Shown here in pieces: positions 1 through 24,000 of a DNA stretch of 24,000 nucleotides. Numbering within the stretch: the stretch's first letter is position 1; every line of letters starts with the position of its first letter. Made by a program: the position numbers and the translations under genes. The stretch is from assembly GCA_963788115.1 (NCBI GenBank), contig CAWBFD010000002.1, positions 1,003,109 through 1,027,108 on the forward strand, given 5' to 3'. This stretch comes from an uncultured Actinomycetes bacterium (GTDB lineage Bacteria; Actinomycetota; Thermoleophilia; Solirubrobacterales; 70-9). Below the pieces are notes generated by a model, which saw only the letters and a list, made by a program, of their open reading frames with translations, made no database searches and had not been told where the DNA came from.

Positions 1-327
1 GTCGCCAACGGGCTCGCCAATGCCACGTTCATGGTCGTCATCAACCGGATCGGGCTCGAGGAGCCGGTCGAGTTCTACGGATCCTCGTTCGTCTCGGACC
101 CCTACGGCCGGGTGCTCGTGCGGGCGCCGCGGGACCGGCCGGCGGTCCTGGTGGCGGACCTCGATCTCAACCATCGTCGCGACTGGCTCGGCTTCGGGCT
201 GATCACGACCCGCCGGCCGGACCAATATCGCCGGCTCCTCGAGGGCGAGGCGCGCCTGAGTCGCGCCGCCGCAGTCGGGGACCGGCTTGGAGGCCCCGCC
301 AATGAAGAGCCTCCCGGTGCGCGCTGA
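1..327 (+). CDS. Carbon-nitrogen hydrolase (nitrilase superfamily), N-carbamoylputrescine-amidase-like; 3' part only, 5' end lies off-window
   Basis: Frame 1 is open from nt 1 (VANGLANATFMVVINRIG...). The run FYGSSFVSDPYGRVL...VLVADLDL...RRPDQY matches the C-terminal region of AguB/CPA-type CN-hydrolases as I remember them. GC3 is high. The last ~25 aa, after RRPDQYRRLLEG, look non-conserved. Confidence 0.7.
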   Translation, partial: VANGLANATFMVVINRIGLEEPVEFYGSSFVSDPYGRVLVRAPRDRPAVLVADLDLNHRRDWLGFGLITTRRPDQYRRLLEGEARLSRAAAVGDRLGGPANEEPPGAR

Positions 328-1453
328 GCGTCAGACTGCCCGAGCCGATCTGAAGACGGCTCGTGGGGCGCGGGCGGCGGGCTTGGGGTTGATCCTGGAC
401 ATGGGAGCCGCGAACGCCGCGCCGAAACCGCGCCGGCCGATCAGCGCTGGGAAGCTGCTCGCGTTGCCGGAGCCGGAGCTCGCCGCGCACCCGCCTGCGA
501 TCGCACGGGCGGCCGCGACGATCGCCGGACTGAACAAGAGCGAGCACACGAAGCGGGGCTATGTCTCGGATCTGCTCGCCTTCTGCGAGTGGCACCCGGC
601 CGGGTACGAGCTCGACTGGGGCGCGATCACCTACTCGGACGTCGCCGACTTCGACGGGGCCATGGTCAAGCGGGGCCTCAAGCCCGCCACCCGTGCGCGC
701 CGGCTGGCGGCGCTCGGACGGTTCTACACCGAGCTCGTGCGCCGCGGACACGTGCAGGCCTCGCCATTGGTTGCGGTCGAGCGGCCACGCGTGGAGTTCT
801 CGCCGGCCGACAAGGGGCTATCCGCCGCCGAGCTGACCCGGCTCCTCGAGGCGGCCGAGCATCGCGGCCCCCAGGCTCATGCGCTCGTCTGCCTGCTCGG
901 CCTACCCGGCCTCCGCATCTCCGAGGCGCTCGGCATCGACGCGGGACAGGCCACGCGCGACGTCGACGGGCTCGCGGTGGTGCGATCGACGGTGAAGGGC
1001 GGCCGCTCGCGGACGATCACGATCGGAGAGCGCACGCTCGCCGCGATCGAGGCGCTCGAAGCGGAGCGGTCGCCCGGGGAGCCGCTGTTCCGCCGCGCGA
1101 CCAATGCGCGCGAGCAGGCCGCGATGGCCCGTCGCGGCGAGCCGGTCCGGCTCCACGTGCGGATGAGTCAGCAGATGGCGGGGGTCCTGATCGCGGAGCT
1201 AGCGGCCGAGGCGGAGCTTCGCGAGCGAAGCGGCAAGGCCAAGGTCGTGACTCCGCACACCCTGCGCCACACCGCCGCCTCGCTGATGTATGACGAGACC
1301 CGCGATCTGCGCGCGGTTCAGGAGCAGCTCGGCCATGCGTCGCCGGCGACCACGCAGCGCTACGACCGCGGCCGGCGGAAGGAGGCAGCCGCGGCGCTCG
1401 CGGCGGCGGACCGGGCGATCGGTAGGTCTGGGCGGCCTCCGCAAAGTGGCTAG
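302..1453 (+). CDS. Tyrosine recombinase / phage-type site-specific integrase
   Basis: The catalytic signature is visible: LRISEAL (Arg), HTLRHTAAS (His-x-x-Arg), LGHASPATTQRY (His plus nucleophile Tyr). An N-terminal core-binding-like segment is present (TKRGYVSDLLAFCEW, RRLAALGRFY). Start set at ATG 302 because GGAGG (289-293) lies 8 nt upstream; ATG 287 and ATG 401 are in-frame alternatives. The gene overlaps the hydrolase 3' end by 26 nt. Confidence 0.9.
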   Translation: MKSLPVRAERQTARADLKTARGARAAGLGLILDMGAANAAPKPRRPISAGKLLALPEPELAAHPPAIARAAATIAGLNKSEHTKRGYVSDLLAFCEWHPAGYELDWGAITYSDVADFDGAMVKRGLKPATRARRLAALGRFYTELVRRGHVQASPLVAVERPRVEFSPADKGLSAAELTRLLEAAEHRGPQAHALVCLLGLPGLRISEALGIDAGQATRDVDGLAVVRSTVKGGRSRTITIGERTLAAIEALEAERSPGEPLFRRATNAREQAAMARRGEPVRLHVRMSQQMAGVLIAELAAEAELRERSGKAKVVTPHTLRHTAASLMYDETRDLRAVQEQLGHASPATTQRYDRGRRKEAAAALAAADRAIGRSGRPPQSG

Positions 1454-1499
1454 GCGAAAGTGGCGTCACACCGCTCGTGCGCCTGCTTGTTCACCGCGC

Positions 1500-1688
1500 C
1501 TATGCCGGCGCCGGCACGAAGTGCTTGAGCTCGACGTCGCCGCGGTCGAGGGCGAAGCGCACGCCCTCTTCCGCGAGCCGGTGTGCCTCCTCGTAGGTGT
1601 CGGCAACAACGGTCCAGTTCGGAACCTCGGGTGACGTCGCCACCCAGGTGTCGTCGTCGTGCTCGTAGATCACGCGGATTCGGTCCAT
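1500..1688 (-). CDS. HicB-N-terminal-like (UPF0150/DUF1902-like) small protein, antitoxin-type module
   Basis: 62-aa ORF with AGGAG 9 nt upstream of ATG 1688, starting 24 nt after the RHH gene stop. RVIYEHDDDTWVATSPEVPNWTVVADTYEEAHRLAEEGVRFAL resembles the toxin-neutralising N-domain of HicB-family antitoxins (from memory). Confidence 0.55.
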   Translation of the reverse strand: MDRIRVIYEHDDDTWVATSPEVPNWTVVADTYEEAHRLAEEGVRFALDRGDVELKHFVPAPA

Positions 1689-1712
1689 GTCTCGTCGCTC
1701 CTGAAGGTCACC

Positions 1713-1991
1713 TCAGCGAACCTCAAGATATCTGCGCAGCGCTTTCCGAATCACCGATGACGTCGTTTCGTGGTCCCGCGTTGCCCGCTCGGTGAGCGCC
1801 TTGCGCAGCTCCGGTTCCAGCCTGACCGACTCAACGCTGGCCGGACCCGAGCCAATCGGCGGCCGACCACCGCGCCGGCGCAGCGTCTCTTCGACGTCGT
1901 AGCCGGCCTCAGCCGTGCCGGCGACCTCCTCTACGAGCTCCTCGGTGATCTCTTTGCCTGTCGTCGTCCTGCCGTAGCCCCTCTTCGCCAT
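1713..1991 (-). CDS. Ribbon-helix-helix (CopG/antitoxin-type) DNA-binding protein
   Basis: The C-terminal VRLEPELRKALTERATRDHETTSSVIRKALRRYL is a typical RHH (beta strand plus two helices). The upstream AEAGYDVEETLRRRGGRPPIGSGPA segment is typical of actinobacterial CopG-like antitoxin proteins. GGAGG lies 9 nt upstream of ATG 1991; in-frame ATGs at 1997 and 2027 are alternatives. Confidence 0.75.
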   Translation of the reverse strand: MAKRGYGRTTTGKEITEELVEEVAGTAEAGYDVEETLRRRGGRPPIGSGPASVESVRLEPELRKALTERATRDHETTSSVIRKALRRYLEVR

Positions 1992-2409
1992 GTTCATCAG
2001 CCTCCGGGTAGCAGCGGCCAACCTCATATTCCTCTTGGCTTATCGCGTTGTCGCTCTCGCACTCCGCCGACTCCCCGCTGAGACTGGAAACGCAGCTCTC
2101 AGAATCAGACTTGATCAGTAGGAAGTAGGCGGCAGCCCCGCAAGCGACCAAGATAACCGTGCCGAGAGCGAGAACTCGAGTTTGGGAATGCGCAGCGTCA
2201 AGGTAGTGAGAGCCCAGTCCGCGCGTGTCCGGATTGTCCAAGCTGATCGCCTTCTGGCTTACCCGCAGCGCCGCGCGCCGGCAAGGGGGATCCGCATGGC
2301 GCCGATCGCACGAGTCTGGGGCCTGATCCGCGGTCATCAAGTGACGGGATCGGCTGACGCGTTGCTCGTATCGCTCACCGCAGACCTCTCGATGAGGTGC
2401 GGGTAGTGA

Positions 2410-3111
2410 TCACCGTCGGGCCCTTCCTCTTCCGACGCTGTGAATCACCGGATGAACGGTGATCCTGCGGCTGTAATCCATATGGACGCGGCGGACCGTG
2501 TAGGCACGCCATCCGGTCACCGTCACCGTATATGTCCAGTCGTTTCCACTGCGGCTCCAGTCCTTCGAGATCCGGCCTTGCGAGCAACATCCGAGGTATC
2601 CGCTCGCGCCGGTGTCGATACTGCGAGCATCCCCCGGAAGCTCGAAGTGATAATGGGCGATGGCGTAGCGACCACCCCAGCAGTCAAGCTGGAGCTCGCC
2701 ATAGAAGCCATCGAGGTAGCAAGGCCCCTGGCGGGATCGCGAATCGGTCTCGGTGCCGCTTCGCGTGCTGCTGTAGTGGCGCCACTGGTGGCGGGTGACG
2801 CGCTTATGGATTCCTCGGCAGGTCAGGTAGATGGGCTTCCCAGCGCGCGGCGTGCGGTAGCCAAAGCGGATCTTCGACGAGGAAAAGCGAGTCACCGGCC
2901 GGATCGATGTATAGGTTCGGGTTCCATCGTTCTTTAGTGCCCGCCCATGACAACTCCATCCGGAGCCGAACTTCCAACCATGCAGCGTTTCTGCTGTGAA
3001 CCCGAACGGGCCAATATTGGAAATGTTCAGCTCTTGGCCCGCGCTGGCGCTGCTAGCGCTCAGTGAGAGCGCCAGAAGAGTAAGGCCACAGGCAAGTACG
3101 GCCTTTTTCAC
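2410..3111 (-). CDS. Secreted Cys-containing protein of unknown function
   Basis: 233 aa. The GTG start overlaps the stop of the upstream gene (GTGA at 3108-3111). Signal peptide MKKAVLACGLTLLALSLSASSASA/GQE. The mature part has six Cys (SCHG, TCRG, PCYLDG, LDCWGG, GCCSQG). I recognise no domain. Confidence 0.7.
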   Translation of the reverse strand: MKKAVLACGLTLLALSLSASSASAGQELNISNIGPFGFTAETLHGWKFGSGWSCHGRALKNDGTRTYTSIRPVTRFSSSKIRFGYRTPRAGKPIYLTCRGIHKRVTRHQWRHYSSTRSGTETDSRSRQGPCYLDGFYGELQLDCWGGRYAIAHYHFELPGDARSIDTGASGYLGCCSQGRISKDWSRSGNDWTYTVTVTGWRAYTVRRVHMDYSRRITVHPVIHSVGRGRARR

Positions 3112-3743
3112 GCTACCTCCACTGTCGTAACTCGTTCTTCATGTAGGTCGACTGTTTGCGGGTCCCGGCGTCTGAACGCCAGCACCGCTGACAGAACGAC
3201 CATCGCTACGCCTGCGCCGAGCGTCAGGTAAATCCCCCAGCCCGGCTCAGCAATGTCGATCGTGCGTCCGAGAAGTTGCGCCGTGTCGTTATCCGAGATC
3301 TCCGATAGGACGCGAATGCTGTCGCCCGCGACGAACAGTCCGACGAGCAGCGGCCAGACCAATGCTCCTCGGGCTCGGGTCTTCGCAAAGGCCCATAGCG
3401 AGCCGAGCGCGGACAGTGCGCCGAGAATGAACCAGATGCCGTCCACGTCCATCCCGCTCTGGCTCACTAATGCGTTCGTGACCCACGGTCCGAACGACCC
3501 GACGATGATCCCCAAGATGGCGAGGCCCATCATCCAGAACTGACGAGGCTGTTCGGCCAGGACACCGACGATGCGGTTGGCCACGTCGTTGCCGGGCGCT
3601 TGAGCTGTGACCGTCTCGCCTTCGCGGCGATGGTCGGTCCAGCTCTCCCCATCCCACCAGCGTTCATCGCGCCCTTTGGGGTCGCGGTACCAGCCGGCTG
3701 CTGGCAGTTCGGTCATGTGTCCCACGTGCTCGTTCATGTGCAT
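3108..3743 (-). CDS. DUF2510-domain membrane protein
   Basis: The N-terminal AGWYRDPKGRDERWWDGESWTDH is the DUF2510 GWYPDP...RWWDG..WT motif. About four hydrophobic helices follow (FWMMGLAILGIIVGSFGPWV, GIWFILGALSALGSLWAF, ALVWPLLVGLFVAG, GWGIYLTLGAGVAMVVLSAVLAF). ATG 3743 has AAGG 7 nt upstream; ATG 3716 is an alternative start. Confidence 0.8.
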   Translation of the reverse strand: MHMNEHVGHMTELPAAGWYRDPKGRDERWWDGESWTDHRREGETVTAQAPGNDVANRIVGVLAEQPRQFWMMGLAILGIIVGSFGPWVTNALVSQSGMDVDGIWFILGALSALGSLWAFAKTRARGALVWPLLVGLFVAGDSIRVLSEISDNDTAQLLGRTIDIAEPGWGIYLTLGAGVAMVVLSAVLAFRRRDPQTVDLHEERVTTVEVA

Positions 3744-3814
3744 CTGATTGCCTTATCGGCAGTTCGCCGTCATACTTAAACGTATGCGGTCGAGTGCAGA
3801 CGCTCCGAGCAGAC

Positions 3815-3827
3815 ATGCGTCACGCAT
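3815..3827. promoter_or_regulatory. Perfect palindrome ATGCGT-c-ACGCAT, candidate operator in the divergent promoter region
   Basis: Read directly: atgcgtcacgcat at 3815-3827. A third TATGCG half-site lies at 3783-3788 and a CATAC-n6-GTATG inverted repeat at about 3771-3786. All sit in the 103-nt gap between the DUF2510 gene start (3743, minus) and the XRE start (3847, plus). Confidence 0.4.
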
Positions 3828-3846
3828 ATCGAATACAACTCCGGGC

Positions 3847-4168
3847 ATGGAGGCCGGGGAGGTTCCGCGTCCGTTTTTGCCCTGGCTGGGGCGCGCCTGT
3901 CGCCAGGCGCGCGAGGAGCGGGGGGTGGTCCAGGTGAGGATCGCGGCGGCGATCGAGGTAAACCAGGCGACGATCGCGCGGTTTGAGGACGGCAGCGCCT
4001 GGCCGCGGCGCCCCGAGGAGGTGCTTGATGGCCTACGCCAGCGAGCTCGACATGGACGTGCGCCTGATCTGGGTTCGCGCCCTGGTCATGTGGTTCGAGC
4101 ACGAGCCGGTCTTAGAGCAGGAGAGTCAGGAGCGGATTCGGGCGGCGCTCGAGCGGCTGCGGATCTAG
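3847..4168 (+). pseudogene. XRE-family helix-turn-helix regulator interrupted by a 1-nt frameshift near 4024-4030
   Basis: Frame 1 reads MEAGEVPRPFLPWLGRACRQAREERGVVQVRIAAAIEVNQATIARFEDGSAWPRRPEEVL. High GC3 then switches to frame 2, which reads MAYASELDMDVRLIWVRALVMWFEHEP...RLRI-stop at 4166-4168. Joined, the two pieces form one contiguous XRE HTH domain. Frame 1 downstream of 4027 has poor GC3 and an R/A-rich tail. Confidence 0.6.
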
Positions 4169-4196
4169 GGCGGGGGTCGATAGTGGGTCGGCTGCC

Positions 4197-4221
4197 GTCC
4201 GCTCAGGGCAGGCGGACATTT
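4197..4221 (+). terminator. Weak hairpin after the XRE gene: GTCCGC-n9-GCGGAC followed by ATTT
   Basis: Read directly: gtccgc at 4197-4202, gcggac at 4212-4217, attt at 4218-4221. The stem is only 6 bp and the T-run is short. Confidence 0.3.
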
Positions 4222-4427
4222 GCGCGAAGGTCCGGGGCCCGTGCGAGGCTCGTCGATCCCAATCCTCGTCTGCGGTCCGCGCGATGGTTGCGGTCCCGGT
4301 GAGAATCTCAATGAAGGGCTCGACCGGGAACCCACCTCCCTCCAGCCACTCGAAGGGTGAATGGGCCGTCGCGCGCCGGGAAACTCATCGCGGGGCCGTC
4401 GGGCTGCTGGACAGGCGGCGGGCCCGC

Positions 4428-6092
4428 TCAGACCGGTCGTGCGGCGCTTGCTGCCAAGCGGGTCTCGACCACCGTCTCCGCCTCGGCCGCACTCTCGCTG
4501 TAGCCGCTCACGGTGGGCACGAAGTGGCGTCGATCGAGCGCGTAGAGCGTCAGCGGCGTGCGCGCTCGGACCGTCGTGATGCGTGGGACATCGCGCAGCA
4601 GCGCGATCTCGCCGAAGGAATCGCCATCCGAGAGGAGGCTGAGCAGGCGCCCATTCTTCGTCACCTCGACCTCTCCGGAGACGATCACGTAGAAGCTGTC
4701 GCCCACCTGCCCCTGCTCGATCACGGTCCCGGCGGGCTCGATCGATTCCTCACGCACGTTACGGGCGAGATGCTCGATCGTGGAGACCGGCAGGGGCCGG
4801 AGCATCGTCACCTGGCGGAGGCGGTCGATGATGTCCGCCTGCGCGCCAAGCCCATCGTCCACCCTGACGAGGCGCGACCAGGCGAGGGCGACGACGGCAG
4901 GAGTCATCAGCCCGATTGCCACCAGCGCCCCCCTGATCCCGAAGAGGTAGATGAGAAGTGGCGTGATAATGGCCCCGAGGCCAACGGCGAGTGCCACCAG
5001 GCTCTCCAGCGCGCCGAACACCCGCGCCAGAATCTCATCGGGCATGAGGCGAGGGAACAGCGTGAAGTAGCCGAGATCCACCAGAGCGTTCCCGGCGCCC
5101 ACGATCGCGAGCATGACCAGGGCGATGAGCTCGGAGGGGAAGACCCCGATCATGGCGAGCGGCGTGCCCCAGAGCGCGATCCCCAGCCCTGTGTAGGCCG
5201 CGAGGCGTCGGCTCCCGACCAGGATCGAGGCTCCGAGCGATCCCACCACGGCGCCGACGCCGATGGCCGCCGTCAGGACGCCCACCCCCGAGTCCCCGGT
5301 CTCGAGGAGCTCGATGGCGACCACCACGGTGAACACGTTGAGCGCTCCCCGGGTCACCGCCTGGACCGCGCCCAAGCCGAACAGCATTGTCACATCGCGT
5401 TGTGCCGCGATCGCGCGTAGGCCCTCCGCGGTGTCGGCCGCAACCCGAATCGGGGCGGGCGGCGCCTCGCGCGGCGCGGGCTCGTAATCGATCAGGCTCA
5501 CCAAGAAGGCCGACCAGAGCGATAGCACCGCCGTAAGCACGAAGACCGCCTCGGGGCCGCGGACGTCGAGCAGCAACGCTGCGAGCAGGGGGCCGATGAG
5601 CGTGCTGGCGGAATCGAGCAGCCCCCGCGAAGCGTTCGCGGCGGTCAGCTCCTTCGGGGTCTCGCACAGCGCCGGCAGGAGCGCCGAGTGCGCGGGACGG
5701 AAGGCCGTGAACGGGATCGTCGCGATGACCGCGAGCAAATAGACGAAGACGACCGACAGATCCACGGCCATCACCACCGCGGCCGCCCCCACCGCGGCTG
5801 CCCGCATAACCCCGATCCAGATCAATACCCGATCGCGGCGAACGCGGTCGGCTACCGCCGTCGCGAATGGGGCGACAAGTGCCGAGGGGAGCATGCGGAT
5901 CAGCGCCACGATGCCGACGGCGGTAGCGCCCCCGTCCCGGAAAGCCACGACGCCCAGCGCGACCGTGAAGGACCACTCGGCCGCGTAGGCAGAGCCAAAG
6001 GCCAGCTGAGCGCGGCGCAGGTCCGGGCGGCGCAGGTTCGAGGCGAGCGCGGCGCCCCCCTCCGCCAACCGTCTTCCGACGGCGTCGATCAT
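4428..6092 (-). CDS. MFS transporter (EntS/MFS_3-like) with C-terminal cyclic-nucleotide-binding domain
   Basis: 554 aa. The first ~410 aa are hydrophobic with multiple (about 12) TM segments. The last ~130 aa form a CAP_ED-type CNB domain (GDSFYVIVSGEVEVTKNG...GDSFGEIALLRDVPRITTVRA...LYALDRRHF). Confidence 0.9.
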   Translation of the reverse strand: MIDAVGRRLAEGGAALASNLRRPDLRRAQLAFGSAYAAEWSFTVALGVVAFRDGGATAVGIVALIRMLPSALVAPFATAVADRVRRDRVLIWIGVMRAAAVGAAAVVMAVDLSVVFVYLLAVIATIPFTAFRPAHSALLPALCETPKELTAANASRGLLDSASTLIGPLLAALLLDVRGPEAVFVLTAVLSLWSAFLVSLIDYEPAPREAPPAPIRVAADTAEGLRAIAAQRDVTMLFGLGAVQAVTRGALNVFTVVVAIELLETGDSGVGVLTAAIGVGAVVGSLGASILVGSRRLAAYTGLGIALWGTPLAMIGVFPSELIALVMLAIVGAGNALVDLGYFTLFPRLMPDEILARVFGALESLVALAVGLGAIITPLLIYLFGIRGALVAIGLMTPAVVALAWSRLVRVDDGLGAQADIIDRLRQVTMLRPLPVSTIEHLARNVREESIEPAGTVIEQGQVGDSFYVIVSGEVEVTKNGRLLSLLSDGDSFGEIALLRDVPRITTVRARTPLTLYALDRRHFVPTVSGYSESAAEAETVVETRLAASAARPV

Positions 6093-6156
6093 GGCCCGAG
6101 CGCCTCAGCCCGGTGACCGCCTCGGCGCTGGGGCCCGCAGCTCGCGGCGACGATGG

Positions 6157-6900
6157 TCACCACATCGAGTACGCCAGCGACCGCGCCTCGCTCGCGTTCC
6201 CTCCGGGCGCGCCGGGAAGCCCGGGCAATGGGACCGGGCCACGGCAGAGATATGGCTCGCCATGGCGAACGCCGATCATCGCTCCGAACCAGCGCGCCCT
6301 CACCTCCAACAGCTCCAGGAAGTCGCCGCCGCTCAGCGCCGTCGCCGGATCGCCGCCATCGGGGGAGAACTGGCTGCGGTAGCAGCCCACCGCCGCCCCC
6401 TTCTGCTCCCAGACCTCGGAGATGTCCACCACGAAGGAGGGCTCGAAAGGCGAGTGCGCCATATAGGAGAACTGGCGCGCGGGACGGTGTACGCCGCCGC
6501 TGCCAACCCGGCCCACGCCCGCCGCGAAGCAGCCCTCCCTGACTATCCTCCCCGCCGCCTCGTGATCGGGGTGGCGATCGGTGTCGTTGGGGGCCAGGAC
6601 GGTGTGTGGCCTGGCGTCGCGAATCACATCGACCACCCGCGCCACCGCCTCGCGCGACCGCCCGAGCTCGCCGTCGGGCAAGCCCAGCGCGATCCGCTCG
6701 CTGAGCCGGAGAGTCTGCGTCGCCGCCTCCCGCTCCGTGGCACGACCTGCTGGGGTCCCCCGAGTTGCCCGCTCTCCGTTCGTCAGGTCGGCGACACCGA
6801 CTCGCAGCCCCTGCCGCACCGCGAGCGCCAGCGCACCGCCGCAGCCGATCTCCGCATCGTCGGGATGGGGGGAGAAGGCGAGGACGTCGAGCGGGTCCAA
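6157..6900 (-). CDS. bshB1: Bacillithiol-type GlcNAc-malate deacetylase, BshB1-like (PIG-L/LmbE family)
   Basis: VLAFSPHPDDAEIGCGG...GVADLTNGE...DRHPDHEAAG...FVVDISEVWEQKGAAVGCYRSQF matches the BshB1/PIG-L motifs (HPDD, DxHPDH). The TTG start at 6900 lies one nt after the upstream stop (TGAgTTG). The gene sits in an operon with a BshA-like gene. Confidence 0.8.
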   Translation of the reverse strand: MDPLDVLAFSPHPDDAEIGCGGALALAVRQGLRVGVADLTNGERATRGTPAGRATEREAATQTLRLSERIALGLPDGELGRSREAVARVVDVIRDARPHTVLAPNDTDRHPDHEAAGRIVREGCFAAGVGRVGSGGVHRPARQFSYMAHSPFEPSFVVDISEVWEQKGAAVGCYRSQFSPDGGDPATALSGGDFLELLEVRARWFGAMIGVRHGEPYLCRGPVPLPGLPGAPGGNASEARSLAYSMW

Positions 6901-6901
6901 C

Positions 6902-8065
6902 TCAGCGCCCCAGGAGATAGCTCACCATCAGGCTGTCCGCGACAAGACCGGTGCCGTCGGGGTCGCGGGACGTCAGGCTCTCGGGCACGATCATCGGTAT
7001 CGGCTCCTTTTCGAGGGCCTCGCGGAGCACTCTGTTCAGCACCATGCCGTAGATCGCGCTGCTCCTGCCGGCAACCACTCCACTCGCCAGGTCGTTGATG
7101 AGCGTGGGTAACAGCACGTCAGGACTCCACCGTCGAGTCTGGGCGATTTCATCGAACGACAGCTGTCGGCGACCGAGCCGAAACCGGTAGGTGGCCCCGC
7201 ACCGACAGGTCGCGACCGCGTAGGTGCCGTCCGTTTCGTCGCGGCGCCGGAGCGGGAGACGGGTTGCGTCGGATGCGCAAGAGATGCGCAGCGGCAGGTA
7301 GTCGTCGGCGAGCGGATGGAGCAGGGGGTCGATCCCGCCCTCCCTGAGCTCGAAGAGGGCGCGATTGAAGACCTGGATCACTCGCGGCAGGACGTTAATG
7401 CAGGCCTCGACCTGCTCCGTCAGGTCCTTCTCCTCCAGCAGCGTCGAGAGGCGTACCGGCGCCAATCTGATGCCGTTCTCGGCGAGGAGGAGGTCGGTGA
7501 CCTCGGCGCTCAGGTCCGCGAGGGTGTCCGCAGGGCTCCCCAGGAGGACGGCGCGAAGGTGCGCATAACGGTCCAGCCCGCGGGCCCCGACGCCGGCTTC
7601 GCCCAGGTATGTCCTGAGCCGATCCAGTGCCTTCCTGAGCTCTCGCTTCTCGATCGGGATGAACCGGGGCTCGCGATCCTTGCTCCCGGGTGGAGCCATG
7701 GAGACGCCGACCCGCCCGCCTCGCCGTGGCCACGAGATCACGGTCATCCGCTTGTCAGAGCCGGCGCGGTCCACATCGACCCAGAGCCCGCACCCTCTGA
7801 CATCGTGGTCCGCCTGCAACTCGCCGAGAGCGGCGAGCTTGGCGAACACCGACGCGCCGTAGTCGACGGACAGCTGCTGGCCCATGTATACGGTGGCGCT
7901 GGCACGGCCCTCGTCGCGGCCGGAGTGCCGGGAGAGGCGAGCGAGCGCGTCCCTCCCCGGCGGGGCGATGGCCTCCAGGAAGAGGCCCCGGTCGAGGAAG
8001 ACACCCTCCTCGCGCAGGAGCGCCGCGCCTCGCTCGGACGCGGCGAGTTCCGATAGGGCGCTCAT
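6902..8065 (-). CDS. Short, divergent BshC-like protein (candidate cysteine-adding enzyme) lacking the C-terminal coiled-coil region; otherwise hypothetical
   Basis: 387 aa from ATG 8065, which overlaps the bshA stop (ATGA). Two motif resemblances to BshC from memory: VYMGQQLSVDYGASVFAKLAAL...LWVDVDRAGSD versus GGQQAGLLTGPLYTIHK...FWVAGEDHD, and SPDVLLPTLINDLASGVVAGRSSAIY versus the S.NV..RPL.Q..LPT.A.I.GPGE..Y region. Its position between bshA and bshB1 supports the call. That it is a real CDS is near certain; the functional call is tentative. Confidence 0.45.
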   Translation of the reverse strand: MSALSELAASERGAALLREEGVFLDRGLFLEAIAPPGRDALARLSRHSGRDEGRASATVYMGQQLSVDYGASVFAKLAALGELQADHDVRGCGLWVDVDRAGSDKRMTVISWPRRGGRVGVSMAPPGSKDREPRFIPIEKRELRKALDRLRTYLGEAGVGARGLDRYAHLRAVLLGSPADTLADLSAEVTDLLLAENGIRLAPVRLSTLLEEKDLTEQVEACINVLPRVIQVFNRALFELREGGIDPLLHPLADDYLPLRISCASDATRLPLRRRDETDGTYAVATCRCGATYRFRLGRRQLSFDEIAQTRRWSPDVLLPTLINDLASGVVAGRSSAIYGMVLNRVLREALEKEPIPMIVPESLTSRDPDGTGLVADSLMVSYLLGR

Positions 8066-9228
8066 ATGCAAGCCCCGCCGACCTGGCGGCCCGGGCGAGC
8101 GTCCCTTGCGCCTCGATCGACCAGGTCCCCGTACAGCTTCTCGTAGAGCGGCACGATTCTCTCGCAGGCGAAGCGAGCGGCCTGCCGCCTCGCGGCGCTG
8201 CCGACTCTGCGGCGCAGCGATGGGCGAGCGAGCAGCTCGGCCACCGCGTCGGTGGTGGGGGCGTGGGCGCCAACCGGAAACAGGTGGCCGGACGTTCCAT
8301 CACCGACCACCTCGGCGAGACCACCCACCCGGGTGGCGACCACCGGGATGCCACTCGCCATCGCCTCCGCCGCGGCCAGGCAGAAGCTCTCGACGACGCT
8401 GGTCATCAGCAGCAGATCGGTCTCAGGCAGGATCGTCGCGACGTCGGTCGTGGCGCCGAAGAAGCGCACGGCGTCTTCCGCGCCGGCCGCGGAGAGCATC
8501 GCTCTCAGCGCAGGCAGCCTCGGCCCATCTCCAACCAGCCACAGCTCGGCATCCATGCGGTCGCGGACCGAAAGGAAGACGTGGGCCAGGCTGCGAGGAT
8601 CCTTTACGCCCCGGAAGTTCGAGACGTGAACGATGCGAGGCCGGTCGCGATGGGGGGACTGCGTCGGCTTGAACCGGGTGATGTCGATGAAGTTCGGGAT
8701 GACCAAGGGCGGCTCGCGCAGGGCGAAGAGATGGCGGGCGAGCCGAGCGTGGTCGTGTGAGACGGTGGTGACCGCGGCGAGGGCGTGCAGGCTTTCGCTG
8801 AGCAACCGGCGCTGGGCCGGCTGCCGGCCGTGGATGCTGACGTCGGTGCCGTGAAGCGTCGCGACCGTCACCGGACCCGCTTCTCCAAGCCCGCGGGCTA
8901 ACGACGCGGCGACGTGCGCGAACGGGACCGCGTAGTGCGCGTGCAGAACCTGGAGGTGCTCGCGACGCGCAACGCCCGCCACGAACGAGCGGAACTCGGC
9001 TTGCTCGTTGCTGCTCCAGTCCACATTCAGGCCGACCGGGATGCCCCCGTTGGCAGGGGGAAGGAGGGTGTGCAGGACCACCCCGCTGTCTCTCAGCCAG
9101 TCTGCCACCGGCGGCCGGCGTGCCATCAGATGAACGCTGTGTCCGCGTTGCGCGAGCTCGCTCGCAAGGGTGCAGGCGATCCGGACGCTCCCCCCGATTC
9201 CGTTGTGGCAGAGGAGGCCGACCCTCAT
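8062..9228 (-). CDS. bshA: GT4 glycosyltransferase, BshA-like (N-acetyl-alpha-D-glucosaminyl L-malate synthase)
   Basis: The N-terminus MRVGLLCHNGIGGSVRIACTLASELAQRGHSVHLMARRPP matches the BshA pattern (C-x-P-x-x-GGS...RGH-x-VH). GT4 C-terminal motif: ESFCLAAAEAMASGIPVVATRVGGLAEVVGDGTSGHLF. ATG 9228 overlaps the upstream stop (ATGA). Confidence 0.8.
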   Translation of the reverse strand: MRVGLLCHNGIGGSVRIACTLASELAQRGHSVHLMARRPPVADWLRDSGVVLHTLLPPANGGIPVGLNVDWSSNEQAEFRSFVAGVARREHLQVLHAHYAVPFAHVAASLARGLGEAGPVTVATLHGTDVSIHGRQPAQRRLLSESLHALAAVTTVSHDHARLARHLFALREPPLVIPNFIDITRFKPTQSPHRDRPRIVHVSNFRGVKDPRSLAHVFLSVRDRMDAELWLVGDGPRLPALRAMLSAAGAEDAVRFFGATTDVATILPETDLLLMTSVVESFCLAAAEAMASGIPVVATRVGGLAEVVGDGTSGHLFPVGAHAPTTDAVAELLARPSLRRRVGSAARRQAARFACERIVPLYEKLYGDLVDRGARDARPGRQVGGACI

Positions 9229-12200
9229 CCAAGCGATCCGGGCTGGGTGGCCATTCTCTTCGCGAGAAGCATGAGAAGCGCCCGAGACACCTCCGGCTGG
9301 GCTTCCAGCAGTCGCTCGAGCTGCTCCTCCTCGAGCACGATCAGCCGCGCTGGGCCCCGAGCGACGATCGAAGCGCTCCGTGTCACCTTTCCGAGCGCCG
9401 CCACTTCGCCGATACAGGCCCCCCTTCCGCAGACCGTCAGCTCTTCCTCGGCGCCATCACGGCGCCTCAGGATCGAGACCTCCCCCTCGCGGATGACATA
9501 CACCTCACGTGCGGGATCGCCCTGAGAGGAGATCACGGTGCCGTCCTCCACGAGACGCTCCGATGCGAGCTTGGCCAGCGTCGCCAGTCGCGAATCGGGC
9601 AGCGAGGCGAAGATCTCCGTCCCCTTCATGAACTCCATCCTCTCCGACAGGCGGACCGCTGGGAGCGCGAGGAGGTTCGCGAACAGCCGGAAGGCCCCGG
9701 GCACCCCGGCGGCCAGCTGGCGGTAGAGCGAATAGCCGCAGTAGACATAGGTGCCGCGCCCGTAGTCGGCGACCATTAGCCCGCCGAGCCTAGGATCCTC
9801 GCCTGGATCGGCGCAAGCCAACAGCGGCCGGTAACGTCGATCCCACTCGCCAAAGAAGTACCGACCGCGCTCCTGGACCCACCCGTCGAAGTCCTCGTCC
9901 CGGATCTCGTTGGGCACGTGGAAGAGGGAGTGTTCGGGCGCGAGGAAGCGGACGGGGGCCCCCTCGTCGGTGACGCGATCGTGGGGCTCGCTGTAGCGGA
10001 AAGGGTACGGGGCCAAGCCTGGCGCCTGATAGCCGTACGGCTGATGCTGGACGATCAGCGTCCCCCCGCCTTCGATGTAATCCAGTACGCGGCGGGCGGC
10101 TGCCCGGAGCTGGGCACTCCTCGAGTAGGCACCAGGCCCAACCATGATCGCGTCGAAGCGAGAAAAGTCGAGGCGCTGGAGCTCCTCGTCGTCGACCACG
10201 TGGAACCGGGCCCCAAAGGGCTCCAGCAGCCCCGCCACGTCTTCCTCGTCGCCGGCGATGTAGGCGCAGTGCAGTGATCGAGCGAAGCGAGCCTGAATGA
10301 GATGAAGCTCGACCTCGGCGGGGCTGAGCAGGAAGGTCTCGCGAATGCAGCTCGCGGGATCGGGCTCGCCGGTGAGATGCGCGGGACCCATGCGCGCGGG
10401 CATGAGGCCCGTTGTGTAGCTACGCCCCTCCACGTGCACGCGATAGCGAAGCGACTCGCTGCCCGGCGAAGCGGTGGCGGGAATGGTCAGTGCGAACGAA
10501 TAAGGCCGACTCTCGTCGCCGCCGAGCGAGAGGTCGATCCCGCTCGGATCGACGGCCGTACCCGAGGGGGCCTCGAGCTCGAGCCGGCCGCTCAGGGTCC
10601 TCTCGGTGTGGTTGCGCACCAGCACGTCGAGCTCGATCTGGATCTGATCGGCGATTGGGTCCGGCTCGAACGGCTGTCGTAACGGCCGGCCTCTCCCCTC
10701 GCGCCGTTCATGGCGCGCCTGCGCACACACCACGGCGGAGTCGGAGCGTAAGGAGACAGGGGGGATGACGGCGGGGTAGAGCTCGCGGAAGCCGCCGGGA
10801 AAAGCGCTGCGCGCGACGGCCGGGGCTCGGATCACGAGACGCTTTCCTTCCACCTGAATCTGGCACTGGGCCTCGAAGCGAGGGGGGCGGAAGGGACGCG
10901 AGCAGTATCGCTCCGGCGGCCAGCGGTATGCGTACGGTTCCGGTGGCTCCACCAGCCAGTACGGGCAGCTGAGCGCAGCCCCTTGCGACACGCTGACCGT
11001 GAACCCCGTCTCGACGTCCGCGCCGGGCCTCGCCGCAGAGCCGCCGTCTCCGTCGTTGGCCGTTTGCACCCGGCAGTCAGGCGAAACGCGGAGCCGTGTG
11101 GCCTCGATATCGACGTCGAGTGGCCCGAAGTTCCAGAGGCGAGTCCGGACTTCGAACGTTTGTCCCGGGATGACGTGCACGGCCCCACTGCGGCACTCCA
11201 GTCGTAGGCCGAGGCATGCCGCGGCCGTCTCCTCCAGATCGTCGAGCTTCCGCAGCAGATACGTCGACAAGGCCACCCTAGGTGGCCCCGCGAGGCGGGA
11301 GTCGAGCTGTGAGACGGCCGCGCGGGTGGCCGATATTGCCGAGAGCAGATGGCGTCCCGCCGCGGTGGCGTCTGGGCTCCGGTAGGCGGCGAGCGCTCCC
11401 TCGATATGTCCCTTGATCCCCTGTAGTTGCTCCCGCAGCCACCCGGAGTCCTCCCCCGCATGGTCGGCGACCCCGGTGAGCTCGGGATCAAACCCCTCGA
11501 GGAGGCCCCCTTGCCGGCTGACATCCCCGCCTTCGTCGCGACTCGAGTCCTCTATCAGCCGGTAGTAGTAGACGAAGCGGCCGGGCCCGGGAAGCAACGC
11601 CATTCCTTGCGAGATGTGCTGGTTGAGCGCCGACCAGCCCTGCTCCTGAAAGGTTCGACCACCGATTGGATCCAGCGCTCCCGTGTCGATGCGGATCAGT
11701 CCCTCCCGCTCCAGGTCATCCCGCAAGGCCCCTAACGACGCCAGGTCCTGTTCGGGCATCCAGTCCCCGCCCACCGACTGATAGAGCCGCCGCGGCTGCC
11801 AAGCCTCCAAGCCCAGCCGACGGAGCTCCGGGAACAGATTGGGGTCGCCGGCCGCCCGAAACGCCTCGGCCGTCACTGCCCCCACGGCCTGATGGTGGCC
11901 GTGCTCGTCGGCGGGCTGTCCGGTCCAGCGGGAGATGACGATCTCCGGCTGCACAAGGCGTATGGCCCGAACGATCTCGCGAAGTACGGCCTTTCTTCCC
12001 CACTTCGCGAGCGTGTCGGAGCCGCTCTTGCTGTAGCCGAAGTCATAGAAGGGGCCGAACAGGGCCTCCGCTCCGTCGATGGCACGAGCGTCTTCGCTCT
12101 CCCAGCTGCGGAAGACTCCCAGCGCCTCGCCTCGGTAGGAGTTGAGCCGATTCTGCCCAGCCTCTCCCCGCGTGGCGGACCAGTAGACGGTGCGCACGCA

Positions 12201-12356
12201 GAGGCCGTGTGCGAGATAGGCGAGGAGACCGCTGTCCTCGTCGTCGGGGTGCGCTCCCACCTGAAGCACCGCACCGGCCATCGGCAGCGACCGGAGCCGA
12301 TAACTCAAGCCGGCGGCGTCGAGGGATGCCCCTTCCTGGCCAACCCGCCACCCCAC
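9225..12356 (-). CDS. Large LmbE/PIG-L-family deacetylase with GATase1-like C-terminal module and an appended cyclic-nucleotide-binding domain
   Basis: 1043 aa. N-terminal PIG-L motifs: VGAHPDDEDSG, ATRGEAGQN, DEHGHHQA. Residues ~700-890 (FDAIMVGPGAYS...GGTLIVQHQ...APYPFRYSEPHDRVTDEGAPVRFLAPEHSLF...DFDGWVQERGRYF...GTYVYCGYSLYRQLAAGVPGAFRLFANLL) match the conserved C-module of the ~800-aa LmbE-family proteins I recall from Bacteroidetes. The last ~130 aa form a CNB domain (VYVIREGEVSIL...GACIGEVAALGKVTRSASIVA). The GTG start at 12356 is preceded by GGAGGAG. Confidence 0.85.
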   Translation of the reverse strand: MGWRVGQEGASLDAAGLSYRLRSLPMAGAVLQVGAHPDDEDSGLLAYLAHGLCVRTVYWSATRGEAGQNRLNSYRGEALGVFRSWESEDARAIDGAEALFGPFYDFGYSKSGSDTLAKWGRKAVLREIVRAIRLVQPEIVISRWTGQPADEHGHHQAVGAVTAEAFRAAGDPNLFPELRRLGLEAWQPRRLYQSVGGDWMPEQDLASLGALRDDLEREGLIRIDTGALDPIGGRTFQEQGWSALNQHISQGMALLPGPGRFVYYYRLIEDSSRDEGGDVSRQGGLLEGFDPELTGVADHAGEDSGWLREQLQGIKGHIEGALAAYRSPDATAAGRHLLSAISATRAAVSQLDSRLAGPPRVALSTYLLRKLDDLEETAAACLGLRLECRSGAVHVIPGQTFEVRTRLWNFGPLDVDIEATRLRVSPDCRVQTANDGDGGSAARPGADVETGFTVSVSQGAALSCPYWLVEPPEPYAYRWPPERYCSRPFRPPRFEAQCQIQVEGKRLVIRAPAVARSAFPGGFRELYPAVIPPVSLRSDSAVVCAQARHERREGRGRPLRQPFEPDPIADQIQIELDVLVRNHTERTLSGRLELEAPSGTAVDPSGIDLSLGGDESRPYSFALTIPATASPGSESLRYRVHVEGRSYTTGLMPARMGPAHLTGEPDPASCIRETFLLSPAEVELHLIQARFARSLHCAYIAGDEEDVAGLLEPFGARFHVVDDEELQRLDFSRFDAIMVGPGAYSRSAQLRAAARRVLDYIEGGGTLIVQHQPYGYQAPGLAPYPFRYSEPHDRVTDEGAPVRFLAPEHSLFHVPNEIRDEDFDGWVQERGRYFFGEWDRRYRPLLACADPGEDPRLGGLMVADYGRGTYVYCGYSLYRQLAAGVPGAFRLFANLLALPAVRLSERMEFMKGTEIFASLPDSRLATLAKLASERLVEDGTVISSQGDPAREVYVIREGEVSILRRRDGAEEELTVCGRGACIGEVAALGKVTRSASIVARGPARLIVLEEEQLERLLEAQPEVSRALLMLLAKRMATQPGSLG

Positions 12357-12489
12357 CTACGCTCCTCCAAGCAAGTGCACGGGTTCGTCGTCTACGTCAG
12401 CATCGTCGGGTAACGGACACAGCCACCCTATCCGAAGCCTTCCGCTCCAACAAACGTCGCAGACCGGGCCAGACTGCCTAACTCCGCCG

Positions 12490-13428
12490 CTATTCGCACC
12501 CCGCTCCGTCGCCGTTCGCGTCGAGCCCGTGCGGGTCGGACCCGGTGACCGCAACGGTGCCGTTCAGATCCGCGCAGTCGACGTCCGGCGGGTATGTCGG
12601 CACGCAGGGGGAGTAGCCGGACTCGCATCCACTGCCGGCGCCGCCGGCGCTTGCGACGCCCCGCGCGCCGCCACCATCCGGGTTGCCGCCCGCACCGCCG
12701 CCGCCTCCTCCGACGGGCTTGTCGGTGTCGCCGCCACAGGTCTTTGGTGACCAGAGCCCGCGGGCGTGCCGGCGGGCGTCGGCCGCCAGGCGCCGGAACA
12801 GCTCCGCGTACTCGACGTTGGGCGGGATCGTGAGCGGCGCCGCATACCCCTCCTTGACGAGGGCCGCGTTGAAGAACGTTCCTCCCGCTAGCCAGAGATA
12901 CACGAGGTCTCGGCCGTAGTCGTCCACGCGCTCGACCCCTGGCAGGTAGTAGACGGTCTCTCCGGGCGTCATCAGGCGCGAGGCGAACGCCGAGGCCTCC
13001 TCCCCGTAGCACTCCTCGCCGAAGTACACCTCGGGCGTGTCGACCCCGATCAGGCGCGAGGCGCCGATTCCCGCGAGCTCGACCGTGTCCCCGTCGGTGA
13101 TCGAGACCACGGTCGTCCGCTTGGTGCGATCGGGGATACCCAGGGCCTCGGACTCCGGCTTCTCTTGCTCCGGCCGCTCGGTTCGCTGGTCGTCATCGCC
13201 TGCACCGGACTGACGCGGCCGCCGGCGCGAGCCGGCGTGGCGATCGCCCCCCTCTTGGCCGCCATCGATCGGCGCCTCGTTGCCGGCGGCGTCGCCCGCC
13301 GAGGCGGCTCGATGGTCGGGGCGGGGATCCTCCCCACCGTCGGAGATCACGGCGACCGCGACCACCACGGTGATCGCCAAGGCAATCAACGAGCCGAGCC
13401 AGATTCTTCCTGATTGTCGCTGCCGCAT
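12490..13428 (-). CDS. Membrane-anchored thermonuclease (SNase) family nuclease with C-terminal Excalibur-like calcium-binding domain
   Basis: N-terminal TM anchor (IWLGSLIALAITVVVAVAVI), then a charged linker. SNase core: VVSITDGDTVEL...RLIGVDTPE...GRDLVYLW...FNAALVKEGYA. Gly-rich linker. C-terminal DCADLNGTVAVTGSDPHGLDANGDGAGCE matches the Excalibur motif. Confidence 0.9.
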   Translation of the reverse strand: MRQRQSGRIWLGSLIALAITVVVAVAVISDGGEDPRPDHRAASAGDAAGNEAPIDGGQEGGDRHAGSRRRPRQSGAGDDDQRTERPEQEKPESEALGIPDRTKRTTVVSITDGDTVELAGIGASRLIGVDTPEVYFGEECYGEEASAFASRLMTPGETVYYLPGVERVDDYGRDLVYLWLAGGTFFNAALVKEGYAAPLTIPPNVEYAELFRRLAADARRHARGLWSPKTCGGDTDKPVGGGGGGAGGNPDGGGARGVASAGGAGSGCESGYSPCVPTYPPDVDCADLNGTVAVTGSDPHGLDANGDGAGCE

Positions 13429-13748
13429 ACCCCTCAGGTGGTGGAGCTCATGCTTCCCGCTCCATCAGCTCCTCGGCCGTACCTGGCTGGAATCGCCGCA
13501 GGTGGCGGGCATGTCGCCCGAGCTCATTCATTCCTCCCTCAACGATCGTGTTGTCCCCGGAGCAGGTGCCCAACGCCCTGGGTGCCTGCTTGCGCCTCTG
13601 GATCAATGGTGCCATGCCGACCCGCCGCTGACCATCGTCAGGGTGATTCGAGGTCCCCGACCGACTTCGGCGCAAGCTCTCAACGAAGCGCGTCTTCGAC
13701 CCGGCCCAGGTACTGCTGAATCGCGTCGTCGGGCCGCGCTCGGCAGCG

Positions 13749-15842
13749 CTAGCGGGTCCGCGCGACCTCGGCCGCGAACCAGACCGAGAGCCCGCCGGCG
13801 ACGCTGCGCAGTGCCCGCGAGAGCCGGGGGTCGATCCGGTCGGATGCGCTTGCCTGCGTCGCGGCAACCCAGGTCAGACCCGCGCCCAGCCCGAGCGCCA
13901 CCGCGCGTCCTGCGCGCACGACTTTCTGCTCGAGCCGGGCCGAGGTGAACTTGACCTCGAGCTGCCGCCCCGGCCGGCCGCCGACGACGGTCGCCAGGCC
14001 GTCGGAGACCTGGCTTGCCCGGTAGCGCAGCCGCTCCACCTCGTAGATGATCTGCTGTGGATCCAGGCGCCCGGCCAGCCGCCGGGAGATGCTGCGCAGG
14101 AAGAAACGCCGCGCCTCCTCGATCGGGTCGAGCTCCGGGGCGAGCTCGGAAACCGCGCCGTCGACCTGGGCCAGCGCCTTGCCGACCATGACGAAAGCGG
14201 GCGGCAAGGGCACTCCGTGGCGAACCGAGATCGCCGTGAGCTGGTTGAGCAGCTCGACCAGGTTGAGATCTTGGAGTGGGCGACCACGGATCTCGGCGAC
14301 CACGGCCGCGATGTCGTTGCGATAGTCCTCGACATCGACGTCGGTGGCGTCCGCCACAGCACCCAGATCGAGCGAGACATCGGCGAGCAGATCGACGTCG
14401 CCCTGTGCGAAGGCGAGCAAAACGAGGAACAGCTGGCGGCGCGTCTGGCCCTCCAGGCGGCCGACCATGCCCAGGTCGAGCAGCCAGATCCTGTTGTCGG
14501 CCCAGAGCATGTTGCCCGGGTGGGGGTCGGCATGGAAGAAGCCGTCCTCGAGGACCTGCTTGTAGTAGGCCTGGATCAGCTGACGCGCCGCCTCGGTGCG
14601 TTCCGGGCCCTCCGGGGCATCGAGCAGCGGAACCGCGTCGACGATCTCATCCATGACCAACAGGCGCGCGGTCGAGAGCTCCCGGTGACAGCGCGGGACG
14701 CCGATGCGGTCATAGCCGGCGACGATCTCGCCCATGCGGACCATGTTGCGCGCCTCCTCGCCGAAGTCGAGCTCGTCGCGAAGCGCGCTCGAAACCTGCT
14801 GGGCGAGCGACGGGATGTCGATGATCCGGTTTAACCGCTGCGAGCGCGACGCAGGCCTGATGATCATCTCGAGCAGCGCGAGGTCGTTCTCGACCACCTC
14901 CTCGGCCTCGGGGCGCTGGACTTTGACCACCACGCGGTGGCCGTCGGCCATTCGCGCCCGATGCACCTGGGCGATCGTCCCTGCGGCGAGCGGCTCGGGA
15001 TCGAGCGAGGAGAAGACGTCCTCCCAGGGAACGGCGAGCTCGCGCTCCATCATCGACACGACCTCCGCCTCGGACATCGGCGGAACGTCCGACTGCAGGG
15101 CGGCGAGCTCGGCGACGTACTCCTCGGAGATCAGGTCGGGACGCGTCGAGAGGACCTGGCCGAGCTTGCCGAAGGTCGGTCCCAGACTCTCGAACGCCTC
15201 CCGCAGCCGCCGCGGCCCGTCCGGGTCACCCTCGAGGCGGAGCAGCCGCCCGGAGAGCTGGCGGATCCCGACCGGACCGAGGACGCGGCTGATCTCGCGC
15301 GCCCGGGCGTGCAGCCGACCCGAGTCGAGGGTTCCCTCGGACGCCGGCTCGCCGGTGGTCGTGTTGACGACCACCACCGTGCAGTCGGCGAGATGGGTGA
15401 CGCGATTGGCGATGTTGCCGAGCAGGAACTGCTTGCGACCGCGCATACCCGAGCTGCCGACGACGACGACGTCGGCGTCGGCCTCTCGGGCGGCGGCGAG
15501 GATCACCGTTGCCACGTCCTCGCCCGACTCGACCACGGCGCGGGCGCGGATCCCGTCGGTGGGCAGGGAGCGCTCGAGCGCCGCGCGCAGCCGCGCATGC
15601 GCGGCCTCGTCCGGGGCCGGTGCGGCCGGCTCCGACCCGGCCTCTGGTACGCCGTTCTCGGCGGCGGCATCCATCGCAACCGATTCGGGCTTCGAGGCGG
15701 GCTTGACCACCTGGATCGCGAGCAGCTCCGCGCCCGTCGACCTGGCAAAGCTCGCCGCCCATTCGACCGCGAGCGCGGCTCCGGCGCTGCCGTCGGTAGC
15801 TACCGCGACCAGGCTCGTTTCTGCACCCATCGAAGCGAGCAT
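13749..15842 (-). CDS. Universal-stress-protein domain fused to an ABC1/UbiB-family atypical kinase, with two C-terminal TM helices
   Basis: USP part: LVAVATDGSAGAALAVEWA...DVVVVGSSGMRGRKQFLLGNIANRVTHLADCTVVVV. UbiB part: LGPTFGKLGQVLSTRPDLISEEYVAELAALQSDVPP, AAGTIAQVHRARM, VVVKVQRP, DELDFGEEARN, FFHADPHPGNMLW. Start set at ATG 15842 (ATG 15830 is also possible). The ORF extension to 16049 is R-rich and overlaps the upstream gene. Confidence 0.85.
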   Translation of the reverse strand: MLASMGAETSLVAVATDGSAGAALAVEWAASFARSTGAELLAIQVVKPASKPESVAMDAAAENGVPEAGSEPAAPAPDEAAHARLRAALERSLPTDGIRARAVVESGEDVATVILAAAREADADVVVVGSSGMRGRKQFLLGNIANRVTHLADCTVVVVNTTTGEPASEGTLDSGRLHARAREISRVLGPVGIRQLSGRLLRLEGDPDGPRRLREAFESLGPTFGKLGQVLSTRPDLISEEYVAELAALQSDVPPMSEAEVVSMMERELAVPWEDVFSSLDPEPLAAGTIAQVHRARMADGHRVVVKVQRPEAEEVVENDLALLEMIIRPASRSQRLNRIIDIPSLAQQVSSALRDELDFGEEARNMVRMGEIVAGYDRIGVPRCHRELSTARLLVMDEIVDAVPLLDAPEGPERTEAARQLIQAYYKQVLEDGFFHADPHPGNMLWADNRIWLLDLGMVGRLEGQTRRQLFLVLLAFAQGDVDLLADVSLDLGAVADATDVDVEDYRNDIAAVVAEIRGRPLQDLNLVELLNQLTAISVRHGVPLPPAFVMVGKALAQVDGAVSELAPELDPIEEARRFFLRSISRRLAGRLDPQQIIYEVERLRYRASQVSDGLATVVGGRPGRQLEVKFTSARLEQKVVRAGRAVALGLGAGLTWVAATQASASDRIDPRLSRALRSVAGGLSVWFAAEVARTR

Positions 15843-16005
15843 AGGTCGGCTGCGGGGCGGGCGCAATAACGGGCGGTCCGTGGGCGCGGCTGGTTCCGAA
15901 GCAACGACCTCTCGCGTGTGACTCGTCCGCGGAGGCAGCGAGACGTGATTACTGAGGATCGGGCGTTCTTGGTCGGCCAGGAGTCGATGAGCGGCCGCCG
16001 CAAGC

Positions 16006-16548
16006 CTACGGCCGGAAGACCGCCTGCGCCGAGCCGTCAGGGAACCCACTCGGGAGGCGCCGGAAGGCGGCGAGCAGCCGCCCCGCGATCGCGACCGCGA
16101 ACCCGAATACCGCGGCGAGCACCACGGCCTCCGCCGGCCCGTCGCTGCGGATCAGCGCCAGCCCCGCGATCGCGGCCGCGAGCACGATGAGCACGACGCA
16201 GACGCCGCGGTGGAATCGCCCCGCTTCGGAGTGCGGCCACGGATCGAGCGCGCGTGTGATCTGGCGCCCGCGCTCGGAGTCCGTGCACTCGGGCTTCGCG
16301 GGGCAGGCGTTGCAGACGGCCGGGCGGGCGCGATAATGGGCGAGGCGCCGGCTGTGATCGGTGTCGATCCGGTGCAGCTCCTGGCCCTCCGGGCATTCCC
16401 AGAGGTCGAGGTCGGGCCGGAAGGTGAACCCCGCGGTGCGGTAGCGAGCGCTGCGGCGGTGCGAATGGCGCGCGAGTAGGTCGAGCCCGGTCGCGGCGAG
16501 CATCAGGAACACCGCGTAGCCGGTGGCGAGGATGGCCTCGGCGCTCAT
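16006..16548 (-). CDS. Membrane protein with a four-Cys zinc-ribbon-like module; unknown function, translationally coupled to the NO reductase gene
   Basis: 180 aa. ATG 16548 overlaps the norB stop (ATGA). One N-terminal and two C-terminal hydrophobic helices flank FTFRPDLDLWECPEGQELHRIDTDHSRRLAHYRARPAVCNACPAKPECTDSERGRQITR (C-x26-C-x2-C-x5-C). Confidence 0.7.
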   Translation of the reverse strand: MSAEAILATGYAVFLMLAATGLDLLARHSHRRSARYRTAGFTFRPDLDLWECPEGQELHRIDTDHSRRLAHYRARPAVCNACPAKPECTDSERGRQITRALDPWPHSEAGRFHRGVCVVLIVLAAAIAGLALIRSDGPAEAVVLAAVFGFAVAIAGRLLAAFRRLPSGFPDGSAQAVFRP

Positions 16549-18881
16549 CGCGGGGGTTCTGAGGCTCGCATCTGGGTGACGGCCGCCGCGGTCTCGGGGG
16601 CCGGTGCGGTGATCTCGGTGAACAGGACCTCGGCGTCCTCGGGAGTGGTGCGCTTGACGCGGTGGCGGACGCCGAGGTAGCAGATGTAGAGCAGCGGCAA
16701 GACGCCGCCGGCGATGAAGAGAATGTCACCGGGCAGGCGGATCCATTCGATCAGCGAGTTCGTGTCGTTGGTGAGGAACTCGAGCGAGCGGGCCTGGTAG
16801 TAGCCGGCGTCGACCGACTCATAGAGCTGGATCAACCCGAGCGGGAGGAGGGTCGCGAACGTCATCCAAGCCAGCCCGATGTTGAGCGACCAGAAACTGA
16901 TCTTGGCGAGCCGATCCGGCCATCGGTCATCGGGGATCAGGTATCGCAGGCAGAACAGCGCCAGGCCGACGGCGAGCATTCCGTAGACGCCCATCATCGC
17001 CGCGTGGCCGTGGTTGGCCGTCAGCGCGGTCCCGATCTCGTAGTAGGAGACGATCGGCAGGTTGATCAGGAAGCCGAAGATCCCGGCGCCGAGGAAGTTC
17101 CAAAACCCCACCGCGACCAAGAACATCACGGCCCAGCGGTGCGGGAAGGGAGTCGCCGAGCGGCCCTCCTGACGCGCGCCGAGCTGGAGGAAGCTCCACG
17201 CCTCGACGGTCAGGAAGGTGAGCGGGATCACCTCGGCGGCCGAGAACACGGCCCCCAGGGCCATGTGCTCGGCGGGCTCACCGGAGAAGTAGAGGTGGTG
17301 CATCGTCCCGATCACCCCGCCCACCGAGTACAGGAGGATGTCGAGGAAGACGACGGTCAGGGCGACCCGCTCGCGCACCACGCCGAGCAGGACGAACACG
17401 TACGCGACCATCACCGTGGTGAACAGCTCGAGGAAGTCCTCGACCCACAGGTGCACCACCCAGAAGCGCCAGAAGTCGGTGACCGTGAAGCTGTCACCCT
17501 GGCGGGCGATCAGCCCGACCGCGTAGAACGCGGGGATCGCGAGCGCCGCGAAGAAGAACAGCCACGGCAGGTTGCCCCGGCTCTCGCGCGCGAGCCGCCC
17601 ACGCAGCGCCCGGAAGATGATCGCCGCCCAGAAGAACAGCCCGATCACGAGCAGGACCTGCCAGAAGCGCCCGAGGTCGAGGTACTCGAAGCCCTGGAGG
17701 CCGAAGATGGAGCCCTCGTCCCCGAACCAGCCGTGCACGCCGCCGAACTCACCGATCAGGCTGCCGAAGACGACGATCGCCAGCGCTGCGAGAAGCCCGT
17801 AGGCGAGCCAGTGCTGTCGCCGCGGCTCGCGCCCCGTGATCATCGGCGCGAGGAAGATCCCGGCCGCGAGGAACGACGTCGAGACGAAGAAGATCGCGAG
17901 CTGGACGTGGAAGGTGCGAGCGAGGTTGAAGGGGAGGACCTGGGCCAGGTCGATCCCGAAGAAGTCGCCGAGTTCGGCCCGGTAGTGCTGTGAGGCGGCG
18001 CCGACCATCGTCTGGATCAGGAACAGCGCCGCCATCACGAGGAAGAACCAAGCGCAGGCCTTCTGCGCGGGGGTCAGCGCAACCTCCCCGGGTCGGCGGA
18101 AGGTGAGCGTGGCCTGCTCGCGCCCGTGCCAGCCGAGGACGTTCCAGCGCCCGAAGGCTGCGAACAGCAGGCCGATGCCGCCGAGCAGCGCGATCAGCGA
18201 GACGACGCTCCAGAGCACGACGTTCGCCGTCGGGCCGTTGTCGACCAGCTCCTCGGGCGGCCAGTTGTTCGTATACGAGTAGTTGTGGCCCGGCCGGCGT
18301 GCCGCCGCTGCCCACGCCGACCATGAGAAGAAGGCGGTCAGCTCGTGCGCTTGCTCCGGATTGTCGATCGCGTCGGGCCGCAGCCCCTGGTCGGTCGTCG
18401 GGTTCGAGAAGTAGTCCGCGTAGTGGCGCTCGAGCTCCGCGAACGCTTCGGCCTGCGGTCCGGTATAGGTGAGGGTGTCGGTCTGCTCGTCGTAGCGATT
18501 CGCCTGGAACTCGGCGATCGTCTGCTCGCGGGCCCGGTCGGACCCGCCCTCGCGGTATTGGCGCTCGACCGATTCCGCGGCGCGATGGAGGTAGTCGGCC
18601 GTGTAGTCGGGCCCGAGGTAGGCGCCGTGGCCGAAGATCGAGCCGTACTCCATCAGCCCGTTGTTCAGGAAGACCTTCTGGCCGCGGCTGACGTCCTCGC
18701 CGGTGAAGAGGGTCTGGCCCTCGGGGTCGACCACGCGCTCGGGGATCGGGGGGTCGGCGCTGTAGGTCCTGTAAGCGAGGAGGCCGAGGACGAAGAAGCC
18801 GAGGAGGAAGACGACGATCGAAGCCTGGACCCAGGTCTTCGAGACCAGGAGCTCCCGCCGTCGCGGGCTCTCGTCCGCCAT
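16545..18881 (-). CDS. norB: Quinol-dependent nitric-oxide reductase (qNOR), large fused subunit
   Basis: 778 aa, the size typical of qNOR. There is an N-terminal TM helix plus periplasmic extension, then a heme-copper-oxidase-like 12-TM core with His ligand motifs (HVQLAIFF, WVVHLWVE, GTMHHLYFSG, HGHAAMMGVYG). Confidence 0.93.
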   Translation of the reverse strand: MADESPRRRELLVSKTWVQASIVVFLLGFFVLGLLAYRTYSADPPIPERVVDPEGQTLFTGEDVSRGQKVFLNNGLMEYGSIFGHGAYLGPDYTADYLHRAAESVERQYREGGSDRAREQTIAEFQANRYDEQTDTLTYTGPQAEAFAELERHYADYFSNPTTDQGLRPDAIDNPEQAHELTAFFSWSAWAAAARRPGHNYSYTNNWPPEELVDNGPTANVVLWSVVSLIALLGGIGLLFAAFGRWNVLGWHGREQATLTFRRPGEVALTPAQKACAWFFLVMAALFLIQTMVGAASQHYRAELGDFFGIDLAQVLPFNLARTFHVQLAIFFVSTSFLAAGIFLAPMITGREPRRQHWLAYGLLAALAIVVFGSLIGEFGGVHGWFGDEGSIFGLQGFEYLDLGRFWQVLLVIGLFFWAAIIFRALRGRLARESRGNLPWLFFFAALAIPAFYAVGLIARQGDSFTVTDFWRFWVVHLWVEDFLELFTTVMVAYVFVLLGVVRERVALTVVFLDILLYSVGGVIGTMHHLYFSGEPAEHMALGAVFSAAEVIPLTFLTVEAWSFLQLGARQEGRSATPFPHRWAVMFLVAVGFWNFLGAGIFGFLINLPIVSYYEIGTALTANHGHAAMMGVYGMLAVGLALFCLRYLIPDDRWPDRLAKISFWSLNIGLAWMTFATLLPLGLIQLYESVDAGYYQARSLEFLTNDTNSLIEWIRLPGDILFIAGGVLPLLYICYLGVRHRVKRTTPEDAEVLFTEITAPAPETAAAVTQMRASEPPR

Positions 18882-18916
18882 TGCGGCCGCGATGTATCAC
18901 AAAGGGTCGACTCGGG

Positions 18917-19351
18917 TCAGGCGGCCTCGGCCGCCGAGAGCCGGCGGCCGAGCGAGGCGAGCGCGTCCGGCTCGAGGGTGCGCTCGATGAGCGGGAAGAG
19001 CACGCGCTCCTCGTGGCGGACGTGCGCGGCGAGCCGCTTCCCGAGCTCGTGCAGGCCGGCCAGATTCAGCTCGCCCGCGGCCAGGCGGGCCATCCGCTCG
19101 CGGATCCAGACGTGATCGGTGAGCACGGTCACGACGGCATCGTCGGTCGGGTCGCCGACGGCGGCGAACGCGGGCAGCAGTACCTCCTCCTCGATCCGGA
19201 AGTGCTTGGCGCCGTGCTCATCCCAGAACATGAGGACGCCGTCTCGCACCTCGGCGAGGTCGTCGGCGCTCGCCCGCTGCATCAGCATCGCGCGGTAGAG
19301 GGCTTGATGGTGGTCGTGCGAGAGCTCTACCAGCGCTTGGTCCCGCTTCAT
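18917..19351 (-). CDS. Hemerythrin (HHE cation-binding) domain protein, NorA/ScdA/YtfE-like di-iron protein
   Basis: 144 aa from ATG 19351. His/Glu-rich helices: LSHDHHQAL, WDEHGAKHFRIEEEVLLP, HVRHEERVLFPLIE. It lies 35 nt upstream of the qNOR gene. The upstream ORF extension to 19783 is Arg-rich and not protein-like. Confidence 0.8.
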   Translation of the reverse strand: MKRDQALVELSHDHHQALYRAMLMQRASADDLAEVRDGVLMFWDEHGAKHFRIEEEVLLPAFAAVGDPTDDAVVTVLTDHVWIRERMARLAAGELNLAGLHELGKRLAAHVRHEERVLFPLIERTLEPDALASLGRRLSAAEAA

Positions 19352-19712
19352 CCGCCCAACCGTAGATTGTTGGTCATCCCTCCGGCGGGCGACCACAAGC
19401 CCAGCGCGCCAGCCCAATGCGCGTCCCCCCGCAGGGGCGGGAGCGACTCGGCGTCGATGCCGCTGCGCGCGATCACCCACGAGATCACCGAGTGTCCACA
19501 CCTCGCCGGTGCGAGTTCGTCCCGACCCCCAAACGGGAGTCGGGACCTCGGGGACGAGATCGAGCACGCGCCGCGCGAGGCGTTCGTCGGCCGTCAGCCG
19601 CCGGGGCTGTCGACGGGCCCGCAGCAATTTCCCGTAGCACGCCGGCCTAGTCCAGACGGGAGCCGAGGCGGGTCTTGCGAAGGCGCGGCCATCGCCTTGC
19701 CATGATCGGCCA

Positions 19713-20360
19713 ATGGCGAACGACGAATCGGGCCCGGGCGCCCGTGAGCGGCTGCTGGGACGGGCGATCAACGACGTCGTCACCCACGCTCCATGGCTGT
19801 GGCCGCTGCTCCGCGCGCCCGTGCGCCGCGCCTTCGCCGCCAGGGCGCGCGGGTGGGATGAGAGACCGAGGGCGCGGGCCCCTGACTATCTGACCCCGCT
19901 GGCAACGGCCGTCCTTCACGTCAGCCCCCAGCCGGAGCGGGCGCTCGAGGTCGGCTGTGGCACCGGCGTCGGCGCCCTGTTCCTGGCCCGGGAGTTCCCC
20001 CAGGCGCGGGTGCGCGGCGTCGACCTCTCCGAGGAGATGATCGCGGAGGCGCGGGCGAAGACCGGCCTCGATCCCGAGGGGCGGATCGCATTCAGGGTCG
20101 CCGATGCGGCGGCACTTCCATACGAGGATGAGTCGTTCGACCTCGTTGCGCACCTGAACATGCCGCCGTTCTTCGCCGAGGTCGCTCGGGTGCTGCGACC
20201 GGGCGGCCACGCGATCGTCGCCGCGAGCTTCGGCGCCGGGACCCCGTTCTATACGCCGGCGAGCGTACTGGAGCGCGGATTTGAGAGGGCGGGCCTGGCC
20301 ACGGTCGAGGCGGGCGAGGCGGGCGCGGGGACGTACTACGTCGCTCAGCTGCCCGCCTGA
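19713..20360 (+). CDS. Class I SAM-dependent methyltransferase (Methyltransf_11-like)
   Basis: Motif I is ALEVGCGTGVGALFLA, followed by RGVDLSEEMIAEAR, FRVADAAALPYEDESFDLV and LRPGGHAIV. Confidence 0.85.
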   Translation: MANDESGPGARERLLGRAINDVVTHAPWLWPLLRAPVRRAFAARARGWDERPRARAPDYLTPLATAVLHVSPQPERALEVGCGTGVGALFLAREFPQARVRGVDLSEEMIAEARAKTGLDPEGRIAFRVADAAALPYEDESFDLVAHLNMPPFFAEVARVLRPGGHAIVAASFGAGTPFYTPASVLERGFERAGLATVEAGEAGAGTYYVAQLPA

Positions 20361-20400
20361 GAGCGGGCGCCGGTCGCGCCGGCCCGCCACACTGAGGGGA

Positions 20401-20826
20401 ATGAGCCGAGCGGTCGAGGAGTCCAACCGCCACATGCTTCGCGCCCGCGACGCGATGGACCGAGACTACGCCAAGCCCCTCGACATCCCGACGCTCGCGC
20501 GGATCGCGTACGTCTCCGAGGCGCACTTCATCCGCGTCTTTCGTGCCACCTTCGGCGAGACGCCGCACCGCTACCTCCAGCGCCGCCGGGTGGAGCGGGC
20601 GATGTTCCTCCTCAGGGAGACCGACCGCAGCGTGACCGAGATCTGCTTCGACGTCGGGTTCTCCAGCCTCGGCACCTTCAGCCGCACGTTCACCGAGATC
20701 GTCGGCGAGCCGCCGACCACCTACCGGTGGCGGGCGGCGGACCTCAGGGCGGTTCCGGCCTGCTTCGCCAAGGCGTGGACCAGACCGAGCAGTTTTGGAG
20801 AAGCGAGAGCGCGCCGCGGGGGTTAG
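20401..20826 (+). CDS. AraC-family HTH transcriptional regulator (DNA-binding domain only type)
   Basis: From ATG 20401: LDIPTLARIAYVSEAHFIRVFRATFGETPHRYLQRRRVERAMFLLRETDRSVTEICFDVGFSSLGTFSRTFTEIVGEPP is the double HTH_18 signature. Confidence 0.85.
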   Translation: MSRAVEESNRHMLRARDAMDRDYAKPLDIPTLARIAYVSEAHFIRVFRATFGETPHRYLQRRRVERAMFLLRETDRSVTEICFDVGFSSLGTFSRTFTEIVGEPPTTYRWRAADLRAVPACFAKAWTRPSSFGEARARRGG

Positions 20827-20836
20827 CCTCGGCGAC

Positions 20837-21295
20837 ATGCCAAACAAAATCACTCATACACAGGTCTATGTACTCGATCAGGACGAGGCGCTCGACTTCT
20901 ACGTCGGCAAGCTCGGCTTCGAGGTCAACACCGATGCCGATCTCGGCTTCATGCGCTGGCTCACGGTCAACTTCCCCGGTCAGCCCGACCTCGAGCTGCT
21001 GCTGGAGAGGCCCGGCCCGCCCGCCCACGACGACGCCACCGCGGAGCAGATCCGCGAGCTGGTGACCAAGGGGGCGATGGGCATGGCCGGCATCATTGCC
21101 GTGGACGACATCCACAAGACCTACGAGGAGCTGCGCGCCAAGGGAGTCGAGTTCACCGAGGAGCCCACCGAGCGGTTCTACGGAACCGACTGCGGCCTGC
21201 GCGACCCGTTCGGCAACCCGCTGCGGATCGGCACGCCGAAGGAGGACTACGAGGTCCCCGACCCGGCCGAGGTCGCGGCGGACAACTGGTCCTGA
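20837..21295 (+). CDS. VOC (glyoxalase/bleomycin-resistance/dioxygenase) family protein
   Basis: From ATG 20837: ITHTQVYVLDQDEALDFYVGKLGFEV...VDDIHKTYEELRAKGVEFTEEPTERFYGTDCGLRDPFGNPLRI is a typical VOC fold sequence. It starts 10 nt after the AraC gene, a common pairing. Confidence 0.9.
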   Translation: MPNKITHTQVYVLDQDEALDFYVGKLGFEVNTDADLGFMRWLTVNFPGQPDLELLLERPGPPAHDDATAEQIRELVTKGAMGMAGIIAVDDIHKTYEELRAKGVEFTEEPTERFYGTDCGLRDPFGNPLRIGTPKEDYEVPDPAEVAADNWS

Positions 21296-21313
21296 GATAG
21301 CTCCAGATAGCTC
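21295..21313. repeat. Tandem direct repeat AGATAGCTC x2 (10-nt period)
   Basis: Read directly: agatagctc at 21295-21303 and 21305-21313, beginning at the last base of the VOC stop codon. Confidence 0.5.
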
Positions 21314-21316
21314 ACG

Positions 21317-21337
21317 CGCGCCGCTGCTAGCGGCGCG
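21317..21337 (+). terminator. GC-rich hairpin downstream of the VOC gene (9-bp stem, 3-nt loop), no U-tract
   Basis: cgcgccgct (21317-21325), gct, agcggcgcg (21329-21337) are perfectly complementary, 22 nt after the stop codon. Confidence 0.45.
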
Positions 21338-21447
21338 GCCTAAAGCGATCGGATCGCCAGACCGATATCCGTAAGCGACAGTCCCAGCCAGCGCTCGGCT
21401 GGGAGAGGGGACGTGGGCCGGCTGGCCGCTGAGGGGAGGAATCACGG

Positions 21448-22080
21448 ATGTTCGACCGGTTGCGCCACAGGCTCACCTACGCGAACGTCATGTCGACGAT
21501 CGCCGTCTTCGGGGTGCTTGCGGGCGGCGGCGCGTACGCGGCCTCGACGATCGGTCCGGAGGACATCAAGACGAACGCGGTGCGCTCGCCGCACATAAAG
21601 TCGGGCGAGGTCAAGACACCGGACCTCGCCAACGGTGCGGTGACGACCGGGAAGCTCGCGCCATCGCTCGATCTCTCCGGACCGGTGACCGAGGTTCTTC
21701 CCTATCCGCTCGTGAACAACAACTGCGGCCTCGGGCGAACCGGCGAGTTCTGCGGTCGCGGCACGAACCCCCAGATCGAAACGATCCGCGCGTGGAGGAA
21801 CCACGAGGACGGCCACGCTCCCGCCGGCTTCTTCAAGGACCGTGCCGGGCTCGTGCACCTGGAGGGAAGCGTCGAGGTGACGGTCCCTCCCGACCCGGCC
21901 GACTTCACGATCTTCATCCTGCCGCCGGCCTTCCGACCGAGCGCGGCTCACGTATTTCCCGTCTACGACGCGTCGGCGAACGGCCAGTTCGTGACCGTAC
22001 GCGCGGATGGTCAAGTCGTGAGCAGCGACCGAGGGACAACCCACCTGTCCCTGGACGGCATCGCGTTCCGTGCCGGATAG
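21448..22080 (+). CDS. Signal-anchored/secreted protein of unknown function
   Basis: GGAGGA lies 7 nt upstream of ATG 21448. The N-terminus RLTYANVMSTIAVFGVLAGGGAYAA is a signal or anchor segment, followed by short I..NAV / NGAVTTGKLA repeats and a beta-rich C-terminal region. I recognise no domain. Confidence 0.7.
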   Translation: MFDRLRHRLTYANVMSTIAVFGVLAGGGAYAASTIGPEDIKTNAVRSPHIKSGEVKTPDLANGAVTTGKLAPSLDLSGPVTEVLPYPLVNNNCGLGRTGEFCGRGTNPQIETIRAWRNHEDGHAPAGFFKDRAGLVHLEGSVEVTVPPDPADFTIFILPPAFRPSAAHVFPVYDASANGQFVTVRADGQVVSSDRGTTHLSLDGIAFRAG

Positions 22081-22294
22081 ACCGATGAGGCAGCGAACGA
22101 TGACCGCGGCCGCGGTGGGCACCGGTCTCGCCATTACCGGGAGCTCCGTGGCGGCCGGGGCGGTCGACACCGTCGGGACCAATAGGCCCTGACCCGCGCG
22201 TGAGACCCGACGTGCTGGCGCGATCGCGCCTGCGATGATCGGCCCCCCCAGCGCTCGGCCGTGAGCGAGTCAAACCGCGAGGAAAGGCGAGTCG

Positions 22295-22735
22295 GTGACG
22301 ACAGATGTCTTGGTGACGATGCTGCTGTGCGACGCGGCCCAGGTCGTCGGCGGAAAGCTCTACATGCTCGGCGGCGGCTGGACGCGCGTGAATGCGCCCA
22401 ATCGCCCGATCAACATGTCGCTGGCGGTCATCGTCCACGTCCCCTGGTCGCTTGCGAACGAGCGCATGAGCATCGAGGTCGGATTGCGCGACGATGACGG
22501 TGAGCCCGTCGTCATCGGCGACCGGGCGATCTCCTCGACTGGGGCGATCGAGGTGGGACGCGCCGCGGGCCTCAAGGCCGGTGAGCGGATCAACGTGCCG
22601 ATGGCGATGAACTTCAACAACATCCAGCTTGCCCCCGGCGGCTACGTCTGGGAGTGCCTGATCGAGGATCGATCGGTGGCCCGGTGGCCCTTCCGCGTGA
22701 ACCCGGCGCCCGGGCCGGCGCCGGGATCTCGCTAA
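22295..22735 (+). CDS. Hypothetical cytoplasmic protein (146 aa), unknown function
   Basis: The GTG start is preceded by GAGGAAAGG. GC3 is high. The sequence (LLCDAAQVVGGKLYMLGGGW...) is protein-like, but I cannot name a family with confidence. Confidence 0.6.
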   Translation: MTTDVLVTMLLCDAAQVVGGKLYMLGGGWTRVNAPNRPINMSLAVIVHVPWSLANERMSIEVGLRDDDGEPVVIGDRAISSTGAIEVGRAAGLKAGERINVPMAMNFNNIQLAPGGYVWECLIEDRSVARWPFRVNPAPGPAPGSR

Positions 22736-23988
22736 CCCGCGCCCGACCGCGGCACGGCCTCGAGCCGCGCTCCGGGCTCAATTCCCACCCGCGCGAGGCG
22801 GGAGAGGCCATAGCTCCGGCCCTTGCGGGCGACCGCCTTGAAGCGCCCCGGCAGCTCGAGTCGCGTGGCGACGATCGCGACGCCGCGCTTGTTGGTGCGG
22901 TCGGTGGCCCCGGCGAAGCTCACGCGCGCCCGGCGTACCGGTTGGCCGCCGCTGGTGACACGGACCGTGGCCCGAACGCGCCCCGGCAGCTCCCCCGCCT
23001 CGCTGTCGGTGATCACGACCTTGAGCCGGCGCTGGCCGCTGGCCGGGACGAAGTGGAGGAGGGCGCTGGTCGGCCCGAAGGTGGGACTGCAGCCGGGGTC
23101 GAACGGGGCGATCAGCCAGTGCAGCGTCCCGCCCAACGTGGGAATCAAATCGAGGCCCTCGGACTCGCCGCAGATCCGAAGCTCGAGCTCGAGCCGGCGC
23201 TCGCCGGTGCGGGGATCGACTGCCCATACCTGATAGACGCCCTTGGCCTCGCCAGCGAGGAAGAGCCGATCGCCGCGGAAGACGGCACCGGTGATCCCGG
23301 TCGGCGGCACGGCGCCCTCCAGCCGGCGCACCGATTGGAGCAGCGGCCCCGCCGGCGCGCTGTTGGCCTCGGAGATGTCGCTCGATCGATAGGCGAGCAG
23401 ATCGTCGCCGCTGCTGGTCCAGACGCGCGCGCCGTTGGGAGCGGTTTCCGCCCACATCGCCTTGGGGATCTCCGCCGGGTCGAGCTTCACGTAGTAGCGA
23501 AAGTCGAGGGTGGCGGGATCGGCGACGCCGAAGGCGCCGGTGCCGCAGGTGTTGTTCCCGGTTAGCGGGTCGTAGCACTCCAGCGGCAGCAGCACACGGC
23601 CGCCCTCGCCGGGGTTCCAGGTCGGATCGCCGATGTGGTTGTAGCCCTCCGACTCCCCGACCGCCGGTGGGATCGCGTTGGGAACGCCGGCCGTCTCGCG
23701 CAGCAGCGCGTTGGTGTGCCACAAGCCCTCGAAGATGCCGGTGAAGTAGAGGCTCTCGTTGCCGGCATCGGAGGTGAGCCCCTGCCAGTAGGTGACGGGA
23801 ACCGAGCTCGCTCCTGTGAGCAGCCAGCGTCCGGGGTCTCGCGCTGCCGCGGTCGGCGCGACGCCCAACGCGAGCGCGAGCGCTGCCGCGAGAACCACCA
23901 GTGATGAGCGCGCACGGGCCACCGGCCCAGTCTGACGCAACGGCCCTTGAGCCGAGGGCACCCGCATCTCCCGGGCGATCGCCGACAC
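22732..23988 (-). CDS. Secreted protein of unknown function with a C-terminal CarboxypepD_reg-like beta-sandwich
   Basis: Signal peptide RARSSLVVLAAALALALGVAPTAAA/RD. The C-terminal VRATVRVTSGGQPVRRARVSFAGATDRTNKRGVAIVATRLELPGRFKAVARKGRSYG resembles carboxypeptidase-regulatory-like domains. The start is ambiguous (GTG 23988 or ATG 23967). Confidence 0.7.
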   Translation of the reverse strand: MSAIAREMRVPSAQGPLRQTGPVARARSSLVVLAAALALALGVAPTAAARDPGRWLLTGASSVPVTYWQGLTSDAGNESLYFTGIFEGLWHTNALLRETAGVPNAIPPAVGESEGYNHIGDPTWNPGEGGRVLLPLECYDPLTGNNTCGTGAFGVADPATLDFRYYVKLDPAEIPKAMWAETAPNGARVWTSSGDDLLAYRSSDISEANSAPAGPLLQSVRRLEGAVPPTGITGAVFRGDRLFLAGEAKGVYQVWAVDPRTGERRLELELRICGESEGLDLIPTLGGTLHWLIAPFDPGCSPTFGPTSALLHFVPASGQRRLKVVITDSEAGELPGRVRATVRVTSGGQPVRRARVSFAGATDRTNKRGVAIVATRLELPGRFKAVARKGRSYGLSRLARVGIEPGARLEAVPRSGAG

Positions 23989-24000
23989 CTTGGCGCCCCG

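Follow-up and report, generated by a model that had tools for sequence, protein, structure and literature searches.

The window analyzed here, a 24,000-nt stretch of DNA, carries five ORFs on its minus strand (Table 1), and an ORF check placed all of them at the positions given in a first-pass annotation. The first gene, encoding a giant LmbE/PIG-L protein with a cyclic-nucleotide-binding (CNB) domain, starts with GTG at 12356, preceded by GGAGGAG, and is followed by genes for a GT4 glycosyltransferase, a short BshC-like protein, a BshB1-type deacetylase and an MFS transporter. The two ATGA overlaps described earlier, at the giant/GT4 (9228-9225) and GT4/short BshC-like (8065-8062) junctions, were both recovered on the minus strand, as was the 64-nt gap (6093-6156) between bshB1 and the MFS-CNB gene downstream of it. 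The TGAgTTG junction between the short BshC-like and BshB1 genes also exists, leaving 1 nt between the stop codon and the TTG start, but at 6904-6898 rather than at the 6900-6904 first assigned to it. Homologues of the short BshC-like protein use the ATG at 8065, not the upstream TTG reported by the ORF lister.

Table 1. Genes, domains and motifs of the locus, in window coordinates
Feature	Position	Strand	Remarks
Giant LmbE/PIG-L-CNB protein	9225-12356	-	1043 aa; heads the predicted operon
LmbE/PIG-L catalytic domain of giant, aa 31-165	11862-12266	-	motifs AHPDDED, HGHHQA
CNB domain of giant, aa 935-1019	9300-9554	-	Pfam 67.4 bits; phosphate-binding cassette GEVAALGKVTRSAS
BshA-like GT4 glycosyltransferase	8062-9228	-	388 aa; start overlaps the stop of the giant
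Short BshC-like protein	6902-8065	-	387 aa from ATG 8065; TTG start 8071 gives 389 aa
G-Q-Q motif (aa 62-64), then conserved K76	7874-7882	-	counterpart of BshC GGQQ...K
Zn-knuckle-like motif C263-x2-D266 ... C287-x-C289	7199-7279	-	four-stranded beta insertion (strands from AF2 model)
BshB1-type GlcNAc-malate deacetylase	6157-6900	-	247 aa; TTG start
MFS transporter (DHA3/EntS/Mef-like) with C-terminal CNB domain	4428-6092	-	554 aa
CNB domain of MFS protein, aa 450-524	4521-4745	-	Pfam 63.8 bits; cassette FGEIALLRDVPRITTV

Because their junctions overlap or leave a single nucleotide and no terminator-like site was detected in 4200-12700, the giant, GT4, short BshC-like and BshB1 genes read as a translationally coupled operon. 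The promoter/terminator scan came back empty over that interval, which is uninformative because the host belongs to the high-GC Actinobacteria, and inspection by eye of the 133 nt upstream of the giant revealed no convincing CRP-type TGTGA-N6-TCACA site.

The GT4, whose Glyco_transf_4 and Glycos_transf_1 Pfam domains form a two-domain fold, scores 269.8 bits against the NCBIfam BshA equivalog model TIGR03999, 4 bits short of its cut-off (273.7 bits); the match spans positions 1-374 of 375 and beats the next-best NCBIfam model by about 150 bits. Among 24 orthologues taken from clusters of this type, 9 reach the E-value equivalent to that cut-off and 15 miss it, and GT4s adjoining giant homologues elsewhere score 285-321 bits. 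The closest PDB relatives are all BshA structures from B. anthracis, B. subtilis and S. aureus, with E-values from 1e-53 to 1e-37 (2jjm/3mbo, ~1e-53; 5d00, 7e-47; 6d9t/6n1x, ~3e-37), and MshA structures match far less well (1e-13 to 5e-15). The segments TLHGTD, PNF, VSNFRGVK and ESFC...E align with B. anthracis BshA and agree with the functional residues of S. aureus BshA (H118, T120, N171, K209, E280-S-F-G and E288; PMC10361700), except that the G of ESFG is C here. Residues H126, N179, S203, K209, E280, S281, F282 and E288 are invariant in the 24 orthologues. These matches bear out the initial description of the GT4 as BshA-like, and L-malate is its predicted acceptor. The small deacetylase, likewise proposed to be BshB1-like, passes the BshB1 equivalog model TIGR04001 of NCBIfam (255.0 bits; cut-off 182.5), retains the LmbE Zn motif (PHPDD and HPDH) and has TT1542, B. 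subtilis BshB1 (6p2t) and BC1534 as its closest PDB relatives.

The protein encoded between these two enzymes had been labelled a short BshC, and this label holds for its fold but not for its sequence family. Pfam and NCBIfam scans returned no match, and neither did phmmer or a profile search against PDB sequences, the latter missing BshC 4wbd. The BshC models PF10079 and TIGR03998 matched neither the window protein nor any of 37 family members even at E<=10, and hhalign of the short family against 15 Bacillaceae BshC sequences gave a probability of 0.24% (E 0.26). Conversely, the AlphaFold (AF2) model of the protein (pLDDT 90.6) has B. subtilis BshC 4wbd as its top Foldseek match (E 6.9e-13, TMq 0.63), followed by class I LysRS and then MshC (E 4.5e-3). 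In a profile search of 1.84 billion representative proteins the family has only 170 cluster representatives; apart from the short proteins and a subfamily of 416-495 aa nothing came up, and BshC was not reached. B. subtilis BshC matches PF10079 over residues 1-378 and the coiled-coil family PF24850 over 380-539. The short protein ends at residue 387, close to the extent of that Rossmann-like domain; it has no PF24850-type coiled-coil domain, and its model shows no long C-terminal helices. By its model the protein is a Rossmann domain of the class-I aaRS-like kind that lacks the coiled coil, and its family is unannotated.

Several conserved positions accompany this fold. Of 138 family members, 137 keep Q64 and 133 keep K76, and the GQQ...K that they define lines up with the invariant GQQ...K of BshC, which sits near the first strand there, in hhalign and hmmsearch, with scores that are not significant. 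A highly conserved C-terminal RWSPDV.LP...G.S.A.Y is the counterpart of RP..E.LLPT...GPGE..YW, found in BshC towards the end of the Rossmann domain. The two motifs align colinearly with those of BshC at weak scores (hmmsearch per-sequence p 0.003 to 5.5e-5), the lowest value in these targeted HMM tests, about 5e-5, coming from a distant subfamily. Within the knuckle, C263 is conserved in 127, C287 in 124 and C289 in 122 of the 138 members, with position 266 occupied by D in 115 and by C in 14. Metal binding by this knuckle is putative; its CxxD/C...CxC pattern could fit thiolate or Zn chemistry of the kind found in CysRS and MshC. Apparent BshA-ligase "Rosetta-stone" fusions (a 767-aa ORF in locus L029 and proteins P0083, P0295 and P0301) were discarded as frameshift or assembly errors, because their junction regions read out-of-frame and are Arg/Pro-rich.

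From N- to C-terminus, the giant comprises an LmbE/PIG-L domain (Pfam PIG-L, 1.7e-12), a helical bundle, beta-sandwich domains with weak NPCBM_assoc similarity, a conserved alpha/beta domain and the CNB domain (cNMP_binding, 1.1e-18), an architecture shared by the 1264 matches of its family (about 1010-1045 aa). Its AF2 model has a pLDDT of 77.6, and Foldseek with the whole model returned CNB matches only. The alpha/beta domain (about aa 690-905) had no Pfam match and no PDB match in a profile search, and these searches lend no support to reading it as glutamine-amidotransferase- or ThuA-like. The protein shows neither an evident signal peptide nor a transmembrane segment. Both metal-binding motifs of the catalytic domain are invariant or nearly so in 33 homologues. 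In the NCBIfam scan the giant scored weakly with the Mca (35.7 bits) and BshB1 (22.2 bits) models, far under the cut-offs of both (277 for the Mca model TIGR03446), and did not match the BshB2 (Bca) model (TIGR04000, cut-off 195). What it shares with the Mca and BshB2 (Bca) amidases is limited to the general LmbE metal motifs, so that a role as an Mca/Bca-like thiol-conjugate amidase would be a functional analogy, not family membership.

The two CNB domains anticipated at the locus both lie well above the PF00027 gathering cut-off (27.5 bits) and have plausible phosphate-binding cassettes with intact Gly-Glu and Arg; that of the MFS protein, read from the translation, is also given as GEIALLRDVPRITT. 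For the giant's domain, the top sequence and fold matches are the CNB domains of PKA, PKG and CRP, and across its homologues the Gly of the cassette never varies, the Glu is replaced once, by Gln, and most retain the Arg. The MFS protein matches MFS_1 (8.1e-23) and cNMP_binding (1.5e-17) in Pfam and scores 149.8 bits with TIGR00900, under the cut-off of that model. The best CNB-type match in NCBIfam is, for both proteins, the CNB region of Pat. Binding of cAMP or cGMP by both domains is accordingly a prediction from sequence.

To assess conservation, we used a set of 33 loci fetched through the short BshC-like protein. A BshA-like match adjoins the short gene in every locus except L016, where the contig ends upstream, a BshB1-like gene adjoins it in all complete loci but one, and the giant is present in 27 of the 30 loci having enough upstream sequence. 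Given the near-universal BshA-like neighbour and the frequency of the giant, the arrangement is not due to chance. The complete four-gene cluster occurs in about 25 loci from Actinomycetota, Chloroflexota (with a permuted gene order) and one MAG labelled Deltaproteobacteria, so that the four-gene arrangement, whose conservation the first-pass annotation proposed to test, recurs in two phyla and that one MAG. The short gene lies beside bshA-like and bshB1-like genes in Actinomycetota, including Nocardioides immobilis, in Chloroflexota, and in MAGs labelled Deltaproteobacteria, Planctomycetota and Rhodobacter. It is thus co-localized with bshA and bshB; bshC itself was originally identified solely by co-occurrence with bshA (PMC5790435). 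The first-pass annotation also had the MFS-CNB protein bracketing the module, a view that conservation does not sustain: its gene is linked to the cluster only in one narrow clade of close Solirubrobacterales relatives (L004-L011) and, divergently, in L027. The giant+BshA pair reaches further, being carried by one Riflebacteria MAG and by two metagenome contigs that have no classification, and it is this pair, not the five-gene set, that constitutes the widest conserved unit. In some lineages the pair occurs with a GlmU-C-like acyltransferase, and these loci contain no BshC-like gene within roughly 8 kb on either side.

Gene identities, fold, conservation and intact motifs being established, we lean, if only modestly, towards an operon for a metabolite of the bacillithiol type (Cys-GlcN-malate or something closely analogous) in this uncultured soil actinobacterium of the Solirubrobacterales lineage (Thermoleophilia). 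The GT4 would convert UDP-GlcNAc to GlcNAc-malate, and the BshB1 enzyme would deacetylate this to GlcN-malate. The 387-aa protein would act as a minimal class-I aaRS-like ligase, the counterpart of BshC's Rossmann-like domain but bearing a Zn-knuckle insertion and lacking the coiled coil, and would add an amino acid, presumably cysteine. The giant would be a second LmbE-type amidohydrolase, either a regulated GlcNAc-malate deacetylase or a conjugate/thiol amidase like Bca and Mca, with its activity set by cAMP or cGMP through the C-terminal CNB domain. In this clade, a CNB-gated MFS exporter may remove the product or its S-conjugates. This scheme postulates the substrate, a thiol as the product, specificity for cysteine, binding of nucleotides, the direction of regulation and export, and the trimming and allosteric gating put forward in the first-pass annotation are likewise conjectural.

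We regard it as unlikely, yet worth weighing, that the product is instead a non-thiol GlcN-malate derivative, such as a compatible solute, signal or chelator, to which the ligase adds another amino acid or an acyl group and whose level the CNB proteins tune. Cysteine specificity is conjectural and the short protein lies outside the BshC sequence family. A non-thiol product is made possible by the giant+BshA loci in which a GlmU-like acyltransferase is present but the roughly 8 kb on either side hold no BshC-like gene, and distant relatives of the short ligase adjoin PEP mutase/TPP decarboxylase and PhyH genes in a phosphonate-type cluster, so belonging to this ligase family does not by itself imply a thiol. 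Among the hosts are members of groups (Nocardioides, Pseudonocardiaceae, Micromonosporaceae) in which mycothiol is the expected thiol. All of these points count against the bacillithiol reading, as do a GT4 under the BshA cut-off and a giant far from the Mca, BshB1 and BshB2 cut-offs. Against a non-thiol product, BshC is the closest fold among solved structures, ahead of the aaRSs, the BshA and BshB1 matches are at equivalog level (the window's own GT4 being 4 bits under), and the knuckle motif would be suited to thiolate or Zn chemistry.

Since a CNB-bearing deacetylase heads the operon, a second messenger may control this chemistry. It is improbable, in our estimation, that ordinary bacillithiol is made free of such control, with CNB domains that are degenerate or bind a ligand other than cAMP or cGMP. 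Many bacterial CNB-fold domains do bind other ligands, the cassette Arg is replaced in a few homologues, and locus L038 encodes a CNB-less giant (844 aa) in an otherwise equivalent four-gene cluster; the two domains of the window nonetheless keep the cassette Gly-Glu and Arg and score 64-67 bits with PF00027, and the gene directly upstream of the giant in L036 encodes an MBL-fold protein that weakly resembles cyclic-nucleotide phosphodiesterases. There is similarly little probability that the giant and the GT4 act under cAMP control on some larger glycoconjugate (for instance a GlcNAc unit of the envelope or of an exopolysaccharide) and resemble bacillithiol genes through shared chemistry, not through a common product: GT4 and PIG-L families are common across glycoconjugate pathways, the GT4 falls under the BshA cut-off and the beta-sandwich domains weakly resemble carbohydrate-associated NPCBM_assoc, but the GT4 matches BshA end to end far above any other model, BshB1 passes its equivalog cut-off, the giant lacks an evident signal peptide or transmembrane segment, CNB domains are cytoplasmic, and no polysaccharide export or polymerase genes were seen in the window or the fetched loci.

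Within the bacillithiol-type reading, the combined proposal that the 387-aa protein is the missing BshC of Actinomycetota and Chloroflexota, and that the bacillithiol pool is under direct cAMP/cGMP control via the CNB-LmbE amidohydrolase found alongside bshA in several phyla, is a tentative one that we hold to be doubtful as a whole. If it is true, bacillithiol-type chemistry would reach into Thermoleophilia, other Actinomycetota and Chloroflexota, a cryptic BshC-fold ligase would explain "orphan" bshA/bshB pairs, and the system would be the first low-molecular-weight-thiol pathway known to be gated by a second messenger. A minimal BshC of this kind, with its zinc knuckle but lacking the coiled coil, would escape sequence searches and would also be a simpler enzyme for solving the BshC reaction; a homologue that is shorter, has a likely metal site and is tightly linked to its operon partners offers a new handle on that reaction. 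The giant LmbE-CNB family, uncharacterized, with more than 1200 matches and consistently linked to bshA, points to cyclic-nucleotide control of thiol metabolism; we found no report that connects cyclic-nucleotide-binding proteins with bacillithiol metabolism, and the only study to mention both is an unrelated one on Pseudomonas.

Allosteric switching by a fused CNB domain is known both for an enzyme, the mycobacterial cAMP-regulated acetyltransferase Pat, and for transporters, the mycobacterial MFS-CNB proteins. The proteins described here share that plan but differ in their partners: one is an LmbE amidohydrolase that carries additional domains, the other an MFS transporter of the DHA3 type encoded in a thiol-type operon. 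In the mycothiol biosynthesis of Actinomycetes a GT4, an LmbE deacetylase and a class-I aaRS-like Cys ligase are accompanied by a second LmbE amidase, Mca, that doubles as a deacetylase. The cluster follows the same logic as MshA, MshB, MshC and Mca, and MshC is among the fold matches of the short protein, although much weaker than BshC. Unlike mycothiol genes, its GT4 and deacetylase score far better with BshA and BshB1 than with MshA and MshB, there is no MshD-like acetyltransferase, and the giant is far under the Mca cut-off. The same three chemical roles as BshA, BshB1 and BshC of B. subtilis and other Bacillota are apparently encoded here. The bshC gene of B. subtilis lies apart from bshA and bshB1, and the BshC reaction has never been reconstituted in vitro (PMC5790435); here all three genes are contiguous and read as translationally coupled, a CNB-fused LmbE protein heads the operon, and the hosts are Actinomycetota and Chloroflexota. 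Unlike canonical BshC, the third protein has neither PF10079/TIGR03998 membership nor PF24850, and carries a Cys-rich knuckle. A 2018 survey recorded for Actinobacteria only mycothiol genes and one glutathione case. Surveys that define the bacillithiol pathway by BLAST matches to canonical BshA, BshB and BshC, and hence require canonical BshC, would not count these genomes as having the complete pathway (PMC6282198, PMC12719100). The system looks like a variant of the known bacillithiol pathway, with a stripped-down BshC-fold ligase and a CNB-bearing LmbE giant.

The ORF list and translations place five consecutive minus-strand genes at the coordinates proposed by the first-pass annotation, in a window with a G+C content of about 70%. 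In minus-strand orientation, the junctions between the gene for the giant LmbE/PIG-L protein, which ends in a cyclic-nucleotide-binding (CNB) domain, and the GT4 gene, and between the latter and the middle gene, are ATGA at 9228-9225 and 8065-8062, respectively, and the junction between the middle gene and bshB1 reads TGA-g-TTG at 6904-6898; the junction sequences first described stand, and the coordinates of the third, originally 6900-6904, were slightly off. A 64-nt spacer separates bshB1 from the transporter gene (MFS-CNB), and a GGAGGAG Shine-Dalgarno-like run precedes the GTG start of the giant. A promoter and terminator scan detected no terminator-like or sigma-70-like site in 4200-12700, a result that fits a single transcript for the operon, as weak evidence in this kind of genome.

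Features of the operon and its surroundings in the window
Feature	Coordinates	Strand	Remarks
Giant LmbE-CNB protein	9225-12356	minus	1043 aa
GT4 (BshA-like)	8062-9228	minus	388 aa
Middle protein	6902-8065	minus	387 aa, counted from the ATG used by homologues
Small deacetylase (BshB1)	6157-6900	minus	247 aa
MFS-CNB transporter	4428-6092	minus	554 aa
Tyrosine-recombinase/phage-integrase gene	287-1453	plus	
DUF2510 protein	3108-3743		in lower-GC stretch
HTH_31 protein	3748-4302		in lower-GC stretch
tRNA-Leu(CAG), ARAGORN call	4173-4261		overlaps HTH ORF
Staphylococcal-nuclease-domain protein	12490-13428		133 nt upstream of giant
Usp-ABC1 atypical-kinase fusion	13749-16049		further upstream of giant
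DDE-transposase fragment ORF	16006-16548		overlaps NorB 3' end
Quinol-type nitric oxide reductase (NorB)	16545-18881	minus	fused cytochrome-c-like domain
Hemerythrin-domain protein	18917-19783		just upstream of NorB

The nuclease-domain and Usp-ABC1 genes probably lie outside the module, because homologous loci have other upstream neighbours. On the other side, the integrase gene is followed by a stretch of lower G+C (0.62-0.63 versus about 0.70) that also encodes a small RHH-like ORF, and 287-4302 as a whole probably represents an integrated mobile element that borders the operon at its 3' end. Rfam returned no tRNA match on the 351-nt region around the ARAGORN call, either at the gathering score or at E<=1, and the call is likely to be false or a decayed attachment-site remnant. 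Peaks of AT skew (about +0.31 in 5001-6000 and +0.33 in 17001-18000) coincide with the minus-strand polytopic membrane-protein genes MFS and NorB, and presumably reflect T-rich hydrophobic codons on the coding strand.

The GT4 protein aligns with the full length of the BshA equivalog model and scores 269.8 bits, some 150 bits above the next family and 4 bits short of the curated 273.7-bit cut-off. In the PDB it comes closest to BshA of B. anthracis, B. subtilis and S. aureus (1e-53 to 1e-37), whereas MshA gives only 1e-13 to 5e-15. The segments TLHGTD, PNF, VSNFR..VK and ESF...E align with BshA, and the residues matching BshA functional residues, as listed in a secondary source, are invariant in 24 orthologues. 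The small deacetylase passes the BshB1 equivalog model (255 bits; cut-off 182.5), with TT1542, B. subtilis BshB1 and BC1534 as nearest PDB relatives, and the fifth protein is an MFS_1/DHA3-like transporter that ends in a CNB domain (63.8 bits).

For the middle protein, sequence searches of Pfam, NCBIfam and the PDB returned nothing even at E<=10, and the 86 relatives retrieved by database search are nearly all of about 385 aa, unnamed or 'hypothetical', and devoid of Pfam domains. A 37-sequence profile of the family missed BshC in the PDB, none of the 37 members matched PF10079, and no canonical BshC appeared among the 170 proteins from a profile search of 1.84 billion representatives. An AlphaFold model built on the family alignment (pLDDT 90.6, pTM 0.89) has B. 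subtilis BshC (4wbd) as its best Foldseek match among solved structures (E 6.9e-13, probability 1.0, query TM 0.63), followed by class I lysyl-tRNA synthetase (6e-9) and MshC (4.5e-3). BshC comprises a Rossmann-like domain (1-378) and a coiled-coil domain (380-539), and the window protein therefore equates to the former alone. When the family was compared by hhalign with a BshC alignment, built after checking the BshC sequence against 4wbd, the probability was 0.24%, yet G-Q-Q...K still aligned with the invariant GGQQ...K of BshC. A distant subfamily of 416-495 aa, also without Pfam match, bridges weakly to BshC in a targeted hmmsearch (per-sequence p ~5e-5), which aligns the GQQ motif and the C-terminal '...LLPT...G.GE..Y' motif of BshC colinearly, with weak scores. 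A further feature of the short family is the motif C-x2-(D/C)...C-x-C within a four-stranded insertion, and about 122-129 of 138 members keep each position; the motif is similar to the zinc knuckles found in class I synthetases and may bind a metal. The middle protein is BshC-like in its modelled fold and in its genomic company; it lies outside the BshC sequence family and has no coiled coil. Proteins in which BshA seems fused to the short ligase, or the giant, ligase and BshB1 to one another (homologous locus L029, 6855-9149; database proteins P0083, P0295 and P0301), were rejected as frameshift or assembly artefacts with out-of-frame, Arg/Pro-rich junctions.

Pfam and NCBIfam assign to the giant a PIG-L/LmbE domain (31-165), a weak NPCBM_assoc beta-sandwich and a cNMP_binding domain (935-1019, 67 bits); a strongly conserved alpha/beta domain at residues ~690-905 matches nothing in Pfam or the PDB. 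Foldseek with the AlphaFold model (pLDDT 77.6) returned CNB matches only. In the CNB fold, the Gly-Glu and Arg of the phosphate-binding cassette contact the cyclic phosphate, and both are retained in GEVAALGKVTRSAS (giant) and GEIALLRDVPRITT (MFS-CNB). Giant homologues keep the LmbE motifs AHPDDED and HGHHQA with essentially no variation, and most retain the CNB cassette as well. With 1264 matches of about 1010-1045 aa and uniform architecture, named solely 'LmbE family deacetylase/CRP-like' or 'cyclic nucleotide-binding domain-containing protein', this family is much larger than that of the short ligase. The three distant giants inspected, from one Riflebacteria MAG and two unclassified metagenome contigs, each lie directly upstream of a GT4 passing the BshA cut-off at 310-321 bits. 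The giant is a broader partner of BshA than the short ligase.

Exact-protein look-ups and one scan of species-representative genomes yielded 33 loci with the middle gene, the content of which was scored by tblastn with the five window proteins. In every locus with sequence available, a BshA-like gene adjoins the middle gene; all complete loci except L022 have a BshB1-like gene, and the giant occurs in 27 loci, with no copy next to the cluster in L030-L032. The Chloroflexota loci (L012, L014, L017, L033) show permuted gene orders, a sign that linkage is under selection and does not reflect shared ancestry alone. The MFS-CNB gene follows the cluster only in the close Solirubrobacterales-type clade (L004-L011), with a divergent placement in L027. 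Actinomycetota hosts include Solirubrobacterales, Conexibacteraceae, Gaiellales, the cultured Nocardioides immobilis CCTCC AB 2017083 (L024), Pseudonocardiaceae and Micromonosporaceae; further hosts are Chloroflexia, Anaerolineae and single MAGs labelled Deltaproteobacteria, Planctomycetota and Rhodobacter. The species representative closest to the window, labelled only Actinomycetota, shows 91% identity, followed by Solirubrobacterales MAGs at <=81%, so that the window probably stems from an uncultured Thermoleophilia bacterium. A distant four-gene version (L038, 4193-10068) combines an 844-aa giant without CNB domain and a 449-aa ligase of the longer subfamily.

Upon the gene identities, fold, motifs, coupling and synteny established for the cluster, a bacillithiol-type pathway can be proposed. 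The GT4 protein would form GlcNAc-malate, BshB1 would yield GlcN-malate and the short ligase would attach cysteine; the giant might act as a nucleotide-gated second amidohydrolase, either a deacetylase or a Bca/Mca-like conjugate amidase, and MFS-CNB might export the product or its conjugates in the window's clade. We lean slightly towards this reading as a whole. The GlcNAc-malate and GlcN-malate assignments are more likely than the whole, cysteine specificity of the ligase is about an even call, and the functions assigned above to the two CNB proteins have a lower probability. The chief competing reading is that the product is a non-thiol derivative of GlcN-malate. It is favoured by the failure of the middle protein to join the BshC sequence family, one part of the proposed bacillithiol operon that did not hold, whereas the BshA-like, BshB1 and CNB identities, the BshC-like fold and the synteny did. 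It also draws support from acyltransferase variants of loci with giant and BshA: a GlmU-C-like hexapeptide acyltransferase is the next gene after BshA in L035 (11085-12997) and is fused to BshA (629 aa), followed by BshB1, in L036 (7059-13701), where the giant is immediately preceded by an MBL-fold gene that weakly resembles cyclic-nucleotide-degrading phosphodiesterases. Members of the longer ligase subfamily point the same way: one has PEP-mutase and TPP-decarboxylase genes as neighbours, a phosphonate-type setting (L040, 1-4946), and another a PhyH dioxygenase (L037).

The MFS-CNB fusion is not new in itself, since this architecture is already known in mycobacteria; our literature search found no paper linking bacillithiol to cyclic-nucleotide-binding proteins, and nothing on a short BshC. 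Among known systems, bshC was first identified solely because it co-occurs with bshA, and the BshC reaction is yet to be reconstituted (PMC5790435). Surveys of bacillithiol distribution demand a BLAST-detectable BshC, so genomes like that of the window would go uncounted (PMC6282198, PMC12719100). Whereas B. subtilis BshC joins a Rossmann-like part to a coiled coil, the window protein has the Rossmann-like part only, and the cluster is a variant of a known pathway type in which two families, the short BshC-like ligase and the LmbE-CNB giant, are uncharacterised.

Follow-up and report, generated by a model that had tools for sequence, protein, structure and literature searches.

A coiled-coil-less BshC-fold protein encoded between BshA- and BshB1-type genes is a candidate for the cysteine-adding step of a bacillithiol-type pathway

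Which protein would add cysteine in a bacillithiol-type operon that encodes no recognizable BshC? The question is raised by a window of 24,000 nucleotides, the whole stretch of DNA analysed here, from an uncultured bacterium of the Solirubrobacterales (Actinomycetota), in which a BshA-like and a BshB1-like gene flank an open reading frame for a 387-aa protein, here called X. In many Actinomycetota, MshC, the cysteine ligase of mycothiol synthesis, adds cysteine to a GlcN-aglycone; it is a CysRS paralogue with the class I aminoacyl-tRNA synthetase (aaRS) Rossmann fold, and it has kept the signatures of the aaRS together with a site that binds cysteine in dependence on zinc. In bacillithiol synthesis, a bshC mutant accumulates GlcN-malate, the cysteine donor of BshC has not been established, BshC may depend on a further protein as its partner, and reconstitution of its reaction has never been achieved (PMC5790435), in agreement with the earlier note on this DNA. 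That note left two options for X, a minimal BshC or an unrelated enzyme for the third step.

The X gene and its operon

The genes that bear on this question are all on the minus strand of the window:

4428..6092, minus strand, MFS transporter with a C-terminal cyclic-nucleotide-binding domain (Pfam MFS_1 and cNMP_binding), with its start 64 nt downstream of where bshB1 stops
6157..6900, minus strand, BshB1-type PIG-L deacetylase (TIGR04001, 255 bits; cutoff 182.5)
6902..8065, minus strand, X, 387-aa BshC-fold protein without coiled coil, proposed cysteine-adding enzyme (ORF, AF2 model, Foldseek, family conservation)
8062..9228, minus strand, BshA-type GT4 glycosyltransferase, its stop overlapping the X start (TIGR03999, 269.8 bits; cutoff 273.7)
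9225..12356, minus strand, 1043-aa protein with an N-terminal PIG-L/LmbE (Mca-like) domain, an NPCBM_assoc middle part and a C-terminal cyclic-nucleotide-binding domain (Pfam, NCBIfam and PDB cNMP-domain matches)

The X reading frame lies where the earlier note had placed it and encodes 387 aa from its ATG. If translation began at a TTG that lies in frame two codons upstream, the protein would have 389 aa; the homologues in the family alignment begin with the same M/V-S-A-L as the ATG-started protein, which favours the ATG. The TGA of the bshA-like gene (8064-8062) overlaps the X ATG (8065-8063) as ATGA, and a single nucleotide separates the TGA of X (6904-6902) from the TTG at 6900 with which the bshB1-like gene starts; the two junctions bear out the proposal that X is translationally coupled on both sides. 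The gene for the 1043-aa protein likewise overlaps the bshA-like ATG by 4 nt.

Conservation indicates that X is a genuine gene and not a chance open reading frame, since a search of 5.8 billion sequences found 76 homologues, with identities down to 35%, a search of 1.84 billion cluster representatives found 174 matches, and the family has a conserved length and 25 invariant columns. The family is rare, and all source names seen for its members were "hypothetical protein".

The assignment of the flanking genes as bshA and bshB1, made in the earlier note, held up. The best PDB relatives of the GT4 protein are BshA of B. anthracis (2jjm/3mbo, 1e-53) and of B. subtilis (5d00, 7e-47), with MshA at only 1e-13; its TIGR03999 score falls just short of the equivalog cutoff. 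At other X loci, the BshA-like neighbour exceeded this cutoff in Anaerolineae; among single loci, its score was above the cutoff at L011 (321.5 bits) and below it at L019 (254.9) and in Stella (205). Malate is therefore not certain as the acceptor, given the scores in the window, in L019 and in Stella. BshB1 orthologues from three other phyla scored 245-268 bits on TIGR04001, and BshB1 was above the equivalog cutoff wherever it was tested.

Linkage of the three genes was found at every locus long enough to show it. Among 28 sequences examined, BshB1 was beside X in 27 and BshA in 25, the gaps being short or truncated contigs. The sources of these loci are Solirubrobacterales (Actinomycetota), Anaerolineae, both Alpha- and Gammaproteobacteria, and a MAG labelled as Deltaproteobacteria; the gene order varies among the loci and the linkage is retained. 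The long PIG-L/cNMP gene is a fourth conserved gene of the cassette, adjoining it in 23 of the 28 sequences, and its product is suggested to be a thiol-conjugate amidase. In the alphaproteobacterial loci the cassette consists of BshA-X-BshB only, and the same bare cassette is carried by the complete genome of a cultured organism, Stella vacuolata ATCC 43931. No further tailoring gene and no fourth ligase-like gene recurred in the cassette at the loci examined, and no canonical BshC was found in the 350 kb examined.

Fold of X and its sequence relationship to BshC

The comparison of X with BshC, aaRS and MshC that the earlier note had proposed gave a positive result for the fold and a negative one for the sequence profile. 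The AlphaFold (AF2) model of X (pLDDT 92.1, pTM 0.90) was compared with the PDB by Foldseek. The top match was B. subtilis BshC (YllA; PF10079 and PF24850; PDB 4WBD), with an E-value of 7.8e-13, a probability of 1.0 and a TM-score of 0.64 by query length over 376 columns, spanning essentially all of X. The class I LysRS 1irx came second (E 7e-10, TMq 0.50), and MshC and other aaRS were far behind, with E-values of at least 1e-2. MshC (3C8Z; E 2.5e-2, TMq 0.26-0.30) carries out the analogous step, but it is a weak structural match without sequence similarity to X, and the neighbours of X are of the BshA/BshB1 type and not of the MshA/MshB type.

A sister clade of longer proteins (416-495 aa; for example P0185 = MBN1662223.1, a "hypothetical protein" from a Deltaproteobacteria MAG) was picked up by the X profile at E-values of 1e-15 to 1e-23. 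An independent model of a 449-aa member (pLDDT 94.4) gave the same ranking, with 4WBD first (E 3e-11, 421 columns) and TM-scores of 0.57 to BshC versus 0.41-0.43 to LysRS 1IRX. The sister proteins are encoded in a cassette of the same make-up (long PIG-L, GT4, sister protein, PIG-L) and have invariant Q, D, K, R, P, R, G, G, Y and P residues in common with X. They differ from X in being 30-100 aa longer, with extra helices; the Cys cluster described below is absent from them, and their loop is not of the W-x-D-x-D form; at one of their loci, L026, the long PIG-L partner has no cNMP domain.

In these models, X has the Rossmann-like fold of the BshC catalytic domain. In BshC, PF10079 (Rossmann-like_BshC) covers residues 1-378 and PF24850 (CC_BshC) residues 380-539; the alignment of X stops at BshC residue 374, and just 29 residues of X remain after it. 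From these domain limits, X is the counterpart of the BshC catalytic domain only, and the C-terminal coiled-coil dimerisation domain is absent. The shortfall of about 150 aa relative to BshC that had first drawn attention to X is thus accounted for by the coiled-coil domain; X lacks this 160-aa region and about 28 N-terminal residues. The earlier note had also considered that X might show no structural similarity to BshC and occur mostly in genomes without bshA and bshB. The BshC fold of X and its position beside BshA-like and BshB1-like genes at all long-enough loci are the opposite of this.

In contrast to the fold, sequence did not connect X with BshC. No Pfam or NCBIfam family matched X even at E<=10, including PF10079, the NCBIfam BshC family, PF24850 and any aaRS family. 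Searches of PDB sequences by phmmer and profile hmmsearch gave noise only (armadillo repeat designs and a carboxypeptidase, E>0.005). When the X profile was aligned by hhalign with B. subtilis BshC alone, or with 22 or 119 canonical BshC sequences, the probability was 0.2-0.45% and P about 0.13-0.16, which is not significant; the sensitivity of this comparison is limited, because the canonical set consisted of Bacillaceae only, at 45% identity or higher. The BshC HMM, run with --max, picked up no X open reading frame, Pfam searches with eight longer distant relatives of X revealed no PF10079 bridge, and a large protein search with the combined X and sister alignment returned 8 matches only, none bridging to BshC. 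Sequence-level homology between X and BshC is not statistically demonstrable.

Conserved residues of X and their register with BshC

The following elements of X, with strands taken from the AF2 model where given, were compared with the BshC motifs G-Q-Q...K, F-W-x-A-G-E-D-H-D, S-N-N-V-x-x-R-P and G-P-G-E-x-x-Y-W:

7838..7882, minus strand, G62-Q63-Q64...D68...K76, strand 1 and start of helix A, at the HIGH position of class I aaRS, conserved
7769..7783, minus strand, W95-x-D97-x-D99, loop after strand 2, with W95, D97 and D99 conserved
7661..7672, minus strand, E-P-R-F, residues 132-135, with E132 and R134 invariant in A1
7199..7279, minus strand, C263, D266, R269, C287 and C289 (C287-R-C289-G290), in a four-stranded beta-meander of the AF2 model
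7049..7129, minus strand, W313-S314-P-D316-V317...P320...G329...V-A-G333-R-S335-S...Y339, last Rossmann strand and loop, at the KMSKS-equivalent position, conserved

A collinear alignment pairs X residues 53-358 with BshC residues 81-374 at 14% identity, which is not statistically significant. Within it, 15 of 31 pairs of conserved columns are identical, as compared to 0-5 in shifted registers. The positions conserved in both proteins and in register are V, Q-Q, K, W, G, P, L, R, S, V, P, G, Y and P. The X segment GQQ...K76 aligns to BshC G90-Q91-Q92...K105, W95 to the invariant W129 of F-W-x-A-G-E-D-H-D, R269 to the invariant R292, and S314, V317, P320, G333 and Y339 to S328, V331, P335, G350 and Y356. 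The two motifs that had been singled out as BshC-like, GQQ...W.D.D and SPDV...AGRSS.Y, come to lie in register with BshC in this alignment, and these motifs as well as CRCG are present in X and conserved. X and BshC are also alike in having neither the HIGH nor the KMSKS signature, with G-Q-Q and a G-x-x loop there instead.

Other residues separate the two proteins. The BshC-invariant E133-D134-H135-D136, N329/N330, R334 and E353 are not kept in X, and X has invariant charges, D68, D97, D99, E132 and R134, that have no counterpart in BshC; for E-P-R-F as a whole, no clear BshC counterpart was found in the alignment. In the superfamily of 147 members, Q64, D68 and K76 are conserved in 141-145, R134 in 145 and R269 in all. 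With an overall identity of 35%, members from Actinomycetota through to Proteobacteria have kept some 25 polar, charged and glycine positions invariant.

The Cys/Asp cluster, which most members of the family possess, has the pattern CDCC in 107 of the 147 members and CCCC in 7. About 25 members (about 17%), and the sister clade throughout, have lost its cysteines but kept the cassette. On this ground we reject for CRCG the role of a zinc site that is catalytic or selects cysteine, as in CysRS and MshC. Judged from these sequences, C263, D266, C287 and C289 probably form a structural Cys3Asp metal site that is dispensable and not part of the active site.

Proposed function and alternatives

Of the two options left by the earlier note, the minimal BshC is favoured by the fold, the missing domain, the motif register and the linkage. 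We estimate a probability of about two in three that X is a homologue of the BshC catalytic domain, very divergent and without coiled coil, which carries out the third, cysteine-adding step of a bacillithiol-type pathway encoded in one coupled cassette. The BshA-type GT4 would use UDP-GlcNAc together with L-malate for making GlcNAc-malate, the BshB1-type deacetylase would convert this to GlcN-malate, and X would join the carboxyl of activated L-cysteine to the 2-amino group of GlcN-malate, yielding bacillithiol or a very close analogue. Catalysis is predicted to take place where the Rossmann strands have their C-terminal ends, in a cleft that would be lined by residues common to X and BshC. 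These are Q63/Q64 with K76 (HIGH position), W95, R269, S314, P320 and G333...Y339 (KMSKS position); the X-specific invariant charges D68, D97, D99, E132 and R134, also predicted to lie in the cleft, could provide binding for the amine and for the carboxylates of the malyl group. We infer that cysteine is the substrate, that it is activated through ATP as an adenylate or as Cys-tRNA, and that the product is as given above; one possible donor is Cys-tRNA(Cys), as with other enzymes of aaRS fold whose ATP motifs were lost. Reconstitution of the BshC reaction has yet to be achieved (PMC5790435), so to say that X works like BshC specifies no mechanism yet.

The alternative that survives best, although we regard it as unlikely, is that X, with its BshC/class-I-aaRS-like fold, adds a group other than cysteine or acts on another aglycone, the product being a low-molecular-weight thiol of a new variety or a glycoside that is not a thiol. 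The divergence of X from BshC is extreme, whereas BshA and BshB1 have both remained near their own families, a pattern that would fit an ancient paralogue, possibly with other chemistry. The sub-cutoff scores of three BshA-like proteins, the invariant charges without BshC counterpart and the large extra PIG-L/cNMP protein of the cassette point the same way; we know of no protein of this last kind from Bacillus bacillithiol synthesis. Against this alternative, BshB1 is above its equivalog cutoff at all tested loci and BshA is so in Anaerolineae, the GT4 has BshA enzymes that were defined by experiment as its nearest relatives in the PDB, the residues common to X and BshC cluster in presumed active-site elements, and the cassette has no recurring extra tailoring genes.

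It is considerably less probable that X is an inactive or accessory BshC-fold protein, serving as scaffold, chaperone or regulator for BshA and BshB, with cysteine added by an enzyme encoded elsewhere. X, like BshC, has no canonical class I aaRS nucleotide-binding signatures, and BshC itself may require an extra partner (PMC5790435), but the invariant polar, charged and glycine positions kept across phyla are typical of an active site, the three genes are strictly linked with no recurring fourth ligase-like gene, and the alphaproteobacterial cassette is just BshA-X-BshB. Finally, X is hardly to be taken for a truncated, LysRS-I-like class I aaRS with a role in tRNA metabolism or translation and an incidental operon position: LysRS is the second structural neighbour of both models and has the Rossmann-type catalytic core in common with X, but BshC scores better in both independent models, no aaRS family matched, the roughly 30 residues after the core leave no anticodon-binding domain, and the linkage to BshA and BshB is invariant across phyla and changes of gene order. 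On the fold ranking and the missing domains, we reject an identity of X as an MshC-like protein or an aaRS.

For a BshC-type role of X, the comparison with BshC extends to genomic context and distribution. Both proteins are functionally linked to bshA and bshB; X lies inside the bshA/bshB operon at all long-enough loci, whereas bshC is only occasionally co-localised with bshA (PMC5790435). Bacillithiol distribution surveys depend on BLAST-detectable BshC, and a 2025 RefSeq survey gives no complete canonical BshA/B/C pathway for Actinomycetota, Chloroflexota or Pseudomonadota (PMC12719100), phyla in which X is found; this is an indirect indication only on whether a canonical bshC lies elsewhere in genomes with X. 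The X family is invisible to such surveys, yet lies within BshA/BshB1 operons of exactly the phyla scored negative, and the map of users of a bacillithiol-type redox buffer may therefore be incomplete, which would touch abundant soil Solirubrobacterales and wastewater and sediment Anaerolineae. In the literature, we found no paper joining bacillithiol with Thermoleophilia, Solirubrobacter, Conexibacter, Rubrobacter, Anaerolineae, Chloroflexota or Stella. X, by its fold and linkage, points to a bacillithiol-type thiol pathway in groups reported to be without a complete one. More tentatively, and with considerable doubt on our part, X and its sister clade may be an undescribed, ancient branch of the BshC superfamily that in fact carries out the third step in Thermoleophilia, Anaerolineae and part of the Proteobacteria; these groups, surveyed as pathway-less, would in that case produce bacillithiol or a new thiol of the Cys-GlcN type.

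If the proposed role is correct, X, monomer-sized and without the coiled coil, could be a tractable system for revealing the activated cysteine donor, a question that BshC has posed since 2010. As a second, independent system, a 387-aa protein without dimerisation domain and with about 15 residues in common with BshC would narrow the requirements of the chemistry, and Stella vacuolata, with its bare cassette, provides an experimental handle.

Beyond the cassette itself, the MFS-cNMP gene lies directly downstream in seven loci of the Solirubrobacterales/Conexibacteraceae type (L004-L010), and a homologue in L019 is located upstream on the opposite strand.

The X gene and its protein family

X, a 387-aa protein, is encoded in a cassette with genes for a BshA-like glycosyltransferase and a BshB1-like protein, which resemble the first and second enzymes of bacillithiol synthesis.

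6902-8065, minus strand: ORF of X, 387 aa counted from the ATG
7199-7279, minus strand: Cys cluster of X including CRCG (X residues 263-289; positions 263, 266, 287 and 289)
9225-12356, minus strand: PIG-L/cNMP protein, 1043 aa, with an N-terminal PIG-L/LmbE domain, NPCBM_assoc and a C-terminal cyclic-nucleotide-binding domain
4428-6092, minus strand: MFS transporter with a C-terminal cyclic-nucleotide-binding domain, beginning 64 nt 3' of the bshB1 stop codon

An ORF of this position and length had been proposed in the earlier note, and we recovered it from the ATG. An in-frame TTG two codons 5' gives a 389-aa alternative; the ATG is the likely start, because homologues begin at the same M/V-S-A-L in the family alignment. 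The X ATG (8065-8063) overlaps the TGA of the upstream glycosyltransferase gene (8064-8062) as ATGA, and the X TGA (6904-6902) is separated by 1 nt from the TTG start of the downstream BshB1-like gene, in agreement with the coupling on both sides claimed earlier. The 9225-12356 gene overlaps the glycosyltransferase ATG by 4 nt, and four genes are therefore tightly packed head to tail. The motifs described previously are also present, renumbered as G62-Q63-Q64, W95-x-D97-x-D99, S314-P-D-V...A-G333-R-S-S-A-I-Y339 and C287-R-C289-G.

The upstream product is a 388-aa GT4 glycosyltransferase, for which the top NCBIfam model was BshA (TIGR03999; 269.8 bits versus a trusted cutoff of 273.7). Its closest solved structures were BshA of B. 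anthracis (2jjm/3mbo, E 1e-53) and of B. subtilis (5d00, E 7e-47), as compared to only ~1e-13 for MshA. The 247-aa downstream product cleared the BshB1 equivalog (255 bits, cutoff 182.5).

X had no match in Pfam-A or NCBIfam, even at E <= 10, and only noise was obtained against all PDB sequences using phmmer or the family profile; neither Pfam (2025) nor NCBIfam (June 2026) includes the family. A search of 5.8 billion clustered proteins gave 76 relatives, with identity down to 35%, nearly all of them 376-392 aa long and named "hypothetical protein" at source in every case seen. The family is rare: when 1.84 billion cluster representatives were searched exhaustively with the profile, only 174 proteins scored at E <= 1e-3. 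In a 36-sequence alignment, 25 columns were invariant, for the most part polar or charged residues, Gly or Pro, and X is a member of a real, conserved family. Three related database proteins were composite: P0067 (282 aa) joins the C-terminal part of a GT4 protein to the X N-terminus, P0171 (575 aa) joins an internal stretch of X to a portion of a PIG-L domain, and in P0169 (417 aa) the X N-terminus follows 146 unidentified residues. They may be genuine fusions, or artefacts of gene calling or of frameshifts where start and stop codons overlap.

Fold and residues of X compared with BshC

The earlier note had suggested a Foldseek comparison of an AlphaFold model of X with BshC, the third enzyme of the pathway. 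The AlphaFold2 model, built from the 36-sequence alignment (pLDDT 92.1, pTM 0.90), matched the B. subtilis BshC structure 4WBD first in the PDB (E 7.8e-13, probability 1.0; query-normalised TM 0.64, 376 aligned columns, 14% identity) and class I lysyl-tRNA synthetase 1IRX second (E 7e-10, TM 0.50). The next matches, seven orders of magnitude further down in E, were weak: GluRS, MshC, MetRS and others (E at least 1e-2, TM at most 0.3). A model of P0185, a 449-aa protein of the more distant sister clade from a MAG labelled Deltaproteobacteria, had a pLDDT of 94.4 and again ranked 4WBD first (E 3e-11, 421 columns) and 1IRX second. Two largely independent models share this top match, and both point to BshC as the nearest known structure. 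The models show a predicted BshC-type Rossmann fold in X, with no coiled coil.

For residue-level comparison we used the 4WBD sequence from the PDB query and a collected set of canonical BshC sequences. The BshC-like reading of X, upheld by fold in both models, did not reach significance in profile-profile comparison by hhalign in any form (Prob 0.2-0.45%, P ~0.13-0.3). An enriched 146-sequence X profile gave one long collinear, likewise non-significant alignment of X 53-358 to BshC 81-374. With the two families aligned in this way, 31 column pairs are at least 80% conserved in both, and 15 of these pairs hold the same residue (X/BshC: V59/V87, Q63/Q91, Q64/Q92, K76/K105, W95/W129, G102/G132, P247/P273, L259/L284, R269/R292, S314/S328, V317/V331, P320/P335, G333/G350, Y339/Y356 and P357/P373). 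Shifted registers gave 0-5 identical pairs, a control that is descriptive only, the alignment having been similarity-optimised. Among the shared residues is a set at the HIGH and KMSKS positions of class I synthetases. In contrast, the BshC-invariant E133-D134-H135-D136, N329-N330, R334 and E353 are not kept in X, which has its own invariant D68, D97, D99, E132 and R134.

Pfam divides BshC into a catalytic domain (1-378) and a C-terminal coiled-coil dimerisation domain (380-539). From these bounds and the alignment range, X matches only the catalytic domain, of which it lacks ~28 N-terminal residues. Its shortness, pointed out previously, thus reflects the absence of the entire coiled-coil domain.

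B. subtilis BshC has nothing equivalent to the Cys cluster, whose four positions the X model places at one end of a four-stranded beta-meander. They read C-D-C-C in 107 of the 147 members of the superfamily and C-C-C-C in 7; the cysteines are gone in ~25 members and the whole sister clade, 287 and 289 usually being lost together. The Asp/Cys interchange at 266 and this joint loss suggest that CRCG is part of a structural Cys3Asp/Cys4 metal site, probably for zinc. This metal knuckle appears dispensable. A zinc that binds the substrate cysteine, as in CysRS/MshC, is unlikely here.

The cassette across lineages and the step proposed for X

Scanning GTDB, with each species represented by a single genome, gave 21 X loci; exact look-ups raised this to 27 loci, or 28 sequences with the window. 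The scan hosts were MAGs assigned to Actinomycetota (Solirubrobacterales, Conexibacteraceae and others) and to Anaerolineae and Anaerolineales, single MAGs from Competibacteraceae and from Alphaproteobacteria, and the cultured alphaproteobacterium Stella vacuolata ATCC 43931 (complete genome).

L021 (Stella vacuolata, AP019702.1), 4865-7858: BshA-X-BshB cassette alone, lacking the long PIG-L gene
L026 (sister-clade locus), 8001-9350: sister-clade homologue P0185, in the order PIG-L (844 aa), GT4, homologue, PIG-L (237 aa)

The linkage of X to BshA and BshB1 was shown to be obligatory: a BshB1-like gene adjoins X in 27 of the 28 sequences; for a BshA-like gene the figure is 25, the exceptions being short or truncated contigs. 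The order varies (A-X-B; X-A-B; X with B and A on the opposite strand), and linkage kept despite this argues for a functional unit rather than inherited synteny. The sister clade (416-495 aa; P0185, P0186, P0191, P0192, P0196, P0198, P0202 and P0207) shares the cassette and the BshC-first fold match, but lacks the Cys cluster and has a different loop motif, F-x-x-D-Y...G-S-D. The Stella cassette was likely acquired horizontally; a class-C beta-lactamase/AmpH-like serine hydrolase gene lies beside it (L021, 3222-4829).

No canonical BshC was detectable in 350 kb of DNA by tblastn or the BshC HMM. A 2025 survey of RefSeq by phylum for BshA, BshB and BshC reported the complete pathway in no organism of Actinomycetota, Chloroflexota or Pseudomonadota (PMC12719100, supplementary file 2). 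X occurs in these three phyla. Both results are consistent, though only indirectly, with X replacing canonical BshC; most X hosts are MAGs outside RefSeq.

We put at roughly two in three the probability that X is a very divergent homologue of the BshC catalytic domain performing the third step of a bacillithiol-type pathway. X would join activated L-cysteine to the amine of GlcN-malate, giving bacillithiol or a close analogue; our literature search found no later report settling the form of cysteine activation in BshC. In the main alternative, X would attach some group other than cysteine, or the product of the cassette would be another glycoside. This reading gains from BshA and BshB1 being recognisable at the equivalog level while X is not, and from several BshA-like proteins falling under their cutoff (254.9 bits in locus L019, 205 in Stella). 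However, BshB1 clears its cutoff everywhere (245-268 bits in the other phyla), BshA does so in one phylum (321.5 bits, one Anaerolineae locus), and the residues shared by X and BshC are located in presumed catalytic elements. An accessory, non-catalytic role or a tRNA-synthetase-like role is unlikely, because X has invariant polar residues, no anticodon-binding domain and invariant operon linkage.

As a BshC homologue, X is a new, very divergent, domain-reduced variant inside a known pathway, and the kind of system is not new. It may extend bacillithiol-type thiols into phyla scored as without them; in the literature searched, we found no paper linking bacillithiol to X-bearing taxa. It would also be a minimal enzyme for a reaction that has resisted reconstitution, for which Stella vacuolata offers a cultured, practical experimental host.

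Genes surrounding the cassette

Of the 28 sequences, 23 encode the long PIG-L protein alongside the cassette. Both alphaproteobacterial loci lack it; it is split into two genes in locus L001 and has no cNMP domain in L026. In the window its gene is translationally coupled to bshA, the best sub-threshold model for its PIG-L/LmbE domain is the mycothiol conjugate amidase Mca, and ~250 of its residues have no family match. It may be a cyclic-nucleotide-regulated thiol-conjugate amidase. Seven Solirubrobacterales/Conexibacteraceae-type loci (L004-L010) keep the MFS/cNMP gene directly 3' of the cassette, and L019 has a homologue upstream, on the other strand. Speculating from domain content, the two proteins could provide conjugate amidase and export functions analogous to Mca/Bca. 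One operon flanked by two cNMP-domain fusions is unusual.

A run of stress-related genes (13749-19783, minus strand) lies upstream of the cassette.

12490-13428: secreted-nuclease homologue (SNase)
13749-16049, minus strand: Usp-ABC1 atypical kinase fusion
16545-18881, minus strand: quinol-type nitric oxide reductase NorB with a cytochrome-c-like domain
18917-19783, minus strand: hemerythrin-domain protein

Just past the MFS gene, G+C falls to 0.62-0.63 at 2001-4000, versus ~0.70, beside genes for a tyrosine recombinase/phage integrase (287-1453, plus strand) and a DUF2510 protein (3108-3743, minus strand); this stretch may mark a mobile-element boundary. In six other loci (L002, L003, L013, L015, L022 and L024), a 1123-aa fusion of indoleamine 2,3-dioxygenase, cytochrome b5 and a NAD_binding_1 reductase domain (L002, 14105-17476, minus strand) is encoded within a few kb of the cassette, and the four besides L002 and L003 are labelled Anaerolineae/Anaerolineales or Actinomycetes.

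Follow-up and report, generated by a model that had tools for sequence, protein, structure and literature searches.

PIG-L zinc deacetylases and amidases act in two thiol pathways: BshB1 and BshB2 (Bca) of Bacillus in that of bacillithiol, and MshB and Mca of mycobacteria in that of mycothiol. BshB1/BshB2 (Bca) and MshB/Mca are established paralogue pairs, and bacillithiol and mycothiol metabolism is regulated mainly via transcription and redox state. To our knowledge, and in the literature that was searched, none of the characterised BshB/Mca-type enzymes carries a ligand-sensing domain. Mycobacterium tuberculosis has predicted MFS proteins with a cyclic-nucleotide-binding (CNB) domain and other CNB-fusion proteins, for example Rv3728 and Rv3239c; we know of no tie between these and thiol biosynthesis. 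Complete pathways to BSH/N-Me-BSH, comprising bshA-C and in some cases nmbA, have been predicted only in Firmicutes, Deinococcus-Thermus, Chlorobi, Bacteroidetes, Acidobacteria and a member of the Chlamydiae, and BSH has been shown chemically in Deinococcus-Thermus (Hiras et al. 2018, PMC6282198).

We analysed a window of 24,000 nucleotides from an uncultured Actinomycetes bacterium (contig CAWBFD010000002.1), in which one gene encodes a 1043-aa protein, referred to here as the giant, that joins a PIG-L/LmbE part to a C-terminal CNB domain. The giant belongs to the same superfamily as BshB1/BshB2 and MshB/Mca, shares their AHPDD...HxxH motifs and, like them, has a genomic tie to a pathway glycosyltransferase; counted with its operon's BshB1, it also fits the arrangement in which each pathway has two PIG-L paralogues. 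It differs from these enzymes in falling far under all four equivalog models and in being four times longer, with an extra helical bundle, two beta-sandwiches, a GH42M-like module and the CNB domain. Fusion of a CNB domain to a metabolic enzyme is shared with mycobacterial Pat/KATmt (Rv0998, MSMEG_5458), a cAMP-activated protein acetyltransferase, in which the CNB domain is N-terminal and the effector a GNAT acetyltransferase, whereas the giant has a C-terminal CNB domain and a PIG-L hydrolase. The Pat model is the top NCBIfam match for the CNB part of the giant (E 4e-11) and spans the CNB domain alone, at 42 bits versus a cutoff of 460. By analogy, the relief of autoinhibition by cAMP in Pat/KATmt would be a natural mechanistic model for the giant. 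The operon also encodes an MFS-CNB protein with the same layout as the Rv3728/Rv3239c-type proteins of M. tuberculosis, and this comparison shows, as an analogy, how cNMP-sensing domains may be used modularly on transporters and enzymes of Actinomycetota.

Our literature search found no description of an LmbE-CNB fusion, of a cNMP-gated LmbE enzyme or of bacillithiol genes controlled by cNMPs. The preliminary description of this DNA, made from its sequence alone, had called a ligand-gated version new. This stands as far as the literature is concerned, but the architecture itself proved to be old, spread across phyla and already auto-named in databases ('cyclic nucleotide-binding domain-containing protein'; 'LmbE family ... 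/CRP-like cAMP-binding protein').

Domain architecture of the giant

The gene and its parts, all on the minus strand, are as follows.

9225..12356, minus strand: giant LmbE/PIG-L-CNB gene, ORF of 1043 aa with a GTG start
12362..12368, minus strand: Shine-Dalgarno GGAGGAG, read from the sequence, 5 nt ahead of the GTG at 12356
11547..12284, minus strand: PIG-L catalytic domain, residues ~25-270, with AHPDDE and HGHH motifs (PF02585)
11214..11480, minus strand: three-helix bundle, residues 293-381 (AlphaFold model, pLDDT 84-97 there)
10677..11207, minus strand: first beta-sandwich region, residues 384-560 (secondary structure of the model; no Pfam match)
10398..10646, minus strand: second beta-sandwich, residues 571-653, NPCBM_assoc/NEW3-like (Pfam PF10633)
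9666..10334, minus strand: alpha/beta module, residues 675-897, weakly GATase1/GH42M-like, without a nucleophile Cys
9246..9614, minus strand: CNB domain, residues 915-1037 (Pfam PF00027, Foldseek)
~9369-9422, minus strand: phosphate-binding cassette IGEVAALGKVTRSAS, with G983, E984, R993, S994 and A995
9225..9228, minus strand: ATGA stop/start overlap of the giant gene with bshA, read from the sequence; translational coupling

A homologue search returned more than 1100 homologues. The long N-terminus is supported, because L17, Y19 and L24, which lie upstream of the internal Met26, are invariant. In the catalytic part PF02585 matched residues 31-165 (48.4 bits, cutoff 28.2), and the zinc/catalytic motifs are AHPDDE at 35-40 (H36, D38, D39) and HGHH at 152-155 (H152, H155). 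These five residues are invariant in an alignment of 30 sequences with 42-89% identity, and HGHH aligned to HPDH of the operon's BshB1 and to DH of LnmX. Judged from these motifs, the giant is most likely a catalytically competent zinc amidohydrolase of the PIG-L/LmbE superfamily. Its identity with a named enzyme was not borne out by the models: it scored 22.2 bits against the BshB1 model TIGR04001 (cutoff 182.5) and 35.7 bits against the Mca model TIGR03446 (cutoff 277.15), the latter being the top NCBIfam enzyme match for the PIG-L part (E 7e-9), while the BshB2 model TIGR04000 was absent from its NCBIfam matches at E<=0.01. We also considered whether the giant and the operon's BshB1 are recent paralogues, and rejected this; the two match only at the level of the HxxH motif (E 5e-4).

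Further along the protein, PF10633 (NPCBM_assoc) matched residues 584-641 with 23.7 bits, slightly below cutoff, and is recorded in database annotation for most homologues. The alpha/beta module carries the motifs PHDRVT, DFxGW.xxRG and AGVPGAxRLFxN, here in the form of PHDRVTDE at 791-798, DFDGWVQERG at 822-831 and AGVPGAFRLFANL at 883-895. When 13 family members were searched against Pfam, 10 gave weak matches of this module to PF08532 (Glyco_hydro_42M; best E 0.0013, all under the gathering score), and there were single weak matches to DUF4159 and GLMA_2nd. A sequence-profile search of the PDB with the module gave no match, and the Foldseek list for the full giant model was filled by CNB matches. 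Residues 675-897 hold no invariant or near-invariant Cys in either of two alignments; as read from these, the module has no amidotransferase (Cys-His-Glu) triad.

The CNB domain is genuine and its phosphate-binding cassette is intact. PF00027 matched residues 935-1019 (nt 9300-9554) with 67.4 bits against a cutoff of 27.5 (E 1.1e-18), covering positions 3-88 of the 89 in the profile. The model of the domain has a pLDDT of 81-91 across most of its length, and Foldseek matched it to PKA RI-alpha, PKG and CRP/GlxR domains (E 5e-10 to 1e-8, probability 1.0), with TMt of 0.85-0.90 against the isolated CNB-B domains of PKA RI-alpha and PKG; the closest structural matches are cAMP- or cGMP-bound domains of PKA, PKG and CRP. 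CNB-fold domains can bind other ligands, which we counted against the main reading given below.

The preliminary description had proposed a PIG-L domain, beta-rich middle domains, a C-terminal module with the motifs quoted above and an appended CNB domain, preceded by a GGAGGAG Shine-Dalgarno sequence. Pfam and the model agree with this architecture, and the CNB domain, motifs and ribosome-binding site were all found. Its likening of the C-terminal module to GATase1 survives only as the weak Glyco_hydro_42M matches, and not as an amidotransferase triad.

Operon and genome context

The operon runs in the order giant-CNB, BshA, short BshC-fold protein, BshB1, MFS-CNB; genes one to four overlap or directly adjoin one another, and MFS-CNB lies 64 nt further on. 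The genes downstream of the giant are listed below.

8062..9228, minus strand: BshA-like GT4 glycosyltransferase, 388 aa (TIGR03999, 269.8 bits versus cutoff 273.7)
6902..8071, minus strand: short BshC-fold protein, ~387 aa (no Pfam or NCBIfam match; fold search)
6157..6900, minus strand: BshB1 deacetylase, 247 aa, the second PIG-L gene (TIGR04001, 255 bits versus 182.5)
4428..6092, minus strand: 554-aa MFS transporter (MFS_3/EntS-like) that carries a CNB domain of its own at the C-terminus (Pfam MFS_1 and cNMP_binding, 63.8 bits)

The giant thus leads a bshA operon, as had been proposed, and the second deacetylase noted earlier is the BshB1. The parallel drawn with the BshB2/Bca paralogues of Bacillus holds in that a second deacetylase is present; for the giant itself it is an analogy only, given the wide margin by which the BshB1, BshB2 and Mca models failed. 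BshA orthologues at the equal position in six other lineages scored 282-319 bits, all six above the TIGR03999 cutoff. The model of the short BshC-fold protein (pLDDT 90.5) had BshC 4wbd as its top Foldseek match (E 3e-12, TMq 0.63), and a sequence-profile comparison of its family with the PDB gave nothing significant. A search of the genome found no canonical BshC elsewhere, and for MshC/mycothiol only a CysRS-level match.

The genome holds 10 cyclase domains and 12 CNB domains, and cyclase genes lie near the giant-BshA cluster in five other loci. MFS-CNB joins the cluster in close relatives only. A recent duplication as the source of the operon's two CNB domains was rejected, the two being 29% identical. 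An Rfam search of the window gave no riboswitch or other RNA match, and no sigma-70-like promoter or intrinsic terminator was matched within 4200-12700.

Relatives and distribution

We obtained 129 distinct CNB-bearing relatives from independent assemblies in at least 10 phyla. The sources were JGI, ENA, NCBI and Logan assemblies with contigs of 0.1-5.6 Mb, and include the isolate genome of Nocardioides immobilis. The cassette GE...R is retained in 128 of the 129; 97 relatives read R[ST]A at its end, and many others RAA. Between phyla the CNB domain is 22-39% identical, versus 41-49% for the remainder of the protein. On a tree of the family, built with FastTree only, all CNB-bearing giants belong to a single clade, which has an SH-like support of 100 and three CNB-less members nested inside, and the CNB state changes twice, versus a mean of 31 changes with shuffled labels. 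By this tree the CNB fusion is shown to have arisen, in all probability, once, and from the survey the architecture appears old and conserved across phyla rather than peculiar to this genome.

A larger family of LmbE proteins of about 800 aa without a CNB domain does exist, with 1756 cluster representatives at E<1e-30, of 800-960 aa and matching residues ~14-897 of the giant. Uncharacterised members from Acidobacteriota, Gemmatimonadota, Verrucomicrobiota and Chlamydiota are collinear with it over this range at 30-37% identity; they share its PIG-L, beta-sandwich and alpha/beta modules and its C-terminal motifs, but have no CNB domain and mostly a hydrophobic, signal-like N-terminus. The three loci examined all have an APC permease after the gene, and two also have an MFS_3 transporter there. 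The giant had been described as this common family with one domain added, and here the comparison points elsewhere. A signal-peptide-like N-terminus occurs in 8% of the CNB clade versus 74% of the remainder, and BshA is directly downstream in 26 of 32 CNB-clade loci and within the flank in four more, whereas BshA, short BshC or BshB1 is adjacent in none of 53 loci of the CNB-less clade. Judged from signal peptides and gene order, the CNB-bearing giants are a separate, probably cytoplasmic, BshA-linked clade, and the CNB-less family is predicted to be mostly exported and is unlinked to bsh genes.

The third gene beside the giant and BshA varies. Some loci have a short BshC together with BshB1, some an LbH acetyltransferase similar to GlmU and some a formyltransferase-like protein. 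Among the CNB-clade loci, short BshC occurs in 18, BshB1 in 16 and both in 14. BshC of either type was not found in lineages that have the giant and BshA alone, or with the LbH or formyltransferase-like gene, and BshB1 above cutoff was absent from four of five genomes of the LbH or formyltransferase-like type. These genomes (G001-G005) are MAGs and may be incomplete, which we counted against the main reading. In an attempt at a phylum-wide co-occurrence analysis, the giant gene was present in only 5 of 201 sampled genomes.

Proposed function and alternatives

On balance we lean towards the reading that the giant is a cytoplasmic, catalytically competent PIG-L/LmbE zinc amidohydrolase that works with BshA, hydrolyses GlcNAc-malate or thiol/S-conjugates, and is gated by a cyclic nucleotide. 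We infer the substrate, the ligand of the CNB domain (cAMP or cGMP) and the direction of regulation. The most likely reaction would be removal of the N-acetyl group from GlcNAc-malate, the product of BshA; the freed amine would then be modified by the next enzyme, and in the window the short BshC-fold protein would add cysteine. A close alternative within the same reading is that the giant hydrolyses the amide of the finished thiol or of its S-conjugates. Binding of cAMP or cGMP to the C-terminal CNB domain would allosterically set the hydrolase activity, a second messenger from the genome's many class III cyclases would gate the flux or turnover of the bacillithiol-type thiol, and the MFS-CNB transporter that closes the operon may respond to the same signal.

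The giant is a candidate deacetylase because BshB1 above cutoff was not seen in four of the five genomes with an LbH or formyltransferase-like partner. The variable third genes encode activities expected on a free amine and support deacetylation by the giant, an argument that is weakened since the LbH partner resembles the acetyltransferase domain of GlmU and could supply UDP-GlcNAc. In the window operon a second GlcNAc-malate deacetylase would be redundant, because a bona fide BshB1 is present, and the co-occurrence of BshB1 with short BshC fits BshB1, not the giant, as the pathway deacetylase there. The same co-occurrence would suit a narrower role for the giant, as a Bca/Mca-like S-conjugate amidase, with BshB1 making GlcN-malate for synthesis. 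Switched on by cNMP under electrophile or oxidant stress, the giant would cleave thiol S-conjugates, or the thiol as such, to GlcN-malate and a mercapturic acid, and the MFS-CNB pump, likewise switched on, would export the latter. The known paralogue pairs are a precedent, Mca is the top enzyme match, and an efflux-type MFS with its own CNB domain closes the operon. We nevertheless regard this role as unlikely, given that the Mca match reaches 35.7 bits against a cutoff of 277, that lineages without any type of BshC would have no thiol conjugate to cleave, and that MFS-CNB accompanies the cluster in close relatives only.

It is somewhat less probable again that the bacillithiol link is positional, the giant acting on another GlcNAc-bearing molecule (an oligosaccharide, glycolipid or other glycoside) or mainly scaffolding BshA as an oligomer or regulating it. 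NEW3-like beta-sandwich and GH42M-like modules typify accessory domains of carbohydrate-active enzymes, and the sister clade, exported, unlinked to bsh genes and with genes for an amino-acid permease and MFS_3 transporter downstream, probably acts on such molecules; the glycosyltransferase of the window is 4 bits below the BshA cutoff. Gene order is, however, strict across phyla and coupled translationally to a glycosyltransferase that passes this cutoff elsewhere, the window pair is embedded between complete pathway genes, and the catalytic residues are invariant, which makes a pure scaffold role unlikely. About equally improbable, in our view, is that the CNB domain binds some other small molecule or serves for oligomerisation alone, as some CRP/FNR-type domains do. 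The CNB folds of CooA, NtcA, CprK and Clp bind non-cNMP ligands, the cassette Arg is replaced in a few family members (e.g. P0066, P0039 and P0041), and the domain diverges between phyla more than the rest of the protein. Set against this are the canonical G-E...R-[ST/A]-A cassette, with GE...R in ~99% of the relatives, the cAMP- and cGMP-bound domains among the top structural matches, and the recurrence of cyclase genes nearby. That an assembly or gene-calling artefact fused two separate genes, one for LmbE and one for a CNB protein, is a negligible prospect: the reading frame is continuous over 1043 aa, helix 898-911 of the model runs unbroken between the LmbE and CNB parts, and the architecture recurs in 129 distinct proteins from independent assemblies, one of them an isolate. 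Misassembly or chimerism was rejected as effectively refuted.

The favoured reading, a cNMP-gated hydrolase working with BshA, would place a step of protective-thiol metabolism under the direct control of cAMP or cGMP, which has not been described so far. If true, allosteric cNMP control of a pathway hydrolase would be a new layer linking class III cyclase sensing to redox buffering and detoxification. We offer only as a tentative and rather doubtful proposal that cNMP directly gates low-molecular-weight-thiol metabolism via an enzyme and a transporter that share an operon and both act as sensors, and that giant-CNB plus BshA is the core of a cross-phylum family of GlcN-malate metabolites. What the pathway finally makes would in that event depend on its third enzyme, be it short BshC, an LbH acyltransferase or a formyltransferase-like protein, and bacillithiol would be only one member of a larger cNMP-controlled class. 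Giant-BshA pairs reach Actinomycetota, Chloroflexota, Desulfobacterota, Planctomycetota, Cyanobacteria and one haloarchaeal MAG, and the family appears to extend a bacillithiol-type pathway with short BshC to phyla without previously reported complete pathways. The giant also provides a handle on a very large uncharacterised LmbE family of more than 1700 cluster representatives, and since one carrier, Nocardioides immobilis CCTCC AB 2017083 (locus L017), is in culture, the hypothesis can be tested directly.

Domain architecture and predicted sites of the giant LmbE protein

The preliminary description had proposed an LmbE (PIG-L) deacetylase carrying a C-terminal cyclic-nucleotide-binding (CNB) domain behind a strong Shine-Dalgarno sequence, and ORF, Pfam and model evidence located all these elements where it had placed them. 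The protein was modelled with AlphaFold using 30 homologues as input (mean pLDDT 78.5, pTM 0.71); residue ranges are from this model.

9225-12356, minus strand: giant LmbE-CNB gene, open over 1043 codons from a GTG start
12362-12368: Shine-Dalgarno sequence GGAGGAG, 5 nt 5' of the GTG
Residues about 25-270: PIG-L domain
Residues 293-381: three-helix bundle
Residues 384-560 and 571-653: two beta-sandwich regions
Residues 675-897: alpha/beta module
Residues 898-911: connecting helix
Residues 915-1037: CNB domain

Pfam matched PIG-L at residues 31-165 (48.4 bits, cutoff 28.2) and, below threshold, NPCBM_assoc at 584-641. The C-terminal PF00027 match, which had been named as a check on the architecture, was found as cNMP_binding at 935-1019 (67.4 bits, cutoff 27.5). 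The alpha/beta module had been called GATase1-like. It retains weak Glyco_hydro_42M-type similarity, in that 10 of 13 members match the GH42 beta-galactosidase trimerisation domain (best E 0.0013), and its amidotransferase identity was rejected because the homologue alignments revealed no conserved Cys. A role in oligomerisation or binding is more likely.

Across 30 aligned homologues that share 42-89% identity with the query, the metal-binding and catalytic residues of the PIG-L domain (H36, D38, D39, H152 and H155) are invariant. HGHH(152-155) lines up with HPDH in the operon's BshB1 and with the equivalent DH in LnmX, which gave the best match among PDB sequences. The CNB contains a canonical phosphate-binding cassette, IGEVAALGKVTRSAS, and its model superposes on the corresponding domains of PKA RI-alpha, PKG I and CRP/GlxR in their cAMP- or cGMP-bound state (Foldseek E about 5e-10, target-relative TM up to 0.90). 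GE...R is kept in 128 of 129 CNB-bearing relatives; 97 of these 128 have R-[ST]-A, and many others R-A-A, as in PKA. Judged by these residues, the protein combines an intact hydrolase site with an intact cNMP cassette.

Distribution and descent of the fusion

Over 1100 relatives emerged when 5.8 billion proteins were searched, and nearly all of the best 120 were 1000-1050 aa long with PF02585 and PF00027, most also having PF10633. They came from JGI, ENA, NCBI and Logan assemblies, on contigs of up to 5.6 Mb, and NCBI already names such proteins 'cyclic nucleotide-binding domain-containing protein'. Among species-representative genomes, the CNB form was observed in Actinomycetota (including the isolate Nocardioides immobilis), Chloroflexota, Desulfobacterota, Bacteroidota, Zixibacteria, Cyanobacteria, Planctomycetota (Scalindua), Acidobacteriota and Alphaproteobacteria, and also in a Halobacteria MAG. 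Since the same architecture recurs across separate assemblies and phyla, the misassembly that the preliminary description had considered is excluded; the fusion is a genuine and old one, widely distributed and already visible in the databases, hence no unique oddity. The archaeal MAG contig (L024, uncultured, 39 kb) carries the giant-CNB gene, BshA (306 bits) and an LbH transferase, and could reflect inter-domain transfer or binning contamination. The giant gene is patchy: of 201 genomes sampled from the window's phylum, 5 carry it. The whole thiol operon is patchy too: of 25 family- or order-level relatives of the window's genome, one has it, with BshA and short-BshC genes.

A full HMMER scan with residues 1-903 gave 1756 cluster representatives at E<1e-30, of which about 15 at the top were CNB-bearing (994-1043 aa) and the remainder CNB-less (800-960 aa). 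In a FastTree phylogeny of 154 sequences with the CNB trimmed away, all 34 CNB-bearing rows and the CNB-less P0210, P0222 and P0225 formed one clade (SH-like support 100). This trio is nested within the clade and two changes of CNB state suffice on the tree, a pattern that fits a single gain of the domain followed by a single loss. N-termini in the clade are short and non-hydrophobic, a hydrophobic stretch of 11 or more residues ahead of AHPDDE being present in 8% as against 74% outside, where examples look like typical signal peptides. From this difference, the CNB-bearing lineage is predicted to be cytoplasmic, and most of the common '800-aa LmbE' family to be exported.

Both PIG-L deacetylases and enzymes regulated by a CNB domain, of which mycobacterial Pat is one, belong to known kinds. 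A full-text literature search yielded no description of the LmbE-CNB combination or of cNMP control of bacillithiol-type metabolism. Published surveys place complete bacillithiol pathways in Firmicutes, Deinococcus-Thermus, Chlorobi, Bacteroidetes, Acidobacteria and a Chlamydiae member (PMC6282198), and most phyla with the giant-CNB form lie outside this range.

The thiol operon

The giant gene leads a minus-strand operon whose first four genes overlap or abut, its stop overlapping the next start as ATGA. In order, the genes that follow it are:

Minus strand: BshA-like GT4 (TIGR03999, 269.8 bits, cutoff 273.7)
6902-8071, minus strand: short BshC-fold protein, 387-389 aa, without a family match
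Minus strand: BshB1 (255 bits, cutoff 182.5)
4428-6092, minus strand: MFS_3-type transporter with its own CNB, the second CNB fusion of the operon

In structure, the short BshC-fold protein (model pLDDT 90.5) is closest to B. subtilis BshC (4wbd, E 3e-12, TMq 0.63), and class I aminoacyl-tRNA synthetases rank next. Its family, of about 385 aa and without Pfam assignment, lacks the coiled-coil tail of BshC and has invariant GQQ..D, W.D.DR.G, a C.CG pair (C289, C291) and RWS.D...N..(A/V)SG..(A/V)G.S(S/T)A.Y. Neither canonical BshC nor MshC was found in the window's genome, which encodes at least 10 cyclase domains and 12 CNB domains. The transporter's cassette, FGEIALLRDVPRITTV, has R-I-T in place of R-[ST]-A, and only close relatives have the gene with the cluster (L005-L007; in L029 upstream on the opposite strand). 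G+C is lower (0.62-0.63) at 2001-4000, bordering the operon at its low-coordinate end, where the transporter gene ends at 4428. The leader at 12357-12489 gave no Rfam or sigma-70-type match; upstream of it on the same strand (12490-16049) lie a 312-aa SNase-domain protein and a 766-aa Usp plus ABC1/UbiB-kinase fusion, and next a qNOR gene.

Conserved pairing with BshA and proposed function

Gene neighbourhoods were counted at 32 unique loci of the cytoplasmic clade and 53 of the exported clade. In the former, BshA was directly downstream on the same strand at 26, elsewhere in the flank at 4 and absent at 2, and it follows both CNB-less members that could be checked; short BshC occurred at 18, BshB1 at 16 and both at 14. 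None of the 53 exported-clade loci had BshA, short BshC or BshB1 within 8 kb. Six other lineages were scored against the BshA equivalog model, and in each the downstream glycosyltransferase came out above the cutoff (282-319 bits). The invariant unit is the giant LmbE, ancestrally with its CNB, and BshA.

Clusters without short BshC may carry other third genes: a GlmU-C-terminal-like hexapeptide (LbH) acetyltransferase at L008 (12171-12875), L011, L013, L024 and, upstream, L086, or a 275-aa formyltransferase-like protein at L016 (5019-5846), L023 and L038; only L013 also has a BshB1-like gene. Across five such genomes we found BshC of neither kind, and BshB1 above cutoff in one, though absence is not proven because all are MAGs. 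These genes hint at other GlcN-malate derivatives, and the variable partners of the pair are expected to be enzymes that modify a free sugar amine.

With the intact hydrolase site and cassette, the BshA pairing and the amine-modifying partners, the giant is most simply read as a cNMP-gated amidohydrolase that takes the BshA product as its substrate. We consider it a candidate for this role, with either GlcNAc-malate or a thiol or conjugate as substrate, and hold that joint claim to be somewhat more probable than its negation; within it, deacetylation of GlcNAc-malate is the reaction we favour over cleavage of conjugates. The giant's resemblance to BshB and Mca is very low, however, and the LbH partner could merely feed UDP-GlcNAc synthesis, which would weaken the free-amine argument. 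In pair-only clusters the giant would be the deacetylase. In the window a deacetylase would be redundant with BshB1, and the giant might serve there as a regulated second deacetylase beside a constitutive BshB1, or as an amidase for the thiol or its conjugates in the Bca/Mca role. The efflux-type MFS-CNB may remove products in response to the same signal.

Five loci (L008, L011, L022, L025, L026) have class III cyclase genes in their flanking regions. At L008, a Syntrophaceae MAG, the giant-CNB gene is directly preceded, at 3784-7745, by an 807-aa PDZ-GAF-class III cyclase, two genes upstream of the giant, and a B12-binding radical SAM/DUF4070 protein.

A CBS-pair protein and a roughly 1290-aa protein (FHA, IDO-like heme dioxygenase, CysJ-like FAD/NAD reductase and cytochrome b5) adjoin the giant-BshA cluster at about 11 loci of Chloroflexota, Bacteroidota and Actinomycetota (L002:3592-7945; L004/L012, L010, L015, L017, L020, L022, L025, L027, L030). 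The Zixibacteria locus L014 has the CBS protein only, and the window's genome gave FHA-level matches only to the larger protein, which is absent from it. Exported CNB-less giants of Acidobacteriota and Verrucomicrobiota are followed by an APC amino-acid permease (L036:10963-13752, L046:10678-13478, L067:10655-12136), at L036 and L046 also by an MFS_3 (EntS-like) transporter of the same family as the window's MFS-CNB, and have a Ser/Thr kinase or PAS histidine kinase upstream.

Follow-up and report, generated by a model that had tools for sequence, protein, structure and literature searches.

[quoted passage not shown] In the literature, qNOR counts as an enzyme with one gene and one subunit that works unaided and is encoded in a cluster containing norZ only (PMC12067857). 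It is reported to gain its non-haem iron, FeB, without chaperones, possibly via a water-filled cytoplasmic 'K-analog' channel, and it can lose FeB or take zinc instead (PMC12067857). For cNOR, FeB insertion is assisted by the chaperones NorQ and NorD, which are operon-encoded helpers at the cytoplasmic face of the reductase, and the cNOR of Thermus has a lineage-specific extra subunit, NorH, that is helpful but not essential (PMC12067857).

We describe here a partner gene of qNOR in many soil bacteria, called X, which derives from a transposon and is new to the literature. Like NorH, NorE/NorF, CcoQ and CyoD, which are small accessory subunits of enzymes of the haem-copper oxidase type, X encodes a small membrane protein in the operon of a catalytic subunit, but searches with Pfam and NCBIfam revealed no sequence similarity between X and any of these proteins. 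We know of no report of a cytoplasmic Cys4 domain in NorH, NorE/NorF, CcoQ or CyoD. NorQ and NorD would be like X in the role that we propose below, but they are soluble AAA+ and VWA proteins unrelated to it. The cysteine motif of X is itself known from IS1182 transposases; in the open literature, our searches turned up neither an account of X nor one of the metal in IS1182 transposases.

A small membrane protein gene overlaps norB

The analysis was made on a stretch of 24,000 nucleotides, referred to as the window. The features of the locus, in window coordinates, are as follows.

16006..16548, minus strand: X, norB-coupled inner-membrane protein, open reading frame of 180 amino acids (~2,639 homologues of similar length)
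16545..16548, minus strand: ATGA overlap of the X start codon (ATG) with the norB stop codon (TGA), read in the sequence; translational coupling
16545..18881, minus strand: qNOR (NorB/NorZ), 778 amino acids (Pfam NorB_cytochrome_c-like and COX1)
18917..19351, minus strand: hemerythrin-like gene, 5' of norB (Pfam Hemerythrin, E 4e-13)
16468..16536, minus strand: transmembrane (TM) helix 1 of X, residues about 5-27 (helix at residues 3-37 in the AF2 model)
16204..16467, minus strand: predicted cytoplasmic soluble domain of X, residues 28-115 (homology and AF2 fold), with the transposase-homologous core at about residues 33-106 (16231-16452)
16393..16395, minus strand: Cys52 (in CPEG), candidate first metal ligand, invariant in 41 family members and 8 transposase domains
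16285..16314, minus strand: Cys79-x2-Cys82-x5-Cys88 (CNACPAKPEC), with C79 and C82 invariant and C88 conserved in at least 90% of the family
16150..16203, minus strand: TM helix 2 of X, residues about 116-133 (AF2 helix at residues 108-134)
16063..16128, minus strand: TM helix 3 of X, residues about 141-162 (AF2 helix at residues 138-163; charge counts)

A preliminary description of this DNA, made from the letters alone, had quoted a stretch of 60 residues with a cysteine motif, and this stretch was recovered letter for letter as residues 41-100 of X (16249-16428). The ATGA-coupled start claimed there is also present: the plus-strand letters at 16545-16548 are tcat, and the minus strand accordingly has ATGA. 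The best solved relative of the 778-residue NorB is the Geobacillus qNOR 3AYF (543 bits). X is closely packed between norB and the next gene, and the rest of a transposase has left no remnants there. The next gene, 3' of X (13749-16049, minus strand), encodes a fusion of Usp and an ABC1/UbiB kinase; with the GTG at 16049 as its start, as listed, it would overlap with the last part of X, which makes a true start further downstream probable. Among 80 genome loci this fusion gave weak matches in the Usp region only, in two of them, and it is no conserved neighbour of the cassette.

The AF2 model of whole X has a mean pLDDT of 90.9. It shows TM1 followed by a small, beta-rich soluble domain, in which two short helices bear C79, C82 and C88, and then a TM2/TM3 hairpin, an arrangement that agrees with the earlier placement of the motif between hydrophobic helices of a norB-coupled protein. 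In 41 X homologues the count of K+R is 0.2 for the N-terminus and 3.9 for the segment after TM1; because of the positive-inside rule, the cysteine domain is predicted to be cytoplasmic together with a basic C-terminal tail, and a short acidic N-terminus and a short acidic TM2-TM3 loop are predicted to lie outside.

The X gene is conserved over its whole length. A protein search in 5.8 billion sequences yielded 2,639 homologues of similar length, and the top 120 among the matches listed were 55-91% identical to X along most of the X sequence. An exhaustive search of 50%-identity representatives gave 286 clusters at E<=1e-10, and full-length homologues reach down to about 32-35% identity with the three hydrophobic helices and the four cysteines kept. 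For 16 orthologues, dN/dS was 0.22 in the cysteine domain, 0.43 in TM1 and 0.57 in TM2-3. No inverted repeats flanking X and no plasmid copies of X were found, and a search of the window's genome with the IS1182 transposase model returned the X reading frame as its sole match and no true IS1182 transposase. Full-length homologues, purifying selection and the absence of inverted repeats all argue for a domesticated module, as had been suggested, and not for debris of an insertion sequence.

The cysteine domain of X descends from IS1182-family transposases

The resemblance to the cysteine motif of IS1182-type transposases, first recognised in the sequence alone, was recovered with three profiles. 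Pfam DDE_Tnp_1_6 (PF13751) matched residues 52-99 of X on profile positions 2-53 of 125 with E 6.8e-6 and 26.8 bits, which is above the gathering cut-off of 25.1 bits, so that the comparison with Pfam transposase families proposed as a check gave a significant similarity. The NCBIfam model of the IS1182 transposase (NF033551) matched residues 28-106 on positions 345-422 of 488 (E 2.3e-12, 46.6 bits). In the reverse direction, a profile of the X family built from 41 members matched ten IS1182-type transposase-like frames of the same phylum with 38-75 bits, over residues of about 33-109. Two of these ten frames (L017 and L018) are bona fide IS1182 transposases, scoring 340 and 318 bits where the cut-off is 270.

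In the bona fide transposases the cysteine domain is found at about residues 345-430, downstream of DUF772 and inside the span of DDE_Tnp_1 (261-480); the counterpart of X is therefore only a sub-domain inserted in the catalytic region. Both DDE_Tnp_1 and DUF772/HTH were sought in X with Pfam and gave no match, whereas both were found in L017 and L018, and the early observation that X has no DDE domain thus holds. A joint alignment of X homologues and eight transposase domains has F41, C52, Y72, C79, C82, C88 and R95 as invariant positions, with high conservation of K85, T89 and G94 as well. The spacing of the cysteines is C-x26-C-x2-C-x5-C in the X family, and C-x(26-30)-C-x2-C-x5-C is common to X and the IS1182 transposases.

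These results show that the cytoplasmic domain of X (~75 residues) has its origin in IS1182-family transposases, namely in their insertion sub-domain with the cysteines. Only that sub-domain was kept and grafted between TM helices; the HTH and the parts that carry the catalytic D, D and E are gone. X shares with the IS1182 transposases (NF033551) the F, Y and R residues and all four cysteines, within residues of about 33-106, but it is not a member of their family. Its 46.6 bits stand against a cut-off of 270 and cover part of the profile, and three TM helices flank the domain. IS1182 transposases have DUF772/HTH, a D-D-E core and inverted repeats, and X is without all three. Unlike the mobile IS1182 elements, X occurs once in its own genome, and its place is syntenic and tied to norB.

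One candidate homologue was rejected. P0265, a WD40/NB-ARC repeat protein of 1598 amino acids, matches residues 37-71 of X fifteen times, a spurious, repeat-driven match; the beta-hairpin part of the motif is not specific by itself.

norB and X form a conserved two-gene cassette

The genomic context of X was studied in a scan with one genome per species, which yielded 328 encoding loci, the best 80 of which were examined. These 80 loci belong to Solirubrobacterales, Thermoleophilaceae, Gaiellaceae, Rubrobacter and relatives, and one Nocardia. In all of the best 80, norB is immediately upstream of X on the same strand. After crude gene calling and clustering of the neighbours, norB proved to be the sole conserved one, with 77 of 78 loci, and the next cluster occurred in at most 16, at scattered positions. 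The norB stop codon mostly falls between 4 nt past the X start, which gives an overlap, and ~25 nt before it, although these gap values are approximate in part, some X starts having been set by alignment.

An independent scan of metagenome contigs was made with a query from a distant X sub-clade that is about 35-40% identical to the protein of the window. It yielded 80 loci with a GC content of 39-74%, and norB was directly upstream in 75 of the 78 that had enough upstream sequence. Of the three exceptions, L165 has a norB with a poorly aligned tail, and L156 and L177 are genuine orphans. Such orphan X-like genes are rare; they lie at L156:1556-1939 and at L177:1425-2132, where a phosphoketolase gene follows. 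Overall, the two genes are adjacent in 155 of 158 testable loci over a GC range of 39-74%, and the survey of norB against IS linkage that had been proposed earlier thus turned out almost entirely in favour of norB.

A sample of 301 genomes of the phylum contained nine with such a qNOR, and X was directly downstream in eight of them. The ninth, G089, has a qNOR but no X, and a convergent gene comes next; qNOR thus does not strictly require X. At that locus (L102; G089:C17:21000-29000), norB at 2500-4785 encodes a close qNOR (66% identical) from the same class, and the convergent gene behind it encodes 652 amino acids. The locus offers a natural comparison without X.

Pairwise distances of NorB and X are correlated (r=0.86; none of 999 permutations as high), and the divergence of X is ~1.8 times that of NorB. 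The data show that norB and X form a conserved two-gene cassette that is translationally coupled and co-inherited. X occurs in no fewer than 328 species genomes, among them Thermoleophilia, Rubrobacteria and some Actinomycetes, and its range probably extends further, since the linked loci span GC contents of 39-74%. A metagenome contig of 1271 nt (L115) carries a norB-X junction at only 39% GC and probably represents a cassette far outside the high-GC Actinomycetota. Rows of the ESM Atlas hint at X in Planctomycetota and Verrucomicrobiota.

A candidate metal site with four cysteines

X is a candidate metal-binding protein on the basis of its four conserved cysteines. The preliminary description had called the motif a zinc ribbon, a name that found no support in the analyses made here. 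A classical zinc ribbon consists of two beta-hairpin knuckles, each with a CxxC that provides two zinc ligands. The first turn of X (CPEG) bears one cysteine, and the remaining three are located in short helical segments as C-x2-C-x5-C. Searches with the whole X model gave no match in Foldseek and generic helical bundles only in VIA-align, driven by the three TM helices. For the model of the domain (mean pLDDT 76), Foldseek gave no match and the best VIA-align Z was 3.8, with no clear solved fold, and a sequence search of the PDB with the X-family profile found nothing.

In AddB and Dna2, one distal cysteine together with CX2CX5C binds the [4Fe-4S] cluster of the 'iron staple' (PMC3439918). 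Because the distal cysteine and the CX2CX5C of X equal this pattern, an Fe-S cluster is a serious alternative to zinc. The iron staples of AddB, Dna2 and Cas4 nucleases have this ligand spacing (PMC3439918), and the domain of X is likewise of DNA-processing ancestry, but no homology in sequence or fold was detected between X and the iron-staple proteins, so that the likeness is in ligand spacing only.

Proposed role of X and alternative readings

We infer that X is probably a dedicated accessory subunit or assembly factor of qNOR with a putative cytoplasmic metal centre. X would be produced in step with NorB and would dock to NorB in the membrane through its helix bundle. Docking would put the Cys4 metal centre, whether a structural zinc or an Fe-S cluster, on the cytoplasmic side of qNOR, at the opening of the water-filled 'K-analog' channel, and X could then stabilise qNOR, or help or guard the entry of the non-haem FeB. 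On this side, a metal-binding domain would be well placed for stabilising the enzyme or for assisting or guarding the FeB route. Small subunits confined to one lineage have a precedent in NorH of Thermus cNOR (PMC12067857). Counting against this proposal, the solved qNORs of Geobacillus, Neisseria and Alcaligenes function without such a partner (PMC12067857; 3AYF search), G089 has a qNOR without X, and the X-like genes of L156 and L177 are away from norB.

A near-obligate second gene behind norB is a concrete candidate for how such qNORs are assembled, metallated or controlled. X further gives a clean example, among prokaryotes, of a membrane protein with a place in energy and stress metabolism that took no more than one sub-domain from a transposase.

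A different role, which we consider rather unlikely, would be that of an NO- or redox-sensing Fe-S protein, in which a [4Fe-4S] cluster reacts with NO or relays electrons. Instead of being a passive structural subunit, X would in this way act on qNOR by gating or tuning it, or would give a signal of NO stress. The pattern C-x26-C-x2-C-x5-C, which is kept in the family and in the eight transposase domains and equals the iron staple of AddB and Dna2 (PMC3439918), is consistent with such a sensor, as are the departure from a classical zinc ribbon with two CxxC, the outcome of the Foldseek and VIA-align searches, which gave no clear match to a solved fold, and the NO-stress setting of the operon, where hemerythrin, Rrf2/NsrR-like regulators and cytochrome bd recur nearby. 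Cys4 sites of similar spacing can, however, bind zinc, a dedicated NO sensor of the Rrf2 family is already present beside norB in some loci, and translational coupling to NorB suits a stoichiometric subunit better than a regulator.

A joint reading goes further: the Cys4 site would hold a [4Fe-4S] cluster, the IS1182 transposases would be unrecognised Fe-S enzymes, and a large clade of qNORs would be two-subunit enzymes with a transposon-derived partner. This combination is speculative and quite unlikely to hold as a whole; if it were true, an NO-reactive or redox-active cluster would sit where the proton/metal channel of qNOR opens to the cytoplasm.

X could also have a function independent of qNOR, for example as a membrane stress protein that merely shares an NO-stress operon. 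The qNOR of G089 without X, the X-like genes of L156 and L177 without norB, and the SPFH/Band-7 gene that follows X in a subset of loci would fit this idea. We nevertheless regard it as very unlikely, given the adjacency in 155 of 158 loci across GC contents of 39-74%, the conserved overlap of stop and start, the correlated divergence of the two proteins, and the variation of all other neighbours.

It is highly improbable that X is a membrane-tethered, nucleic-acid-binding regulator that has retained the DNA binding of the transposase, for example for control of norB or for tethering of DNA or RNA. Transposase residues other than the cysteines are indeed kept, with F41, Y72 and R95 invariant and K85, T89 and G94 highly conserved, but the domain is about charge-neutral (K+R 9.6 against D+E 9.0), X is without the HTH (DUF772) part of the transposase, and a regulator would not usually be encoded behind norB in ATGA coupling. 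The idea that X is an artefact of gene calling or a decayed piece of IS1182, to which its sole database annotation as 'Transposase DDE domain' might point, is refuted by the conservation and synteny data: there are no transposase remnants, no inverted repeats and no IS1182 transposase in the genome, and conservation extends over the entire protein with its TM helices down to 32% identity, with dN/dS of 0.22-0.57.

Annotation and neighbouring genes

Neither Pfam nor NCBIfam has a model for the X family itself, and the sources label it as 'hypothetical protein' or 'Transposase DDE domain'. The latter label inflates counts of insertion sequences and hides a possible marker gene for the X-linked clade of qNORs.

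Genes related to NO stress (hemerythrin, Rrf2/NsrR-like regulators, cytochrome bd and CydDC) are recurrent around the cassette in subsets of loci but are not universal. The hemerythrin homologue was found near norB-X in 13 of 80 genome loci and is thus a local, non-conserved neighbour. In 10 loci of the Rubrobacter type, which include L050:3075-3542, L040, L052, L059, L062, L069, L070 and L074, norB is directly preceded by a gene for an Rrf2-family (NsrR-like) regulator in the same orientation, and genes for CydA (cytochrome bd) and CydDC-like ABC proteins are located downstream in several loci of this type.

Apparent fusions were not retained as evidence. Proteins in which X seems fused to Band_7 (P0273, P0274, P0285, P0291 and P0292) appear to be merged, as the two are adjacent open reading frames in different frames in L096 and L091. 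NorB-X fusions, considered as Rosetta-stone evidence, are singletons with partial COX1 coverage before X and are probably frameshifted genes of MAGs.

In a subset of loci, an SPFH/Band-7 (stomatin-like) gene directly follows X, giving the order norB-X-SPFH; examples are L096:6540-7304 (Nocardia sp. CA-151230), L091:6560-7367, L061, L172, L143 and L154. A tandem duplication of norB-X was observed in G258:C17:17635-23993 (L013, L002) and in L069, and in each case both of the two norB genes are followed by a copy of X of their own.
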